NCBI GenBank assembly: GCA_008632985.1 | Contig: QPGO01000023.1 | Span: 555,681 to 619,680, forward strand | Source: Psammoneis japonica | Lineage: Eukaryota | Direction of reading: 5' to 3' | Length of the DNA: 64,000 bases | Shown here: one piece after another, positions 1-64,000 of the stretch | Layout: each line of letters opens with the position of its first letter | Numbering within the stretch: position 1 is the stretch's first letter | Position numbers and translations under genes: made by a program | Notes under the pieces: model-generated | What the model saw: only the letters and a program-made list of their open reading frames with translations | What the model was told of the DNA's origin: nothing | Databases searched by the model: none

Positions 1-1399
1 ATTTGATGGGATGACAATTCAACAGGACCCATCCAATGCCCATTGCCGACTGCATGGAGCAGTTTGGGCAACAGGGATTTGACTTCTTTTTTTGGTTCTT
101 GTGCGATCTCATTGCATGGGCCGCCAAACAACATGACGTCAAATTCGAAACGCAACATTGGCAGGGAAAAAAGTCATGGCATCCTCACATCTGAATCTGT
201 CTCACATCCACAACAGTTTGTCCTTTACTTCTTCTCCTCTTGATCAGTCACAGCCATGCCAGCAGCACAATGCGCTGTTGTCATCACATCTCTGAATGCT
301 GACAAACAGTTCTGCTGGAGATTTGCCGCAGCTTTCAGCAACGATCAATGATGTTTTCCAATCTGACCGAGACTGCTCCCTCCATCCTCAAAACCGTCTC
401 CTGCATCAATGACCGTGGCCTCTTCCTCTGATGCCATTGCAATGGCAATTCTTGCCATCTGCATGCCTGCCTCATGCCATCTCAATCCAGGCTTGCCCAT
501 GACGGTTCCACTGGACCAGCCTGACCCAGTCAACCAGTCAAAGTTCCTGGAATGCTTCCAAGTCCTCTCTGGGCTTTGCCATTTTTCAGGCTGGTGCTCG
601 TCCTTGGTCTGCAAATGTGAACGCCACCATCAGTTTTTTCATGCTCTCTGCAAAGACATGCTGTCACATGATGGTGCAATGCATGGTGCCAGCACACGAC
701 AACAACAATGGCAAATCCACAGTGTTGTCAGAAAGGGCAGAAGTCCACAAAATGCTCTGAAAACTCAGCAACACCGCAGAAACAGTTTGTCATGATTGGT
801 TTGTCTGTGCTGCTCTCTGAGAGAGGGATCTCGAATGGAATTTCGACAAGGCTGTCTTCACCAGCTCCAAGACAAAAGGCATCGTGCCCCACCATTGTGG
901 ATGTTAAAAGGATGGACAGGTGACACGAACTCTTGAATGGAGTTTCGATGAAGGGTGCCATGCACCATCACCACCTGTCCTTATGAACCTCGTGACGCAG
1001 CAAGTGCTTTTGAACAACCAAAACACTGAAGAAAACCAACGCATCATGAAGAACAAAAGTCAAACCGCGGGGCAATGGAAAATCTACGTCAAGCGTCAGA
1101 TTTGCACCGACAAAATTCAAAGACATGTTGTTCATGGAAACATCAAAGCAGAGCATGGATTACAAAGTTGGACGGATGCCCCACGTGATGTGGGGAAACG
1201 CCAACTGCCATTCAATTGTGTGAGATCAATGTGAAGTGCGCAACAGTTCGCAATTCCATGGGTGAATTTTTCTTCAGAGATGTACAGCATGCATCTCAGG
1301 GATGTCATTGGCATTGTTTGAGAACAATGGGTTTGAGCATGATGGAAAAATGCAAAAGTGGAACGAGAAAAACATTCATGGTGGTGAATTCTGGATCGC

Positions 1400-2560
1400 G
1401 GCAGATGGCTGTTGAGCATGCTGGTCACTGACCAGGTCGGATCGTCAACAGGACGCAGACTGAAGATTTTGCCAACACAGCTGGGGCTCTCAAACGGACT
1501 TCCAACAACTGGCATCTTAGCCACCTTGCGTGCCTTGGGCGTCTTGAATTCTTCAACATCATCAAGGTTGGCGTGGGCGCTGACCAGTGGAGGGCTCTCG
1601 AAAGGTGACTCAAAGAATGGTTTCTCCGCCGTTTCCTCCGCCTCTTGCATCTTGTGGTCTTCGACACGGACAGAATCATTGATGTGTCGAGGGCCATTGA
1701 ACACCTCGCCTGCAGCGGGATCACGTGCACTCACCAAAGCACGACTGGACAGAGCATGATGAACGTCAGAGGCTGGACGAATGCAGTTGACGAAGACAGG
1801 AGTCTTAACTTCTTCCTCAGCCTCATGCATCTCGAACTCCTCGCCCGCAGCGGGATCGCACACTTTCCTCATGCCTGCATGGTTCACCATCTCCTGCGCT
1901 TCGAGCATCTTGCATTCTTCAACCTCTTCAAGGACGAAGTGGTTGGCGCATCGAGGGCTCTCGAACACCTCCCCCGCAGCGGGATCGCACACTTTCACCC
2001 AAGCACGACCCGATTTGGAGCATGGCTGAACGCAGTTGATGAAGGCATTAGTGTCAACTTCTTTCTGGGCCTCGTTCATCTCGAACTCCTCACCTGCAGC
2101 GGGATCACGAACTTTCGCAAGAGAACTGCCTGCTTGATGTTCAGAGCTTCACGGACTGCCATTGAAGAATGCTGTCGACACCATTTCCCGCGCATCCTGC
2201 ATCTTGCAGTCTTCGACCTCTTCAAGGACAGACTCGTTGATGCGTCGATGGCCATCGAATGTCTCCCCCGCAGTGGGATCGCGTGCTTTCACCAAAGCAC
2301 GACCCGACAGTCCCTGATGAACTTCGGAGCGTGGCTGAACACTGTTGACGAAGACTGGCGTCTTCACTGCTTCCTGGGCCTTGTGCATCTCGAACACCTC
2401 GCCCGCAGCGGGATCGCGCACTTTCACCAAAGGACGACACAACTGATCCTTGTCGAATTCGACGGGTGGCGGAATGCAGTTGATCTGACTGTCGTTCACC
2501 TTCCTTTGTTTGTCATGGCCCTGAACAATTCCCCCGCAGCAGGCGGTCTGCACATTTGTG
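1400..2560 (-). repeat. Degenerate coding tandem repeat (KV[C/R]DPAAGEVFE motif, ~7 copies) downstream of the GcvT pseudogene
   Basis: GCAGCGGGATC-like core recurs near 1711, 1848, 1977, 2097, 2269 and 2405, degenerate near 2535. Minus ORFs 1132-2079 and 2149-2604 show repeated DPAAGE(V/E/T)F peptides. Confidence 0.8.
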
Positions 2561-3900
2561 AGGCTGGCTGTTGTGAGGAATCCTGCAGAAGCGAGTTTTG
2601 ACAAAGGCCGGCTTCACCACCTGGGTCTTGTGGAAACGTGCCCCCACATTTTCGTCCACTCGAACGCAAAGCAGCACGTTTGTGCCGGTCTTGGAGAACA
2701 CCGTTTTCACGCAAGCCATGGCAATGGACATGCTGAGGCAGGGACCAAATGCGGCCGACGTCACTTGACCTGCAATGATGCTTCCCGTCACATGAGCATT
2801 TCAGCGTTCTCCTCTGGGACCTCAGTCGGGCACACAATGCCTGCGAGCTTTCGTGTCACCTTCTGAAGCCTGCCATCTTTGGTGAGGATGCGATCAGCAC
2901 CCAAGAATCTACCCTCTAGACGTCTGCGACGTGGGACGGTCCAGCCCAAGCTGGCTTCAACAGGGTTCACCGATTCGCCCAACTCCTTGCCCTTGGCACA
3001 GAGACCTGCCTCAAGGCGGAGGGTGTTCAAAGTGGTCAAGCTTCCTGGCATCACGCTGGGGTCTTCCAAGAGTTTGGATGCAAGCAAGACAGCCGACTTG
3101 ACAGCAGGGATGTGAAGCTCAAAGCCATCCTCGCCTGCAAAGCCGCGTCTGCAACAAAAAAGACAATGAAAGTTGGCCAAGCAAGCGGCAGTTTCAATCG
3201 CACGTGATGATGTCGGCACGCAAAGCAAGTGCAGTTGTCATCCTTGCCGAGCAATGTGGTGAACTTCCGTGTCACCAAGAAGACAAGTTTCTTTGTTGGA
3301 CATGAACGCCACGCGTTCCAAGTCAAAGTCCGGTGGAAGCAGCTTCTCCATTGCAGAGGACGAGCCGGGACCTTGCAGGGCCAAGATGGAATGTTGAAAG
3401 CACTCCATTTCAACTTCGCCGCAGAGCAGTTCCAACTGCTTGTTGAAATGCTGTTCGCACCAGTCGTGAGTGGTCATGACAAAGCGATCTCCCACATTTT
3501 TGATGATCGCATCGTCGATGATCCCGCCTGTTTCATTCGTCATGACGGACAAGATGCACCTGCCACGTTCAAGAGAGGCAATGTCTCCTGCAAGAATTCT
3601 CTCCAGGAACTCAACGCAGTCTTTTCCACGCCAAGATGTCTTTTGTCAAAGAGCAAGCACATGGAAAACATGGTTCGATTTAGATTTCATGCAAGAAGCT
3701 GTTTGCAATCCTGCCGGTGCGGACGAGACATGATGAACACACCTGAATGAGAAAGGACAAATCAAAGAGCGCTGCTTTTCCTTCGGAACGGCAGTGAAGG
3801 TGCTCTTGGATGGGTTGGTCGAGGCCGTCACCAACAGACTTTCCCTCTAGCTTGGATAAAAAAGCTTCGTTAACGCACAACAACATTGTCCACTGGCTCC
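2560..3900 (-). pseudogene. gcvT: Glycine cleavage T-protein (aminomethyltransferase)-like pseudogene, intron-containing and TpA-depleted
   Basis: Motifs in order: AALFDLS, FLERILAGDIASL, SVMTNETGGIIDD, LALQGP, GEDGFEL, LRLEAGLC, PVEASLGW, GQVTS..FGPCL..SIAM. Broken into several frames, no Tyr codons, intron donor near 3742. Confidence 0.8.
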
Positions 3901-5000
3901 ACTTTTCTTTGTGTGCTCAAGAAAGCAGGATACAAAGTTCAGCTTCTTTTTGAGCAGTTGCGTCAGATGATGTTGAGGGTTCGGATTGGCGGCCCTTTAG
4001 CGATCAAAATGATATGACGCAACGCAACAGGCAGGAAAGCTCAACTAATTGCATGTGTCAAAATTGCGTTGTTGAGCCGGTATGACAAAAACAGCTGACC
4101 TCAGTTGTGCCGGCGCGCAATCGTCCAACTCCCGTTCAGACATGATGACAGGCGACGACGACTCACTCGAGAGACTTACACACACATTGGACATTGGATG
4201 GAAAGCAAGGGACGAAGGCGGGCTTTTCTATCATGTCAGATATGTTGCGCATCGTTCAATCGCAAGTAGAATCCATTGCATCCAAAGATGATTCAACCAG
4301 TCACAAGCAATGCTGTTCTGAGAAGAACGACATTCCCTCGTTGAGAAGGATTTAACTTGTCATGAGAATTGCTCGTCTCATTTCGACGCACTGCCGACAT
4401 GGTGAATGTCACCCAATGTCTAACGAAAAGCAAGATCCGACCTTTACTGAGAAGCATATGGGTGGGCGAGAATCAAAACCGATAAGGAAACAGGATTCTC
4501 CTCCAACGTAGTTGCAAGCTCGTGAGGTATGTTAAAATCTCATGATATTACTTGTAAATCCGTACCTTTTCGATCTATACCTGATTAAAACAAGTAGCAA
4601 ACAAAAGAGCTGAGCTTCATGTGACTAAACCCCTGCAACCACTCGCGCAAACAGAGCAAAACATAAGAAAGAGATGCCTCATCTAAATCCCTTAGTGGTC
4701 ACGCTTGCGTTTCAAACGAAACTTCTAATGATCTCAAACTTTAATAATACATCACTGGCCTCTCTCTTTTATCGTTCAAGTGCTAGCCTCGGAAAATTGT
4801 GGTCTGATTCGCTGCTCAACTTGTGAAACTAAGTGTGCGTGGAATAGAGAGCCTTTACGGCCCATCGCATCCCCACCATGGTTTCGTTCGCAGAATCTGG
4901 TTTCGTCAAGGGCCGTACAAGCTACTTATGAACAAATGATATGCTCTCCTGTACTTACCATGAACCATGCAATGATACAAGCGCATTCGTGTCTATCTAT

Positions 5001-5408
5001 TCACGTCGACGCGGGCAAATCAGTCGCTCGCTTTCGTTTTCGTGATAGACTCGGAGTCGTTCTTAGACACGATTCGAGTGCTTGCGTTTCCTTTTCTTGT
5101 CCCATAATCGTCCCCTCCATGATTGCAATGTTTCGACGCAACTCATCCCGCATTCGTACCGCCGTCTTGATGGCATCTTCGGTTCCCTTTTGGTCCGTCG
5201 TGGACCGTTTGGCAGCAACAATAGGCCGACACGACGGAGCGCCACGTTCGTCGCAACCGTGCGGCTGTGTTGTCATCTGATTTCGATGAGGATGTCTTTG
5301 AATTGGAGTTGGGAGGTGATGATGATGATGATTTACCACTCGAGGGGGAGTGGCGGCAGCAGGAGGAGGACGAGTGGCGGGTGGTGTCGTTGCGTTGCTG
5401 GTGCTCAT
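5001..5408 (-). CDS. Hypothetical small protein with low-complexity N-terminus, coiled coil and basic KRKR tail
   Basis: ORF 5001-5444 with a heptad-like stretch (RMRDELRRNIAIMEGTIMGQEKETQALE); no family recognised. Confidence 0.4.
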   Translation of the reverse strand: MSTSNATTPPATRPPPAAATPPRVVNHHHHHLPTPIQRHPHRNQMTTQPHGCDERGAPSCRPIVAAKRSTTDQKGTEDAIKTAVRMRDELRRNIAIMEGTIMGQEKETQALESCLRTTPSLSRKRKRATDLPAST

Positions 5409-5579
5409 GGTTGTTGTTGCTTTCGTGCTTGTGAGGTGTTGCAATGCGTGCGCGGTCGACGGAAGGATGTCTCCCGGGTTACATTCTGTTGTGTACGACG
5501 AGCAGACGGAAGCATAATTCCGGGTTATGTTACGTGGATGTTGCTTTGATTTTCTCGCGAAAAAGATCCGACCGCCGAC

Positions 5580-6482
5580 ATGCCCATGATGCGATCTTCA
5601 CGACGCCATGGGCAGACATTGCTTGCTCTCTTTTCACTCACCAACACCAGGACGTCAAGTCTGAGTACCTTGAGTGATGTCATTGTTGGATCTTCAACAT
5701 TATCGAAAAGTTCAACCACGTCGTCACGACCGAAACAAACAAGCGTGACATCTAGTAGCTTGCAGCGAGTGTCGCAGAGAAGCGGTATTGTTACACCACC
5801 ACGACACGGTTTCATACTTCCTCGCTTCATGACATCTGCCTATGATGGTGAACCGAGTGATGGCACTGCTGGTTTGTCGGATTTGTCATACATTCCGTAT
5901 GAAACTGCACTCTCCAATGGCATCCAAGTACAGGTTGGTCCGTTTGATGAATCGGAATGGCAAGCAGGCATGGACTTGATGAATTTAATAATCCGTGAGG
6001 GAAAGAGTTGGCCATTTGATGGTGAATTTGAAACCATGGATGCTTACCGGGGTTACTTTATGTCTCACGCTGCCTTTGTGGTGAGAACATTGGAACCTAG
6101 TGTCGACGCAAACGGAAAAGCCGCACCGGAGGGTACTGTCGTGGGCTGTTTTTACATTAAACCCAATTATCCCGGTCGCTGTTCACACATTTGCAATGGT
6201 GGATTCATTACCAATCCAGCCTTTCGACGAATGGGAGTTGCCAAGCTCATGGGACAAGTCTTTTTGCGTTGTGCCCGCGATTTGGGATACAAGTCGGCGT
6301 ACTTTAACCTTGTCTTTGAATCCAATACAGCCAGTGTTGCATTGTGGGAATCATTGGGCTTTCAACGAGTGGCGGTATTGGAAAACGCTGCCGACTTGGA
6401 GGGAGTCGAGGGACTCGACACGGCCTTTGGATACCGTTTCGATTTGGAGAAACTCAGTGATGATTATCTCTTTACGATTTGA
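5580..6482 (+). CDS. GNAT N-acetyltransferase, Mpr1/Spt10-GNAT (azetidine-2-carboxylate acetyltransferase-like) type
   Basis: FYIKPNYPGRCSHICNGGF...RRMGVAKLMG...YFNLVFESNTASVALWESLGF matches this subfamily. The true start may be the later Met (MTSAYD, ~5829). Confidence 0.8.
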   Translation: MPMMRSSRRHGQTLLALFSLTNTRTSSLSTLSDVIVGSSTLSKSSTTSSRPKQTSVTSSSLQRVSQRSGIVTPPRHGFILPRFMTSAYDGEPSDGTAGLSDLSYIPYETALSNGIQVQVGPFDESEWQAGMDLMNLIIREGKSWPFDGEFETMDAYRGYFMSHAAFVVRTLEPSVDANGKAAPEGTVVGCFYIKPNYPGRCSHICNGGFITNPAFRRMGVAKLMGQVFLRCARDLGYKSAYFNLVFESNTASVALWESLGFQRVAVLENAADLEGVEGLDTAFGYRFDLEKLSDDYLFTI

Positions 6483-6880
6483 AAATGATGTTGCCCTCTA
6501 TGTAATCAAAGTCTGCTACAAAAGAACAAGTTGAGCACTAATTTAACCTGAAATCGATCAATAGCGCCATTGTACCATGACTTTCGTCCCTTCTTTCGGC
6601 GGGGCAGACTGTGGCGCTTATTTTTGAAAATTTGGTGTTCGTGAGACGTTTTATACGGTTATGTTTCCCGCGAATAATTCGCGCGCAATGCCGTTCCGAC
6701 TGAATGACGTCGTGATCTTTTCACGCAGAAAACATACCAAATCCTACGTACGAGCACGAAATCTCCCTCCGACGCACCAATGCTTTTTTCTGTTGGTCAC
6801 GCAACAGACACAAGACTTGCGCCAGCAAAGAAATTTTGTGTCGCTACAACTACGACAAACCAAAAAACAAACAGTAGACC

Positions 6881-9800
6881 ATGAGCGGTGCATTGGCAGT
6901 TGGTGCTGTGGCGGGTGCCTTGGCATCCCAAGCAGCCCGTCGCTTATCGGGTGAAAATCTGAGTGGCGCGGCAATAAGCGCTTCTGCCAACGACGGTGTG
7001 CAACAGAAAAATGTTGGAATCCTAGCCATGGAGGTTTACACGCCCTCCACTTTTGTCAAGCAAGAAGCACTCGAAGAACATGCCGGAGTGAGCAAGGGGC
7101 GTTATACAATTGGTCTTGGACAAGAGGGATTGGGTGTTTGTGGAGATGCCGAAGACGTCAACAGTCTCTGTTTGACTGTGGTTCATTCACTCTTGGAAAA
7201 GTGAGTAAAGTCCCGGGAAAAAGTTCTTTGTTTTGTTTTTACAACAGTTTTCTGATCTGATTTTGTTTCTTTTGTTCTAATAACTAGGTACGCCATTGAT
7301 CCCTCAGAAGTTGGGCGTCTCGAGGTTGGTACAGAGACGCTCGTTGACAAGTCCAAGAGTACTAAAACGATCTTGATGGATCTGTTTCCCGGCAACACGG
7401 ACATTGAGGGTGCTACCGTTGTCAATGCGTGTTATGGCGGTACAGCCGCATTGTTGAATGCCTTTAATTGGGTAGAAAGCGATGGATGGGATGGACGGTT
7501 TGCCATTGTTGTGGCTGCCGACATTGCTGCCTATGCCCGAGGTCCTGCCCGACCAACCTGTGGTGCCGGTGCAGTGGCTGTCCTTGTCGGACGAGACGCT
7601 CCTCTGTGTGCCAATCCAAAAGAGCGTGCGACACATGCCGCCAATGTATGGGATTTTTTCAAACCAGATCATACCGTGGAATATCCCACTGTGGACGGGG
7701 CTCTGTCACAAGTTTGTTATTATCAAGCGTTGGAGGACTGCTACAATCGCTTTGCGGACAAGATGGATAAACTTGGCAAGGCAGAGCAAAAGTCGTCCTA
7801 TTTTGATGCAGAGTCACCGGACTACTTTTGCTTCCACGCACCCTACAACAAGTTGGTACAGAAATCGTTTGCTCGTTTGTTCTTGTTGGATGCCCGCAGG
7901 GCACACGAACGCATGACGAATTCAGACGCGGAGGAAAAGAAGGAAGCAACACCCAATCAGGAAGCTTTGGCCGAGTGGCTCACCAAACCCATTGAAGAAA
8001 CCTATTCCGACAAGGCACTGGAGGGTGCTCTAAAGAAGCTTGCAGCTCCTGCATACAAGGTGCGCTTGACGGATTCAAATGCAGCGTCCAAGGCTATAGG
8101 CAACACGTACACGGCCAGTGTCTTTTTCGGTTTGGCATCTCTAGTGGATCGCGTCGGTGGAAGAGGAGAATTGACACCCGGTAAACAAGTGGTTGTATTT
8201 AGTTATGGGTCTGGTGCCCTTGCCAGCATGTACAAGCTTCGAGTGTACGTGAGCTCTTGAGAATTATGCAATGCTTTGTTTTCTTGCATAAGTCTCACCT
8301 TATTTGTCATTCTCCTGCATCTCGCTTCTTCAGCCGTGAACCCACATCACAGACTCGTTTCACAGTATCCAAAATGGTGGAAGCCTTGGCTTTGACCAAG
8401 CGATTGGCTTCACGTGAAGAAGTGCACCCATCCGAGTTGGACCACGCCTTGGAAACTCGTGCACGCATGCATCGTGCAGGCGCTCCTACTCTCCCGTGTA
8501 CCCCACTGTTGGACGTCTATTTCCCGGTACTATTATCTCAACGGAATTGATTCCAAATGGACGCGATCCTACTCTCGCGTCCCTCTGGATGCAGCCATGG
8601 TGTCGCATGGTTCGTCTCTGGCGCCTCCTATTGTGCTGCGGCTTCACGATCGGGATGCCGTTTCCACTCCGGTGACTGGCAAACTCGAGGTGCTGACATC
8701 TGCTGCGGCGGGTGACTCGGACAAAATTACAGAGGCTCGTCGTCGTGTCGCTTGTGTCATTACTGGAACATCGGCAGGACTGCCTGGTGGTGGCAAGGTG
8801 TTTCGAGCCGACAACATGGCTCGACTAGTGGCTGGCGAACAGTGCATTGCGCCCATTAGCGGCAGTACAAAAATGGCGCTATTGGATAAGAATGTGGTTC
8901 AGATTAAAAAGCTTCCCGATGGAACAATTAAGCGCATCCCTGTTGACAAGGAATCGCAAGTGGTCAAGCTGGCAGCTCAGCTCGGAAGCCTTGATTTGAC
9001 GGCCTCTTATGGCGTCCCGCCCGGATTGGCGGAAACCATGGATGTTGCTGCACAGGTGGCTGTAGCCGCCGGAATGGAAGCACTCAAGTCTGCAGGTCTC
9101 GTAAGCGGCAAATCGAACTCTCCCGAGGAGTGGAAACTGCCGGAACAATATCGTGATTGCACTGGTGTGGTGTATGCGTCGAGCTTTCCTGCCATGGATG
9201 CCGCAGTGGGCGAAGTAATGCGTTTCTTGCAATCCAAAACAGTTGGCGCGGCCGATACCATGCGCCTGATTTCCGCGCTGAGGAGTCGCCTCTTGCGAGC
9301 TTCTCCCGAGCGAGAGCTGTCGGACGATGATGAGGCTGCTTTTGCCAGGCTCTTGTCTCGCGCACGCGAAACAGATGGCATGAACAGTACGGACGAATTG
9401 TCGGTATCTTCTTCCTACGAGTTTGACCGCAAATTCTTGTTCCGTGTGCTTGTATTGGGAAATGCTCAGCTTGCGCAGCTGGCGGGATGCAGAGGTCCCA
9501 ACACCCAGACGAATGCAGCTTGTGCCGGAACAACACAGGTAAGACTACTGGCGAGACTTGCCTCTTGTTATCCTCTTCGATTGCTTACTCACATTTTCCC
9601 TTTCAAAACAACATAGGCTATTGCTATGGCACAAGACATGCTAATCTCAGGTCGCGCTGAACGTGTGGTAGTCGTTGCTGGCGATAACGGGTCTGGTGAA
9701 ACTCTCCTACCGTGGCTCGGATCGGGCTTTCGTGCACTTGGCGCTGCTTCACTGTTGAGCTGTAGAGGACGCGGCCTGTCCATTCGACTTGCGCAGATCT

Positions 9801-10407
9801 GGTATGCTTCTGGGTGCAGGGGGTATCGGTATGGTTCTCGAAACAGAAACGAGCTCAATAGAACGACTAAAGCTATCCTCGTCCGGTTCCTTTGAGGTGA
9901 AAGCACGTCTTCTGGCAACCCAGTACTCGAATTCTGCATTCCATGGTGCAGCCTTGATAGGAAACACATTGGCTCCGAGCTGAAGCGATTCTTGAATGAT
10001 GTGGAACTGATTCACGGCATTTGCAAAGCTGAGATCGCTACGCACGGTGTGTACTTTTCTCATGAGACTGGCACTCACGCTTCAAGTGCGTCTAGCTGTG
10101 CTGGTAACGAGGTTGCCGGCCTACGCTTTGGGTTCGGTGACGAACTCTTGTCCAAGATGATTATTCTTAACACAAAGGGATATACAGGACATCCAATGGG
10201 TGTGTCGTTTGAGGATGTTGCAGCGGTGGAAGTGCTCATGAAGCAGGTTGTACCAGCAGTCCCAAACTACAAGGAAAAGGATGATACTTGGGAGAACTCA
10301 ACATTTCCAAGGGAGGCCCATACGCTTGCCGCTACGCCTTGAGATTTGCAGCCGGCTTTGGAAGTCAGGTGGCATTCGCTCTCTACGCTACTGCTCAATA
10401 TGAATGA
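6881..10407 (+). CDS. HMGS: HMG-CoA synthase fused to a C-terminal beta-ketoacyl synthase (KS) domain; 4 exons, several apparent 1-nt indel errors
   Basis: HMGS motifs: [67 protein letters not shown] motifs: [40 protein letters not shown]. Introns 7201-7287, 8245-8333 and 9539-9616 (GT..AG, frame-compatible); stop TGA at 10405-10407. Confidence 0.85.
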
Positions 10408-10556
10408 AGCGTACGTGATACAGAAGCAACCCTTGCTACTTCACCATCCTTGATATAACCGCCTATGTAAGTTTCAGTTTATAATAGCAGCTTACCGTTC
10501 TGTAGCTTTAGCATTTTCCCTGAATGTTCTCTGCCGTAGCAGGATTACGGAGCTTT

Positions 10557-11315
10557 TCACTGGATTTCCAAAACGTCCAGAATTGTCTTTAGTGCCTTCT
10601 GAGCAAGAATAACTTGCTTCTTGCTCTCTTCCAGGTATTTCAACACTTCGTCCTTTCCTCCGCCGGGGTTGTATTCTCCAAATTGCGAAATAAAGGCCAT
10701 ACTATTACTCATGTTCATGGCAGTATTCCATCTTCTGTTGCTTCAAAGAATGGCTCCAACTTGTCAGGATCCAAATCCATATTCTTGACCTTGTTGAAAC
10801 CTTTTCAATTTGAAAGAGTGGATCGGTGGTGGATCGAAGACCCATGTAGCGGCGAACAGGTTCTGCATCCCGTTTGCATTCTCCACCATTTTCCTAATAC
10901 AAATAAGAATATATATTACGTATAGATGGTGAGAAAAGCAGGTACGACATTCGATTGAAGAAAACTGTTGTTCCTTGACAACTTACTCGGCATACGGTTG
11001 TTTCTTTCTCCCAATTTTCAAGCAAATAGGATATACCATCATAACCAGTTTTGATGCGTTGAAGTTCCTCCTGACTAGGACCTGCTGCCGCCGCTGCTAT
11101 GCTTGGATTAGCAATAATAGACGCCAAACCGAACGCACTTGCTGCTGCCGCCGCTGCTGCATCACGACGGGATACCTGTCCATCATTCGGCTGGAGATTC
11201 AATCTAACAGTCGATGGACGCCCACTCTTTGATGCGGAAGTTGAGAAGGCTGACGCTTCTTTACCTCCCAGAAGAAGAGAGCCGTTAAGATGATTCCTCT
11301 ACTCTGCACCATCAT
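10557..11315 (-). CDS. Plastid/thylakoid-lumen-targeted protein (signal peptide, Tat RR motif, Ala-rich lumen peptide), possibly PsbQ-like helical protein
   Basis: Hydrophobic N-terminus, SAF motif, then VSRRDAAAAAAASAFGLASIIANPSIAAA. Intron near 10895-10986; exon 2 reads ENGGECKRDAEPVRRYMGLRSTTDPLFQIEKV. Contains frameshifts. Confidence 0.65.
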
Positions 11316-11586
11316 GGTCAATCTCTGCTTGTCATGCCAAAATACCGTGCAAAATAATGATGATGCGTGCCGAAATCCTGAATCCAACGCGCAGCCGCAT
11401 GACTGACGTGTTCGGTCAGGTGGCGGGAGCAACACACTTCTTCTTCAGACAAAGAGACATCTATTCAGCTCATGACCTGTCGTACGTCAGTCACCTCCAA
11501 AAACTGCCGCCTGCGAGGATCGACGATCGACGATGGCGTCACTTGTCAAGTGATACAATACACTTACTTCAGATCATCAAGATCTG

Positions 11587-12378
11587 ATGACTCTGTCAAA
11601 GCATCTGTTGCTCTTTTTGGCATTTACGTGCCCCACATTTGCGTTTTCTACCTCGGCAACCGCTACCGTATTCCACCGAGGCTACAACTTCTTTGGAAAA
11701 CATCCAACAACCACACAGAGTATTGCAGTACATTCCAACTTGTTTCGCTTTCGAGGTGGGGACCAAGAGGCTGAGATTGAACAAGAAAAGCAATTGACCA
11801 ATAGCTTTGCAATGCCCATCCTCTCATCTTTGCGTCACTTGGGCAAGCGTATGGCAATCGCTTGAAAGCAACCCTGTGCCACCAAGAGTGTGACGGCGTG
11901 CTGTATCTTTGCCTTGTCGGATTATGTGGCACAGCGATTCTCAACTGAAGAAAAGGAAAATCACAGTATGATTTGAAGAGAACAATAACCTCGGCTCTGT
12001 GGGGCTTTTATACTTTGGACCGGCGGCGCATGCCTGGTACTATCACATTTTTCGCTTCTTTCCTGGAACGGATTGGCCAGCACCTTGCAAAAGGCAGTCA
12101 TGGGTCAACTGCTCTTTGGTCCATCCTTTACTTGCATTTTTTTTGCCACGTCTCTTTTGAATACTGGCACATTCAGTCTAGGTGCGTGGTGGAACAAAAT
12201 CCGAACAGACCTGCCTGGCACATGGGCTGCCGGACTAGGCTTTTGGCCTTTTGTCGACCTAATCAGTTATTCACTGATTGCTCCCGAATGGATTCCTCTC
12301 TTTGTCAATACGTGCTCCTTTATCTGGACGGTCTATCTAAGTATTGTGGCAAACAGAAGAAGTCAAAAAGAAGAGTAA
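11587..12378 (+). CDS. Mpv17/PMP22 family membrane protein with N-terminal targeting peptide (apparent frameshifts)
   Basis: ATKSVT..IFALSDYVAQ, YFGPAAHAWY, QKAVMGQLLFGPSFT, FWPFVDLISYSLI, LFVNTCSFIWTVYLS are Mpv17/PMP22 hallmarks spread across shifting frames. Confidence 0.8.
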
Positions 12379-12499
12379 ACCGTCGGAAGTATGAGTATGA
12401 ATGAACGCGCGTTCCTGATTTTAAGCTGTTTAATTCTAGTTCCTTCCTGCTATCCGTATTTAAGGGTCGGGACGTGCTCGTCTAGATGAATGAGTAGTC

Positions 12500-13330
12500 G
12501 CGCTGAAGATTTCGGGCTCTCTTTTCTTCAATGACGAATTGAGGTGCAATGGCAGCACAATTTCCAGTCAAGTTGTTAGTATTCTTTTCTCAATACTTTT
12601 CAACCTTGCACCCGTGCATCGGAAGAGTTCATCTGCATTTGTTTTTGGCATCCCCAATAGCAGCGTTCCGAAGCGCATTCGTCGAAGTTTTCTCTGTACG
12701 GCATGTCGGCAAAGAAGCGTGCTTTCATTTCTCGCCCTTTTATCTTAAGAGCTCTACGAGTACACGTGTCCTGGAAAATTAGATTTCTGAGCATAATTTT
12801 CCTCATATCGTTCAATGTTCATTTCCATTTCGCCTTGTATCTCCGCTCTCTCGATGATGCAAAGATCGCCGCCAGGTCGAAGACCCAACCTGAATCATTC
12901 AGCATCTACTTCATCGGTTAGAAACATGTTGGATGCTTCACAAATGTGACAGTCGAGCATGAAATGTGAACGGTAGTACTGTCCTCTATTCAGCAGAACC
13001 TTGCCATAAACCATGCGTGCGAACTCGGGATCTTGCTTCAATGTTTTTTCGCGAGCCTTGAACATCTCTACCAGCTGTTGGATCGCTTCTAGGACCGTCT
13101 TCCTCAAACATCTTGGTGATTGGATAATGAAGGGGTGCGAGACGCAGGTCGCTGTGCGTGTCATTGTATGATGGACATCTCCGGGCGCCTCCCTGTCTTT
13201 CTGCGCTCCATGCGGGTATCGGATTGCGGGAAAAAGCTCGGATGTGCAGGTTCCGACCCTACTTTCTTCAAGCAAGATGGAGTTGGTGCATTCGATATTC
13301 ACCTGAACGGACACAGGTGCTTAGCATTCT
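12500..13330 (-). CDS. Hypothetical protein, frameshifted, boundaries uncertain
   Basis: Protein-like ORF 12895-13314 continued by ORF pieces down to ~12600; no family recognised. Confidence 0.3.
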
Positions 13331-13401
13331 GGGCGTGTTTAAAGCTTTATGAAGTGCCATACGACTTTCCATACCTTTCAACTGATTCTTGCGGAATCTT
13401 G

Positions 13402-14442
13402 TCATGAGAGCTCAAAAGTCTTTTGGAATAGTTCCTGACAATGCAATGTTTGATTAGCTTCTCCGCAGTCTCTTTCCAAGTCTAGCCATTTACTGCTGTC
13501 TCGAGGTACATCTTTCAAATCCTGTTTTGCAGTCTCAATCACACGTTCCAGTGCATCTCCGCCCATCAAACCCAACTGCGTTGCTTTTGCAGCTGCGCCA
13601 ACATACGTCCGAAAGAATAAGAGAGGTCTCCCATTGATGAGTCTTGGCGGTGGAATAGCAGGATCTGGCCTGTCTGATACAACATGCAAAAACACAGCCT
13701 TGACAACTTCAGGGTACTCCCTAAGCATCGTCTCTCCAGCCTCTTGATCAAGTTCGCCAGTATCGCCGACATAGGCATACTAATTACAGAGAATATAAAG
13801 GATGAGGAACGAGATGCATTCGTAACATTATCAGCACAATTGTCGTAATACCCTCACCTGCATTATTGTTCCAGTCGGGTCCTGTTGGAGTAACAATTCA
13901 AAGTTACTAAACTTTCGCAATCCCTTTCTCTCTTGAACTAGCCATTCTGCTACAGAACCATACAAAACAGGCCCAAGCCCCCACTCTGATATTCCAGCCT
14001 CGTCCCCCGCGGATCGAAATACTGTTGCCAGCTTTGAACTTTCCTTCAACTCTAAAGCCACCTTGAACTCTTCCGCTCGAGCCGTCAGTATCGCAACTTT
14101 TGGAGGAGTGCTGACTCGTTGCCCATCCGAGTCTTGTAGAGACAGTTCTATCATAAACTGTGCAACTCCAGGATACAAGTCTCCTCTTTCATATTGTACA
14201 TCAATTCCACCCAACGCGATTCCAGCCACATTTACACCTCCGCTGCTCTTGAGCGTGTCGTCCACATCGCTGATGACTTGTGTGAACGCAGCTAGCTGTG
14301 TTGCCCATATTTCAGCTGAAACACTTCTTGCTGTTGCAGGATACGAAGCAGTAAACGCGTGTGCATGGTCATAGACAAGATAAAAAAAGAATAGTAGCGC
14401 CAAAACACCGCATCTTTGCATCATGGTTGGCATTGTCAGCAT
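13402..14442 (-). CDS. HAD-like phosphatase (APP1/DUF2183-like) with signal peptide, 2 exons
   Basis: VISDVDDTLK (DxDDT), ILTAR and YVGDTGELD motifs; GT-AG intron near 13781-13857. Confidence 0.7.
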
Positions 14443-14865
14443 GTACCGTACTCCCGAAATAGCAAGAACAGGCGACGATCGATCCGGACAACTGCACAGG
14501 CAAGCAACAAGTCACTCTCAGGGGAATCCTGCTTTGCCAATGAAAGGACAACCTTTACACGAAGCATACTCCGACACTTCGTTGCCGTTGAATGAGGAGT
14601 CTTGCGAAGAAAGTCCAAAGTTCCCTCCAACACCTTGACACCAAAGCAAATGTCGCGGGTCGGCATCAAGTTTTACATACCGATTTTAAACGTAGGATTG
14701 TAATATGTAGAACTTATACCAAGTTATACGTAGAGCAGCACAGATGGCGATACTCCGACCAGAACAAAATTTTCGAGTCGTTGAACACTGAACACACCAC
14801 ACACCACATTAATTCTCACTTCAGGGAGGATAGAACCAAATACAGTAACCGCACCTCAAAGCACC

Positions 14866-15222
14866 ATGATCTCTTTCCACGTAGCCAGACACACCCCTTT
14901 TGGACTTGCCAAGTCCACAAACTTGAGCGGTACAGCCATGAAATCTGTCTTGACTGGAGGAGGTTCGTTTAGCACCATGAGCCGCGACCATGAAGAAGAT
15001 GACGAGCATGTTGAGCGCGGTTTTCTGTTTTCAGCTCCTTGCCTAGATCCAAAGGTTCGAAAGGCCATTTTAGAGAGACAAAGGGAGGGTGGAGAGCCAC
15101 CGGTCAGTATTGTGGAAAAGGGTATCCTGTTCTCTGCGCCATGTCTCGATATGGATAGGAGCGGGGAGTATAAAATCATGAAACAACAAGTTGCAAGTGC
15201 GGTTGAAAAGTCATTCGAGTAA
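14866..15222 (+). CDS. Small hypothetical protein with duplicated E(R/K)GxLFSAPCLD motif; possible mitochondrial presequence
   Basis: 118-aa ORF with a basic, Ser/Thr-rich N-terminus; motif present twice. Confidence 0.6.
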   Translation: MISFHVARHTPFGLAKSTNLSGTAMKSVLTGGGSFSTMSRDHEEDDEHVERGFLFSAPCLDPKVRKAILERQREGGEPPVSIVEKGILFSAPCLDMDRSGEYKIMKQQVASAVEKSFE

Positions 15223-15482
15223 GTTTGACAGCGTACTGTTCGCTGCTCGAGAAGTTCGTGTATCTAGACTTTTTCTCATTATCGCCTGATTTCTCAACAA
15301 CAGAGTGTTTCGCCATCCGAGAGATCCTGCACTCTGGACGTGCCAGCCTCGATTCTAAAGCCAATGTGTCACCAACATAGCCTCAAGTATTGAACTTGAG
15401 GATTTCCATTAGAGAATGCATAGATATAGATAGAGTTTATGAGAGATTTCTATGTGATGTTGTTTCTACAGTAGAGCCTCTA

Positions 15483-18400
15483 CTAGGTGGCACCCACTTT
15501 TTGGCGAAAGAAAGTAAACAGTTTCTGCCCGGTCACTGGCCCAGCAACCTTTCTTAGCTCTTCCCGTGACATCTCGGCAAGTTCAGCGATACTGTCGCAT
15601 TCATTCATGATCTTTCGTGCATTGTGCGCATTTACTCCTGGCAATCTAAGAAGCATGTCCCTGCCTGCTTCATTGATCTCATCCTCCTGCTCCTCATTCT
15701 CGTTGTCCTTCAACAACGCCTCAACCGATTCGCTACGGCCGACTTCCACGGCCTTGTCCACGTCCACTTCCTCGTGGTTGGTCTTGAGTTCTCGAAATAT
15801 CTTTGCAGTCTGGTGGGGACTTCTCGACCAAAGGATTCGCAGTTTAGGATGGTGCATGATAAGCAGCGACATCTTGGAACAGGTCGAGTCTGTTCGGATT
15901 TCAACGCCGAGCTCATTTGCATTCTGAAGACTGAAAGACTTTGTTGGGTCAAACTCAATTAACAGACAGGGGCACTTGTAATGTTTCGACATGGATTCCG
16001 CTTGTGTAAAGAGACGTCCACTTGCAAAGCTACCAAATAAGTCGGATATACTCTTTCGCTCGACGCAGTGCACGTTGCTCAGCACAAAGTCACCAACGGT
16101 GAGCGTGACAGGGGCCAATCTCATCCCTTCTTGATGTAGAATGGAGGGTAGCGCAGACCGAAATTCTCGTACGTCTACCGCAATCTCCCGTTTTTCGCCC
16201 TTCGCTCGGGCCTTACCACGGCCAGTGCGAGTGTCCATTGAAAGCGGAAGAGTCCCGCCCGCATAAGTTCCGCCGACTGCGTTGCCTGATGCTACGGCCT
16301 GCTGCATTTCTTGCGTCGTCCCTGCCAAGGTGTAGGTAGGCAAAGGCATAGTCTTCTTGTGATGAATGAGCCGCTCGAAAGCATTCTGCTCGCGTTCCAA
16401 CGCCTTCAAAAACGTCTTCTCCTCGGCACTGGCTTCAAAGAGCATAAAGAAGACTCGCAGTCGATCTTCGTCGGGCTTTCCTTCGGACGTCAGACTACTG
16501 TAAATCTCAACTGCTCGAACAAAGGAAGGATCCGCATCATAGAGGACCACGTAGGATGGCCTAACGTCGTGAAGTAACAAGTTCGCTTCATCCCCTTCCA
16601 CGCTAGCGTAGCTACGAAGCACAACTTTGAGCTCGTTCAATGGCGACACTTTGAATCGTCGTACTTCCCAGTCGGAATCCGAGTCATCCTCTATGCTTTG
16701 GTCTCCCGGCTCTGAAGCGGGTATCTTGCTTTCGTCAGCAGCGTCAAGATCGTGTTCCGTTTGCTCTACAGCCTCATCCAAGACAGCACGACGTTCCAGA
16801 TCGTCGGCCTGAAGCGTCATTTCACCCCGTCCTCGCTCCGTAGCAATTCGTCTTCGCTTCTTCACGTAGTCTGGAACTTCATTCAGCTGCTTGCGCTTCT
16901 CTGGTGACCCTCCATCACCCTGAGCAAAGCCACATTTTCGCCCAAACAGTAAACGTCGAGCCCGACCCTCTTCTTCCAGAAGCAGCCGGCTCTCCTCCGA
17001 AATGGCAGATGTCCCTTTTGCGCTCTTGGTAACGGAACGCGACCTATCGTTGTACCCCTCAAGATATCGCAACCACCGTAGTGTCATTGTCCTTTCTTTT
17101 CCGTCCACAAGATAGGAACGCACTCCTTCAAGTGTCCGTTCGTCCTTGACCATTACTAGAACATTTTCGCCATTAATGGAATCCCCGTTTTGCTTCTTTG
17201 CATCGTGCTCAGTTTTGATCTCTGTCAATACTTTATGGAGTGTCCGCCACTTGGGATTCTCCTCTAGAATAGGTTTCAACTTTGCAACGGGGTTCGGTAC
17301 TTTGGCTGTGGGTTTCGACATGGACAACGTGTAGATTCGTTCCTTGGCTTTACGAAAGAGCAAGTCCGCCGCAGGCGTCAAGAGCCACATGGACGGATAT
17401 CGGGAAGAGACACTCATTGTTTTTATTGAGTTGATGAGTTTCCAAAAGCTGACGCAGTCATAGTGAATCAAGGACTGAAAGAGCGTCCGCAGTGTTCGAA
17501 GATCTTGCACCAATTGTTTGGTCTGCGGACGGAGCCGATGCCAATCTTGTTCAAGTTGCCGCGAAATGGCTCTATCGAAATTGGTGGTTACGCAATTCTC
17601 AATTGATAGGTCTGCGTCCGTCCATTCTAGCAACGTTGTCGATTTCTTGAGCTCTCGAATACATGTCTTGATGGTATTCACAAATTAAGCCAGTCGCTGA
17701 TTAGAGCCGTGAGCTTGCAAATCACACCCGACAGCTTCTTTCCGTGCTTACCTGAACACTAGCAGCAATAGCACCTTGAATCTCCTTCATACGAGGAGAA
17801 AGCTCCTGATGAAGTTCATCTACGTGTGGTGGTGTCCGTTCGAGTTCGTCCGCAACGCTCGAATGAAACCGAGGAAACAGATACAGTTGTCGAACATGGA
17901 GAGCCTTGAGAACCTTGTCCACCTTAGCAAATCCCGACATGAGCGCATCTGGCGCGTCTGAGAAAGCCTTTATGAAACCCAAATCATCGTTGCCTATTAA
18001 TTGTCTCTGTGTGCGATAGATTCTCAGAATAAAAGCTTCAGTCGATTGCTCATTAACCGTTTCCGCATGAGCTACCAAAATGCCGTCAATGTCGCGAGCA
18101 TTAGCGTAATTTGTCAGTAAGTCAACAATCAGGATGCGACTCGTAATAATAAAGACGCCCCCGCGACTGTACATGACGGCGCGGTCTTTGCTTTGTCCAC
18201 TTTCATTGGTGATCAGCGTCGGAAGCAGTTCAGGGGGTGTGCCCCACATTTCCAGCATGTCAATAAGTGCGTTTCGTTCGGATTCTTTTAGGCCAAGAAC
18301 AAATACCAGAGGTGGTTTCATTGGTGTGTGACGTCCTTTCGGATTCCCCTCTTGTTCTTCCGCAATTAGCGCATTGTATCCCTCGTCGACATCACCATAA

Positions 18401-18576
18401 AAGCGAACAAAGCTTCCCAAGAGACTCAACAGACCCAATCCTCTTCCCAATACGAGCAGCCCATCCTGTGCGTATAATTCACCAAAAGCCTCTGATAGAT
18501 ATGATGGAAGCTGTCCTGACGGAATCAGTGGTTCATTGTGTTGCTCAGAAGCGACGGTATGCTGCGACGCCGCCAT
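15483..18576 (-). CDS. XPF: DNA repair endonuclease XPF/ERCC4/Rad1, 2 exons
   Basis: GGVFIITSRILIVDLL, EAFILRIYR, LFPRFH, LEENPKW, VDVREFRS, GDFVLS...VERKSISDL and C-terminal HhH (LLRLPGV); intron near 17667-17751. Confidence 0.95.
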
Positions 18577-19213
18577 GGTGGATGGTGGAGTTCGAGTTCG
18601 AGTGAGGATCGAGACGTGAGACGTGAAGAATACTTTGTCATATGTACACACTCATAACCTGTCATATGTACACAAAAGGGCGACTGCACATCCAACCGTT
18701 ATTCACACTGGTGATATGCGTATATATACCATAACATACTTACTTATCTATCATCATCATCACCATCCGGATTTTGGATTTCCCGCCAACTCGCCGACTC
18801 GTTCGACTGCATGACAAAGTCTGTGATGCACGCGCAAAAGCGGGACTGTGACACAAACTGACGTGAGGGTGCATTCCTTTAAGTAAATTAAATATGAACT
18901 TCAAGTTGAAAATTCGACCGTCAGGGTTCTCATCGTTATATGTCACAAAACTGCTCTTACGCATGAGCATCCAAAGGCGTTAAATAAAATTGCGGGCATG
19001 TTGACAGCTTCAAGATCAATGACGTTAGTCGTTAACCGGAGAATGTTATTAAAAGTCCGGCAAATGTCGAAATAAGGTCGGAAATGCGAAGGCACCAGCT
19101 TTTTTTTCCTTTTTCACCATTCTCACTCTCGAATCATCATCGGCACACAAAAATCATTTGTTGCATGTCAACAACTTCAACCAACCCGTTGCAATTCCCA
19201 AGAACTATCAACC

Positions 19214-19591
19214 ATGGCTAAAGAAACTACAAAGAAACGACCTCGTGATAACACTTCCTTCTCGACAGAGAATCAATCCCTGCCTCGAAACCCGAGACGC
19301 CGCATCGCATCTGCAGTCGACTTTGTTGAAGATGACCACCTGGCCACGATTACCGACCGAAGCGCCACTCAGTCTCCCAGCGGAGTCAAGGAAGAAATGG
19401 TTATCTCATCCAAGAACTACATCGTTCACGACGGTAGCCTATATGAACACCTTTTGGAGGTATGTCGCCCCTTCTACAACTTTGATCACGACAGAAACAG
19501 CTCCAACGCAGTGCTGTCGTCGTCGTCGCTGCCTCCGCGATTGGACGATGCTCTAGACGAATCCTACACAGTCCGTTCAAGAACTTTCTAA
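19214..19591 (+). CDS. Hypothetical protein
   Basis: 125-aa ORF with ACCATGG start context; no homology recognised. Confidence 0.35.
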   Translation: MAKETTKKRPRDNTSFSTENQSLPRNPRRRIASAVDFVEDDHLATITDRSATQSPSGVKEEMVISSKNYIVHDGSLYEHLLEVCRPFYNFDHDRNSSNAVLSSSSLPPRLDDALDESYTVRSRTF

Positions 19592-20487
19592 AGAACCGTA
19601 AGGATAGATTGAATTTTGAAAACGGTACGTATTCACATGCAAACGTGAAACTGATGAATCAGTTCTGTTGTTCTTAGACAGCATAACGAAAGCTTTTCCA
19701 TTCTTCTCTCACAGTTTTCATTTCATAATTTGTAGGAGTTATATGTTTGTCCAATGAGATTGTTGAAAGGAAGTGGCAAGGGGAAAAGTGTATCTTCTCC
19801 TTGGTGATTCTGGTATTCGTAGTCAGTCGGGAATCTCTGTGACCTGCAAGGACGTACCGGAAGCAGAGGAAAAGTGATGCTCCCTATTACCCACATACCA
19901 AAGCCATCATAATCTCTTTCATAATGTAAGAACAGTTTTGAGAAAGCGGTTTCGCATGCTAACTCTCGAGCGATGCCGTGAAGTGGGGAAAATTGCGCAT
20001 GGTTCGTCACTCTACCGTCTGTCACTTGCGGTCAAGCGCCCGTTACTACACCTCAGGAGTAGCAGCTCTATTCGACTGTTAAGATCTGAGAGGGTAAGCC
20101 GACTGAATGGTTACAAAACTAGTTGCTCATGAAATCGATGTGGCTCGGTCGAAACAGTCGAAAAACACAGTTCTCTCTCTAGCTCTCGAAATTTCAGGTT
20201 GGTTGACAACTTCTGACTCATCATGGAACATGTCTTTCGTGTTGATTGCATGACAGCATCTTTGTATACCTTAGAGCATTGTCGACGTGATTGCTTGGTG
20301 TTGCAACACAATACCGACTTCCTCGCCAGGAAGAGGCTTTTGCAGAGATTTCAATGAAGAAGTCAAGTCGTGTTTGTTTGGTGGCGGGTCGTCCGTTGAT
20401 CGCGCATTTTCGAAACTGACGTCATCTAATACACTGTATCGCTCCTCAGTCATTTCATTCTTTCGCCCTGTTCTTTGTTCTCAACCA

Positions 20488-21170
20488 TGGCGTTCCAGAG
20501 ATCCAGAATGGTTTCGAGGATACTGTTTTTGTGGTTAATCGCCTTATTTCTTGGGGTGGTATCGACAGCAGATGGGAATTCAATCAGCACTGCGTTTGTG
20601 TCTCAAGTACCTACTCGCCAACCGCGCTCGTTCAAGGGACATACCGGTGCACTCATCAGAACTCCTGCGTTGTACAGCCACAACATTACCACACCTTCTG
20701 GATCTTCTTCTGATACCAACTATTTGTCAAGATATACAACGGTGCCTGAGCCTAGATTGCTCATGTTGGATGTAGTGGCCATCATGTTGGCCTCACAACT
20801 TATGGGTCTCGAAGATGTGATCAACGACCCAACCTTTTGGCAACAGGGCGGTTTTAACCAACCCATTCCTGGGGTACCAACTACATTACCAACATTGGTA
20901 CAACGTGATTCCATTCTAAGTATATGTTGGGTTTTGGCGGCGTTAAGCCAAAATGGTTTCAAAGCAGAAACAATCCGATCTGACGGAGCGGCTGTTGGCA
21001 CCGCATTGAAAATATTTGTGGGAGCGACTGTCGTGCGAGTGGTTGGAGAAATAGCCGTATCGCAAGTTTCACATATGAGTCCTGACTGGTTTGATGTTGC
21101 TCGACAGTCTTGGTTTGCCGGGCTTTTGCTTTGCTGTTGCCGGTACATCTACTCCCAATACAATCGATAG
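20488..21170 (+). CDS. Hypothetical membrane protein with signal/plastid-type targeting peptide
   Basis: Hydrophobic signal (ILFLWLIALFLGVVS) then AFVS, a Ser/Thr-rich transit region and ~4 hydrophobic helices. Confidence 0.6.
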
Positions 21171-21398
21171 CACTTGAAACTAGTGTATCCCATCGTTTGT
21201 CTTTAGGGATCGAGCAGAAATCCGCAGTCATCAATTGCATACACACAGCACCACACACGGTGCCATATCTCATTGCACCGACAATATGCTGCCGCAGAAA
21301 CAGCAAACGCTTTATCATCTGTAGCTTGCCCACGTTGAAGAGCGAACGCCTTTCTTAAGCTTCCAGAAACATGTCGCTGTAGCATTAAATAATTTCCG

Positions 21399-22529
21399 TT
21401 ATGAGTACGCGTTGAAGTCCACGTCGTTCGACGACATCCATTCCCCTTTGACCTGCTGTTGTGCATCTTTCTTCTTGTCCCTCGCTTCGTCGTCGTCGTC
21501 GTCATCATCCATCAAGTCTGAGAGAAGATCATCGACGGTTGGCTTCTCGTCCTTCTTTTCATCCGCTTTAGAAGAGGCAGACACGGTCCTTATCTGCACA
21601 GCCTGATCCCCAATAAAGTACCCTGCTCCCGTCCATGACTTCATTTGTTCCGTGGTGTAAGGACCGTGAATCTGCCCATCTTGGTTTCCTTTGTATTCCC
21701 ATGTCACGACGGGTCCCTTGGGCAGCATTTTGACTAAATCATTTCGTGTCTTTTGATAGATATCGACGTCCCCCTTTAGTAAAAGTGCATTTGATGCCTC
21801 TGTCAAAGTGTCTAGAGCATGCTGTGCCACAGCCGTGGCAGCTTTTTGCTTTTCATCATCCTTATCAGTTTTGCGTTTGAGCAAGGCACCAAACCTTACC
21901 AACGCCTGAAGAACGGACTCTGTATCACTCAAAAGAGGCACCAGCTTGGCATACAAGTCCTCACGATTCCACTTATCCATATTATTTTCATCGTCCTCTT
22001 GTTCCTTTTCGTTCAGTGCCGAGTCTGCTACTGCCGGCAGCTTTTGTTCGTCAATGCTATCCACCCACGCATCCGGTTCTTCATCTTCATCTCGTTTCCG
22101 AAATACATAGGTGTCTCCGTCAAAATAGCCACTCCCATCATTTTGCTCTGCGTTCATGTTGAAAGGCTCAATAGCCACATCTTCTTGATCTGTGTCCGCT
22201 GCAAGGCTTGTCTGGGCATCCACGTGCGTCTCTTCTTCCTGTTCATCATCATCATCTCCGTCATCTAAATGGTCGCGCTGCAGTCGTCGTTTACGTTTCG
22301 CCTCGAGTAATTCCTTGGTGGATGCACCCACGTGCTCTTCATCATCCGACCAATCGTCCACATCGTCCTGCTCATCTTCATTCGGACGATCCATGCGTGG
22401 ACGCTTTCGTCGTGGGCCTCCTCCTCCTTCGTCATGATTGTCATCCATCACTTGGGGTGCAAATCGAACCGACCTGTCGCCACCATTCTGAGGGCCGCTT
22501 CTCTTTTTCTTATTATGATTCGTTGACAT
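21399..22529 (-). CDS. CD2BP2: CD2BP2/LIN1/U5-52K GYF-domain spliceosomal protein
   Basis: IEPFNM..E...GYFD, EEPDAWVDSI and GYF domain WEYK...IHGPYTTEQMKSWTGAGYF. Confidence 0.9.
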   Translation of the reverse strand: MSTNHNKKKRSGPQNGGDRSVRFAPQVMDDNHDEGGGGPRRKRPRMDRPNEDEQDDVDDWSDDEEHVGASTKELLEAKRKRRLQRDHLDDGDDDDEQEEETHVDAQTSLAADTDQEDVAIEPFNMNAEQNDGSGYFDGDTYVFRKRDEDEEPDAWVDSIDEQKLPAVADSALNEKEQEDDENNMDKWNREDLYAKLVPLLSDTESVLQALVRFGALLKRKTDKDDEKQKAATAVAQHALDTLTEASNALLLKGDVDIYQKTRNDLVKMLPKGPVVTWEYKGNQDGQIHGPYTTEQMKSWTGAGYFIGDQAVQIRTVSASSKADEKKDEKPTVDDLLSDLMDDDDDDDEARDKKKDAQQQVKGEWMSSNDVDFNAYS

Positions 22530-22671
22530 GATTCAAATACTGATTAGACCTTAGTAGGATGTAGACACATAAGATCATACGCACAAGAAGTAAGGGGTTG
22601 GGCACAGCAAGGTCTTCGTTTATAATCGGCCGCTGTGGTAAGGTATGGGTTCGGGTGCGATGATACATTAA

Positions 22672-23321
22672 CCCCGCTCCCTGAATCGCGTGCATCGCGC
22701 ACGATGCACACCGATTCAGACCTCTCGTGCTTTTCCCCCGCCGAGCTTGAATCGGACTGACGGCATAAATCTTACAGTTAACACTAAGGTTGTTCCTCCC
22801 CGAAAGCGAAAAAGCGCCAAGTTCAACCGTTCTTATCGAAGCTGACATGCAAACATTGGGTATTTATGGCGGGAAAACTTGCGTAGCTTCTACGCGTGTG
22901 CACTGTGGGCGATGCACTTAGTAGGTTTCTACGTCTTTTCTACGTGTGAAATCGCCATAATTACCCGGATTTGCTTCCCTAACCCGGAAATGTTTCTAGA
23001 CAGTACAACGCGGTCGGAAGTTTTCGCGCCTTGTTATCGTGTTGTTGTCGCGTACTTTCCGAGTGGTAGTCAATGAAACAATTATTGGAGGACGAGCTGA
23101 GCCAATCAAACCCTAGAAAAACAGCATAAAGCACGTCAAGCGTAGTAGAAGACGAGGACGTGTTGATATTTATTAACAGAGGCTCTTGAAGAGACAAGTT
23201 TTAGCGATAAAGTAGTGCCAAAAAAGACGTCACGTGCATCGCACACGATGCACGTCAGCGATTTTGGGCGATTTTCTGAATTTCCCGTGTGCATCGTGCG
23301 CGATGCACACCGGGAGCGGGG
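22672..23321. mobile_element. piggyBac-type non-autonomous element (MITE), ~650 bp
   Basis: TTAA at 22668-22671 and 23322-23325 flank termini CCCCGCTCCC...GGGAGCGGGG. Subterminal palindromes GTGCATCG-N4-CGATGCAC at ~22690, ~23234 and ~23289. Confidence 0.85.
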
Positions 23322-23539
23322 TTAATGATGATGCAGTGAACAAAGTCTGCCTGTCGGTGGGTTGTTGGCGCCAATCTTGCTGGCGCCGAAGAGCGACAAT
23401 CGGCACATGTCTCAGCATGACGGAAGCCCGAGCGTGTTGCCAACAATGTGTGGCAGAGATGTCACTGGTAATCACAAGCCACTGAGAGTCGTCGAGCTCA
23501 ATCCGTGTGGCCATTTTTTTTTCTTCGCCATCCTGGCCT

Positions 23540-24925
23540 TTTCTCCAACAGCAGCAGACTTGAACTTCCCAACTCCAGCATGAGAGGATCCCATGAGATG
23601 AGACACCAAGCACCAACAACCTGACAACTGCAAGCTGAGGGTGCTGGTGGTTTCTGGTGGGCCCCAGGTGCAACTTTAAGAACTGCAACTGAGCATTTCA
23701 AGGTTTTTGCCGTGTGGCACTGTGTGGCCGTGTGGCCCCATCATGTCACCTTCTTGTCCCCACCAACACCCGCAGAGACTTGTTGATTTTCCCAACTCCA
23801 GAGTGTGATGATCCCTTGTGACAGTGCCAACCAACCCAACAACTGCAAGGTGAGGGGGCATTGGTGGTGTCCAGTGAACCCCAGGTGAAACGTCAAGGGC
23901 TGTGGCTGAGCGTTGCAAGGTTGGTCTTGTGGTGGTGTTGTGGCCCCGTGTCTCATGTTGTCCCCAACAGCAGCAGATTTGAGTTTCCAAACTCCAGAGT
24001 GCAAGGACCCCCTGACAGTGCCTGCCAACATGACAACAGCAAGCTGAGGACACTGGTGGTGACTGGTGATGGACCCCAGATGAGCCTTCAAGAGCTGTGG
24101 TTGGGCGCTGCAAGTTTGATCTTTTGGCATTGTGGCCCCACGACATCACCTCCTTGTCCCCATCAACCGGAGCAGACTTGAGTCTCTAACCTCCAGAGTG
24201 AGTGGACCCCATGATGGCACCAACAACAACCTGACAATGGCAAGCTGAGGGTGTTGTTGGCATCTGGTGTGCCCCAGATGTGACTTTAAGAACTGCCACT
24301 GAGTGTTGCAAGATTGAACTTGTGGTGCTGTGACGCCCCCATGTCATCTTGTCCCCAACAGCAGCAGATGTTGTTGCAAGGACCCCACCACAATGGCGCC
24401 AACCATCCTGACAACTGCAAGCTGGGGGCGCTGGTGGTCTCTGATGGATTCCAGGTGAGACTTTGACAACTGTGGCTGAGGGTTGCAAGGTTTGTCTTGC
24501 AGCAGTGTTGTGCCTCCACATGCCACCTTGTCCCAAAAAACAGAGGAGCAGACTTGAGCTTCTCAACTCCATGACAGCAAAAGGGTCGCATGTGGTGGCA
24601 CCAGCCAACCAGACAGCTGCAAGCTGAGGACAACACTGGCAGCATCTGGTGGACCACAGGCAACACTGTGGGAACCGTTGCTGCGCATTGCAAGGTTGAT
24701 TTTGTGGCATCGTGGCCCTGGCTGTGTCTCCTTGTCCCCAGCCCCAACAGCAGCAGACTTGACTTCCCCAACTCTGGCATGAAAGGACCCCATGACAGCA
24801 CCAACAAACCTGACAACAACAAGTGGAGGACACTGCTGGTGGTGTCTGGTGGACCCCAGGAGAGACTTTGGGAACTGTGGCTGAGTGTTGCAAGGTTGAT
24901 CTTGTGATGTTGTGGCCCTGTGTCA
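23540..24925 (-). repeat. Diverged ~200-bp tandem array, inverted relative to the 26.8-30.8 kb array
   Basis: Recurrent CAACAGCAGCAGACTTGA and ACAACTGCAAGCTGAGG motifs; the reverse complement matches CCCTCAGCATGCAGTTGT of the plus array. Confidence 0.8.
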
Positions 24926-25620
24926 CCTTTTCTCAAACAGCAAAAAAGACTGTGACCCACTCAACGGCTTGATTGATGAGTGGCAGTGTTTGAGCAAAGC
25001 TTCAAAAGGCAGTGCACCAGGAGCACCAGAGACATGGAGTTGTTTTGCATTGGCAAAATGTCTTGAGCAGAATGGAGAAATTTGCATTGTCACATTTGAA
25101 ACAAGCCTCTCTCTTTGTTGGAAGCAACAAAGAGACAGCTGCTGTGAACAGGCAACCCACCCATCTTTCATTTTATTCTGATCTAAAGTTCAAGCAAGAG
25201 CAGATCTCATTGGAGGATTGGTTGGGGTTTGAGTCAGAGATGTGAGGTTGAGCTCTTTGCTGGTTGCATGCTGCACAATTTTTTTGGCTTGCAGCCTCAC
25301 CAAGCTTTCCTGCCATGAGTTGTTGAGCAAGTTTTCATGGCCAATCTTGCTGATGACACAATTGTTTCAATGTGGCACCAAGTCTTCCATGCTGACCTTT
25401 GCACACAAAGTCTCAATGTCAGGCAAATTTTCTGTTGCCAAAGCCTTTGTTTCAACTGCCACTCATGCAGTCTGGGTCCTGGAGTCAGGTGTGCAAAGAA
25501 GTTGGTGCTGACACTTTGACATGCATGGCATCCAAGCAACCCTGCAATCTTTTGCAAGAGATGCAACTGGTGCATTCACAGATGACAAGAAAGAGCTGCA
25601 CAGACAGTGGACACAATTTC
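24735..25620 (+). repeat. ~0.9-kb segment duplicated in direct orientation at ~34027-34920
   Basis: Shared strings in the same order in both copies, e.g. CCCCAGCCCCAACAGCAGCAGACTTGACTT, TCAACGGCTTGATTGATGAGTGGCA, GATCTAAAGTTCAAGCAAGAGCAGATCTCAT, CAGTCTGGGTCCTGGAGTCAGGTG. Confidence 0.85.
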
Positions 25621-26789
25621 AAATTTGGAGAGCACCAGGAACAGAATGTTGAACAAGGACAGGATGGAAGAGAGCAAGGGAGAATGGCGATGGAGAAGAG
25701 TTTGAGGCACAAGAAATTCCATGAAGTGTGTTGATGAGCCTCTCACAAGGTTCTCATCAACACAATCATCTCTGTGTGTGGCTGACAAATTTGAGAAAGA
25801 TGGGTGCATCAGAACAAAGAGACTGGGCAGGAAATGGATTGTTGGCAAATGTGGTGCAAAAGGTGTCACATTCTGAAGATCGTCACTGTCTTGTTGAGAG
25901 TTGCAGAAGCTCCAGCAGGCAGTGCTCACCCCATGTGTGGCAAGGCAGAGCTCCCCTTTCCATTGGTGGTTGGCAAGAAAAAAGCCACTTGGAGATCAAT
26001 GTTTGGCTCTGCATTTGGGGCTGTGACGCCATTGTCATGTGCTTCATCAGGAGACAACAAGGATGAGGGATGCTCAGATGTGCAGACCCCAAGCAACAAC
26101 CTGCAATCATGTCAGGGGAAGGGATTTTTTGTGATGAGCACAGGTTGCAAGGCATGTGAAAGCACCACCCTGAAGGGAATGCCAGGCACCAGCTCTGGAT
26201 TTTTCCTGTGGCAATGTGCTGAGATCTGATGGCCCGTGCAGCTCAAGGGCATGCTGGACATGCTGCAAATGGTGTGTCATCTCTGGAGCTCAAGCAAGCC
26301 AACAAAGAACACACCAGCATGCTTTGTGCTTTGTGCAAGTGACAACAAAAAATCAACTGCCAATGTCATGGCATTTTCTTGTCAAAGAGCTTGAAGTCTG
26401 CTTGATCTACTTCCACTCACCTGAAATCTGCTCTGCTCGCATTTGCAAAAAAAACAAGCTCCTTGTGTCACCTTGTGCAAGAAAATCTGTTGTGGCCACA
26501 TGCACGTGTGCCAATGCGCAATGTAGAGCCTGTGAAGAGCAGGTTCATTGTCCCATGTTGTCACTGATTTTTGTGTTGTGAATTGCTGGCAACGTGACAA
26601 TTTGTTCCAATTTGAGCTTCCAAGTGGCTGGAGGGGGCAGGGGTCACAGCAACCCACAAAGAACCACACACACAGAATCCGTGCATGTTTTTGTGCTGCT
26701 GTGCAATGGATGATTCTGAGGTGTTCATGCTGCACGAGAAAGGAGGAAAAGGTCTGCTGCGTGCATGGTGTGTGAATCTTTTTTTTGTC

Positions 26790-29700
26790 ACCACAGTTCT
26801 CTCAATGTTCCCTGGGTTCCATCAAAGACCCCCAACACTGCGATCAGTCTGCAGCTGGTGTGTTGGCAGGCCATGCCAGTTTGTCCTTTCACTCTGGAGA
26901 TGGAAGAGTTTGAAGTCTCACTCTCTTTTCTGGCTGGGTGATGAAGAAACTTGGCTTCAGCCACACACAACTGCACCAGATGGGCCTTGCAGTGCTCAAC
27001 CACAGCTCTCACAGTGTTCCACAGTTTCCACCAGAGTCCACCAACATTCTCAGTCTGCAGATGATGTCTTTGTTGGTTGTGTCATTGTTTGCTTTTTTGC
27101 TCTCTGGAGTTGTGAGCCCCAGCTCTGTGATGGGCCATGCGATGGGCATTGCAGCACTCAACCACATTTCTCAAAGCACTCCCTGGGCTTCACCAGAGAC
27201 CATCATCATTGCCCTCATCTTGCAGTTGTTGTGCTGATCAATTGCACATCAGGGTGTCCTTTCCCACTGAAATGTGGGAATTTCAATTCTGGCTGTGGCA
27301 TGAACAAAACAACTGCTGTTTGCTGCTGCAAAAGATGTGTGTGCAACACTCAAGCAACCACATTTCTCAAAGTGTTTCTCTTCCCCTGGAAGAGACCTTA
27401 AAGTCTCTCAGCCTGCAGTTGTTGGGTTGTTTGGTTGCACTGGGATGTCCCATCCCATCACACTGGAGTCAGGAATTTCAGCTCACTCTTGCATCGATGA
27501 AGTGACTTGGGGTGCAATTGCAGCCAATGAGCCATGCAACTCTTGTCTGCTGTTCTCATGTTGCTCCCCAGACAACCCTGGGGACCTTTGATGGCCTCAA
27601 ACTGCACTTGTTTGTTTGGTTGGTTGCACCAGTGTGTGTCCTTTCACTCTGCAGCAGTTGGAATTTCAGGTCTCACTCTGGCATGCACTCAGTGAGTGGG
27701 GGCTGCATCTGGACCACATGTGTGTTGTTGCAACACTCTGCCACCAACCTCAATGTCTTCTTGGGTTCCATTTGAGATCTTCAATGCTCTGAGTTTGCAG
27801 TTGTTTCATTGGTTTGTTGCACAAGGGTGTGCTTTCACTCTGGAGTCAGGAGTTTCAGCTCTCAATCTGGCACATGGATGAAGTGACAGGTGGCTGCAAC
27901 TGCACCAGATGAGCCTTCTTGCAACAATCCATCACCATTCTCAAAGCATTCCCTGGGTTCCTCTAAAGACCTTCAATGCCCTCAGCATGCAGTTGCTGGG
28001 TTGGTTGTTTGCATCAGGGTGTTCTTTCTCTGAGGAGTCAAAAGTTTTTCTGCTCAAACTCTGGCATTCAGCCAGTCAGTGCCTGGTGGTTGCAACTGGT
28101 CCAGATGGGCCTTGAAACACTCCACCGCTGTTCTCAAAATGTTCCCTGGGTTCTGTTTGACACATTCAATGCCCTCAAAATGCAGTTGTTGGCTTGGTTG
28201 TTTGCACCAGGGTGTTCTTTCACTGTGGATTTGGGAGTTTCTGCTCTCACCATGTCATGGATTAAGTGACTGCTGGCTGCAACTGCACCAGATCATGGGC
28301 CTTGCTGCAACACTCCACCACTGTTCTCAAAGTGTTCCCTGGGTTCCTTTGAAGACCTTCAATGCCCTCAGCATGCAGTTGTTGGGTTGGTTGTTTGCAT
28401 CAGGGTGTCCTTTCTCTGAGGAGTCAGGAGTTTTTCTGTTCTCACTCTGGCATGCATTGAGTGTCTGGTGGCTGCAACTGCACCAGATGGGCCTTGCAAC
28501 ACTCCACCACCATTTTCAAAGTGTTCCCTGGGTTCCTCTGAAGAACTCAAATGCCCTCACCATGCAATTGTTGGGTTGGTTGTTTGCATCTGGGTGTTCT
28601 TTCACTGTGGATTTAGAAGCTGCTGCTTCTGCTCTTGCCATGTCATGGACCAAGTGATTGGGGGCTGCACCTGCACCAGATGAGCCCTTCAACACTCCAC
28701 CATGGAGGATCTCAAAGTGTTCCCTGGGTTCCAACAGATGTCTTCAATGTCACAAGCATGCAGTTGTTGGGTGGGTTGATTTCATGAGGATGTTCTTTCT
28801 CTGAGAAGCCAGCAGGGGGTTTTCTGCTCTCACTGTGGCATGCACTCAGTGACTGGTGGCTGCAAATGCACCAGATGGACCTTGCAACCTTCCACCGCTG
28901 TTCCCAAAGCATTCTCTGGGTTCCTCTGAAGACCTTCAATGCTCTCTGCAAGCAGTTGTTGGGTTGGTTGTTTGCATCAGGGTGCTCTTTTTCTGAGGAG
29001 TCAGGAGTTTTTCTGCTCAAACTCTGGCATGCGGTCAGTGCCGGGTGGCTGCAAATGCACCAGATGGGCCTTGCAACACTCCACCACTGTTCTCAAAGTG
29101 TTCCCTGGGTTCCTCAGAAGCCCTTCAATGTCCTCAGCATGCAGTTGTTGGGTTGGTTGTTTGCATCTGGGTGTTCTTTCACTGTGGATGGAGGAGTTTC
29201 TGCTCTCGCCATGTCATGGATCAAGTGCTTCGGGGCTGCACCTGCACCAGATGAGCCCTTCAACACTCTGCCACTGTTCTCAAAGCATCCCCTGGGTTTC
29301 ATCAGAGACCTTCAATGCCGTGAGCATGCAGTTGTTTGGTGGGTTGGTTTCATGAGGATGTTCTTTCTCTGAGAAGTCAGGAGTTTTTTCTGCTCTCACC
29401 ATGTCATGGATTGAGTGACTGGTGGCTGCAACTGCACCAGATGGGCCTTGCAACACTCCACCACTGTTCTCAAAGTGTTTCCTGGGTTCCTCTAAAAACC
29501 TTCAATGCCCTCAGCATGCAGTTGTTTGCTTGCTTCTTGTTTGCATCAGGGTGTTCTTTCACTGTGGATTTTGGAGTTTCAGCTCTCACCATGTCATGGA
29601 TTGAGTGACTGGTGGCTGCAACTGCACCAGATGGGCCTTGCAACACTCCACCACCATTCTCAAAGCATTCCCTGGGTTCCTCTGAAGCACTTGCTTCAAT

Positions 29701-30790
29701 GCCATCAGCGTGCAATTGTTGGGTTGGTTCTTGGTTGCATCTGGGTGTTCTTTCATTGTGGATTTGGGAGTGTCTGCTCTCACCATGTCAAGGATTGAGT
29801 GACTGGGGGCTGCACCTGCACCAGATGAGCCCTTCAACACTCCACCACTGTTCTCAAAGTGTTCCCCAGGTTCCACTGGAGACTTTCAATGCCATGAGCC
29901 TGCAGTCACTGGGTGGGTGGGTTTCATGATGATGATCTTTCTTTGAGAAGTCAGGAGTTTTTTTGCTCTCACCGTGTCATGGGTCAAGTGACTGGTGGCT
30001 GCAAATGCCCAGATGTGTCTTGCAACACTCCACCACTGTTCTCAAAGTGTTCCCTGGGTTCCTCTGCAGACCTTCCATTCCCTCAGCATGCAGTTCTTGG
30101 GTTGGTTGTTTGCATCAGGGGGTTCTTTCACTGTGGATTTAGGAGTTTCTGCTCTCACCATGCCGTGGATTAAGTGACTGCTGGCTGCAACTGCACCAGA
30201 TGGGCCTTGCTGCAACACTCCACCACTGTTCTCAAAGTGTTCCCTGGATTTCTCTGAAGACCTTCAATGCCCTCAGCATGCAGTCATTGGGTTGGTTGTT
30301 TGCATCAGGGTGTTCTTTCTGTGAGGAGTCAAGAGTTTTTCTGCTCAAACTGCAGCATGCATTGAGTGCCTGGTGGCTGCAACTGCACCAGATGGGCCTT
30401 GCAACACTCCGCCACCCTTCTCAAAGTGTTCTCTGGGTGCCTCCAAAGAACTTCAGTGCTCTCAGCATGCAGTTGTTGGGATGGTTGGCTTGGTTGCATC
30501 AGGGTGTTCTTTCACTGTGGAGCGGGGGGTTTCAGCTCTCTCACTGTGGCATGGATCAAGTGACTGGGGGGTGCAAGTGCACGAGATGAGCCCTTCAACA
30601 CCCACCCCAAATTCTCAAAATGTTTGTTGGGTTCCATGTGAGACCTTCAATGCCCTCAGCCTGCAGTTGTTGGGCTGGTTGGTTGCATCAGGATGCTCTT
30701 TCACTTGTGGCTTTGTCTGGTGCAGCTGCACTGGGCAAGTCTTGCATCTCTCAATCACTGTTCTCAAGTGTTCTCTGGCTTCCTCATGGG
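26790..30790 (+). repeat. ~190-bp satellite-like tandem array, ~20 units, with higher-order variants
   Basis: CCTGGGTTCC...CTTCAATGCCCTCAGCATGCAGTTG recurs near 27951, 28144, 28337, 28526, 28722, 28914, 29103, 29290, 29481, 29670, 29864, 30053, 30242, 30431 and 30627; more degenerate copies extend back to 26811. Confidence 0.95.
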
Positions 30791-33399
30791 ATCAATGCTT
30801 TCAGAGAGAACTTTGGTGACAAACAGCCAAAGATGCTTGTGCTTTTTCTGTTTTTCTCCTGTGGCACAAACACATGAGATCATGCCATGCACACCAGTGC
30901 AGAAACCAGCGCAGATTCTGTGTGTTGATTTTGTTGGGTCGTTGTGACTGGTGATGTGTCACTTGGCTTCTTTTGTTTTCCCTGCTGAGGGAGTCATCTA
31001 AAAAAGACAATGGACAAGAAAGCCGCAACACAGCTCATGGACAAACAGTGCTGCAACGATGGAGTGTGAGATCCCAAGATCCACACTTTTGTTCAATTCC
31101 AACATTCATCTGCCGCAGTCCTCTGGAGCAAATGACGCAACATGCAATGCACTGCAGCGCACTGCACATGAGCACCAGTGGGTGCAGTGGAGAGAGAGAA
31201 TGCTGCACACAGCATGGCCGTTGGTTTGTTGCAACATGCTTCTGGCCATTGTTTTGCTTGGTTGATTGTTGTGTTGGTGAGGTGCTTCACTCAGTTCTTG
31301 AAGTGCACATGAATCCTCATGGAGCAAAGCACAGACTGTGCTGAGATTGCCTGCAGAAGAAATCTGCCAGAGATGAGGGAAAAAATCTGCTTGATTTTTT
31401 TTGTAAAATGGCCAAAATCTGCTTTGCTCGCCAGCTCTGATGTCGGTTTTTGAGTTTTTGGTGACACTTGCTTTGTGGCAAAATCTTGTCAAGGGCAAGA
31501 TTGTCAAAGTCTTGCAACAGCACACTTTTGTGTGATGTTTGCAGAAGGGCAGTGCACAGGCAATGGCTCAGCACACAGATCTTGAAGCATGCAAGCCTCT
31601 GATTTATTCTGGGGATGATGTCAGCACGTGAAGGAAGGTGAGGGCAGTGCTGCTGCTGAACAGACTGCAGCACCCGGCCCATTGCAGGTGGCTGACTCTG
31701 GAAAATGTGGTTGCTCTCACTCAGAATTGAAATTTGTTCAGCAAAATGCCTGTGTTTTCATCAAGCACTCCTTCATTGTGAACAAACTGATTTTGACTGT
31801 TGGCTGAATTGGCACAGCAGGAAACCAAACTTGAGGAAATTTGGTCTCACACAGTGCATGGTGGGCTCTTGACTGGATTTGTTTGAAACTTGCACTTGAC
31901 CACAGCACAACAATTGCAAATGTTGGAGTGTCAGTTGGCAACCAAACTGGCAAAATGGGAAACAACAATGAATGAAACATGGCTCCTTTCTGTGCACACA
32001 CGGCACACCCAAGTTGATCTCATCAATTTTTGTTGTTCATTGGCTGGAGTGCACTGACAACTTGAATTGCTCATTTGCCAACTGGTGTGCATTTTGCAGT
32101 TTTGGTTTCCAACAATGTTTCATTTCCATCCTGGCAATGTTTGACATGTTTGGTGCATGCTCTCATTTTCCCCATGCTGCCACTCCATTGCCTTTGCTCC
32201 CTCTCTGTTCTAAGAGCCACCGCTTCACTCCATTGTCTGTCTCATTGTCTCTCACATCTTGGTGTTCTTGCAGAGCTGGCTTTTGTGACAGCTTTTCATT
32301 GTGAGACACAACAGCAATCCCTGGCAAAAGAAGGCAGAGAAGTCATCAGTTTGGCATGATGTTGCCTTTGGCAAGTGTCACAAGAGTGCTGATTTTCTGC
32401 CTGCCTGTGTGCAACATTGCAGTGCTTTGTTTCTTGTCCTTGGCTGTTTTTGTCAATTTGGTGTCTGAGTTTCAAGAAACAAAGAAAGTGCAAAATGCAA
32501 GCATTGGCTTGTTTTGTTTGCTGTGGGCTGTCTCCTCCCACATCACACTTCTGACCTTTTGCCTTTAAAGTGGCTTTTCTTTGTGTTGGCATGTGCAGAC
32601 TTTTGGTTTTTGTTGGTGCCTTCCTGCAATGCCGTTGTTGTTTGTGTGCTGCTTGGGCTCATTCTGTGTTTTTATGTTGTTTTGTGTGGTGCTGGCAATG
32701 TGCCTTTTTGCCATGGAGCCAAGCCAGCAGTCCCAGCAAACATTGCCTGTGACATTTTGCAAGTGGTCATTCTTAAAAAAAATGGCCTTTTGTCGCACTT
32801 GTTTTAAAAGTTTTAAGTTGTGTTTGAATCAACTCAAATGAGTCTTCACATCGGTTTTTTCATGTGAGCTCTCTCATTTGGCAGCTGGATGTTGAGCAAA
32901 TGTTTCAATCAGATGTGGCCGCACATCTGTTTTTGAAAAAGATTGAAGTCCAAGTTTTCATGATCTCTCAACCAGCTCTTGTCAAGAATGAAATTTTTGC
33001 ATCTTTCTTGCTGCTTGTGCTGGTCCATTCAGCTTGTTTGTTTGTTTGTTTGTTTGTTTGTGAGCTGCTGCTGCAGCTCTGATCTTTGCAGCTGACCCAC
33101 ATGTGCACAACAACCTTGTTGCTGTTGCGCTCTCATTGTGGTTGAAGAAACTTGCAGCCAGGCAGGAGGTCAGAAGAGGTCATGGAGTTGGTCATGCAGG
33201 TGGCCACAGATGGGAGCTGGTTGAGCAAGAAGCCAACCAGGTCAGCCCCACCACGGCACCAAACACACGCCCAAAAGCTGCAAAGAGCCAGAGCAGCAGC
33301 CCCCCCCAGAGACATGGGGGCATGATGCTGCAGCTGCAGCACCTCCAGCCAACATTCCTGCTCCCCAACAAGCAGCCACCCCCATGCCAATGTGGTCAT

Positions 33400-34920
33400 G
33401 TGCTGTTGTGGCCCCATGTCACCTTGTCACCAGCAGGTTGGTGCAGGCTTGAGCTTCCCAACTTCAAAGTGAAGTGACCACATTGAGCAGAGCAAGGATG
33501 GCATTGCTTTTGTGCAGTTGTGGCACCCCATCATGCCCTCCCAGCCAAAAGTGCATGCTTCAATTTTCAAACTCCAAACTCCAGCAGAATGAAAGGGCCA
33601 CTTGATCATGGGTGGTGCTGCTGGCCAACCTGACAACAGCAAGTTGAGGGCATTGGCATTCTCTTGTGGAGACCCCAGGTGACACTGCAAAAAAGCTGCA
33701 GTTGAGCAGTGCAAGGTGTGCACTGCATTGTGGTTGTTGCCCAATGTCACCTTGTGCCAACAGGAGGAGCAGAAATGAGCTTCACAGCTCTGCAGTGTGT
33801 GAAAGGAACATCTTGTGGTGCCAACCAACCCAACAGTTGCAAGCTGAGGACACTGACAGCATCTGGTGGTTCCCAGGCAACACTTCAAGAACTGTGGTTG
33901 TTCCTTGGGCATTGCAAGGTTGATCTTGTTGTTTGCTGTCACCCAATGTCATGCTGTCTCCAAACAGCAGCAGACTTGCATTTCAAACTCTCTAGAGTGA
34001 AATGACCCATTGTGATGGCACCAACCCCAGCCCCAACAGCAGCAGACTTGACTTTCATCCTGACTCCAGTGTGAAAGGACCCCATGACAGCACTGACAAG
34101 CCCAACAACAGCAAGCAAAGGAAACTGACAGTGTCTGGTGGACCCCCCACAGGAGAGACTTTGGAAACTGTGGCTGAGCATTGCAAGGTTGATCTTGTGT
34201 TGTTGTGGCCCTGCATCACCTTTTCCCAAATGGCAACAGACTGTGGACTGGCTCATTCAACGGCTTGATTGATGAGTGGCAATGGGTGAGCAAAGCTTCA
34301 AAAAGCAGGTGCACTGGGAGTGCCAGAGACGTGGAGTTGTCATGCAGTGGGGGGGGGGGGGGGGAGAGCAAAATGTCTTGAACAGAATGGAGAAATTTGT
34401 GGTGGCATTTTTGAAACAACAAGCCTCCTCTCTTTGTTGGAAGCAATGAAGAGCTGCTGTGGACAGGCAAGCCATCCTCCATTTCATCCTGATCTAAAGT
34501 TCAAGCAAGAGCAGATCTCATGGGACGATTGGCTGCTGGGATGATGTGAGTCAGGAATGTGAGGTTGAGCTTTGTTGATTGCACACCACACAATTTTTTT
34601 ATGGACTGTCAGCCTTGCCAAGCTTTCCTGACATGAGTTGTCAAGTGAGGCTTCATGGCCAATCTCGTTGATGACACAGTTGTTGCAATGTGGTGGCGCC
34701 AATCATCCATGCCAACCTTTGCACAAAGTCTCAACATCAAGCAAGTTTTCTGTTGCCAAAGCCTTTGTTGTGCAACTGCCACTTGTGCAGTCTGGGTCCT
34801 GGAGTCAGGTGCATGGAGAAATGGGTGCTGGGCACTTCAACAAGCATGGCATCCAAACAACCCTGCAATCTTCTGCAAGAGACAACAAGGAAGAGCTGCA
34901 CAGACAGTGAACACAATTTG
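33400..34920 (-). repeat. Second minus-orientation array plus second copy of the 24735-25620 segment
   Basis: Same unit motifs (CAACAGTTGCAAGCTGAGGACACTG, GCATTGCAAGGTTGATCTTG) followed by the duplicated unique segment. Confidence 0.75.
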
Positions 34921-37384
34921 GCATCAACTGCGGCAGAAATCTGATGCCACAGGCAAAAACATGTGAGCACAGATTGCAAAGAAAAACACAAAATTGAACT
35001 GTGCAGACATGTGGTCCCCAATGACTTGGCACCCCAAAAAGTGTTTGTGGCATGTTCATTGTCAATCAACAGCTCCAAATTTTTGGCTCTGAATGAAGTG
35101 CAGATTGACCCACACTGTGACCTGGGTTGACGTTGGAACACATCAAATTGTGATTTGATGACAAGGGCCAATTGGTTGATGAGCATTTTTTGTGGCAACA
35201 GGAAGCACCAATGATGAAACTGATTGAATGATCAGACATGGACATTGCATCAACTGCTTGACATTTTGTGAGCTGGGCTCTGGAGTGCAAATTGACACAG
35301 GACAGAAGAAGAAAAGGGCTTGAGTTTGCAGCTGTGTTGTGTCTGTCAAAAGAGGGGTTGGTTTGGTGAGTTTGAATGGAGAGTCTTTTCATTGTCATGT
35401 CAGACATGTGATGAGGACACAGTGGCTTGCAACAGGGGCACACCATTGTCCAGAGACAAATGCAGCAGAAATGCAAAAAAAAAACATGCTGTGGGCAATT
35501 CATCAAGCTGAAGCTCTTTCAAACAAATGAGTTGACTCTGAATGAGATGATGTGCTGCAAAACAAACAACAACACAAAACCTTAAAAAAATTGGATGTTG
35601 ACCCAAATGGCAGCTTTTGTGCAATGCCAGATTTGTGAGACTGAAAATGAGTCAGTTTCAAAACATTGTTCAGAGCTGCAACTTGCAGTGCACCTTGGTT
35701 GATCTTTCAAAAATTGCAACACCTGCAGAGAGTGCAGTCACAGGTGCAAAAGTTTTATTTCTCTTGTCAATTGATCATCTCATCAAGAGTGAAAACATGT
35801 CACAGACTTTGCTCTGGTTGGCAAAATGCCCTGCAATCAGGGTCTTTTGCCAGATCAAAAAAATTGGGTGCCAGTTGGAGTGAGCAAATGTGATGGATGA
35901 AGGAAAATGCCCATGATGGGGTCCAGGCAGGTGTTCTTGCCAAGCAAAAAAGACGCATGAAATTGGGGAAGTGGCATCATCTGACTTTCTGTGCACTTCT
36001 CTGCATGACAACCTTGACATCATGTGATGCCATGGGGGGCCACCACAAAGTGTGGTGAGCTGTGCTCTCTGTTCTCCAGCAAATTCTTTTGTTGATGCCT
36101 GGAAATCCCATGTCTTTTTTTGCCAAGTTGGCAACAAGCATGACATTCAATGACTTTGATCTAGTTGGCAGGATCATGAAAATTAGGCCACTGAGAGGAC
36201 AGTCAAAATTGACACAGTGCGGTGCCCACACATGTCTGTTTTAAAGCCTTGCTCAACCTCTCACAATGGAGGCACAGAGAGAGCAGAAGAGACAGCAGGT
36301 TCAAGTTGGTTTGTGTGTCAGGTTGAGGAGCTGTCCATGTTGACCTCATCAGCTCACAGGCAGCTCAAGTCAATGGCACATGACATGTGACAAGTGTTTT
36401 GTGGCTCATCTCTGCCAAATTCTTGGGCCCATGCTTTCTCAACTCTTTGTGCTTTCTTCTCTCCTGAGTGGTCTCACTGTCATTGCTGCCAAGAAGCCAG
36501 GGAGCAGTGCTGTCATCTCCCTGGCCATGCACCCAGCAGCACAGCTCTTGTTGACAAAAGGAAAGAGCTCTCACACAGCCAAGAGACCCCCACATCGACA
36601 CTTCTTTCTGGATGAGAAAGAGTGGCTTCATCATCTGGTGGGGTGACTCCTTTTTTGTGGGGTGCACCAGTGCTCAGTTCCAAAACAAGGGGGGAGCACT
36701 TTGCATGTGATGGGAACATCTTGCTCCGACTTCACGGTGTCAGCCATGCACCTCTCTGCAGCCTGACATTGCTCTGCTGCAAAGAGGTCATGAAATTTCA
36801 TGATGTGCAGCTTTGCCAGCATTTTTTCACAAGTGCACCGCTGGTGCCTGGTGCTTTGCAGAATTCCCCCCCCCCCCCCCCACTTGTGCTGTTCCCAGCA
36901 TGCTTGTCCAGCATTTCCTGAGAGACAAGCCTCCTCGTGCCATGCAAGCTGTCAGTTTGTTGTTGCGACAAGCTTCTTTTTTCCAAAATGTCCCTGCATC
37001 AGGGATGAGGAGGGGGGGACATCGGCCGGTGAGCAACATCCACTGACAACAGTTTTTGTTCTGCATGGGAGCACTTCTTTGAGTTTCTTGAAAAACTGAA
37101 GCTTTGGATCTGCCCACGTTTCATCGCCATTCTTTTCTTGTTTCTCACAGCATTCTTGGTTGTCAGCCATTTCTTGGAAGTGTTGTGCACAGGCACCTCT
37201 TTGCCACAGGAGTTGGAGCAATGGATCTGGGCAGGCAACAATGACACAGAAGCCTGTGCCCCACCTTTTGCACAGTTTGAATGGACAGACGAGCAAGAGA
37301 TCGAGTTTTTTAAATGAACCCTCTCTCTAGAGAGCAGACTGCTGTAGATTGTCGGCGCTGCCAGGAACTTCTTGTGTCTGTATA

Positions 37385-39479
37385 CTACGAATTCGGAAAC
37401 AATTGCGCGTTTTCCAGCGCGAAGGTCGAATATCGCGCCTGAACCGACGATCGGCGCTTCGCGCAAAACTCATGTAGAAATACGTAGAAAACATACTAGA
37501 GCTAGAACTCCAGAACGGAGAAAATCATCTGAATGGTGCGCGTATCATCACAATGATGTTGTTGCGTCCCTTCGTGAGCGTTTCTTACTACCATGCCACC
37601 CACAAAGAGACGAAAGCATTGTGTTCCTGCTCAAGCACCTGGAGATACAGTGACTCATCCGTCTAGTGGTGGCACTAGAGGCTATTCCCAGGCTCAACTT
37701 TTTTCCGGAGAGGTTTCTGGAGATGACGCCCGCGCCGACCCATACTCGGCCTTGTTTGAGCTATTCTTGATCGTTTTTGTTCATTGAAGACATGTCTTTT
37801 ACTTTTAGGAGGTATAATTGATAGGTGAGACCCTTGGTTTGGTGAGAAACGGAGTAGTCGTTGTGTAGAAATCAAAAAATGGGTCTTTTCCATTTTTGGG
37901 CGGCAAAACCCATACTTTGATGTTATTTCGTTCAATACACCTCCTCTGTTGCCTCCCATTGCTGTTATCTCTTTATTATAGATACGAAAAGTATCCCCTG
38001 TCTTGGGTATGCTGTGTGTATGATCTGTGGCGAGAAATATTGCTCACATTCGTGTGGTCTCGCATCGGCATTTTGAGACTACCACCGACCCATACTTTGA
38101 TGTTTATTCGTTCATTTGGTCTCTTTACTCTCACTTCTTTGATCGAATCTTTACTTTATAGTTGTGGTAGCATCATTCTGTCTTGGAAGCACAATAAATC
38201 CAACAAGAAATGCCAAGCAGAGGTTACAGTATGGTTGACGCGTCCACAGACGGAAAAGCACTGATGTCGCACCGACAAATGCTGACGAAGATAATCGAAT
38301 TCCTATCGACAATATCGAAGTCGGAAGTACTGGCAACACATCAAACGATTCATCCTGTGATTCCTCCACTCATGATTTTCTAGTGAACGCGCTGACATTG
38401 TAAAACATGAGGATTGTAGTCAGCACTCGACTCTCGGATACACGAACAGCCGAGGAGCATGATGCTACCAATGAAAATGGGGGAATACTAGCTTCAGATA
38501 ATAGAAGAATTGTTAGGTGTCACCATTCTATTTTATGATTCTATTAGCAGTAGTATCCAACAGACTAGACTAACGGGAAAAGCGCATTCTCTGCAAGCGA
38601 GGAGAAGGCGTCGGCACATGGCACATGTCGCAGTTGGTTTTATCGATGAATACTTCTTGCCACAGCTCGCACCCACAGCAAATTCAAGACAGAACGATAC
38701 TACCACAACTATAAAGTAAAGATTCGATCAAAGAAGTGAGAGTAAAGAGACCAAATGAACGAATAAACATCAAAGTATGGGTCGGTGGTAGTCTCAAAAT
38801 GCCGATGCGAGACCACACGAATGTGAGCAATATTTCTCGCCACAGATCATACACACAGCATACCCAAGACAGGGGATACTTTTCGTATCTGTGATAAAGA
38901 GATAACAGCAATGGGAGGCAACAGAGGAGGTGTATTGAACGAAATAACATCAAAGCATGGGTCGTGACCATTCCTGATTATCCGGTCAATCCAGTCAATG
39001 TGACAGTGCAATGTTTCTCACCACAGATCGAATACACAGCATGACCAAGACAGTGAGTACCTTTCATATCTATAATAGAGAGACACCAGCAATCGCAGGC
39101 AACAGAGGAGGTGTTTTTAACGAATAAAGATCAAAGCATGGGTTTTGCCGCTCAAAATTGGAAAACACCCATTTTTTGATTTCAACACAACGACAACTCC
39201 ATTTTTCGCCAAACCAAGGGGCTTACCTAACAATCAGACCTCCTAAAAGTAATATCCATGTCTTCAATGAACGAAAACGATCAAGAACAGCTCAAACAAG
39301 GCCGAGTCTGGATCGGCGCTGCGCTATGTAAAAAAAAATCCACGCTCCAGGAAAAAGTCTCTCTCTAGTATGTTTTCTACGCATTTCTACACAAATCTTG
39401 CGCGAAGCTCCGATCGTTGCTTCGGGATGAAAATTTGAGCTTCGCGCACGAAAACGCGCAATTGTTTCCGAATTCGTAG
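37385..39479. mobile_element. Foldback-type non-autonomous DNA transposon with ~800-bp modular inverted arms and TA target duplication
   Basis: TA|CTACGAATTCGGAAACAATTGCGCGTTTT ... AAAACGCGCAATTGTTTCCGAATTCGTAG|TA. Arms ~37385-38185 and ~38685-39479 are reverse complements around a ~500-bp spacer; no transposase ORF. Confidence 0.9.
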
Positions 39480-39665
39480 TAAAACAAAGCACTCGATTAT
39501 TGTTTCCGTCTCAATCTCCCAATGCTGTCTGCGCGTCCGTTAGGCATTCGTGACCAACTCCGCCGCGCTTCGAATCAACGTCGTACAATTCTACGCAGAT
39601 TCTACGAACCTCCAAACCGCCAAAGCGGCCACGACTTATTAGCACTCGGCACACAAAGAGCGACC

Positions 39666-41115
39666 ATGGAGAATCAGTTTATACCCGCCGCAATCGAGAT
39701 TGTATCCAAGGCAATTGAAGCGGACAACGAGGGAGAGTATGAAAAGGCTCTTAGTCTGTACCGTGACGCCCTTGGTCGATTCACGTTGGGTCTCAAGTAC
39801 GAAAAGAACGAAGCACGAAAGAAACTCATAATCGAACGCGTAGAGGGTTACATGAAACGAGCCGAAGAGCTTCGGGACTATCTCAATAAGCAGTCAGAAC
39901 TCGATAACAAGGGCGGAGGTGGAACGGGTGTCAAGAAGAAAGACGATAAGGATGATGACGATGATGATGCGGAAACGAAGCGTCTCCGTGGAGCGCTTAG
40001 TAGTGCGATTGTTTCTGAAAAACCCGATGTGAAGTGGGACGACGTGGCGGGGCTGACGGCGGCCAAGGAGAGTCTCAAAGAGGTATGTTGAGATGAGGGA
40101 ACACTTACAATGTAGTTATGAATCGATCGAAGGTGTTTTATTCTTTTGTATGGCTCACACACACACCTTTGTATGCAACCCGTAGACTGTGATTATGCCC
40201 ACGCGCTTTCCCCAATTGTTTACGGGCAAGCGTCGCCCCTTCAAGGGTATTTTGCTGTACGGACCACCCGGAACAGGAAAGTCTTACCTCGCAAAAGCGG
40301 TAGCCACAGAAGCAGATTCTACCTTTTACTCTGTATCTTCGGCTGATCTTGTATCGAAATGGCAAGGCGAGTCAGAAAGGTTGGTTCGAAACTTGTTTGA
40401 AATGGCACGAGAATCGCCCGGAGGACGAGCCATTATCTTTATCGATGAAGTGGATTCTCTCTGTGGTTCCCGAAGTGAGGGAGAGTCAGACTCGGCCCGT
40501 CGTATCAAGACTGAGTTTCTTGTACAAATGGACGGCGTTGGCAAGAATGCAGGCAATGTGTTGGTGTTGGGAGCGACCAATGTCCCGTGGGAATTGGATG
40601 CGGCTATTCGACGACGTTTTGAAAAGCGTGTGTATATTCCGCTCCCTGAAAAGGAAGCTAGATCGTACATGGTCAAGCTTCACTTGGGTGACACTCCGAA
40701 CGACCTTTCAGAAGACGACTTTGATCAACTCGGAGAAATTACAGAGGGAGCTTCTGGTTCTGATATCAAAGTCTTGGTCAAGGAGGCTCTTTTAGAGCCT
40801 CTCCGCCGTTGCCAACGGGCCAAACAGTTTGTTCCCGACAAGGACGGCTTTTACGTTCCGTGCGACCGTTATCCCAATTGTCACAAGTGCCCGCCCAAAC
40901 TGAACTCGGATAAGAAGGGCAAGGACTATACCTGTAGGAATTGCGGTGCAGTTCGTATGGAGCTGTGGGATGTGCCACCCGACAAGCTAAGAGCACCCAA
41001 TGTCGAGTACAAGGACTTTAAGAGCTCTCTCAAACACTCTATCGTCACTGTATCTCCCGAGGAACTGGAGCGTTTTACAGAGTGGACCAAGCAGTTTGGG
41101 CAAGAGGGCGCATAG
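39666..41115 (+). CDS. VPS4: Vacuolar protein sorting 4 AAA ATPase (MIT + AAA), 2 exons
   Basis: MIT helices, EKPDVKWDDVAGL, GPPGTGKS, IFIDEVD, RRIKTEFLVQMDGVG, C-terminal FGQEG; intron 40083-40185. Confidence 0.97.
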
Positions 41116-41378
41116 CTTTTGCAAGGCGATGCTTGCTGCCAGAACCGGCGCTTACTATCCTACTGCTGCTGTGCGAGAATAGCAGCTTTCAAAAATAGTT
41201 ATGATGCAATTGAATTGCTTATAACGACCTATTTTTGCAACACTTGTATCGATGTCTGTCGTTAGACTTATCAGAACACAACGACTATACAGAACGAACG
41301 CTTAACCTTGACGTTGTCATACTTGTAGCAATATTTATCTTTCTTACAAAATATAGCGTCCATTCAGTACCGATAAGG

Positions 41379-42285
41379 TTACCACCACTTGATTTTGCAT
41401 GTCTCTGGCAGTTCCTGAGTTGTCGGTGCAATCATGGTCTCGCCGTACTTGCCGCCAGGCGATCCCATTACGTCCTGCAACTTGGGTGCTTTGGAGAAAC
41501 CATTGTTTTCATACCACTGTACTAATTTCCCACTCCCATTGTCGTCCGTCACCAATATCGTAAAGTCACAACCGTTCATGCCGTGAATCGCCAATATGAC
41601 TTGCAGAGCCAACTCTCCAATGCCCAAGCTTCGGTATTGCGGAACAACAAACATGTATATAATAGCAGCAATTCCCGCATCGCTTTCTTGCAAGTCTACA
41701 TCATAGATTTCCTTGACAGTTTCTTGAATGGCTGGTACAGATGGTCCACGCTCTGTTGTGATTCCAAACCGTGCAATCTGATGTCGCCGACGCTTGTCTG
41801 GAGCTACCGGTATGGGAAGCAAACAAACAAAACAAATGAGGATACACACAAACTCCATCCAGAACTTGTGAATATCTCACACACGTAGAAAACTTACACT
41901 TGTAGTATGCCTCCAACACTGCTTGTCCACCCTTGGGGCAAAGCAAGCGAGGCGGTTCTTGACGCTTGAGAAAGCAATCAAGACGAATGCCATTGGCAGC
42001 CAATCGCAACATTATCTTTTTGAGAAAGCTCGTATGAGGCGGTGGACGAATCTTCCACAGCACATCTTCGTGGGAAAGTGACGATGAAATTTTTTTGTCA
42101 GTTACCTCTTGTTGGGTCGATGCTTGTGCAAGAATTGTAGATTGGCGGCAGAACTTCTTGTCGTGATTGCTCGAATGATGATGTGTCACTGTCACTATTG
42201 TCGAGGGTGATGAAAATGCATTGACATGATTGATAGAACAGAATACCAGCAACAAAACAAGAACATTGAAAACAAATCCCATCAT
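41379..42285 (-). CDS. GNAT-family acetyltransferase with signal/plastid targeting peptide, 2 exons
   Basis: Signal peptide ending VNAFS; YMFVVPQYRSLGIGEL (motif A) and LVQWYENNGF; intron near 41810-41897. Confidence 0.75.
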
Positions 42286-42681
42286 GATGAAATGTAGAGT
42301 TAATCTAGGTGAGCTACCGGTACTGTCTTGGAACAAGCGCGAACGGACACGACACAAACATGCCATGGCTGATGGCAGCGGCAGATGCAACACCTACTTG
42401 CTTTTGACACCACCCTCCTGCTCCGCTGCCTTCCACCTTTTTTCTCTCTCTTTTTTGAAAATTTGATGCGTGCGGACCTGCACGACGCTACGAGTATCGT
42501 AGTACCGTGGTACGTAGAAACGTACGTGGCGCTGACGTAGACGGGCGAGAAGAACGTTGACGGGCGGCGGGCCAGACGTAATTATTGTACAGACTGCGTG
42601 CCTGCTCGCGATAATTGTCTGCGCAGATTTTTGATTTTTGCAACTTTCATTTTTTCGCGTTTTCTCTTGCACGCCATCGCC

Positions 42682-43692
42682 ATGGCGGTGTCCCGATTGG
42701 ATGGCTTTTGTCGATATGCCTTTGCGGTTCAGTATCATGGTGCTCCGTTTCTAGGATTCTCATACCAGCAAAACCAAGAAGACTGTATTTTAGAGGATGG
42801 TACCGATTGGAGAGGAGTGTTTTCTGTCGAGGGACGGATTCGAAAAGCGCTCTGTCAACTGGTTGGGCCTGACAATTATGAAAATATTCAAGTATCGTCG
42901 AGAACGGATCGGGGAGTTCATGCCTTGAGGAATACATGTCATGTCGATATTCGTCCTCGAAAGCCACAGCACGACGAGTGGGAATCATGCAATCTCCACC
43001 ATGGCTTGAACTATCACTTGTCACGACATGTTGGAAGAAGAGATTCTCGAGGAAACGATCCGTGGTATTTGGGACAACAAAATGATACTATTCGTATTCT
43101 ATCCGTTGCCAAGGCCCCGCATTTCATGAAGAATAGGTTTTATGGGCAAGACTCAAATCAACCAGAAACAATTGATTGGAATGCACGCTTCAGTGCTACC
43201 CAACGTACCTATGTTTACCGAATCCTCAATTTGATAAATGGAGAGCGAGACGACGCTGTGCCTTTTGAATGGGACAGATCGTGGAGAATCAATACAAATG
43301 ATCCATTAAACATTTCGGCAATGAAACAAGCTGCATCCTATTTGATCGGGATGAATGATTTCACCACTTTTAGAAGTTCCAAATGCCAACGACTGTCGCC
43401 GATTGTCACTATACAAGATGTGCAAATATCGAATCAGCCATATGATGTAGGAATGTTTGCTCACAAGCCATCCGATGCGTGTCTGGTCAATATATGCATT
43501 ACGGGTGACGCGTTCTTGTACCGCCAAGTTCGAAACATGGTGGGGCTTCTTGTAACAGTTGGGAGCAATAAATTGGATGCGGATGCGGTCGCGGAGCTCT
43601 TGGAGAAACGCGATCGCACCAAGGCCCCAGCCATGGCTCCGGCCCGTGGACTATTCTTGACCAATGTCAAGCATGGAGATTTCATCTTTTGA
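42682..43692 (+). CDS. truA: tRNA pseudouridine synthase A (TruA/Pus family)
   Basis: YHGAPFLGFSYQ, SSRTDRGVHA, ARFSATQRTYVY, NDFTTFR, GDAFLYRQVRNMVG, APARGLFL. Confidence 0.93.
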   Translation: MAVSRLDGFCRYAFAVQYHGAPFLGFSYQQNQEDCILEDGTDWRGVFSVEGRIRKALCQLVGPDNYENIQVSSRTDRGVHALRNTCHVDIRPRKPQHDEWESCNLHHGLNYHLSRHVGRRDSRGNDPWYLGQQNDTIRILSVAKAPHFMKNRFYGQDSNQPETIDWNARFSATQRTYVYRILNLINGERDDAVPFEWDRSWRINTNDPLNISAMKQAASYLIGMNDFTTFRSSKCQRLSPIVTIQDVQISNQPYDVGMFAHKPSDACLVNICITGDAFLYRQVRNMVGLLVTVGSNKLDADAVAELLEKRDRTKAPAMAPARGLFLTNVKHGDFIF

Positions 43693-44248
43693 GTGCTTCT
43701 GCAAACACTAGAAACGACTACGTTTTGCTGTAATGGAGACGAGATGAAACTCCCGTGCCGTCAAGGTCGAATCATGGCTGGGCTTCTTGTAACAGTCGGG
43801 GAGCAACAAATTGGATGCGGATGCGGTCCCGGCGCTCTTGGAGAAACGAGGTCGCACCAAGATCCCAGCCATGGCTCCGGCCCATGGATTGTTTCTGACC
43901 AACGTCAAGCATGGAGATTTCATCTTTTGAGCGCTGCTGCGAACACTAGAAACGGCGGGTATGACTATACGTTCTACTGTAAGGATCCGAGATGAAACTC
44001 CCATGCCGTCAAGGTCGAAACATGGTGGGGCTTCTTGTAACAGTCGGTAGCAACAAATTGGATGCGGATGCGGTCATGACGCTCTTGGGGAAACGAGATC
44101 GCACCAAGGTCCCAGCCATGGCTCCGGCCCATGGATTGTTTCTGACCAATGTCAAACATGGAGATTTCATCTTTTGAGCACTGCTGCGAACACTAGAAAC
44201 GGCGGGTATGACTTCGTTCTACTGTAATGGAGCCGAGATGAAACTCCT
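43521..44248 (+). repeat. Tandem triplication (~240-bp unit) of the truA 3' end plus downstream sequence
   Basis: Unit running from CAAG(G/T)TCGAA..CATGG..GGGCTTCTTGTAACAGT through GGAGATTTCATCTTTTGA to GAGATGAAACTCC begins near 43521, 43757 and 44005. Confidence 0.95.
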
Positions 44249-44721
44249 GCGAAGATGATTTCTGAACAGCCAATTGACAAAGCGAGTTGTTGTAACGGCG
44301 AGCATGAAATATTGATAATATTTATAAAAGTTGCTACTGTCTGACGGGATGTTGTTTCTCAGGAATGATGTGCAGTGCAATATCCATAAAGGAGGATGTG
44401 AGGGCGGGGTGGGAGGGACCTTCGGCCGCAAGCGCCATTGCAGAACTCAGCAAAAAGTCAATGGCAGACGATGAAGCTTCAAAAAACTCAACCACGGAAT
44501 CTACAATGTCTCTAGCTCTGCAGTATTGCAGTGCGCATCTGTCGGATAACCTATCCAGACCTTCCCATGCTTGGCGTGATCTGTATGTGTCCTCTGACCA
44601 CTTCGGAACATTCTGCAGCCATTCCCGCTCAACTCTAGTCGCGCGAGGACGACAATGCAAATCAACAAAGCAATGAAGATATGTCTCAGTGCAGAAAAAC
44701 ATTCGAGCAATCTCGTCTGCG

Positions 44722-46119
44722 TCACTCGTAGTTTGTATGGCCTGTTATTTTTCTCTTCCAGCAGAACGATTCGGCGGATAACTCCTCGTCCAAAGCAGCC
44801 GCTTGGTTCAGTAACTGCTCCCTCATTTTCTCGCTGTTGTACTTTACGGCAGTGGAATAGGAGCCACATTCCGACTTCAAGCTCGATACAATTGTTACAG
44901 TGGCCTTGAGTGTGCCGTTTACGTACTTTTCCCAGTCATATTCATCAGACCAGCAACGGAAAGGTGCTGCCATGGCATCCGCACACGTCAACCAACCGAC
45001 AAATAAAAAGTACTCAAAGGCAAAGCTGAGAACGATCCAAAATGATCCTTCCGTAACAGTTCCCGCGTAACCTAAACAAGTGAATCATACATGCGACTTA
45101 GTTGCGCAAACCTTGTCAAGTTGTTTCCTTCTTTTCATGAAGTCGACGTACCATCTTTTACAACTTTGTCTGTAGCAGCCCAGAGCAAGAGAACTGCCAT
45201 GTAGAAACGTACAGTAAAGTCTGTCGGAAAGGAGAGTAGTGAGTCTCCTTGCACGTAAACCGCAAGCCTCATTACAAAGTCACTTACTGACAAGCTGGCG
45301 GTAGCAAAGCGGCATGGGAACGTCCCTGAACTTGTACAAGCCTTGAAGCGCATCTCGAAGTCCTAGAGCATAGTACTGGAATAATTTAACGGAGGTCTCG
45401 TTGAGACCAAAACGATCTTCGTGCTTCAACTGGTTCACAAGGTCGACAGCCCAGAAGACCGGCACAGCCATTGGCTGGCAAGATTGGTTCAGAATAAAGA
45501 CGCACTCGTCTTGGGTGAGGAGGCATTGATCTATGAGCTTTTCAAAAGAGGAAAAACCGTTGTCCCTATTTCTGTAGAGCTCCCCGACCACCATGGCATG
45601 GCTCAAATTCAGCCACCGAATGAGTTGTAGTCGCACGCTCCGTACTTCTAAAGCTTCATCGGGATCCGTCTCCCGAATGGCTGCCGCAATGTGAACAGCA
45701 GCGCTGAAAATCCTTTTCTTGGCAAGAGACTCGGTGTTATAACAGTCGCTCCAGCGATCGTAGCATTTCTTGGCGTAGAAACCCAGCATCCTAGCCATTT
45801 CCGAAAGCGCACAAACATCAGTTGTGCGTACCGTATGCATGCCATGAAAAGAAAAGACTTACATGGCAAGAGCCGCTTGAAAGCGAGTGCTCATATAGCC
45901 CAGCACCCCATGTAATTCTAAAAACGAGTCTGATGGATCTGTTGGATCGCTGTCTCTACGTGCAAGATAGACGGCAAGAACGCAAAGCGAGCAGATCAAC
46001 ACGGCAGTCAACCATTCTATCCAAAAGAATTGAAACACACCACCCTCCCATGTCAAAAGCATACGAAGGCTATTGATTGGAATAGCAGGGCCAAACGGAT
46101 CCGTGTAAAGCTTTGTCAT
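44722..46119 (-). CDS. Bestrophin-family anion channel, multi-exon
   Basis: LLTWEGGVF, MLGFY...YDRW, IRWLNLS, PVFWA, DVPMPLCYRQLV and VGWLTCADAMAAPF..DEYD match bestrophin motifs; introns near 45790-45860, 45220-45285 and 45075-45140. Confidence 0.8.
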
Positions 46120-46475
46120 GGTGTCAACAACGGAGGGGGGCGAAACAAAACACACAACAACGTTTATTGGTTAGGGGAACTACCTCTACTCTAGCTACTA
46201 GAGAGTGTTGCAACTGAAAACAGAAATTCCAAATTGAAAATGCGAACGCTGCGATGATCTCATTCTGCATTTTTCATTTTTCTCGATTTTTGCTTTCCTT
46301 TTCCTTTTTTCATTGCTTTTTCATCAGGAATTTTTCACACATCCCGACGACCGACGGACCGACGACATTACATACCTTATCGCGAGATGACCAGACCAAT
46401 CCTCACGTTGCTGCTACTTCTAGCCTCTTGTTATCCCTCCCTTTGCTTTATACCTTCACCAAGAAGTAACTTAAC

Positions 46476-48254
46476 ATGTCAAACAATGCATATATCTCCA
46501 TACGAGACGACTCTGGCATACGATCCCTCTCCAACAACGAGCGCAACTTTGTGCGCTCCTGCGCCTTGTCAGAAAATAACTCTTCGAGAGTGTTGCGAGG
46601 CGATGGACGCGGTCCTGGAGATGTGCGCAAGGTCCGATTGACTCTGGGACGATGGCATAATGGAGCGGAATGTACGGTTCAGTGGGGAACTCGAGTATCA
46701 GCGCTCGTGACGGCTGAATTGCTTCCTCCATCGTCCGAACGTCCCTCGGAGGGAACTGTGTCGTTGGCTGTTGATTTGAGTCCAATGGCCTCTAGTTCGT
46801 TTGGGCATGCTCAGCCACTTACAACGACCGGAACTAGTGGAAGTGGTACTGGGGTAAATGTATCTGATGAAACACAAAAGCTCTTGACGAATCGTATTCT
46901 TCGGTGTTTGGAACGCACATTGCTAATTGGAGGTGCGCTCGACACGGAAGCGCTCTGCGTCCAATCGGGAGCATGGGTGTGGCGACTTAATGTGCAGGTG
47001 ACAGTATTGGATCATGGCGGAAATCTCATGGATGCTTCTGTATTGGCGGCTGTTGCAGCTCTACGTCATTATCGCAAACCCCAAGTGGACCTTGCCACCG
47101 ACGCTACTAGCAACGACAGGGTTGCCACTCCCAAACTCGTTCACAGTGATGCTCGAGAACCAACTCCACTCCCCATTCATCATACACCACTTTCCATTAC
47201 CTTTGCCTTGATTCATGCCGATGATGCCAGTTTGAGTACCATGTCGACCAGCACAGTGGCCGCTCTTGTGGATCCCACATACCGCGAAGAACTGGTGCAA
47301 ACTGGAACCATTACGATTGCCATGAATGTACATTCAGAAGTTTGCCTGCTGGACTTTGGAGGTGGATGCGAATTGAAACCGACGCAACTCAAGCAGTGTT
47401 GGAAGCTTGCCGAGGATGCAATTTTGAAGCTTTGTAAAATGTTGGAAGAGACACTCAAGGAAGCAGACGAGAAGGCTCACCAAGATCGACTGAATCGTCT
47501 CGTTGCGGCTTCTAACGCACAGCAAGTTACCAACAACGACGATAACATGCCCGTTACGGAAGATGACGAAGAAGGAATTGCATACCTGGCGAAGCAAGCA
47601 CCCGCGCAAGTGGACACGACATCAGAATTCAAGGATGTAACCTCGGACGTTGCCAAGGCTGCAGCGCAGGTGCAAGAAGAAAAGGAGGAAGAGGAAGCCT
47701 ATCGCTTGAAAGCTTTGGATTATTCACTGGGGCATGTAGCGGCCAAAGTTAAGGAAAATGCACGGGACGATAGTTCAGGTACAAGGAATATATCAGCAAG
47801 TAAGGCACAGGCCATGGCCGGGTCGCTCTTGGCCGCCATGCTTCAATCGGCGCAAGGCATTGCATCAGAACCGGCAATGACGACGGAAAACGGGGACGGC
47901 AAGACACGCAACGCGACGCAAACGTCGTCAACGGATGATGCGGATCAACTCTCTCATACAGAAACAAAAACCAACGATGTTCGTTCCCAAGAAGCAATTG
48001 ACGAGTTTGAGCAATTCGCAAAGCAAAAGCAAAAAGAGGCGGCCGTGCAAAGTATGGAGGTGGACAGCGATGAAGAGGAGACTACCACAATGTTGCAGAG
48101 TGAATTTCAGAACAACCCTGCGCCACCCACAACAACAAAGGCAGCATCAACGAATGGTCCCACCCCAAGCAACGTTGAAGAGGATGATGTGGATGACTTG
48201 GCCATGGCTATTACAAACAAGAAGAAGAAAAAGAAGAAGAAATCGAAAAAGTAG
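46476..48254 (+). CDS. RRP45: Exosome complex component RRP45/EXOSC9 with long acidic C-terminal tail
   Basis: LSNNERNF, RGDGRGPGDVR, LDTEALC, VLDHGGNLMDA, ALRHYRKP, VDPTYREE; poly-Lys C-terminus. Confidence 0.92.
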   Translation: MSNNAYISIRDDSGIRSLSNNERNFVRSCALSENNSSRVLRGDGRGPGDVRKVRLTLGRWHNGAECTVQWGTRVSALVTAELLPPSSERPSEGTVSLAVDLSPMASSSFGHAQPLTTTGTSGSGTGVNVSDETQKLLTNRILRCLERTLLIGGALDTEALCVQSGAWVWRLNVQVTVLDHGGNLMDASVLAAVAALRHYRKPQVDLATDATSNDRVATPKLVHSDAREPTPLPIHHTPLSITFALIHADDASLSTMSTSTVAALVDPTYREELVQTGTITIAMNVHSEVCLLDFGGGCELKPTQLKQCWKLAEDAILKLCKMLEETLKEADEKAHQDRLNRLVAASNAQQVTNNDDNMPVTEDDEEGIAYLAKQAPAQVDTTSEFKDVTSDVAKAAAQVQEEKEEEEAYRLKALDYSLGHVAAKVKENARDDSSGTRNISASKAQAMAGSLLAAMLQSAQGIASEPAMTTENGDGKTRNATQTSSTDDADQLSHTETKTNDVRSQEAIDEFEQFAKQKQKEAAVQSMEVDSDEEETTTMLQSEFQNNPAPPTTTKAASTNGPTPSNVEEDDVDDLAMAITNKKKKKKKKSKK

Positions 48255-48263
48255 AGCTACTCT

Positions 48264-49230
48264 CTAGTCGTTTGGTTTAAAATCTGCGTGGGATTCCTTG
48301 TACTTGTCCAACAAATGCTGACCCGACGTAGTTGGAGGGTACTTTGGAGGATTGTCTTTGGAACAGCAAGCATCCAAGCACTCCACGACAGTATCAAAGT
48401 TCGGTTCATAGAAGAAAGGAATGGAGTATCGCTCGACCGTTTCGCCAGGCGTAATGACACGGTGGACTGTACTTCTAAAGAGATTGTTTGTCCATCTTTC
48501 AAGCATGTCCCCGAGGTTGACTACGAATGCATTCCTCCTTGGTGGGACATTGATCCATTCATTGTCTTTTGTCAAAATTTGTAAGCCGGGGTTTTCGTCC
48601 GTCAACAACAAGGTCAACATGCCGTAGTCGGAATGCGCACCACAAGCAAAGACGCCGCTTTCTGGGTCACTCCTTTCTTTGTTGTAGTGCAACAACCGAA
48701 GCATAGCCAGCGGTTCCGTAAAATTTTCGTCAAAGTAGTGCTCATCTTTCAATCCAATCGCCAACGCCAACAGTTGAGTGAGGCGAAAACCAACTCGACT
48801 AGCCTCTTCGTAGTAATTTTCCATTGTTTCCTTCCACTCATCACAATCCAGTTCAGGACAAACTTGCGCTGACGGCCACTGATTCGGACCCGATAGTTTC
48901 GACGGGTCGTACTTGGAGCTGGTTTTCGGTACATCTCGTCCAATGTAGAATCCTTCTTTGGTATCGCCTTTGCTTTGGTTAGCGGGGTCAAGTGTTCCTC
49001 TTCCATGGCGTGTAGCCACGAGACATGACTGGATCACTCAAGGCCTGCTTGCACCGAAGCGGTAGCGCAAAGAAATCTTTGGATGCTTGCATAACTCGAT
49101 CCAGATCGCTAGGCGAAATCCCGTGCCCTTCCAAATAGAAGAATCCAGTTTCAACGCAGGCTGATCTCAGAGTTTGTATCGCTTGCTGAATATCTTCACC
49201 ATCCATTCGAACGGTTGGAATGGCGTCCAT
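48264..49230 (-). CDS. 2-oxoglutarate/Fe(II) dioxygenase (IPNS/DIOX_N family), apparent frameshift near 49000
   Basis: ACVETGFFYLEGHGI, DTKEGFY, GAHSDYGMLTLL, VNLGDMLERWTN, STVHRV, RYSIPFF. Confidence 0.92.
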
Positions 49231-49929
49231 GCTTTCCTACTTTTCTCTTTCTAAAGTTGAAGGGAAAACTAAGGCTATGAGCATAGTTTAGTATGGGCAG
49301 AGATAGTCACACCTTTGCCTGTCTCGCCGCTGCTGCTGATGTAAGGGATGTGCATTCGCGCCACTTTTTCTGCTTTATGCCCATTTGGGCTGCCAGCTTG
49401 ACGCTGCATCATTTGAGAGTCTAAGCCGTATTATTCACACACTTTGGTCGTCATCTGAGATTTGTTCATGCTGCTGTACCTATACTACTACCTGATATCT
49501 GATATGATGATGATGGGAGGCTACTCGAGAGAATCACAGAAAGTTGAAGTATTCATAAAGGAGGCCAGCAATGAGATGGGGTAGCAATACGATGTCTGCC
49601 ATCTGTGCCCGGTGTCAGCCTAGCCTAACCTATTCCAAGGGGGATCAACGACAGAATCGTCAATAGGAGTGCCTTCCACATTGTCTGAAGCTACTGAGTG
49701 ATGTTCAAGCAAGCGAGGTCTCCCGACATCTATGTAATCGATGCTTCTACAATGTCGCCATCGACGAGTTGATTTGATGAGTTGAAATCAAATGCAATAC
49801 TGTACAAGTCGTTTGAAATCATCTAGTTGTAGTGGAAACACACAGTTTAATCAGCAAGTTGTAGTTCAGGCCCGCCTGCTGCTGTAATAAATTCAAACTT
49901 TATGCTGAGCGAAGACGCAACGTCGACTT

Positions 49930-50362
49930 CTACTCGTCTTGAACTTCACCGAGGACTTTTCGTGTCTCTGGTGGGAATTTAGAAACCGATGATGCTATGT
50001 ATGGCTTCAGCTGTAAGATTAGTTAGAAATAAAAAGAGAAGGATCGACCATGAAATTAGAAACGTAAAACTTACTAGAAGAAGTGACCGAGAACCGCCCG
50101 TGCTTACCTTGAAGCCTGTCAAGTCGGGAACCACGAGTTGCAGTCTCTTCTTTGGATCGACGATAAATCTTCCTTTACTATTGATTCTACCCTCTTTTGT
50201 GGCGCCTTTTCCCTTGTAGTACCCCTTTCCCGCTCGCTTTGTCGTCAAAGGAAGTCGCTTCGTCGCGGACTTGGAAAGGTACTTTGACATGAATCGTTTC
50301 GACGTTGTGGTGGCTGCTCTGAACCCAACAAACGACCTGAGGCTGATCCAACAAGAAATCAT
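49930..50362 (-). CDS. MRPL41: Mitochondrial ribosomal protein mL41, 2 exons
   Basis: LTTKRAGKGYYKGKGA..G..F...VVPDLTGFK|LKPYI; intron near 50011-50107; TAG at 49930-49932. Confidence 0.88.
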
Positions 50363-51741
50363 CGTTCTTTGTTACGTATAAGCTAAGCTGTTGAATGGTT
50401 GCCGCTGGAATGCAGATGATGACAAAAGCTGAACGCCATGGGCATCATCCACGGCGCGATGATGTTGTGTGACGGCGAACGGCGAACGGCCGGCGAACGG
50501 CGATAGCTAGCGGGCCGCGAGACGTGGCGCAAGGATAGGCGCGGGCAGGTGGGCAGACCAGTCCGTCAGTCTGGTTTTATTTGAGGGTGCCAGACACAAT
50601 AAGCTACCTCTACCGGTAGAGACTAGTCTGCGGTACCTTTCAAACTGCGCAATCAGTTTTCTTACGTTGTTATTCATGTTATTTGTCAGGCAGAGAGTAT
50701 GTTATCGTTTTGAAAAGACCGGGTTAGTTGTCACGCTTCCTAGCGCTGCTCACATGTTGCTGAGAGCTCTACAGCACTACTGTCCTCTCAAAAGCCCAAA
50801 AATACCTTCACGCAGTAACTTAGTTAGCAAAAAGAGTCATCTATCATTTGTCTTACATGGTTTTGATAGGCGTGTAGACGACCATAACTCACATTGTGGA
50901 ACAATGAGGGAATGCTTGCGCAGTGCCACCTCTAGAGAGAGAGAGAGAGAGAACTATCTATTGAATCTGGCTCATGCCTGTATCTAGGTGACGAAGCTTT
51001 TCCACGAACTTGATCCATTCGCCCACGCACTCCCAACATGGGAGGTAGGTATGCCGTTCATTGAGTAGCAAATGTTGCTCGCAAAATTGTGTACGCAATA
51101 CCGGTTTCACAACTGCAACGGTAAGCTAGCTAGCAATGTCACGCAAATGCTTCGTTGGCAACAACGTAAATAGGTTGGGCCTCTGTGAAAGCCGTACTGC
51201 ATAAAAAAGGGTTGTTTTTCGTCTCTTGTCAAATGTATTAGGGCCTATTGTTTGCTTAGTGGCCTACTATGTCCCTTCTATCTACTCTAAGGGACATGTT
51301 CGAGTGAGTTTCCCCGCGCCATGCATTGGAGGTCACGGCAAATTTGAACGATGTGGCTATCGGTAGGACAGTGCCACAAAATGTCCACAATGACTGGTCA
51401 CTCGTGAAGAAAGATTTTGTTATGGTAGTCATGGCAAATTGTGATCCGTTGAGACATCAGTCGCAAATAGTTTCACCCTGGACAGCTTCGAGTTCGGTTA
51501 TCAGGTGGATACAACCAACCGTTTGATTTTGTCAGGATCTTCGGTTTCGTTCAATCTATCCTTTCCACTGTCTGGTGTATAGACACTATGCCTTCTCAAC
51601 GATGAAAGAAAATCAATCAACTTATTCGAGCATGTATTGGTCAAATGTGGCAGGGTGTGACCAAGAGGAAAGTCTATCTTGGGTGAGGCATCAATTAGAT
51701 AAAGCAGACATTATCTTGGGTAAAGGAATGTATGATTTGTA

Positions 51742-52844
51742 TTGATTCGGGACACGAGTGACGAATTCTATGCTGGCACTGGTACTAAGAATGTCTTCTT
51801 TACGGAGATGTACATGGCTTTCCCGCCCAAAATGTTGCGACCGACACTACTTGACACAAGGGACCACCGTCATTGTCTCAGTCCATATTGTTGCGGAGAT
51901 TGCGAAGGACAGCCGCATGGAATGAATTCTAGAATACCTCTTCGTAAACTGAAGGACGCCCCATGTGTCGACCGAGAGCTACAAGAAACGAGAGAGAGGC
52001 ACTTGCGGTCGAGACGAGAGATCGAGTTAAGAAGACCAGCTTCTCACTTTTTGCATGACGGCGGAGAAATTGGTTGGAGGTTTTCCAATCTACTCAAAGA
52101 AGATGATAGACGAGACTACTTTTCCACTTTTCATAGACCTCAGGAAGCTTCAAAGCGACCTCGTCCAGGAACGTTGACTTACGAATTCCCTGGTCCGTTG
52201 TATCCGAAACTAGAGGAGGTTGCTGCGATCAAAGCTATTCCAACAGCAGAGACGGTGTTTGATGAGCCCCATCAAGAGTCGTTTGCGTCAATGCCACGTA
52301 GCTCATTGACACGAGAGAACTCACAGCAAAGCAGGTCTTCGTGCGATGAAAGAGTAGGAGCATTTCGAGAGAATCGTCCACCAGATTATCACAAAAAGAG
52401 CGCCAAGCCTCCTCCGCCACAGTGGGTCCATGAGCCATCCAACCCAGATTTTGATTACAAGTCCGATGGCTCTGGCGAAGACTGGGCAAACCTTCTTCAA
52501 ACAGAAAATCAGACTATCCACGAAACGAAGTAGAAGTATCTCCAGGGAACTATATGGAACTCAGGGGATCGGAAGAAACAATGGCGGCAGTTATGAACGG
52601 GCAAGACAAAGTGGTTCAATGCATAAGCTGCGATTTGCAATTGCGATGTGTTCCAGATGCTGATTATGTTTTGTGTCCCGACTGCCGCGTTCTGAGCCCA
52701 GTGCCTCAATCCGAATATTCTCCGGAGAACACTGATGACGATGAATACATTAGTCCGGTGAACAGACGAACGGAATCTGCAGTTGCAAGAAAAAAACGAG
52801 TTGGCGGTCTCGGCCTCGGCCTCAAGTTGGAGCACCACTGCTGA
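51742..52844 (+). CDS. Hypothetical protein with C-terminal CxxC-Xn-CxxC (LSD1-like) zinc finger; probable frameshift near 52525 joins two ORFs
   Basis: ORF 51742-52533 continues in another frame as VEVSPGNYMELRGSEET...CISCDLQLRCVPDADYVLCPDCRVLSP...GGLGLGL. Confidence 0.6.
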
Positions 52845-53533
52845 CACGATATTATAGAAGCATAAAAGTATATAGTGATGCGCTATCATCATCCACTTCT
52901 TTCAATACCGTTGTTTGTGGGGCGACCCGTGTGGGAGCGAGCGGCCGTTCGAGATGTAGCCTGCGGCCTTGCTAGCTACCGGCAGGGTTCACATCTGCTG
53001 TGTTTCGGTTTCCCTGTCCTGCACATGTACAAAGATAAGCTATGTATGTCAAAGCTGTAGTTTACCCCTCTTCGCACTCGTCTTAGAAGTGCTGGTGTGG
53101 CAGTGCAGTGTTCTCCTCTTGAATAAATGGCCTGCTCGATTGTTCCTTCCTGATCGAACGATGACTCCGGAAGTGATATTTCCAACACACCCTTCATGCG
53201 GACAACGCCAAGGTTCACAGCACGACGACACAAGACAGAAATGTCGCTAGTCCCTAGCAAACAATCCTCATGTTACAACAATAAACTAAAGTCTAGAGTG
53301 CAAACTTTTTACTATCCCGCATCATCATATTCTAGGTTTCTTATGCATGCACTGCAGAAGACAGCCCAAAAAGAATGGTTTTAGCATGGTAAAGGTATGT
53401 TTCCACCAAGTGATATGCAGCAGCCAGCGCACTACACAGAACTGTCCGACATGTTCTAATTCTGTGGCGCAGAAACAAGAGCAAGACGAGTCAGAGACAT
53501 TGACGATTTTAACCAATACAAGTACGACAAGCA

Positions 53534-54216
53534 TCAACAACGTACCATCATGGCTTTGAACTCCTCGAAACTGATTTCCCCGTCCTTGTTTGTGTCCACC
53601 TCGTCCATCATGGCGTCAAGCTCCTGATCCGAAAGCGCTTGCCCGAGCTTCTTCATCAACCGCTTGAGCTCTTTCCTGTCGATACTACCACTTCCATCCG
53701 TATCAAAGACCGCAAATGCATCCCTCAACTCCTTATCGGGATCCACCTCGCCACTGATTCGGGACTTCATCAGGACCAGAAACTCGTTAAAATCAATCTC
53801 GTTGTCCCCATTGTCGTCCACTGAATTGATCATTTCGACTAGTTCTGCCTCGGTAGGGTTCTGCCCGAGTTTCTTCATCACCTGTCGCAGTTCATGAAGC
53901 TCAATGCTGCCTACAAGCCATACGAGCAAATGGAGACAAGAGTCAGGTTTCAACACGAACCAAGTCTCGCAATGACTGAAAAGATTCTCCCACGTAAAAG
54001 GATCCGTACGGTGCGATACCAATACGAAGCCAGCGGGTGACAGACAGGTCCGCACAGGAAAATTCTGCTGCTGAAGTCCCGCAACAGCAGAACTCGTGCG
54101 TTCCTATCCAGATAGTCAACGCGGCTTCACTTCTTACCATCACCATTGATGTCAAACATGGAGAAGGCCTCCTTGAGGTCAGCGACCTCGTCTTCTGTCA
54201 ATGCTCTGCTCGACAT
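53534..54216 (-). CDS. Calmodulin-like protein with four EF-hands; final short exon not located
   Basis: [34 protein letters not shown]...GQNPTEAEL...DTDGSGSID...[13 protein letters not shown]; intron near 53911-54137. Confidence 0.9.
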
Positions 54217-54283
54217 GGTTCACTTCTCGTGTGTGTGTGTGCCAAGCGAACCAACAGGTTTTGTGAAATACAGTATGGGATTG

Positions 54284-54297
54284 CGTAGAAATGTACG
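54284..54297. promoter_or_regulatory. Candidate promoter element CGTAGAAATGTACG, identical to the copy at 57712-57725
   Basis: The same 14-mer lies upstream of both calmodulin genes; the CGTAGAAA core also occurs at 42513 and 57661. Confidence 0.45.
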
Positions 54298-54648
54298 TGA
54301 CGCTTCGATTACGGGTTCTTCTTCAAAGAAATGGAATGCTTCGCGAACAACGAACTCTGATGAGTATAAACTAAGATGCAAATATGCATAAATATTAAAT
54401 CTGAAATAACCGTCAAAATGGCTAAGAATTTTTTATTGCTTTTATCTATGTACATGAATGTCTTCAATAAGAGCTTGTGATGGGCGATGATGGGGCGATG
54501 ACACCGCACCTCATTTTGTTCTTTCGTAGCGACACTTTTGTTGTGTCAACAGCAAACTCCCTTTGCAACAGTGAAGACTGTTGCTGTACGACTCTGCCTT
54601 GTCTTGGTTCTACAGTGGGGAATCTCGACCAGCGCTTACACCACAACC

Positions 54649-56594
54649 ATGTCAATTTCCCCAGTGGTTCTAGAAAAGGCCAAGCAATGGTCATCACAAG
54701 ATCCTAACCAGAAAACTGCATCACGAGTTCAAGAACTCGTGGCAAGTGCTGAATCTGAACAAGACGAGGAAGCAATCAAAACTCTTACGATGCTATTTCC
54801 GCAAGACGACAAGCGAATTGGATTTGGTACTGCAGGATTGCGAGCCGCCATGAATGTTGGTCCTCTTCGTATGAACGACCTGGTCATTATTCAAACAGCT
54901 CAAGGCTTAGCGCGATATTGTTTATCTCAAACCAGCGATGTCGTGAATGTATCAGACCTTCGTGTGGTGGTTGGGTATGATCATCGAGCTAATCCAGATC
55001 TCGAACTTTCGTCGCTTTCCTTTGCGCTACTGACATCGCTTGTCTTTTCAGAAGCGGGGATTGAATGCGTCTTGTTGGATGGATTTGTTCATACACCACT
55101 TGTTCCCTTTTGTACAATGAGACTGAATGCTGCCTTGGGAATTATGATTACGGCATCCCATAATCCAAAAGAAGATGACGGTTACAAGGTGTATTGGAAT
55201 GATGGGTGTCAGATTCGTCCGCCCGTTGACAGAGGGATTGCATTGTCCATTCTCGACAACTTGACTCCGTGGACCGATTATGGGTTTCTTCTTTCAGCTC
55301 TCAAGGAAAAGAATGAGGATGATCCATGTTTGGGTCTGAGTAGTCCCGATTTGACACAACAAATGCTTTCCAAGTATTTCGATTCTATTCAAAAGAGTGG
55401 GCTCGTGACTGGTCAGGCAAAGTTGCTTGACGAGGAGGGGTGGTCGCCACCCCGAGTAGTATACACAGCCATGCATGGAGTGGGACTTGGCGTGGCACGT
55501 CAATGTTTTGAGGCCTTTTCTCTTCCAACCTTTTTGTATGTCCCGTCTCAAGCATCGCCCGACTATACCTTTCCAACGGTTCCGTTTCCAAATCCCGAAG
55601 AAAAGGGTGCCTTGGATCTGGCCAAGGCGTTTGCAGAAGAAAACGACTGCGACGTGGTTCTAGCCAATGACCCCGATGCTGATCGACTTGCAGTTGCTGA
55701 AAAAGACCGCAAGACAGGAGCATGGACTGTCTTTACGGGTGATCAAATTGGGACCATGCTTGGACATTGGTTGTGGCAGACCATGGGCGAAGATAGCAGC
55801 AAGGTATGCATATGCAAGCTTGCATCTCTAATACTGTATCCGATCATCTCATCTTTTTCCTAAATCCTTGTCTTTGCTAGCCCGTTGCGATGTGTGCGTC
55901 CACCGTGTCTTCCAAAATGCTGGCTGCGATAGCCAAGAAAGAAGGCTTTCACTTTGAAGAAACCCTCACGGGATTCAAGTGGATCGGTTCTCGCTCCGTC
56001 GCCCTTTCTGAAGAAGGCTATCGACCCTTGCTTGGGTATGAAGAGGCACTTGGCTTTTGCTGTGGTGATGTGATATACGACAAGGACGGTGTCAGCGCAC
56101 TTGGAGTCATGACAGAGCTTGCTTACAGTCTCTACCACAAGAAAAAGAGTCTGGCATCGCACATGCAGAATCTATACGATACGTATGGCGAATTCGTCAG
56201 CAACAATGGGTACTTCTTCTGCAACAATCCAAATATTGTACAGAATATTTTGCAAGACATTCGAAATGATGGCAAGTACACGACTACGGTTGGAGACTAC
56301 ACTGTAGAATCCATACGAGACTTGGGCGTGCCCGGATTTGACTCTACAACCCCCGACAAGTTACCAACTCTACCTACTTCACAGTCATCCCCCATGATTA
56401 CCATTCGATTCACCAATGGATGCGTCGCACAGTTTCGAGGAAGTGGGACAGAACCCAAGTTCAAGTACTACATTGAAATGCAAGGCCAACCAGGCGTACC
56501 GAGACCGGAAGTGTCGCGTGATCTGGAGGAAATGTCGAAGGTTCTTTTGGAAGAGCTTCTGAGACCAACGGCCAATGGACTAGTGTCTCCTTGA
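54649..56594 (+). CDS. PGM2: Phosphoglucomutase-2/phosphopentomutase, 2 exons
   Basis: FGTAGLR, ITASHNP, NDPDADR, GYEEALG, DKDGV, RGSGTEPKFKYY; intron 55804-55880. Confidence 0.93.
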
Positions 56595-56738
56595 CACATA
56601 AAAGAGCAAAGCTCAATCGATAACATACAGTTCATACACGAAAAGGTTACTAACAGTTCAGTCCTACAAAAGTACCAAGAGCACTCTCCCTCGCCGCCAG
56701 TCTCTTGATATCAAAGACACCCATCAATAGTTGTCTTT

Positions 56739-57708
<970 letters not shown>

Positions 57709-57938
57709 TCACGTAGAAATGTACGACCAACCGGCATTGGGCATGAGCGACATTGCGCGTTTTCAACATACAAAAACATTCATGCATGATAACGTGATTT
57801 ACGTGGATAACCCGGAAACGGTATGTTGGCATCAGAGTCAAGCTCCGAAGGGGGATCGACCATGACGATGATAAGAGCGACGGCAGGTGAATATTCTGAT
57901 TGGCAACTACATGTGGTACCATCTTGAAAGAACTCATC

Positions 57939-58277
57939 ATGACTCTACCAGACAGAACAGGAAATGAAAAACGAATTTATGCTTCATCCTTCCCATACTT
58001 ATCAAGTCAGAACTACCTTCGCGTGACTCGGTGCGACTCATCGCCATCCTCGTCCATAGCGCAACATCAAGAAAAAGAATCGTGCTCGACGTGCCTCTAT
58101 ACAGGCATGGCGACATACACGGGTCTTTCTCTCTACTTTATTAAAATGGCCTTGTTGGATTTGCCGGATAAAACAAGTCCAAAGTTCACTCCTCAGGTAC
58201 AAAAACAGCAAAGATTCTTGCTCCTGTTTGGGGCATCGTGGGCGGTGGTTGGGGCCTATCGATGGCATCTCGGTTAA
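57939..58277 (+). CDS. Small two-TM protein with CxxC, DUF4536/DMAC1-like
   Basis: ESCSTCLYTGMATYTGLSLYF followed by a second helix FLLLFGASWAVVGAYR; start uncertain. Confidence 0.55.
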   Translation: MTLPDRTGNEKRIYASSFPYLSSQNYLRVTRCDSSPSSSIAQHQEKESCSTCLYTGMATYTGLSLYFIKMALLDLPDKTSPKFTPQVQKQQRFLLLFGASWAVVGAYRWHLG

Positions 58278-58487
58278 GAACAAACAGAAAAAGAGACTTA
58301 TGGGAAATGATTTAGAGAAGTGAAGGATGATAAAAGATAGAAACTTATAAAAGAACTTAAAAACGAAGAAACGAGGAATGCTGACCATACAATCTAGTTG
58401 TTAGTTTCTTCAAAACATGTTCTCTAATATTCACTCAGCTATACTGTTCCAATATTCTGTACCTGCGTCCCCATTTGCCTCGTTCAC

Positions 58488-59072
58488 TCAACGCGGTGGA
58501 ATTCCCGGCATGGGTGCCGATGGTGCAGCTCCCGGTGCTGGCCCAGGTGCACCTGCCCTCTGCGGATCGTTACGGAGCAAATACGATGCCAACCATTCGA
58601 CTGGATTTGGAGGACGTTCCTTGACAAGTTCAGACATGCCTAAGAAGAATATGATAAACATAGAGAATAAACTGTTAGATGAAAACATCAACGCTGCCAA
58701 GATATCAAACATACTGCATATCGTATATGCACGAGTCGTACCATCCATCAAAATTGGAACCACAGTTTGATCTAAATAAGCTCGAATAGGAAGATTCCGT
58801 ACACTTGGATCTGTTTGCGGTTTCTTGATTGCCGCCGGAGCCTTGGATACTTTTGCTGGTGGCATTGAGGGAGTGGATGCAGGTGGGATTGAGGACGACG
58901 TTGGTACCGGTGGCATTGCTCCGCCTGGCATCGCGGCGGGATTGAACGGTGCAGGCGCCCCTGTCATGGGTTTTGCTGCTGCCGCTGCTGCTGGCTGTGC
59001 AGTGGAGGATGGTCCTGGAGGTGCAGGAGCAACTGCGGGTGGTGCGCTTTCTTTCGTGTCGTCGTTCGCCAT
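58488..59072 (-). CDS. DPY30: Dpy-30/Sdc1 motif protein (COMPASS subunit-like), 2 exons
   Basis: LPIRAYLDQTVVPILMDG|MSELVKERPPNPVEWLASYLL; in-frame intron near 58639-58741. Confidence 0.88.
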   Translation of the reverse strand: MANDDTKESAPPAVAPAPPGPSSTAQPAAAAAAKPMTGAPAPFNPAAMPGGAMPPVPTSSSIPPASTPSMPPAKVSKAPAAIKKPQTDPSVRNLPIRAYLDQTVVPILMDGTTRAYTICSMFDILAALMFSSNSLFSMFIIFFLGMSELVKERPPNPVEWLASYLLRNDPQRAGAPGPAPGAAPSAPMPGIPPR

Positions 59073-59559
59073 GGTCGAAAGCAACTTTTTTGCGGTGAGC
59101 GTCGCGGCGCGGCCGTCGGCTGCCTCATGCAATCTCCGGGTTTCTTCGGAAAATCACAGCGCGCATCGTTGAATCGTTCGACTTGATGGCATTAGGCAGG
59201 CTGGCCATACAGTATTTGCTACTATCACTGCTCCAGCTCTAGAGAGCCTACTCTAGTAGCTAGAGTGTAGAGTAGAGAGACTGGAACTTACCAGTATCAT
59301 GTAAACTATCTGTAACCAACAACATGTGAAGCACGAGCCTCTTTGCAAGTTTAGTCTTGGCAGGAATCTCAGATGCGGGTCATGTATTGTTGTGAACGCA
59401 GAGACATTTTCTGTACAGCAAAGAAGGTCAGAAAGCTCAAACACTACTAAGAATAAATGTGAATTGTTTACTTTTGGGCTAGGAATACAATGGATCTCGT
59501 TGGATAGGATGCCTTGGGGGCGTGGGCGTTTCGTTGTCTCACATCACGTGGTTCTTCCT

Positions 59560-60621
59560 TCACAACCCAAAGTACCTGCGTGGCTTTCTGTTTGCTGCCA
59601 GCTTCTTTCGAACACTTTCTAGGGGATCGGCCGGAGGAAGGTCTTGGTTAGAAATGTAAAACGGGTGTTTGATACCAGCCAAGAATCGTAACCGCGTGAG
59701 TTCCTCGCGAATCAGTCGTATCCATTCCTTGTCCTTGTCGGCCTTGACTGTAAACTTGCGATCCGACGTGGAAATATCATCCTTGTATAATGGACGAAGA
59801 AACAAGAAATCGCCATTGTCGAGCTCCTTGACCCATAACCGACTCGTCAGATTGCCGCCCATGATCCAATCTGGAAGCGTCGCAGTCCCAATCAACGTTT
59901 GTTCGTCGAGCACCTGTGGGTCTTCCAGTGCAATGAGATTGTCCAGGATATGAGCAAAGACTTGGCTTCGACTCCGTAACCCGCCGTAAAAGTACTTTTC
60001 GATTCGAATGATACCATTTGCCTGTCGCTTGTAAGCCAACCTACCAGCGTCGTCTGTCGGGATGGCGTCCACGGCTGCAGAAGTATCATCAGGATGGTCC
60101 AGCGTCGAAATGTGGGTCCCGTTGACCCATACTTGTGCTGAAGTGCCTGCGTCTTCTTGGAGTAATCCTTCGATATTCTTGAGTCTGTTGTCTTCAATAC
60201 GAGACGCTTTGCCACTCTTCCACTTGACTTGGGTGTGCTTTCCGTTCTGACTCACGGCCTCAATGTCGTCCGTCGTCTTGAAGGGCAAGTCTTTTGCGTA
60301 GCACCATTTGTTATGAGCCTCCACTATCCCTTTGCGGAATGCTTTACCGTCGGCAACGTTGCTTGTCTGGAAGTATGAAATGTGCGAGTCGCCCGCCATA
60401 CCCCATTCTAGACCGTCCGGCCGAAGTATCCTTCCTTGGTAATCACGAAACGTGGAGTGAACAATGAACGACGGTTTCATTCTCAATTTTGTAATTAGCA
60501 TTTCTCGAATCACCCTCAAGAAGATCAAAGTGGAGAAATTTGTGAGCATTTACATGGCGTCAAGTTTTGCCAGAGTCTCATTGTGCGTCTCTCCATAACA
60601 CCGGCGACATGGCTGTTTCAT
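59560..60621 (-). CDS. Uncharacterised ~340-aa protein, 2 exons
   Basis: Exon 1 MKQPCRRCYGETHNETLAKLDA splices through a very short GT-AG intron near 60515-60553 into the long ORF 59560-60549. Confidence 0.65.
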
Positions 60622-60894
60622 CCGTTCTTTGTGTGCTCGTCGGCGAAGTGAGGAAAATGGGAAAATGCCGAATGAGTCGTGAGAAACGTGAGGTGGCGGA
60701 ATGAGTCCAACATGTGTTTTGGAGCTCGCGAGCTCGCATGGTCAGCATTGTGCAACACACGCGCCCAGAATGAATGAATTCCAGAATACACACCATGACA
60801 AAAAACCAAAAGCCAAAACACTGCCGCTCTCCTCCCGCCGCCGCTACTTCTCGCTTATTCCCCAAATAATTTGAACTCACGATAGTAATCACGC

Positions 60895-62911
60895 ATGCCC
60901 TCTCCACCCTGTCGTGTTGTGTTGTTGCTGGACTTGGATTGCTTTTACGCTCAATGTGAACGAGTGCGTTTGGGTCTTGATGGCGATACAACCGAGTTGG
61001 CATTGTTGCAGTGGAACTCGGCGTTAGCCGTGACATATCCCGCACGAAAACACGGCATTAAACGCGGAGACTCCTGGGAAAATGTTCGAAACAAAAGCAA
61101 TGGCTCGTGTTTGGCAATTCACTTGCCAATTCTCAAGGCTGATTGTCCCGTTGTTTCGGACGTTGCAGATGTAGAAGAAGCATACAGACAGCACTATGTT
61201 CTCTCCAAGGAGCAGCGACAGCGCATCATGGATGAGGAAGTTGGTGTGAAGAGATTTGCACACGAAGGGAAAGCTTGTTTAGAGCGATATCGCCTTGCTT
61301 CTTCTCGAATTTTTTCTGTGGTGCTTGATACGCTGAATCGAAACATTGGAAAACACGAATTTGTGCTGGAGCGGGCATCGATTGATGAGTTGTTCTTGGA
61401 CGCTACTGATTATTGTTGGGGACAAGTGAATCAAAGTTCGAATGAGACCAATGAGAGGATTTCGTTGACAGTGAAAGAAACAGTTATAGTAGGACAGCAA
61501 GAAGGAAGTTCGAGTCTACAAGTGGACGACAATGTACGGCTGGCTATGGAGATGGGGTGTGTCGTGGCGAAACAAGTTCGTGACGCTGTCCATGAAAAAC
61601 TCGGATTCACATTGTCGGCAGGCATATCAGTGAACAAAATGGTTGCCAAGCTAGGCGCTTCGTATGGAAAGCCAAATGGGCAAGCTGTAATCTTTCCTCC
61701 AGCAGTCCCCACGGTGAGTAGTAATATCAAAGAATCCTACTACGTCATGTCGAGAAGCTGACATTGGTGATTGAATGTTCTGCAGGTTATGAATGAAACA
61801 AAGATACGTAAAGTAAGGAATTTTGGAGGCAAGATTGGTAAAAAGGTAAAACTTGACGCGTCTTCCGAGGCCAAGAAGATCGTCCTATACGTTACCTAAT
61901 TTTTCTTTCTTTGCTTGCTACACTCTAGGTGCAGGCTTTGCTTCCGACCGGGGAGGAAACAATGGGATCGATTGCTCGGCTCCTACCATTACCGCGTTTG
62001 TGTGAGGAACTTGGTGTTGAGACGGGTAGGATGGTTTTTGACGCGTCTCGTGGTTTGGATTCCGAGGAGGTGAAGGAAACAGCCGGGGCTCTGGTAAAGA
62101 GCATTACAGCCTTCAAATCTTTCTCTCGCACACAGTTAATGTCGGAGGAGATTATCAAATGGATATCTTTGCTGGCGACAGATGTAATTTCTAGAGTCGA
62201 ACAGGACTGTTCACGTAATGAACGGTACCCTTCGAGTCTGAGTGTGCAGTACACATTCTCCAAAGACGGTAAGGAGTTGGCACCGGACTGGATTCAAATC
62301 TGAACCTGACCTTATGAACCATAGCCTCTTACACAGTCTGATGGAATGCCTGTAACCTCTGCATAATACCAGATCGCACGAATGATCGTGTAAGCCGTAG
62401 CGTGAGAATACAATTCCCACGGTTTCACGAGGATAAAAAGAAGGAACTGTTGATGGAGCAAGTCCGTGCAGCTGTGAAAGCAAGAGAGGGGGTTGTTTTT
62501 CTCTACCGGATCGGTTTGTGCGCCTGTGATTTTGAGCCAAGACTTCGAAATGGAATATCCTCGTATTTTCAAAAGGAGGGCGACATGAAAGGCAGGAATG
62601 AACAGGACGTTAGCTCGGCTACTGCAACAACAACTCCGCAGAAGCCGCAGCACCAAAAAGCCTCGCCATCGCAACGTCCCTCAGAGCAAGTCGAGAGAAA
62701 AAGACAGCCCGCAACAGAAGATAGAATAGGGAGCTCCAATATTGTCGATGAAGACATGGAGTACGCTCGGAAACTGCAACAGTCGTATGATCGGGAAAAC
62801 ATGGTGTTGAGCGCGTTGGAAAGAAAATCAAAGTCAAAAAACAGGAGCACGACAAAGGGTGGTTCAAATAAAAAGAAGATGAAGCTGGACAGTTTCTTTC
62901 GAAAGGTGTAG
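60895..62911 (+). CDS. POLH: DNA polymerase eta (Y-family), 4 exons
   Basis: LDLDCFYAQCE, ALAVTYPARKHGIKRG, LERYRLAS, ERASIDELF, SAGISVNKMVAKL..SYGKPNGQ, C-terminal PIP-like KLDSFF; introns 61714-61785, 61846-61928 and ~62269-62372. Confidence 0.92.
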
Positions 62912-63499
62912 GTAACAAAAAACCGTAAAGTCTATGAATCGAGGTGAAGTATTGACTCTGCTCTTTAAAAAGCCGGAAGGAACAGCATCGCAGTTCTCGT
63001 TTGTCTCGTCGTTGTTGTCGTCTGCATTCGCCGTGGCGATCTTCTCAACTGCTTATCAACCAGAACTTCGATTGCTGTCTCTCGGAATTAGCCGCGTCAC
63101 TTCATCGTCTTTCTTAAGTCTTGAGAAAGGCCAATCATAATGTCTACTACCTAATCTACTCTGTAGAGAGAAGCCGTCATCTTCCTTAGCTAGAGGTAGC
63201 TAATACTCTACTAGAGACTAGAGGGCACCAAATCCCCAAGATGGGAGCTCGCGAAGTGCAGGAATGATCAATTGCATATTTTCATCTAGAGAAGTGGACT
63301 ACAGTACCGTAACTGCAATGTGATCCAATATGCAGCATTCATTCCAGCGTACAAAATGTGGACACAGTTGCTGGACTTGTAGGAACGAATCCGTTTCAAT
63401 AACAAACACTAATTCTAACATAAATGACATATAAGTTCACAGCTCTAAGAACCCCTCTGGAAGAGCAAAATCTAGCCACAGCATGATTTTGCAGAGGTT

Positions 63500-64000
63500 C
63501 TCGCAGCTTCTTCCTCAGCTTTGTTTTCTGAAAGAGAAATTACAGGCGCACCGGTTCCGTTTGGGATCTTTTGACCCGGCGACACCGCGGTCGGCATACT
63601 TTGTTGACAGACTTGAGTTGTTTCTTTGTTTGTGTTTTGTAGATCTCTTGCAGAATCTTTTGGAATGCCGTGTCAACACCCGTGGCATCCAACGCTGACG
63701 TTTCAATAAATGCGAGTCCATTCTTTCGTGCAAAGGACCGCCCGTCCCGAACAAAGACGGTGCGTTGATCCGACAAGTCTGTCTTGTTACCAACTAACAT
63801 GATGAGGCATTCCTTTTCCGCATTTTCCTCCACTTCCTTGAGCCACATGGGAACATGATTGAACGAATTCCGTTCCGTAACATCGTACACCAGCAGAGCA
63901 CCAACCGCACCACGATAGTATGACGACGCAATTGACCTATAGCGCTCTTGACCTGCAGTGTCCCAGATTTGCGCCTTTACCATCTTATTATCCTCAATCT
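63500..64000 (-). CDS. RAB11: Rab11-family small GTPase (5' part outside window)
   Basis: KAQIWDTAGQERYRSIASSYYRGAVGALLVYD, LVGNKTDL, FIETSAL. Confidence 0.9.

Follow-up and report, generated by a model that had tools for sequence, protein, structure and literature searches.

Two TpA-depleted blocks in a pennate diatom chromosome and a probable locally targeted TpA-to-TpG/CpA process

The window and the gene copy in R1

The DNA analysed here (the window) is a stretch of 64,000 nucleotides from a contig of the diatom Psammoneis japonica, in which two blocks, designated R1 and R2, have lost nearly all of their TA dinucleotides (TpA). R2 is the second and larger of the two and was absent from the preliminary description of this DNA. 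Rfam and tRNA scans of the 64-kb window found nothing, and the features referred to below are the following:

1 to 3847, no strand: R1, with TA almost gone and CG largely kept; open at the left end of the window.
1 to 1130, no strand: TA-free stretch downstream of the GcvT-like gene, with CG partly depleted and no recognisable coding content.
1600 to 2440, minus strand: C-terminal repeat-coding part with six RDP(A/T)AGE motifs; its frame has a TGA at 2149-2151.
2513 to 3886, minus strand: predicted GcvT-like (aminomethyltransferase-fold) gene copy without Tyr, matching Pfam GCV_T and GCV_T_C, with two introns.
3640 to 3742, minus strand: intron 1 of the GcvT-like copy, donor GTGTGT, contig joint 3639>3743.
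Near 3151 to 3246, minus strand: intron 2 of the GcvT-like copy, contig joint 3150>3262.
23,215 to 37,300, no strand: R2, with TA and CG both lost and TG and CA gained; degenerate tandem and dispersed repeats, ~14 kb, without a protein domain.
23,215 to 23,530, no strand: left margin of R2, with TA already gone and CG still dense (2 TA and 20 CG in the bins 23,251-23,500).
27,250 to 30,700, no strand: 189-base satellite in R2, in which TG and CA alternate between copies at the same sites; 18 units aligned.

The gene copy in R1 is of the GcvT fold as predicted from its domains, both of which are matched above their gathering scores (PF01571 with E-values of 3e-18 and 6e-17, PF08669 with 2e-9). 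In the window its frame is broken by one base near 2792, behind which the contigs of a public run (X1) have an extra T. A search for relatives of the encoded protein returned as the closest one a protein from a Logan contig (P0001), which is 58-63% identical, with the other relatives at 37% identity or less; among the metagenome contigs one weak locus (L001, 32%) was related to it, and the viral contigs contained no relative.

The preliminary description had held that the GcvT frames lack tyrosine and carry cysteine in its place. Consistent with that, no Tyr was found, and at the five sites where a Tyr of P0001 could be aligned the window has Cys at four and Val at one, e.g. IAMACV for IAMAYV. 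Two further details that had been given are likewise borne out, namely the intron donor reading GTGTGT (minus strand, 3742), as opposed to the GTATGT of the VPS4 donor near 40,085, and the alternation of GTG and GCA at one repeat codon, which precedes the Arg of the RDPAAGE motif and is GTG in three copies, GCA in two and GTT in one. In the peptide repeats of R1 there are eight dinucleotide columns with both TG and CA, and in four of these a third copy shows CG; for three control repeats located in normal DNA, the number of columns with both TG and CA is 1, 0 and 1.

Loss of TA in R1 and R2 and the contigs of run X1

The near absence of TA from ~3.8 kb, with which the preliminary description had started, is confirmed by counting: 12 TA are present in 1-3847 against 158 expected from the dinucleotide frequency in the background of the window (O/E 0.05; binomial P 7e-53), and the minimum among 384 background windows of the length of R1 is 121. 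The accompanying statement that CG is retained holds for most of the block, with 181 CG against 212 expected (O/E 0.71 vs 0.98 in the background), but less so for the leftmost 1 kb (1-1000), in which the O/E goes down to 0.25-0.54. Likewise, the affected unit was described as a gene copy, and while the GcvT-like copy is indeed included, R1 is wider, as it takes in 1-1130 and continues past the left end of the window. The right edge of R1 is sharp and lies near 3848. The adjoining stretch 3848-4500 was considered as a partly mutated margin of R1 and rejected as such, the TA O/E of 0.30-0.38 over 3751-4500 being background scatter; six further background windows of 500 bases have a TA O/E of 0.35 or less.

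In R2, counted over 23,530-37,290, there are 31 TA vs 566 expected and 84 CG vs 760 expected. On its left side, the TA-depleted zone reaches ~300 bases past the CG-depleted zone, and ApT is somewhat low in this block (O/E 0.76 vs 0.94). A Pfam scan of 69 ORFs of R2 gave none above the cut-off and only two chance-level matches below it.

The contigs of X1 cover 1-966, 1041-1405 and 2542-3007 with the same TA-poor sequence, each with 4-6 other letters. These contigs were built from exact 31-letter words at a depth of ~57; X1 itself is one sample, which may be the source data of the window assembly, and its technology is not on record. Among the 40 of 278 rows listed, every X1 contig differs from the window in 18, of which 15 are transitions in a YR step (6 TA, 9 CG). 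It has to be considered whether the loss of TA is a technical artefact of a long-read assembly, in which modified bases had been miscalled (5mC as T, modified A as G). Such miscalling would fit the single-base indels by which the window and X1 differ at a frequency of about one per kb, as would be expected of long-read consensus errors, as well as the five of those 18 listed rows in which the window has TG/CA and X1 has TA. However, the X1 contigs have the same TA-poor sequence with no more than a handful of additional TA, which makes a base-calling artefact unlikely; moreover, if miscalls affected both strands of a palindromic step, many TA and CG should persist in the consensus, which is not the case, and the differences are bidirectional, with the window having CG at four listed sites at which X1 has TG/CA. 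To a technical origin in general we would assign a minimal probability.

Over 1-1405, the long X1 contigs listed are all near-identical to the window, and at least five distinct X1 contigs overlie position 2918 in the GcvT part; for copy number, the counts of distinct contigs were used and not the summed contig depth. With only near-identical long contigs among the X1 matches listed, 1-1405 looks single-copy, yet it is TA-free. A further data set, X2, behaves like a transcript library, as GT..AG stretches of 87-103 bases are missing from its contigs, none of the data sets listed being on record as RNA. Spliced transcript-like contigs cover the GcvT part, where the X2 contigs listed are 4-9% different from the window, and X2 is without cover over 1-2100.

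In-place conversion of TA on both strands

The loss of TA is a conversion of TA to TG and CA that took place in place and on both strands, as had been proposed in the preliminary description, and this conclusion follows from three lines of evidence. The first is the mass balance, which in R1 amounts to TA -146, CG -31, TG +54 and CA +107 (TG+CA +161) and in R2, over 23,530-37,290, to TA -535, CG -676, TG +676 and CA +466 (TG+CA +1142). The second is the alternation of TG and CA among repeat copies with few TA survivors: between pairs of satellite copies (18 units), CA/TG makes up 367 of the 2181 double differences, with the next type at 107, and the satellite alignment has 10 columns with at least two TG and at least two CA, some of which retain TA (columns 28, 71 and 165) or CG. 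The third is provided by the listed differences between the window and X1, most of which lie at YR steps. The order of TG and CA is interspersed in both blocks, with no run (strand-tract) structure detected by the runs test in R1 (z = 0.08) or R2 (z = 0.62).

The satellite also bears on the explanation that the blocks have a native composition of this kind, either because they came from a TA-less donor or because TA was selected against (on account of TA-targeting transposons or nucleases, or of RNA stability), which would account for the sharp edges and for blocks that are unlike their flanks. In that case, however, the satellite copies should not differ as TG vs CA at the same site with a few TA and CG kept, from which it follows that the conversion postdates the amplification of the satellite. 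Besides, the depletion spans non-coding DNA and both strands, and the change of conserved Tyr to Cys in a family that normally bears Tyr speaks for damage rather than for adaptation. A native origin is, in our estimate, very improbable.

The conversion is confined to defined regions and depends on the flanking bases. The blocks, with edges at ~3848, 23,215 and 37,300, have a TpA O/E of 0.03-0.05 and a CpA/TpG O/E of 1.5-1.9, and the TA O/E of the flanks is 0.45-0.77; TA is normal in near-identical inverted repeats at 37.7-39.3 kb (85-98% identity) and in a 247-base tandem repeat. Of the 43 TA that survive, 29 are YTAR, 11 YTAY, 2 RTAR and 1 RTAY, as compared to background shares of 16, 27, 25 and 31%, respectively (Fisher P 2e-13). 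The per-strand losses of TA are additive, since the survival of the mixed class is predicted as 0.033 and observed as 0.034. Compared as a guide to which A of an asymmetric site is hit, the gains of RTGR/YCAY vs RCAR/YTGY are equal in R1 and skewed to RCAR/YTGY in R2, where the comparison is confounded by CpG decay and satellite amplification.

AA and TT show no depletion in the blocks (O/E 1.21-1.26 and 1.17-1.21 vs background values of 1.15 and 1.11), and the O/E of TC is 1.22 in R1 and 0.95 in R2 vs 1.13 in the background. These values weigh on an explanation by error-prone patch repair, in which a polymerase of low fidelity is recruited to mismatches that 5mC deamination has left in methylated repeats and miscopies TA in the manner of polymerase eta, whose signature in antibody hypermutation is A>G at WA. 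Such coupling would be in keeping with the co-occurrence of CpG decay and TpA loss in R2 and with the fact that differences of both kinds separate the window from X1 in R1. It is, however, at odds with AA and TT being undepleted, which makes the motif TA and not WA, mutation of AA along with TA being seen in neither R1 nor R2. Furthermore, R1 and the left margin of R2 are still dense in CpG and yet have lost almost all of their TA, so that the loss of TA is independent of prior CpG decay. Patch repair of this type thus appears quite improbable.

As TA is palindromic, a hit on A is indistinguishable from a hit on the opposite-strand T. This leaves room for a process in which an enzyme acts on repeat or silent DNA and modifies the TpA thymine (e.g. 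to 5-hydroxymethyluracil), the modified base then mispairing or being misrepaired and giving T>C, which is A>G on the other strand and leaves both changes alike. Dinoflagellate 5-hmU is described as enriched over repeats, with studies of the 1980s having reported a preference for the TA and TC contexts (PMC11071213), and a 5hmU-making enzyme has been reported to be linked to transposon silencing (PMC11572971). On the other hand, TC is not depleted in the blocks, base-resolution mapping in Breviolum is reported to have revealed no sequence motif (PMC11071213), and 5-hmU data for diatoms were not found in the literature consulted. Thymine modification is in our view an unlikely origin of the TA loss.

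Comparison with known systems and the proposed process

A>G changes with a T or U directly 5′ of the edited A are a feature that the diatom process shares with RNA-editing enzymes: ADAR, in A-to-I hyperediting, has a 5′ U preference, and ADAT/TadA deaminate A34 after U33. These enzymes act on RNA, whereas in the diatom the changes on both DNA strands are interspersed, the DNA still has its introns, and the changes arose independently in the tandem copies; for these reasons an RNA intermediate is unlikely. The specific case of an ADAR-like retrocopy, which would be intron-less and changed on the sense strand only, was considered separately and rejected, as the excess comprises TG as well as CA and introns are present at 3640-3742 and ~3151-3246.

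In RIP, as known from Neurospora and other ascomycetes, CpA/TpG is converted to TpA, which becomes enriched, by a mechanism that is duplication-dependent and fungal. The diatom blocks resemble RIP in that transition hypermutation is regional and has a dinucleotide context, the borders are sharp, and repeats as well as gene copies are degraded. They differ from it in direction, as had been pointed out in the preliminary description, since RIP enriches TpA and the blocks lose it (O/E 0.03-0.05) with CpA/TpG at an O/E of 1.5-1.9; neither C>T at CpA nor enrichment of TpA was seen in R1 or R2. RIP also hits duplications, whereas here some near-identical repeats escape and DNA for which the X1 matches listed include only a near-identical contig is hit; R2, however, is repetitive, and the GcvT part is overlain by at least five distinct X1 contigs. 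As to the host, it is not a fungus, the named best matches of two host genes being all from raphid pennate diatoms.

CpG decay driven by 5mC explains the change of CG to TG/CA in R2 and some of the changes in R1: CG is lost and TG/CA gained in R2 (the 84 vs 760 CG given above), and in R1 four repeat columns have CG, TG and CA. Diatoms are reported to methylate CG in transposable elements (PMC9998398). Such decay cannot yield the loss of TA, which has gone to completion in R1 with most of the CG left in place, and in this respect the view that 5mC deamination is insufficient was justified.

The closest counterpart is the exclusive TpA>TpG/CpA hypermutation of integrated viral DNA that Mettrop et al. 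(bioRxiv, 10.64898/2026.01.13.699255) describe for the chlorarachniophyte Bigelowiella natans. According to the preprint, two regions yielded 231 de novo mutations, of which 230 were A>G or T>C, with all the GC-biased ones on TpA; the genome contains 124 clusters that are TpA-poor and rich in CpA and TpG; and ADAT2 is discussed as a candidate (10.64898/2026.01.13.699255). The suggestion that the process might be undescribed is thereby superseded, as this type of hypermutation had already been measured there. A literature search returned no natural TpA>TpG/CpA hypermutation of DNA besides this preprint, and none for diatoms.

The diatom blocks agree with the B. natans regions, as these are presented in the preprint, in the exclusive change of TpA to TpG/CpA on both strands, in its confinement to discrete regions, R1 and R2 both adjoining normal DNA, and in the depletion of TpA with a gain of CpA and TpG; the change of CG to TG/CA is an added, separate component. 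The differences are several. The host is a diatom, i.e., a stramenopile, and not a rhizarian, and the diatom blocks are near saturation, with a TpA O/E of 0.03-0.05 vs the rho of 0.45 given for the NCLDV region of B. natans. What is hit here is a satellite and a host-like GcvT copy, as opposed to viral DNA there. Neither the Pfam scan of the 69 R2 ORFs nor the searches of viral and metagenome contigs revealed viral or foreign homology for R1 or R2 (a satellite motif in which all YR steps had been rendered degenerate had 0 matches in the viral contigs), although saturated mutation could hide such an origin. CpG is lost as well in R2, and the main text of the preprint makes no mention of CpG; similarly, its text carries no discussion of context or flanks that would parallel the YTAR survival bias of the diatom blocks. 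Finally, the de novo rate in B. natans, raised by orders of magnitude, was measured in mutation-accumulation lines, while for the diatom process, deduced from sequence, the 15 YR-step transitions among the 18 listed rows bear on the rate only indirectly.

With a probability of about 65%, we consider R1 and R2 to be the near-saturated product of a locally targeted TpA-to-TpG/CpA process in a diatom chromosome. Such a process would act on either strand of pennate diatom chromosomal DNA, with TA steps undergoing A:T-to-G:C transitions, and its targets would be sharp-edged domains, namely the satellite block on the one hand and the GcvT-like gene copy with its downstream DNA on the other. Per site, the conversion of TA would be much faster than CpG decay, and its efficiency would be ~4-fold lower with a pyrimidine before the T of TA, as a result of which YTAR sites would survive longest. 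In the core of R2, presumably the older block, CpG would also have decayed to TpG/CpA, most simply via deamination of 5-methylcytosine. The chemistry is most likely an enzymatic deamination of adenine to inosine in DNA, for which silent or repeated chromatin may be the targeting signal and genome defence the putative role.

If this is correct, R1 and R2 would extend the B. natans-type fingerprint, at saturation, to another major lineage, whose members include model species that can be transformed. It would also mean that satellites and host-like gene copies, and not viral inserts alone, can be targets, and that the TpA process outruns CpG decay. The YTAR survival rule would amount to a flank preference that any candidate enzyme must reproduce. 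A broader and more tentative model, which we place at somewhat less than even odds, holds that stramenopiles and rhizarians share an enzyme-driven defence that rewrites DNA under the guidance of chromatin or repeats. By this defence, TpA (with RTAY preferred) would be removed from DNA that is silent, repeated or foreign at a much higher rate than that at which CpG is lost to 5mC decay. Under this model, the B. natans case would not be peculiar to one lineage but would exemplify an “anti-RIP” that is widespread in the SAR supergroup, and diatoms would offer a genetically tractable route to the enzyme, possibly a natural DNA adenine editor. On a practical note, TA-free blocks distort gene prediction, as they have no Tyr, no TAA or TAG stops and long false ORFs, and they distort compositional scans of diatom genomes as well.

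Dinucleotide balance of two TA-poor blocks

The TA-poor block at the start of the window (block 1, positions 1-3847) was quantified by means of a per-kilobase dinucleotide table, a list of TA positions and a formal count against the frequencies in the rest of the window, which gave 12 TA versus 158 expected (observed/expected ratio, O/E, 0.05; binomial P 7e-53), the lowest of 384 equally long background windows holding 121. The preliminary description had seen few TA in the first ~3.8 kb, which is borne out; its statement that CG is retained there stands for the block as a whole (181 versus 212 expected; O/E 0.71, background 0.98) but not for the leftmost kilobase, where the CG O/E is reduced to 0.25-0.54. 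The losses of the block (TA -146, CG -31) are offset by gains of TG (+54) and CA (+107), precisely the predicted products, and in the dinucleotide count AA, TT and the remaining steps are not depleted. The right edge is sharp, at ~3848, with a mild TA shortage over 3751-4500 lying inside the background scatter, and on the left the block extends past the start of the window.

The original observation is confirmed, and its extent is wider than was first given: in a second block (block 2), absent from the preliminary description, TA and CG are both nearly erased from ~23,215 to 37,300. Over 23,530-37,290 there are 31 TA (566 expected) and 84 CG (760 expected), with gains of 676 TG and 466 CA. At the left margin the loss of TA begins ~300 bases ahead of that of CG, the bins over 23,251-23,500 holding 2 TA yet 20 CG, and at the right margin both recover near 37,300. 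None of the 69 ORFs of at least 90 codons in block 2 matched any Pfam family above cut-off, and Rfam and tRNA scans of the whole window gave no match. ApT over 23,530-37,290 lies under the background (O/E 0.76 versus 0.94), which is beyond what conversion of TA or CG explains, and GC is somewhat higher.

Features of the two blocks
Block 1, minus strand: GcvT-like gene, with two PF01571 matches and one PF08669 match, all over gathering scores
1600-2440, minus strand: six copies of an RDP(A/T)AGE motif, in frame after the GcvT-like part
Block 1, ~1.1 kb beyond the RDP(A/T)AGE repeats: no recognisable content
23,215-37,300 (14 kb), block 2: degenerate repeats including a 189-base satellite

The GcvT-like gene and the authenticity of the sequence

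A search of 5.8 billion clustered proteins for relatives of the GcvT-like protein found a single close one, P0001 (433 residues, from a Logan contig), which has 58-63% identity to the window copy and the same domain order, RDPxTGExFE repeats included; identity to all other GcvT proteins is at most 37%. This is a GcvT-fold family with C-terminal RDPxxGExFE repeats, which match no Pfam family. As had been read from the sequence, the GcvT frames of the window copy translate with zero Tyr, and the proposed replacement of Tyr by Cys is seen at four of the five alignable Tyr of P0001 (P0001/window: HDRYEEHF/HDWCEQHF, MEYFQH/MECFQH, IAMAYV/IAMACV, RFYKIP/RFCRIP), the fifth being Val. The intron donor at 3742 indeed reads GTGTGT where that of VPS4 reads GTATGT, and the repeat codon before Arg alternates as described (GTG three times, GCA twice, GTT once). 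In the donor region of the second intron (3151-3250, minus strand) there is GCAAGG and no GT donor, the canonical form being GTAAGG; a related contig from X2, a public run that behaves transcript-like, joins across this region with 12 other letters. GCAAGG may be a donor altered from GTAAGG through TA>CA.

The TA scarcity could in principle reflect miscalled bases. A search for public runs found three from one sample, and contigs of one of them, X1, were aligned over window positions 1-9000; X1 represents one sample, possibly related to the source of the assembly. X1 contigs over 1-966, 1041-1405 and 2542-3007 have 4, 5 and 6 other letters, respectively, and their word depth over block 1 is 49-56, most flank contigs having 48-57. 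Since these contigs were assembled from exact 31-letter words, accurate reads stand behind them, and their rate of difference from the window, single-base insertions and deletions included, is similarly low within block 1 and beyond. In the GcvT-like gene the frame of the window is broken by one base at 2792, through an error of assembly or variation between strains; the X1 contig is without this break, having a T inserted behind 2792 (depth 48.6 of 48.6) that restores the reading frame, and X1 is thus more than a repeat of the window consensus. A technical artefact is very improbable, as accurate reads carry near-identical TA-poor sequence and miscalls hitting both strands of a palindromic step alike should leave many TA and CG in the consensus, which is not seen.

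Changes made in place and their sequence context

Comparison of repeat copies shows that the TA and CG changes arose in place. Among 18 aligned units of the 189-base satellite, the commonest double difference between copy pairs is CA versus TG (367/2181; the runner-up type has 107), and in ten dinucleotide columns both TG and CA occur at least twice; several of these columns still have TA (columns 28, 71, 165) or CG (53, 128) in a few copies. The peptide repeats of block 1 have eight TG/CA columns, and in four of them the third copy has CG, so that CpG decay was active there as well. Three control repeats in normal window DNA have 1, 0 and 1 such columns.

Of 278 rows of difference from the window, 40 were listed, and in 18 of those listed the X1 contigs all disagree with the window. 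A transition inside a pyrimidine-purine (YR) step accounts for 15 of these 18:

Direction of the 15 listed YR transitions
X1 TA, window TG or CA: 5 rows
Window TA, X1 TG: 1 row
Window CG, X1 TG or CA: 4 rows
X1 CG, window TG or CA: 5 rows

Set against the 48% of positions that YR steps cover (arithmetic on the dinucleotide counts), this share suggests that both lineages went on mutating at leftover TA and CG after their split. The dinucleotide at 2842-2843 is TG in the window, CA in one related contig and TA in another.

The TG and CA products are intermixed, with no strand tracts (runs test z = 0.08 in block 1, 0.62 in block 2). Copying of edited RNA back into DNA is disfavoured because such tracts are lacking and the introns are kept. 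The mass balance, the TG/CA alternation between repeat copies and the intermixed products support the earlier proposal of a regional A>G change at TpA on both strands. A thymine-directed route, in which the T of TpA is the target instead of the A, would look the same, since a palindromic TA cannot separate the two, and dinoflagellate repeats are enriched in 5-hmU, for which a preference for TA and TC was once reported (PMC11071213); this route is nonetheless considered unlikely.

Regarding the TpA process itself, the 43 TA surviving in both blocks are strongly biased in context (Fisher P 2e-13):

Surviving TA by flanking context (number; background share; survival)
YTAR: 29; 16%; 0.25
YTAY: 11; 27%; 0.056
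RTAR: 2; 25%; 0.011
RTAY: 1 (a single survivor); 31%; 0.004

These figures fit additive per-strand losses, ~four times faster behind a purine, for which the model gives a mixed-class survival of 0.033 (observed 0.034). TA newly formed from CA or TG would be YTAR in only about a quarter of cases, by the TG/CA flanks. Block 1 has lost ~92% of its TA and ~15% of its CG, which indicates that the TA process is far faster per site; in block 2 both losses are close to saturation.

Relation to known systems and targeting

The direction of change, with TA lost and TG and CA gained, is the reverse of RIP, as had been stated; the signature is its mirror image, and two RIP-defining features, TpA enrichment and a fungal host, are absent; on a third, restriction to duplicated DNA, the contig and repeat evidence given below points both ways. 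A fungal framing does not hold, since the host genes match pennate diatoms, neither a fungus nor Bigelowiella natans. Transposable elements of diatoms carry CG methylation (PMC9998398), and CpG decay driven by 5mC therefore probably accounts for the loss of CG; it does not explain that of TA, which goes beyond 5mC deamination as originally argued. A polymerase-eta-like WA signature was rejected because AA is untouched.

The suggestion that the system is undescribed has to be withdrawn, as TpA hypermutation has been reported in B. natans (bioRxiv 10.64898/2026.01.13.699255); the link to silencing suggested alongside is at most a possible one. In mutation-accumulation lines of that species, 231/302 nuclear point mutations fell within two integrated viral regions, 230/231 of them A>G or T>C, and all these 230 lay on TpA. 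That genome contains 324 coding sequences low in TpA and 124 clusters of windows that are poor in TpA and rich in CpA+TpG, and the enzyme suggested in the preprint is an ADAT2-like DNA adenine deaminase. CpG, diatoms and flanking context are not mentioned in its main text. The window blocks represent the same kind of process, described only months before in another supergroup lineage; they differ in their saturation, the YTAR survival rule and the CpG decay alongside. The literature search found no other natural TpA>TpG/CpA DNA hypermutation, and none in diatoms. Whereas the B. natans regions are viral, the targets in the window appear to be non-viral, no viral relative of either block having been found with Pfam on the block 2 ORFs or among metagenome and viral contigs.

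The flanks of the blocks carry ordinary housekeeping genes. The best named matches are Seminavis robusta (74%), Haslea ostrearia (72%) and a Bacillariaceae species (67%) for the HMG-CoA synthase exon, and Seminavis (66%), Amphora coffeaeformis (65%) and Mayamaea (61%), followed by Nitzschia inconspicua and Pseudo-nitzschia multiseries (59% each), for the XPF/ERCC4 ORF; the best matches that carry no species name reach 74-80%. All named best matches are raphid pennate diatoms, and the window is thus pennate diatom DNA.

Targeting of the GcvT part looks repeat-linked from the contig alignments: at least five distinct X1 contigs cover position 2918, and other copies diverge from the window at 3857-3871, adjoining the TA boundary. 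Two observations count against such a link. Over 1-1405, the only long X1 contigs among those listed nearly match the window, which suggests that this region is present in a single copy, and yet it lacks TA. Normal TA is also kept in inverted repeats (85-98% identity, 37.7-39.3 kb) and in a tandem repeat (43.5-44.2 kb), which begins within the 3' part of an ORF bearing a pseudouridine synthase domain.

Repeats outside the blocks
37,383-37,501 and 39,363-39,481: inverted-repeat arms, 85% identity
37,732-38,185 and 38,685-39,319: inverted-repeat arms, 85-98% identity
43,518-44,247: tandem repeat, 247-base unit in three copies (88% matches), normal TA

The nested inverted repeat as a whole (37,383-39,481) lies between block 2 and VPS4 and, with normal TA and CG, is untouched by the process.

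What the first reader, a model, noticed from the sequence alone, without database searches (positions are those of the whole stretch)
6881..10407. HMG-CoA synthase fused in frame to a catalytically intact ketoacyl synthase
Seen: the HMGS C-terminal motif (LFPGT)[16 protein letters not shown] continues with no stop through a linker into a KS domain within ORF 8414-9616. The KS keeps Cys (NAACAGTT), His (SHETGTH), the Lys/His motif (TKGYTGH) and the terminal AGFGS. Known: mevalonate HMGS needs acetoacetyl-CoA, normally supplied by thiolase. Archaea channel it through a thiolase-HMGS complex, and NphT7 makes it by decarboxylative condensation. Polyketide beta-branching cassettes pair an HMGS homologue with a KS whose Cys is usually replaced by Ser. 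Inference: this may be a single-chain acetoacetyl-CoA synthase/HMGS that channels a malonyl-derived intermediate into the mevalonate pathway, or a branched-lipid/polyketide enzyme. No ACP or enoyl-CoA hydratase gene is seen nearby.
Basis: partly seen in the sequence, partly recalled or inferred. Interest (0 to 1): 0.85.

Follow-up and report, generated by a model that had tools for sequence, protein, structure and literature searches.

The report
Diatom HMG-CoA synthase–ketosynthase fusion gene
A diatom gene joins the second enzyme of the mevalonate (sterol-precursor) pathway to an active-looking ketosynthase in one protein; many related algae share this fusion, and I found no paper that describes or tests it.

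Summary
The fusion is real, but this copy does not read in frame as assembled. Window 6881-10407 (+) is a four-exon eukaryotic gene. It encodes a eukaryote-type HMG-CoA synthase (HMGS), a conserved ~50-aa linker and a ~530-aa ketosynthase (KS').

- **Frame breaks:** The spliced window sequence stops after 497 codons because six single bases are missing at five places. Contigs of two public runs of the same organism carry all six. With them the CDS is 1092 codons, has no internal stop, and is 81% identical end to end to a complete diatom transcript. An assembly artefact is most likely.
- **Distribution:** The architecture occurs in diatoms, brown algae, Phaeothamnion and a chrysophyte.
- **KS' domain:** It has a FabF-like fold with an extra helical insert. 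Its Cys-His-Lys-His set is invariant. It belongs to a separate KS clade that also sits inside prokaryotic KS-AT-KS'-ACP-KR-DH megasynthases.
- **Function (untested):** The best guess (~40%) is that KS' makes an acetoacetyl thioester by decarboxylative condensation and feeds it to HMGS.
- **Literature:** Ten full-text searches found no paper describing the fusion.

Verdict: a new variant of a known kind, of moderate to high interest.

The parts
6881..7200 (+). Exon 1. Start ATG at 6881, then a conserved Ala/Gly-rich N-terminal extension (~45 aa), then the first third of the HMGS N domain.
   Evidence: PF01154 at E 1.7e-20 on 6881-7198. The donor at 7200|7201 is confirmed by an X1 joint. The sequence was read.
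7201..7287 (+). Intron 1 (87 nt, GT..AG).
   Evidence: X1 contig record 1 skips 7201-7287. X2 record 5 reads straight through it, as genomic DNA would (tables 5 and 8).
7288..8244 (+). Exon 2. Rest of the HMGS N domain and most of the C domain. The catalytic Cys codon TGT is at 7430-7432, in NACYGG.
   Evidence: PF01154 at E 6.3e-45 and PF08540 at E 1.7e-53 on 7289-8248. The matching column C150 is kept in 90% or more of the 39 rows of A1.
8245..8333 (+). Intron 2 (89 nt, GT..AG).
   Evidence: X1 records 2 and 3 skip it. X2 records 8 and 9 contain it.
8334..8578 (+). First part of exon 3: the HMGS C-terminus up to ...[16 protein letters not shown]. Two single-base gaps break the frame here, after 8486 and after 8527.
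   Evidence: The text is spread over three frames. X1 and X2 contigs have T after 8486 and A after 8527, at full depth in both runs (table 4). Orthologues read [26 protein letters not shown] without a break.
8579..8737 (+). Conserved linker (VPLDAAM...LAPPIVLRL...PVTGKLEVL...EARRR).
   Evidence: Same ORF as the KS. Mean pairwise identity among 36 diatom rows is 59% (67% in the first half). Confidence is low in both AlphaFold models.
8738..9538 (+). Rest of exon 3: the KS' N-terminal half, including a ~100-aa helical insert and the active-site Cys (TGT at 9521-9523, in NAACAGTTQ).
   Evidence: PF00109 at E 3.6e-5 on 8528-9538. A phmmer search with 8690-9538 found 796 relatives at E<=0.001. The Cys is kept in 218 of 218 full-length KS' members.
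9539..9616 (+). Intron 3 (78 nt, GT..AG).
   Evidence: X1 record 4 skips it; the joint is given as 9536->9615 with 'cut +2'.
9617..10407 (+). Exon 4: the KS' C-terminal half. His codon CAT at 10061-10063 (SHETGTH), Lys AAG at 10175-10177 and His CAT at 10190-10192 (TKGYTGH), AGFGS at 10351-10365, stop TGA at 10405-10407. Frame is broken after ~9750 and ~9758 (two bases), ~9952 and ~10284.
   Evidence: Frames. Extra bases are seen in X1 and/or X2 contigs at 9749/9750, 9757/9758, 9952 (X1 only; X2 has no cover there) and 10283/10284 (table 4). His, Lys and His are invariant in A1.

Best explanation
**What it is (shown; about 0.95).** This is a nuclear four-exon gene of a diatom. It encodes a ~1092-aa two-enzyme protein with three parts:
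- an N-terminal eukaryote-type HMG-CoA synthase;
- a conserved ~50-aa linker;
- a C-terminal ~530-aa ketosynthase of a distinct clade (KS'). KS' has a FabF/KAS II-type thiolase fold, a ~100-aa helical insert, and a full Cys-His-Lys-His decarboxylating set.

The fusion is old. It is shared by diatoms, brown algae, Phaeothamnion and a chrysophyte.

**State of this copy (inferred; about 0.8).** As assembled, the window copy lacks six single bases. This is most likely an assembly or consensus artefact in a heterozygous stretch, not a dead gene.

**How it works (inferred; about 0.4).**
1. The KS' Cys is loaded with acetyl.
2. KS' decarboxylates a malonyl thioester. Malonyl-CoA is the simplest candidate, because the protein has no ACP.
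3. This forms an acetoacetyl thioester.
4. The HMGS half, sitting beside KS' in a dimer-of-dimers, condenses that product with acetyl-CoA to give HMG-CoA.

The result would be an irreversible, CO2-driven entry to the mevalonate pathway that does not depend on the unfavourable thiolase equilibrium. The single confidence figure below refers to this whole statement, mechanism included.
For: **Gene model and frame repair**
- Three GT..AG joints appear in X1 contigs, and six extra bases appear in X1/X2 contigs.
- The repaired CDS has 1092 codons and no internal stop. It is 81.2% identical to P0001 over 1091 columns.
- It matches 181 of 181 invariant columns and 340 of 346 nearly invariant columns of A1.
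- 33 of the 40 listed substitutions between window and contigs are synonymous in the repaired frame, and 32 fall on codon position 3.
- Other long ORFs in the window are intact (733, 594 and 453 aa). The split phosphoglucomutase is an ordinary intron.

**HMGS identity**
- TIGR01833 scores 527 bits against a cut-off of 286.
- Best PDB sequence matches are plant and human HMGS, at 1e-126 to 1e-109.

**KS'**
- The model has pLDDT 81.3.
- Foldseek ranks FabF first, with TMt up to 0.88.
- VIA-align gives actinorhodin KS Z 49.2 and FabF Z 48.0, against 26.7 or less for thiolases and type III enzymes.
- C803, H957, K995 and H1000 are invariant in 39 fused sequences and in 218 of 218 family members, as are Thr-x-Thr (217 of 218; one member has Ser at both positions) and the gate Phe.
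- KS' is as conserved among 36 diatom rows as HMGS (78.8% against 75.6%).
- No PP-binding hit was found on P0001 or P0080.

**Breadth**
- Searches give the lineages that carry the fusion.
- In prokaryotes, KS' sits as a second active KS in KS-AT-KS'-ACP-KR-DH synthases next to acetyl-CoA carboxylase genes. That fits a chain-starting role, but this is inference.
Against: - There is no biochemical evidence of any kind.
- KAS I/II-type enzymes normally take malonyl-ACP, not malonyl-CoA.
- Every verified non-algal context of KS' includes or adjoins ACP domains.
- None of the 4 prokaryotic loci I inspected, out of 80 kept, has an HMGS nearby.
- Pathway schemes for Phaeodactylum list an acetoacetyl-CoA thiolase (figure legend in PMC10276504), so a thiolase route may exist as well.
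- Unfused KS' occurs in a pelagophyte, a haptophyte, a centrohelid and a glaucophyte, so KS' need not serve HMGS.
- Seminavis has a 504-aa HMGS model that ends inside the linker.
- The full-length AlphaFold model gives no confident domain contact (pTM 0.50).
- On the artefact reading: the six gaps cluster within 1.8 kb while the rest of the window looks clean, and no listed contig matches the window exactly in 8434-10449. A recently broken allele or a strain difference is therefore not excluded.
Confidence: 0.45

Rival explanations
1. KS' is an ACP-dependent condensing enzyme, used with a carrier protein supplied in trans. It serves a lipid or polyketide route unrelated to mevalonate. The fusion to HMGS would then reflect co-regulation, shared location or shared acetyl-CoA supply rather than hand-over of a product.
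For: - KS' relatives are embedded in KS-AT-KS'-ACP-KR-DH megasynthases or fused to ACP (P0264, P0257, P0168) (L001, L004, L078).
- The fold is KAS II/type II PKS-like.
- Unfused KS' exists in algae from other lineages.
Against: - The fusion has been kept across diatoms, brown algae, a phaeothamniophyte and a chrysophyte, with a conserved linker. That is hard to explain without functional coupling.
- The polypeptide has no ACP, AT, KR or DH domain.
- No ACP was found among 135 window ORFs of 110 aa or more, though shorter ORFs were not scanned.
Confidence: 0.25
2. The window copy is a genuinely broken (pseudogenised) allele or paralogue of the fusion gene, and the organism relies on an intact second copy.
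For: - Six single-base gaps cluster in 8486-10284 while the other genes in the window are intact.
- The X1/X2 contigs differ from the window by further substitutions in this stretch, and none of the listed contigs matches it exactly.
- X2 shows two haplotype contigs elsewhere in the gene (records 8 and 9).
Against: - All six lesions are one-base losses. There is no nonsense codon or larger indel.
- 181 of 181 invariant residues are kept after repair.
- 33 of 40 listed differences are synonymous.
- At all six places every covering contig carries the base (table 4). At the two 9750-region sites and the 10284 site, X1 and X2 place it one position apart with a different letter.
Confidence: 0.15
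3. The protein is a polyketide beta-branching enzyme: an HMGS-cassette homologue plus KS acting on ACP-bound beta-keto intermediates, as in PksG or CurD systems.
Against: - The HMGS half passes the eukaryotic HMGS equivalog (527 bits against 286).
- It is far closer to plant and human HMGS (1e-126 to 1e-109) than to CurD or PksG (1.6e-16, 3.3e-15).
- KS keeps Cys rather than Ser.
- No ACP or enoyl-CoA hydratase domain is present in the protein or the window.
- Papers on Phaeodactylum treat the diatom gene as the mevalonate-pathway HMGS (passages read).
Confidence: 0.05
4. KS' is catalytically silent here and serves as a dimerisation, scaffolding or regulatory module for HMGS.
For: Both halves belong to obligate-dimer thiolase-fold families (recalled knowledge). 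No activity has been shown.
Against: - Cys, His, Lys, His and the gate Phe are invariant in all 218 family members, and Thr-x-Thr in 217.
- KS' is as conserved as HMGS. That would be unexpected for a pure scaffold.
Confidence: 0.07

Closest known systems
Eukaryotic cytosolic HMG-CoA synthase (plant HMGS PDB 2f82/7cqt; human HMGCS1 2p8u)
   Same: The N-terminal ~490 aa align end to end (E 1e-126 to 1e-111). They pass TIGR01833 and keep the NACYGG Cys.
   Different: It carries a conserved hydrophobic N-terminal extension and a ~580-aa C-terminal linker plus KS'. The solved plant and human HMGS chains matched (450-478 aa) have no such extension.
KAS II / FabF and type II PKS ketosynthases (for example 9lpl, 4ls8; actinorhodin KS 1tqy_A)
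   Same: Same fold (Z 48-49, rmsd 2.1-2.4 over ~400 residues; TMt up to 0.88). Same Cys-His-His-Lys set, Thr-x-Thr and gate Phe.
   Different: Only 18-26% identical. It scores 87 bits on the fabF equivalog against a cut-off of 494. It has a ~100-aa helical insert and a divergent N-terminal half that found no PDB match by sequence. There is no ACP partner in cis.
NphT7 acetoacetyl-CoA synthase (Streptomyces; recalled, not fetched)
   Same: The proposed chemistry is the same: acetyl-CoA plus malonyl-CoA gives acetoacetyl-CoA plus CO2, feeding HMGS.
   Different: NphT7 is a KAS III-type Cys-His-Asn enzyme (recalled). KS' has Cys-His-His and is structurally nearer FabF than any KAS III or type III enzyme listed. 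Any likeness would be convergent.
Archaeal thiolase-HMGS-DUF35 channelling complex (PDB 6esq/6et9)
   Same: An HMGS is physically coupled to the thiolase-fold enzyme expected to make its acetoacetyl substrate. The 6esq HMGS chain is a distant sequence match to the HMGS half (E 5.8e-11).
   Different: There the partner is a non-decarboxylating thiolase held by a DUF35 scaffold. Here it is a covalent fusion to a decarboxylating-type KS, and no DUF35 hit was found.
FabY of Pseudomonas aeruginosa (PDB 4cw4), an enlarged KAS I/II-type initiating synthase
   Same: Both are oversized KAS I/II-fold enzymes of about 600 aa. FabY starts chains from acetyl-CoA (recalled), which is the role proposed for KS'.
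   Different: Only a middling structural match (Z 32.5, against 48-49 for FabF and act KS). There was no sequence hit at E<=0.01. They are not the same clade.
Diatom IDI-SQS fusion
   Same: Another isoprenoid-pathway enzyme fusion in diatoms, described in passages of PMC12168105 and PMC6330534.
   Different: It joins different enzymes and steps. That fusion is recognised in print, whereas this one was not found in print.

Membership tests
Eukaryotic HMG-CoA synthase (TIGR01833; Pfam PF01154 + PF08540) | Scores above the curated family cut-offs over the full domain length. | tested here: met
   The window exons hit PF01154 and PF08540 far above cut-off. Orthologue P0001 scores 527 bits on TIGR01833 against 286, covering profile positions 3-456 of 457. 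The window's own C-terminal ~90 aa could only be scored in pieces because of the frame breaks.
Eukaryotic HMG-CoA synthase (TIGR01833; Pfam PF01154 + PF08540) | Catalytic Cys (NACYGG), Glu and His are present. The roles of these residues are recalled, not taken from a call. | tested here: met
   The Cys codon lies at 7430-7432. Columns C150, E118 and H276 are kept in 90% or more of the 39 fused sequences.
Eukaryotic HMG-CoA synthase (TIGR01833; Pfam PF01154 + PF08540) | Makes HMG-CoA from acetyl-CoA and acetoacetyl-CoA. | not testable with these tools
   This needs an enzyme assay. Papers on Phaeodactylum treat the orthologue as the pathway HMGS without assaying it (passages read).
KAS I/II-type decarboxylating ketosynthase (FabB/FabF, type I/II PKS KS) | Thiolase fold closest to FabF or type II KS. 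| tested here: met
   Actinorhodin KS Z 49.2 and FabF Z 48.0, against thiolases at 26.7 or less. FabF gives Foldseek E 2e-26 and TMt 0.84-0.88. The model is of orthologue P0039 (pLDDT 81.3).
KAS I/II-type decarboxylating ketosynthase (FabB/FabF, type I/II PKS KS) | Cys-His-His triad plus the conserved Lys. | tested here: met
   All are present in the window (codons at 9521, 10061, 10175 and 10190). They are invariant in A1 and in 218 of 218 members.
KAS I/II-type decarboxylating ketosynthase (FabB/FabF, type I/II PKS KS) | Membership of the FabF equivalog itself (TIGR03150 cut-off). | tested here: not met
   87.4 bits against a cut-off of 493.75. On the tree, KS' is separated by a long branch from the canonical KS domains of the same megasynthases.
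KAS I/II-type decarboxylating ketosynthase (FabB/FabF, type I/II PKS KS) | Uses malonyl-ACP as the extender. | not testable with these tools
   The fused protein has no PP-binding domain. Relatives do sit with ACP domains.
NphT7-type acetoacetyl-CoA synthase (KAS III-like) | KAS III-type Cys-His-Asn triad and FabH-like fold (recalled definition). | tested here: not met
   The triad is Cys-His-His. Type III and KAS III-like chains score Z of about 24-26, against 48-49 for KAS II. NphT7 itself was not compared.
Polyketide beta-branching HMGS cassette (PksG/CurD type) | HMGS homologue of the ACP-dependent clade, a KS with Cys replaced by Ser, and ACP and ECH partners (recalled definition). | tested here: not met
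   CurD and PksG match at 1.6e-16 and 3.3e-15, against 1e-126 for plant HMGS. The KS Cys is retained. No PP-binding or ECH hit was found in the protein or in 135 window ORFs.
FabY-class initiating ketosynthase | Close structural or sequence kinship with P. aeruginosa FabY (4cw4). | tested here: inconclusive
   Z is 32.5, ranked 36th and below FabF. FabY was not among the 48 sequence hits. The two share only the superfamily.

The most novel reading that the evidence does not exclude
Ochrophyte algae (diatoms, brown algae, chrysophytes) may start the mevalonate pathway without relying on thiolase. In this reading, a ketosynthase fused to HMG-CoA synthase drives acetoacetyl formation by malonyl decarboxylation and passes the product directly to HMGS. 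That would be a third, independent solution to the unfavourable first step, beside the archaeal thiolase-HMGS channel and bacterial NphT7. More broadly, KS' would define an unrecognised class of chain-starting ketosynthases. The same class would also prime the KS-AT-KS'-ACP-KR-DH synthases found next to acetyl-CoA carboxylase in Acidobacteriota, Actinomycetota, Chloroflexota, Thermoplasmatota and Asgard archaea.
Probability: 0.33. Interest if true: 0.8.

Novelty: new variant of a known kind. Interest (0 to 1): 0.6.

Why it matters
**Known parts, undescribed combination.** HMGS and ketosynthases are textbook enzymes. Their covalent union has been kept since the common ancestor of diatoms and brown algae, and it appears undescribed. 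The gene is annotated simply as HMGS or as KAS I. Gene models often split it at the second intron or truncate it near the junction.

**If KS' supplies acetoacetyl units:**
- It would change how carbon entry into sterols and other cytosolic isoprenoids is understood in major marine primary producers.
- It would link that entry to cytosolic malonyl-CoA supply.
- It would offer engineers a self-contained, irreversible two-step module.

**Practical point.** Expression constructs or knock-outs that treat diatom HMGS as a ~470-aa enzyme would omit half of the protein.

**Wider question.** The KS' clade is also common in uncultured bacteria and archaea (at least 597 loci). The role of a second active KS in those synthases is open as well.

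Tried and rejected

- No whole genome is held for this window. I could not look for a second copy, an ACP or a cytosolic thiolase in the same organism.
- No RNA holder was listed for the stretch. X1 is recorded as 'DNA?' (guessed), although its contigs are spliced.
- X3 held next to none of the sampled words, and nothing from it could be laid.
- Complex prediction of the HMGS half with the KS' half was not folded under a rule of that tool.

**Weak or empty results**
- phmmer of the KS' N-terminal half against PDB sequences found 0 hits at E<=1.
- The full-length AlphaFold model of P0001 has mean pLDDT 69.6 and pTM 0.50, with a low-confidence linker. I draw no domain arrangement from it.

**Ideas dropped**
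- I considered FabY as the nearest relative and dropped it.
- I considered RNA editing or programmed frameshifting for the frame breaks and rejected both. The unspliced genomic contigs of X2 carry the extra base at five of the six places and do not cover the sixth, at 9952.
- I considered a genome-wide error rate and rejected it. Other long ORFs are intact, and two apparent splits are explained by introns. The PGM intron is at 55806-55881. For GCV_T, a ~100-nt in-frame gap is inferred.

**Correction to the tree**
- My group label 'with_ACP' was wrong for P0165, P0183, P0197 and P0209. They have no PP-binding hit. Only P0264, P0257 and P0168 are verified.
- P0160 and P0169, labelled 'mid_other', are partial HMGS fusions.
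- The tree used 64 rows that I chose out of 218 full-length members.

**Literature**
- I made ten full-text searches and read passages of eight papers. None mentions the fusion.
- Two subscription papers most likely to bear on it are not held: New Phytol 2019 on Haslea and New Phytol 2014 on Phaeodactylum sterols. No supplements were read.


Full report
**1. What is in the sequence**

The region is a eukaryotic, intron-bearing gene on the + strand.
- Reading, the start ATG is at 6881.
- The exons are 6881-7200, 7288-8244, 8334-9538 and 9617-10407, with the stop TGA at 10405-10407.
- Contigs of run X1 skip all three introns (87, 89 and 78 nt, GT..AG). Contigs of run X2 contain them (tables 5 and 8).
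- Pfam places HMG_CoA_synt_N and HMG_CoA_synt_C on exons 1-2. It gives a weak ketoacyl-synt hit (23.9 bits, cut-off 20.8) on 8528-9538. Four of the eight pieces scanned gave nothing.

**2. The copy in the window is not in frame**

The HMGS C-terminus, which orthologues read as [26 protein letters not shown], is spread over three frames in the window. The KS C-terminal half changes frame three more times. Spliced as it stands, the gene stops after 497 codons.

Laying the contigs of the two runs that hold the stretch shows one extra base at six places. The runs share 0.71 and 0.67 of the sampled words and come from one sample and one study. The places are after 8486, 8527, 9749/9750, 9757/9758, 9952 and 10283/10284. 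Every contig that covers a place carries the base; at 9952 only X1 has cover (table 4).

With those bases added:
- The CDS is 1092 codons without an internal stop. It aligns with the complete transcript P0001 at 81.2% identity over 1091 columns.
- The repaired protein agrees with 181 of 181 invariant and 340 of 346 nearly invariant columns of an alignment of 39 fused orthologues.
- Of the 40 listed substitutions between window and contigs (44 more were not shown), 33 are synonymous and 32 lie on third codon positions.

The rest of the window looks sound. ORFs of 733, 594 and 453 aa are intact, and an apparent split in a phosphoglucomutase gene is an ordinary intron.

I conclude that the six one-base losses are most likely consensus errors in a heterozygous stretch. 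X2 shows two haplotype contigs nearby (records 8 and 9). A very recently broken allele cannot be excluded, because no listed contig matches the window exactly between 8434 and 10449.

**3. One transcript, one protein**

- X1 record 4 (1944 nt, spliced) runs from 8434 in the HMGS C-terminus through the linker and the whole KS to 10449.
- Records 1-3 overlap it in a chain back to 6936.
- X1 is on record only as 'DNA?'. Its lack of all three introns suggests a cDNA library, but that is an inference.
- There is independent support. By my count, 51 of the 120 listed relatives of the KS piece are 960-1200-aa proteins carrying PF01154+PF08540+PF00109. Several are MMETSP transcripts marked 'type:complete'.
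- The other 69 listed relatives are shorter. 62 begin inside the HMGS C domain, and 7 show KS families only.
- Such short forms are at least partly annotation splits. In one Bacillariaceae MAG, neighbouring locus tags hold the two halves, cut at the exon 2/3 boundary.

**4. The two halves**

*HMGS half*
- It passes the eukaryotic equivalog TIGR01833 (527 bits against 286).
- It matches plant and human HMGS structures by sequence at 1e-126 to 1e-109. Polyketide HMGS homologues CurD and PksG match only at 1e-16 to 1e-15.

*KS half*
- It matches FabF-type profiles only distantly (87 bits against a cut-off of 494).
- Its N-terminal half found no PDB sequence match.
- A model of orthologue P0039 (42-row alignment, pLDDT 81.3, pTM 0.78) is closest to FabF by Foldseek (TMt up to 0.88).
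- By VIA-align it is closest to actinorhodin KS (Z 49.2) and FabF (Z 48.0). It is well above yeast FAS KS (32.9), FabY (32.5), thiolases (26.7 or less) and type III enzymes (about 24-26).
- A helical insert of roughly 100 residues (model residues 241-340) has no counterpart in FabF.
- Cys, His, Lys and His are invariant in the 39 fused sequences.

*Conservation and domain arrangement*
- Among 36 diatom rows, KS' is as conserved as HMGS (78.8% against 75.6%). The linker stands at 59%.
- No carrier-protein domain is detected in P0001 or P0080.
- The full-length model is too uncertain to show how the halves sit together (pTM 0.50).
- The complex job was not folded under a rule of that tool.

**5. 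The KS' family**

A phmmer search of 1.84 billion representatives with the KS' N-terminal half found 796 relatives at E<=0.001, of which 172 are at E<=1e-30.

A Pfam scan of 26 of them and 14 more shows these architectures:
- HMGS-KS' fusions;
- proteins with only KS hits;
- KS'-ACP (P0264, P0257);
- AT-KS'-ACP (P0168);
- ~3000-aa KS-AT-KS'-ACP(n)-KR-DH proteins, some ending in a phosphopantetheinyl transferase (P0162, P0171, P0173, P0178).

A profile of the diatom KS' aligns end to end with 218 of the 440 stored proteins. All 218 keep Cys, His, Lys, His and the gate Phe, and 217 keep Thr-x-Thr.

On a quick maximum-likelihood tree of 64 chosen rows, rooted on the canonical first KS of four megasynthases:
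- All HMGS-fused forms fall in one derived clade (support 99 for 32 rows).
- That clade is nested among megasynthase and other KS' forms. My labelling errors on this tree are listed under Tried and rejected.

Names given by the sources place the family as follows:

| Form | Lineages |
|---|---|
| Fused HMGS-KS' | Many diatoms, Scytosiphon, Ectocarpus (partial model), Phaeothamnion, a Hydrurales chrysophyte |
| Unfused KS' | Aureoumbra, Pterocystis, Prymnesium, Cyanophora |

In prokaryote genomes at least 597 loci encode a relative. They span Acidobacteriota, Actinomycetota, Chloroflexota, Myxococcota, Thermoplasmatota and Asgard archaea.

I inspected 4 of the 80 loci kept:
- In three, the megasynthase lies beside acetyl-CoA carboxylase genes, acyl-CoA dehydrogenase with electron-transfer flavoprotein, or an ER-KS-AT protein.
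- The fourth (Nostocoides) has a KS' followed by a glycosyltransferase.
- None has an HMGS.

**6. How it most likely works**

*Shown:* an HMGS of the mevalonate type and a ketosynthase with a complete decarboxylating catalytic set are one polypeptide. This has been kept under purifying selection across ochrophyte algae.

*Inferred:* because HMGS needs an acetoacetyl thioester, and a Cys-His-His KS makes beta-ketoacyl thioesters from malonyl units, the simplest reading is as follows. KS' makes acetoacetyl-CoA, or an enzyme-held equivalent, and hands it to HMGS. I give this about 40%.

*For it:* the persistence of the fusion, the conserved linker, the absence of other PKS/FAS domains, and the position of KS' as a second active KS in synthases that otherwise lack an obvious starter module.

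*Against it:* the ACP-rich company of all non-algal relatives, the existence of unfused KS' in other algae, thiolase entries in published Phaeodactylum pathway schemes (figure legend), and the total lack of assays.

The rivals are scored in their own section. They are ACP-dependent work unrelated to mevalonate, a broken allele, beta-branching, and a silent scaffold.

**7. Comparison with what is known, and novelty**

- The protein is a member of eukaryotic HMGS by every sequence test made.
- Its C-terminal half belongs to the KAS I/II superfamily but not to the FabF equivalog.
- It may work like NphT7 or like the archaeal thiolase-HMGS complex, but it is a member of neither.
- Ten full-text searches and passages of eight papers gave no description of the fusion. 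Papers on Phaeodactylum refer to the gene as plain HMGS. Two subscription papers that might mention it were not available.
- The architecture is visible in public databases, so the sequence itself is not new. The recognition that it is ochrophyte-wide, catalytically intact and tied to a widespread KS' clade appears to be new.

I rate it a new variant of a known kind, with interest 0.6.

Noticed in passing
window 6881-7015: The ~45-aa extension before the HMGS domain ([23 protein letters not shown]...) is Ala/Gly-rich and hydrophobic. A similar motif heads the diatom consensus. The more distant fused protein P0147 has a clearly membrane-like segment in the same place. It may be a membrane anchor or a targeting signal.
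   Followed up: no
L001:3172-15721, L004:7052-14887, L078:6111-19721: Prokaryotic KS-AT-KS'-ACP-KR-DH(-PPT) megasynthases carry two catalytically complete KS domains. They lie next to acetyl-CoA carboxylase genes, acyl-CoA dehydrogenase/ETF genes or an ER-KS-AT protein. One example is in a Heimdallarchaeum (Asgard) genome. This looks like a self-contained type I fatty-acid/polyketide system.
   Followed up: partly
protein P0413 (1521 aa): This protein has two consecutive HMGS units (two stretches each of PF01154 and PF08540) before one KS'. It is either a tandem duplication or a merged gene model.
   Followed up: no
proteins P0302, P0314, P0357/P0027: Public diatom HMGS entries are truncated at or near the junction. 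The Seminavis model (504 aa) ends inside the linker. The Haslea entry (412 aa) and a Bacillariaceae MAG model (460 aa) end exactly at the exon 2/3 boundary, and the KS half of the MAG gene carries the neighbouring locus tag.
   Followed up: partly
window 2791-3645 (-): An aminomethyltransferase (GCV_T) gene is read as two same-frame ORFs separated by a stop. The gap of about 100 nt between the profile matches fits a short in-frame intron.
   Followed up: no
window 5550-6479, 11989-12375, 15486-17684, 39483-41112, 46470-48251, 54502-56591: The neighbouring genes by Pfam are a GNAT acetyltransferase, an Mpv17/PMP22 protein, an ERCC4 nuclease, Vps4 (MIT+AAA), an RNase PH-like protein and a phosphoglucomutase. 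None has an evident link to isoprenoid or fatty-acid synthesis.
   Followed up: no
L042:9545-13798: In Nostocoides australiense an unfused KS' is followed in the same open frame by a family 2 glycosyltransferase domain.
   Followed up: no

Follow-up and report, generated by a model that had tools for sequence, protein, structure and literature searches.

Region-targeted hypermutation as a genome defence is, to our knowledge, known in fungi only, where it acts on cytosine. The fungal process RIP, which requires a cytosine methyltransferase of the RID/DNMT4 type and targets duplicated DNA, changes C:G to T:A at CpA. TpA is gained at the expense of CpA/TpG, the DNA becomes AT-rich, and adjoining unique DNA is affected by short leakage. 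A>G changes at an adenine preceded by T or U are familiar from other settings: ADARs act preferentially where the 5' neighbour is T/U, T-A-C-like contexts are favoured both in the natural substrate of TadA and by the base editors, and WA motifs are where polymerase eta introduces its A>G errors. In dinoflagellates, TpA is also the dinucleotide at which 5-hydroxymethyluracil is enriched. We know of no natural eukaryotic DNA adenine deaminase. The diatom locus described here, a block of about 14 kb, has lost TpA as well as CpG, and all of the depletion evidence is drawn from one 64-kb window, that is the whole stretch of DNA analysed. The first-pass annotation had pointed to this double depletion, and counting confirms that it is real. 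The regions concerned are as follows.

23530..37290, no strand: core block without most of its TA and CG, with a TG/CA surplus to match (GC 0.488)
23214..23529, no strand: left edge zone, TA lost and CG kept
35963..37290, no strand: tail of the block, single-copy by read data (summed depth 56-104 in the public run X1), equally depleted
1..3680, no strand: second TA-depleted region, running off the start of the window, CG mostly kept

Relative to the TA and CG densities of the flanks (o/e 0.59 and 0.98, respectively), the core holds 31 TA (o/e 0.03) where 563 are expected and 84 CG (o/e 0.10) where 758 are expected, and CA and TG reach o/e values of 1.93 and 1.75. Over the block, the deficit of TA plus CG (1206) is 95% covered by the surplus of TG plus CA (1140), and the GC content of about 49% is unshifted. 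The block has sharply defined limits on either side (within 100 bp), and TA-free gaps extend to 1224 bp within the block as against 288 bp outside the two TA-poor regions. The roughly 30 TAs in 14 kb estimated at first pass (32 by count in 23330-37290), the very few CGs and the large TG/CA excess are thereby borne out, as is a left edge that is already scarce in TA and still retains CG, with 2 TA (about 13 expected) and 26 CG (o/e 1.15) at 23214-23530. Among 96 stop-to-stop ORFs of at least 70 aa, the 67 belonging to the block gave no credible Pfam match and the sole match was a GCV_T relic in region 1-3680; neither an Rfam family nor a tRNA was found.

The CG deficit, with its TpG/CpA surplus, is what methyl-CpG decay is expected to produce. 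The losses of TA and of CG can be told apart, in agreement with the two superimposed processes proposed at first pass, and TA is lost without CG both at 23214-23530 and in region 1-3680. The latter contains 11 TA (o/e 0.05) and 173 CG (o/e 0.71; 0.41 in the first kb, then 0.75-0.85), with a deficit of 169 balanced by a TG plus CA surplus of 158. Furthermore, the flank preferences of the two losses are opposite, the most depleted context being RTAY for TA and YCGR for CG (CG survivors in the block: YCGR 11 vs 180 expected, RCGY 24 vs 166 expected). The TA depletion of region 1-3680 is absent from the first-pass annotation.

Scrutiny of the TAs surviving in 23330-37290 (n=32) reveals 23 in a YTAR context (TTAA 11, CTAA 7, TTAG 3, CTAG 2), the others being TTAT (5), GTAA (2), CTAC (1) and GTAG (1). 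RTAY, which the annotation had reported as lacking, is indeed not represented. In the core, YTAR accounts for 23 of 31 survivors vs 5.0 expected (chi-square p 8e-18) and RTAY for 0 of 31 vs 9.7 expected. When survival is expressed against the tetranucleotide frequencies of the flanks, it amounts to 0.59 for TTAA, 0.23 for CTAA/TTAG, 0.07 for CTAG, 0.06 for ATAA/TTAT and 0 for every ATAN, so that the YTAR enrichment noticed at first pass persists once NTAN contexts inside and outside the block are normalised. The same 23 of 31 also exceed the 7.6 expected if these TAs had newly arisen from TG/CA (p 5e-10). Because satellite copies are not independent, the YTAR test was rerun on non-satellite DNA alone, where 12 of 20 survivors are YTAR vs 3.2 expected (binomial p 1e-5). 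Counts of products for TAY>TGY vs the alternative are +254 vs +77 in the block, a difference confounded by the YCG preference of CpG decay, and +40 vs +42 in region 1-3680. The two rules that may be written for the site, A followed by Y and T preceded by R, are one site read from opposite strands. The survivors are located in YY-TA-RR junctions, and therefore dependence on DNA stacking or structure, rather than recognition by an enzyme, could yield the same bias. Of the enzymatic, context-specific A>G process at TAY put forward at first pass, the TA>TG/CA direction and the YTAR bias stand, and the enzyme is plausible.

Comparison of repeat copies within the block provides access to the course of the changes. 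It relies on the following segments.

23537..24947, minus strand: 189-bp satellite array 1, older diverged copies (nhmmer matches)
26790..30804, plus strand: 189-bp satellite array 2 (TRF, nhmmer), with 16 fairly homogeneous monomers at 27604-30660
33395..34230, minus strand: 189-bp satellite array 3 (nhmmer matches)
24953..25619, plus strand: non-satellite segment, copy 1 of a duplication (purine/pyrimidine-collapsed k-mer search, blastn)
34249..34886, plus strand: non-satellite segment, copy 2 of the duplication, partner of 24953-25619

Array 2 has, according to TRF, a period of 189, 16.2 copies and 76% matches. In its 16 young monomers, consensus TG/CA sites show double transitions in 23 of 655 cells (3.5%) and single ones in 10 of 655 (1.5%), vs 8 of 2251 (0.36%) and 222 of 2251 (9.9%) at the remaining 12 dinucleotides. 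When all 28 monomers are compared, 1634 TG<->CA pair differences are counted vs 196-319 in every other double-transition class, and some monomer columns contain TG and CA together with a few TA or CG. The comparison between satellite copies suggested at first pass thus gives TG<->CA double changes about 10 times as frequent as other double transitions, single steps to TA or CG being rare. The duplicated pair displays 592 matches and 149 mismatches, with 22 TG<->CA double differences among them. Transversions are about as common as transitions in the repeat-copy comparisons, and depletion is equal across the satellite, non-satellite and single-copy parts. Had the process ended at the duplication, about 180 new TAs would be expected in the block from the divergence of the pair, and 31 are present; TA loss persisted after repeat amplification. 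A search for unmutated relatives within the window by blastn and purine/pyrimidine-collapsed k-mers returned block-to-block matches only and none in DNA of normal composition.

Region 1-3680 offers a coding sequence in which the direction of change can be read.

1135..3756, minus strand: glycine-cleavage T-protein-like gene relic (GCV_T and GCV_T_C domains, RDPAAGE-FE C-terminal tail)

The relic is identified by its Pfam scores (GCV_T 5.8e-17 and 2.9e-18; GCV_T_C 1.9e-9), by a tblastn identity of 58% across 280 aa with its closest relative P0121 and by a C-terminal tail, common to both, in which RDPAAGE-FE motifs recur. Its reading frame is shifted by 1 nt near 2790 and broken by in-frame TGA stops, and it contains an intron-like segment some 99 nt long (~3149-3247). 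None of its 320 aligned codons is a Tyr codon. Four of the five P0121 tyrosines are Cys in the relic (TAY>TGY) and the fifth is Val, matching the family consensus, a polarity that concerns 4 sites and a relative compared as protein, not DNA. Among 74 T-proteins, 215 columns show conservation in 80% of the sequences or more; the relic keeps 123 of these columns and 0 of the 8 conserved Tyr, and the 3 conserved Tyr retained by P0121 are all Cys in the relic. TA loss thus appears to have overridden protein coding, with conserved Tyr turned into Cys. Together with the TG<->CA flips between repeat copies, these replacements indicate that the loss of TA and CG was mutational and took place in situ, and the A>G direction assigned at first pass is supported by the mass balance, the Tyr>Cys changes and the flips.

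Read data were taken from X1, whose contigs were built of exact 31-letter words. X1 is possibly the source of the assembly and its read support is then not independent. Contigs with a word depth of 45-74 match 30898-32454 (3 differences) as well as 33399-34817 and 35270-37384 (0 differences, 6 gaps), and one of them (record 8) spans the right edge of the block. An artefact of reads or assembly is unlikely because the X1 contigs reproduce the block. Over the part of the block that was matched, the tail excepted, summed word depth is 150-2600 vs about 65 in single-copy contigs. The single-copy tail at 35963-37290 has 3 TA (o/e 0.04) and 11 CG (o/e 0.13), and therefore present-day repetition is not necessary. 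On the other hand, the adjoining repeat at 37348-39500 has normal TA (o/e 0.67) and CG (o/e 1.06) with a summed depth of 226-2222 across 37348-39000; being repeated is therefore not sufficient. At 80% likeness or more, 825 related contigs were placed, and among the matches listed the differences are A>G 107, T>C 128, G>A 103 and C>T 105, each type of transversion occurring 28-38 times. Master copies still bearing TA would produce an excess of changes toward A/T, which is not seen among these matches. Run X2 matched 7 of 30 bins, mainly in the right-flank repeat, and run X3 matched none; no RNA run was among those listed as containing the region. Among metagenome loci that surround Vps4 homologues (80 loci totalling 622 kb, of which about 40 kb from close diatom relatives), no multi-kb TA-poor block was found, the sole 1-kb TA-poor segments being a 31-bp minisatellite in L024 and the GC-rich L057.

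For depletion, direction, persistence, separability from CpG loss and context bias taken together, the explanation that we consider probable is that A:T is persistently hypermutated to G:C at TpA within the limits of this domain, on top of CpG decay. The block would be a repeat island in a diatom nuclear chromosome, made up of three 189-bp arrays, an internal duplication and sequence with copies elsewhere, on which two region-restricted and heritable transition processes would have acted and are probably ongoing. One would be ordinary decay of CpG to TpG or CpA, presumably via 5-methylcytosine. The other, independent and stronger, would convert TpA to TpG or CpA by A:T>G:C on either strand, most rapidly at RTAY and least rapidly at YTAR (especially TTAA), at a rate that equilibrium arithmetic places around 50-100 times the ordinary transition rate. 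It would extend from a few hundred bases to several kb past the CpG-depleted zone and would have rewritten the T-protein-like gene (Tyr>Cys). We infer that an enzyme acting on DNA and drawn to silenced repeat chromatin is responsible, and adenine deamination to hypoxanthine, read as G, is our leading guess for the chemistry. More tentatively, and as a possibility to which we give less than even weight, diatoms, or this lineage at the least, would have a mutator akin to genome defence and the mirror image of RIP: a factor drawn to silenced repeats would deaminate the adenine of 5'-TA-3' in chromosomal DNA, with a preference for TAY and independently of cytosine methylation. Uncharacterised nucleic-acid deaminases restricted to stramenopiles exist, including deaminase-SAM-Tudor proteins (PMC3239186). 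Their existence makes such an enzyme conceivable, without being evidence of one acting at the block.

Several observations might also be accommodated by an episodic footprint, triggered by duplication at rare sexual cycles in the manner of RIP and leaking to neighbours, instead of one produced steadily as a trait of a chromatin domain. Most of the matched part of the block does have copies elsewhere, the ancestral TA and CG sites of the satellite and of the duplicated segment were resolved independently in each copy, TA loss reaches flanking unique DNA, and diatoms possess DNMT4 enzymes related to fungal RID, reported in many species with function unknown (PMC9998398). We nonetheless regard this account as unlikely, given that the adjacent higher-copy repeat is untouched and the single-copy tail fully depleted, that flips continue in the young array with new TAs far below the level of a long-finished event, and that the chemistry is the reverse of RIP. 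Recurrent episodes are indistinguishable from a steady process, and the episodic account to that extent overlaps the hypermutation that we favour. The data display a pair change from A:T to G:C at TA on both strands and not the base attacked, which leaves some room for another chemistry, be it thymine modified at TpA (5-hydroxymethyl- or 5-formyl-uracil mispairing with G), adenine excision with C insertion, or misinsertion by a repair polymerase. This route is distinctly doubtful: AA, which WA includes, is not depleted as polymerase eta would require (o/e 1.26 in the block vs 1.15 in the flanks), and no report of such modified bases in diatoms was found in the literature open to search.

Selection keeping TA and CG out, for instance through a structural or binding need of a satellite or centromere-like region, would fit the extreme and sharply bounded depletion and a 189-bp period near the nucleosome repeat length. 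It would, however, block the path from TG to CA, yet double changes are about tenfold those at other dinucleotides; the satellite, non-satellite and single-copy parts are equally depleted, and coding in the relic is overridden with conserved Tyr changed to Cys, which makes selection very improbable. Misreading of modified bases as G or T, or another sequencing or assembly artefact, could be suspected as X1, the only run containing the region, is without a recorded platform and may be the assembly's own data. However, its contigs match over 0.3-1.6 kb with 0-3 differences, strandwise misreading would give a TG/CA mixture at every site and break contigs, and the relic and repeat-copy comparisons show ordinary divergence with transversions near transitions, so that an artefact seems extremely improbable. 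The least probable of all is A-to-I hyper-editing of RNA by an ADAR- or ADAT-like activity with the transcripts copied back to DNA: A>G with a 5' T/U neighbour would suit it, but the strands are about equally affected (compare CA and TG above), the domain takes in unique DNA and a duplication as well as satellite arrays that run in either orientation, and the gene relic retains its intron-like segment.

Should hypermutation at TpA be confirmed, it would represent a second and chemically different case of targeted hypermutation, in a distant and ecologically dominant lineage, and heterochromatin would be able to bear a mutational signature besides CpG decay. It would also explain long spurious ORFs and tyrosine-free pseudo-proteins in diatom assemblies, through blocks without TAA/TAG stops, and would point to a natural enzyme acting on DNA adenine, of direct interest for base editing. 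If the mirror image of RIP were the correct reading, a eukaryote would for the first time be seen to have a natural system that deaminates adenine in DNA, one that strips repeats and edge genes of their TpA, stop codons and tyrosine codons. Because GC content is unaltered, standard GC or RIP-index scans would miss this footprint.

Among known systems, RIP in Neurospora and other ascomycetes resembles the locus in its heritable transition hypermutation of repeat blocks on both strands, its sharp compositional edges, its spill-over into adjacent unique DNA and the inactivation of genes caught in it. The differences are that the block loses TpA via A:T>G:C with GC unchanged, that the host is a diatom and not a fungus, and that a high-copy repeat next to the block is left untouched; summed X1 depth shows the block families to be multi-copy, yet a 1.3-kb single-copy tail is depleted and the repeat at 37348-39500 is not. 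RIP as C>T at CpA is ruled out, both RIP indices being reversed in the block (TpA/ApT 0.05, flanks 0.63; (CpA+TpG)/(ApC+GpT) 1.92, flanks 1.23). Methyl-CpG decay, as in the methylated transposons of vertebrates and in the CpG-directed hypermutation of some basidiomycetes, shares with the block its low CG o/e, the TG/CA surplus and a mild YCG preference. The TA loss, being stronger, further-reaching and of opposite flank preference, lies beyond what such decay can explain. CpG methylation of diatom transposons is described in PMC9998398. The WA mutagenesis of polymerase eta in somatic hypermutation likewise changes A to G where T precedes A, but its signature is ruled out by the undepleted AA of the block, and somatic hypermutation is neither germline-heritable nor domain-wide. 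A search of full-text literature, limited to main texts outside subscription journals, yielded no description of a regional hypermutation that depletes TpA, be it in diatoms, in stramenopiles at large or in other organisms. Finally, A-to-I deaminases (ADAR, fungal and tRNA Tad/ADAT, engineered TadA editors) also convert A to G next to a 5' T/U, and the T-A-C-like preference of TadA resembles the hot TAY context of the block, although no gene of this kind was linked to it. Natural ones act on RNA, on one strand and within transcript limits, in contrast to the contiguous domain of chromosomal DNA changed on both strands here; retro-copying of ADAR/ADAT-edited RNA was rejected on the both-strand change, the arrays in both orientations and the intron-like segment.

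When composition was profiled along the window in 1-kb steps, observed/expected (o/e) ratios were 0.43-0.77 for TA and 0.77-1.36 for CG over most of its length, and fell to 0.02-0.08 and 0.03-0.19, respectively, between ~23.5 and 37.3 kb, where TG and CA each rose to 1.5-2.2. The core of this block (23530-37290) contains 31 TA and 84 CG, against 563 and 758 expected from flank density, in agreement with the very few CG and the large TG/CA excess reported by the first-pass annotation, whose estimate of about 30 TA over 23330-37290 compares with 32 counted. Each edge shifts composition within 100 bp; on the left, TA is scarce and CG kept, as had also been noticed, across 23214-23530 (2 TA, 26 CG, CG o/e 1.15). 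A second TA-poor region, unlisted in that annotation, extends from the window start to ~3680, with 11 TA (o/e 0.05) and a CG o/e of 0.71. The longest TA-free stretch measures 1224 bp in the block versus 288 bp outside both TA-poor regions. Since GC is nearly equal in block (0.488) and flanks (0.477), a GC scan does not reveal the block. Owing to its lack of TAA and TAG, stop-to-stop ORFs of 90-260 aa occur throughout it on both strands (71 ORFs of at least 90 aa), and gene finders would probably predict spurious tyrosine-free proteins there.

Judged by its coding content, the window is diatom nuclear DNA, because the proteins encoded in the flanks are common eukaryotic housekeeping ones (HMG-CoA synthase, ERCC4 nuclease, GYF-domain protein, Vps4, pseudouridine synthase, exosome RNase PH subunit, phosphoglucomutase and Y-family polymerase) and the Vps4 fragment shares 79-91% identity with its diatom matches, with Asterionellopsis glacialis as the best named match (87%). 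The polymerase ORF (60895-61761; impB/mucB/samB domain, Y-family translesion polymerase) lies 24 kb from the block, without a link to the footprint. A 247-bp tandem repeat of normal TA and CG content (43521-44247; three copies, 88% matches) starts inside the pseudouridine-synthase-like ORF (42598-43692), overlaps its final 172 bases and continues ~555 bp beyond it.

The public read run X1, of unrecorded platform and possibly the assembly's own data, contains 88% of the sampled words from 30800-38800. Contigs assembled from its exact 31-letter words (depth 45-74) match the window as follows:

30898-32454: 3 differences
33399-34817: 0 differences, 5 gaps
35270-36881: 0 differences, 1 gap
36866-37384: 0 differences, no gaps; spans the right edge of the block

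Were the depletion due to a modified base misread in sequencing, TG would be expected on one strand and CA on the other at every site, a mixture that would break these contigs.

The block consists in part of repeats:

23537-24947, minus strand: 189-bp satellite array (nhmmer)
26790-30804, plus strand: 189-bp satellite array (nhmmer)
33395-34230, minus strand: 189-bp satellite array (nhmmer)
24953-25619 and 34249-34886: duplicated non-satellite segment

The three arrays comprise 36 nhmmer matches, 28 of them near full length; the satellite length corresponds to exactly 63 codons. In the alignment of the duplicated segment, one copy carries a run of ~16 G (about 34330-34350) that is absent from the other (near 25060). 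No protein domain, RNA family or tRNA was detected in the rest of the block. Summed X1 word depth reaches 150-2600 over 30700-35962, compared with ~65 for single exact contigs, which indicates that the genome carries diverged copies of these sequences at other places. The final 1.3 kb of the block (35963-37290; depth 56-104) looks single-copy and is as depleted as the rest. Adjoining the right edge is a 2.1-kb nested inverted-repeat, foldback-like element (37383-39481), whose arms show 98%, 86% and 84% complementarity over 278, 312 and 124 nt, and which is high-copy in reads (summed depth up to 2222 in the covered part in X1 and 1951 in X2, a second run) with a normal composition (TA o/e 0.67, CG 1.06). 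Because this high-copy element is undepleted and the single-copy-looking tail depleted, repetition does not suffice for depletion and, today, is not required for it.

Four lines of evidence, namely mass balance, an outgroup, repeat copies and an internal rate control, agree on a change from TA and CG to TG and CA. Relative to flank frequencies, the block has lost 532 TA and 674 CG and gained 1140 TG + CA, i.e. 95% of the deficit, and the corresponding values for 1-3680 are -140 TA, -30 CG and +158 TG + CA. The outgroup comparison comes from a gene in the latter region:

within 1-3680, minus strand: relic of a glycine-cleavage T-protein-like gene (Pfam GCV_T + GCV_T_C)

This relic, damaged by a 1-nt frameshift near 2790 and in-frame TGA stops, is 58% identical over 280 aa of the catalytic part to P0121, its closest relative in the protein collection, and both have an RDPxxGExFE repeat tail. 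In the relic, this tail (1135-2148, minus strand) comprises at least four copies of an RDPAAGE(E/V)FE motif, which is also present in P0121 and matches no Pfam family. Tyrosine codons number 0 in 320 aligned codons. Across 74 T-proteins, 215 columns are conserved in 80% or more of the sequences; the relic keeps 123 of these columns but none of the eight conserved tyrosines, and the three present in P0121 are each Cys in the relic. Counting all five P0121 tyrosines, four align with Cys and the fifth with Val, also the family consensus. Tyr to Cys is TAY to TGY at the codon level, and thus supports the TA to TG direction. An intron-like segment of ~99 nt within the relic (about 3149-3247, minus strand) starts with GCAAGG and finishes on a pyrimidine tract and CAG; speculatively, this start would fit a canonical GTAAG donor after a TA to CA change.

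Comparing repeat copies gave the same direction. Among the 28 satellite monomers, double differences between TG and CA total 1634 sequence-pair counts; six other double-transition classes give 196-319 apiece, and CG/TA gives 1. Nineteen column pairs have at least three TG and at least three CA, and several keep one or two TA/CG, as expected of the ancestor, whose identity as TA or CG is usually ambiguous. Furthermore, where the consensus of the 16 young monomers is TG or CA, double transitions occupy 23 of 655 cells and single ones (to TA or CG) 10 of 655; the remaining twelve dinucleotides show 8 doubles and 222 singles in 2251 cells. Singles are thus ~6 times rarer and doubles ~10 times commoner at TG/CA, matching the prediction of short-lived TA and CG intermediates. 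Selection against TA and CG predicts the opposite of this pattern.

The two copies of the duplicated segment share 592 matches and differ at 149 positions (100 transitions, 49 transversions), with 22 double differences between TG and CA, and so repeat the pattern of the monomers. Taking as a clock their divergence outside these double changes (56 transitions and 49 transversions over 741 sites), ~180 new TA would be expected in the block since duplication if TA were stable; 31 exist. With the block taken at equilibrium, we infer that TA would be lost at ~50-100 times and CG at ~20-30 times the ordinary transition rate, figures that are rough, the monomers being related and gene conversion ignored.

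The YTAR bias that the first-pass annotation had seen among surviving TA persists after normalisation to the flanks.

Survival of TA in the block relative to flank tetranucleotide frequencies
TTAA: 0.59
CTAA/TTAG: 0.23
CTAG: 0.07
ATAA/TTAT: 0.06
CTAC/GTAG: 0.025
GTAA/TTAC: 0.014
ATAT, ATAC/GTAT, ATAG/CTAT, GTAC: 0

A multiplicative model with one factor per flank fits these values (for the base before T, ~0.77 with T, ~0.30 with C, ~0.08 with A and ~0.02 with G). Survivors lie mostly at YY-TA-RR junctions, for example TTTAAA and CTCTAAAG, and YTAR accounts for 5 of the 11 TA in 1-3680. TA being self-complementary, survivors alone give the same signal for a rule that needs Y after the A as for one that needs R before the T. 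Among products in the block's non-satellite DNA, the surplus of YTGY + RCAR (254) versus YCAY + RTGR (77) is on the side of TAY to TGY, a bias that CpG decay with a YCG preference yields as well; in 1-3680, where little CG was lost, the counts are 40 and 42. CG loss has the opposite flank preference: YCGR is most depleted (11 versus 180 expected) and RCGY least (24 versus 166), whereas for TA it is RTAY that is most depleted. These opposite preferences, together with the loss of TA without CG at 23214-23530 and in 1-3680, uphold the earlier proposal of two superimposed processes.

The window records a heritable process, confined to certain regions, that turned TpA into TpG/CpA on both strands and acted after repeat amplification, over a long time and independently of CpG loss. 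The sharp domain limits and the >50-fold rate suggest that some agent is targeted to the chromatin or DNA of this domain, rather than a genome-wide bias. The simplest chemistry would be deamination of adenine to hypoxanthine, which then behaves as G. The change could instead arise if thymine at TpA carried a mutagenic modification, if adenine were cut out and C placed opposite the gap, or if a polymerase erred at TpA; among polymerase errors, a WA-type signature is disfavoured, AA being undepleted in the block.

The footprint is documented in one window and one read set, and a full-text literature search, mostly outside subscription journals and excluding supplements, returned no description of its like. 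No comparable block was found in 622 kb of metagenome contigs around Vps4 homologues, which include only ~40 kb from close diatom relatives. The only TA-poor 1-kb window in moderate-GC metagenome loci (L024, 17411-18231) is a 31-bp minisatellite, rejected as a counterpart since its unit simply has no TA. Published work describes, in stramenopiles, nucleic-acid deaminases that are uncharacterised and restricted to the lineage, among them deaminase-SAM-Tudor proteins with a predicted role alongside RNAi (PMC3239186), and, in diatoms, DNMT4 enzymes of unknown function that are kin of the RIP enzyme RID (PMC9998398); for the block, both are candidates only. Fungal RIP is the nearest analogue in logic, but the chemistry is reversed, as are the RIP indices in the block (TpA/ApT 0.05; (CpA+TpG)/(ApC+GpT) 1.92). 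Methyl-CpG decay matches the CG half of the footprint. ADAR/ADAT-type editing has the T/U-A preference in common with the block, but it acts on RNA and one strand, whereas the block is changed on both strands over a contiguous domain.
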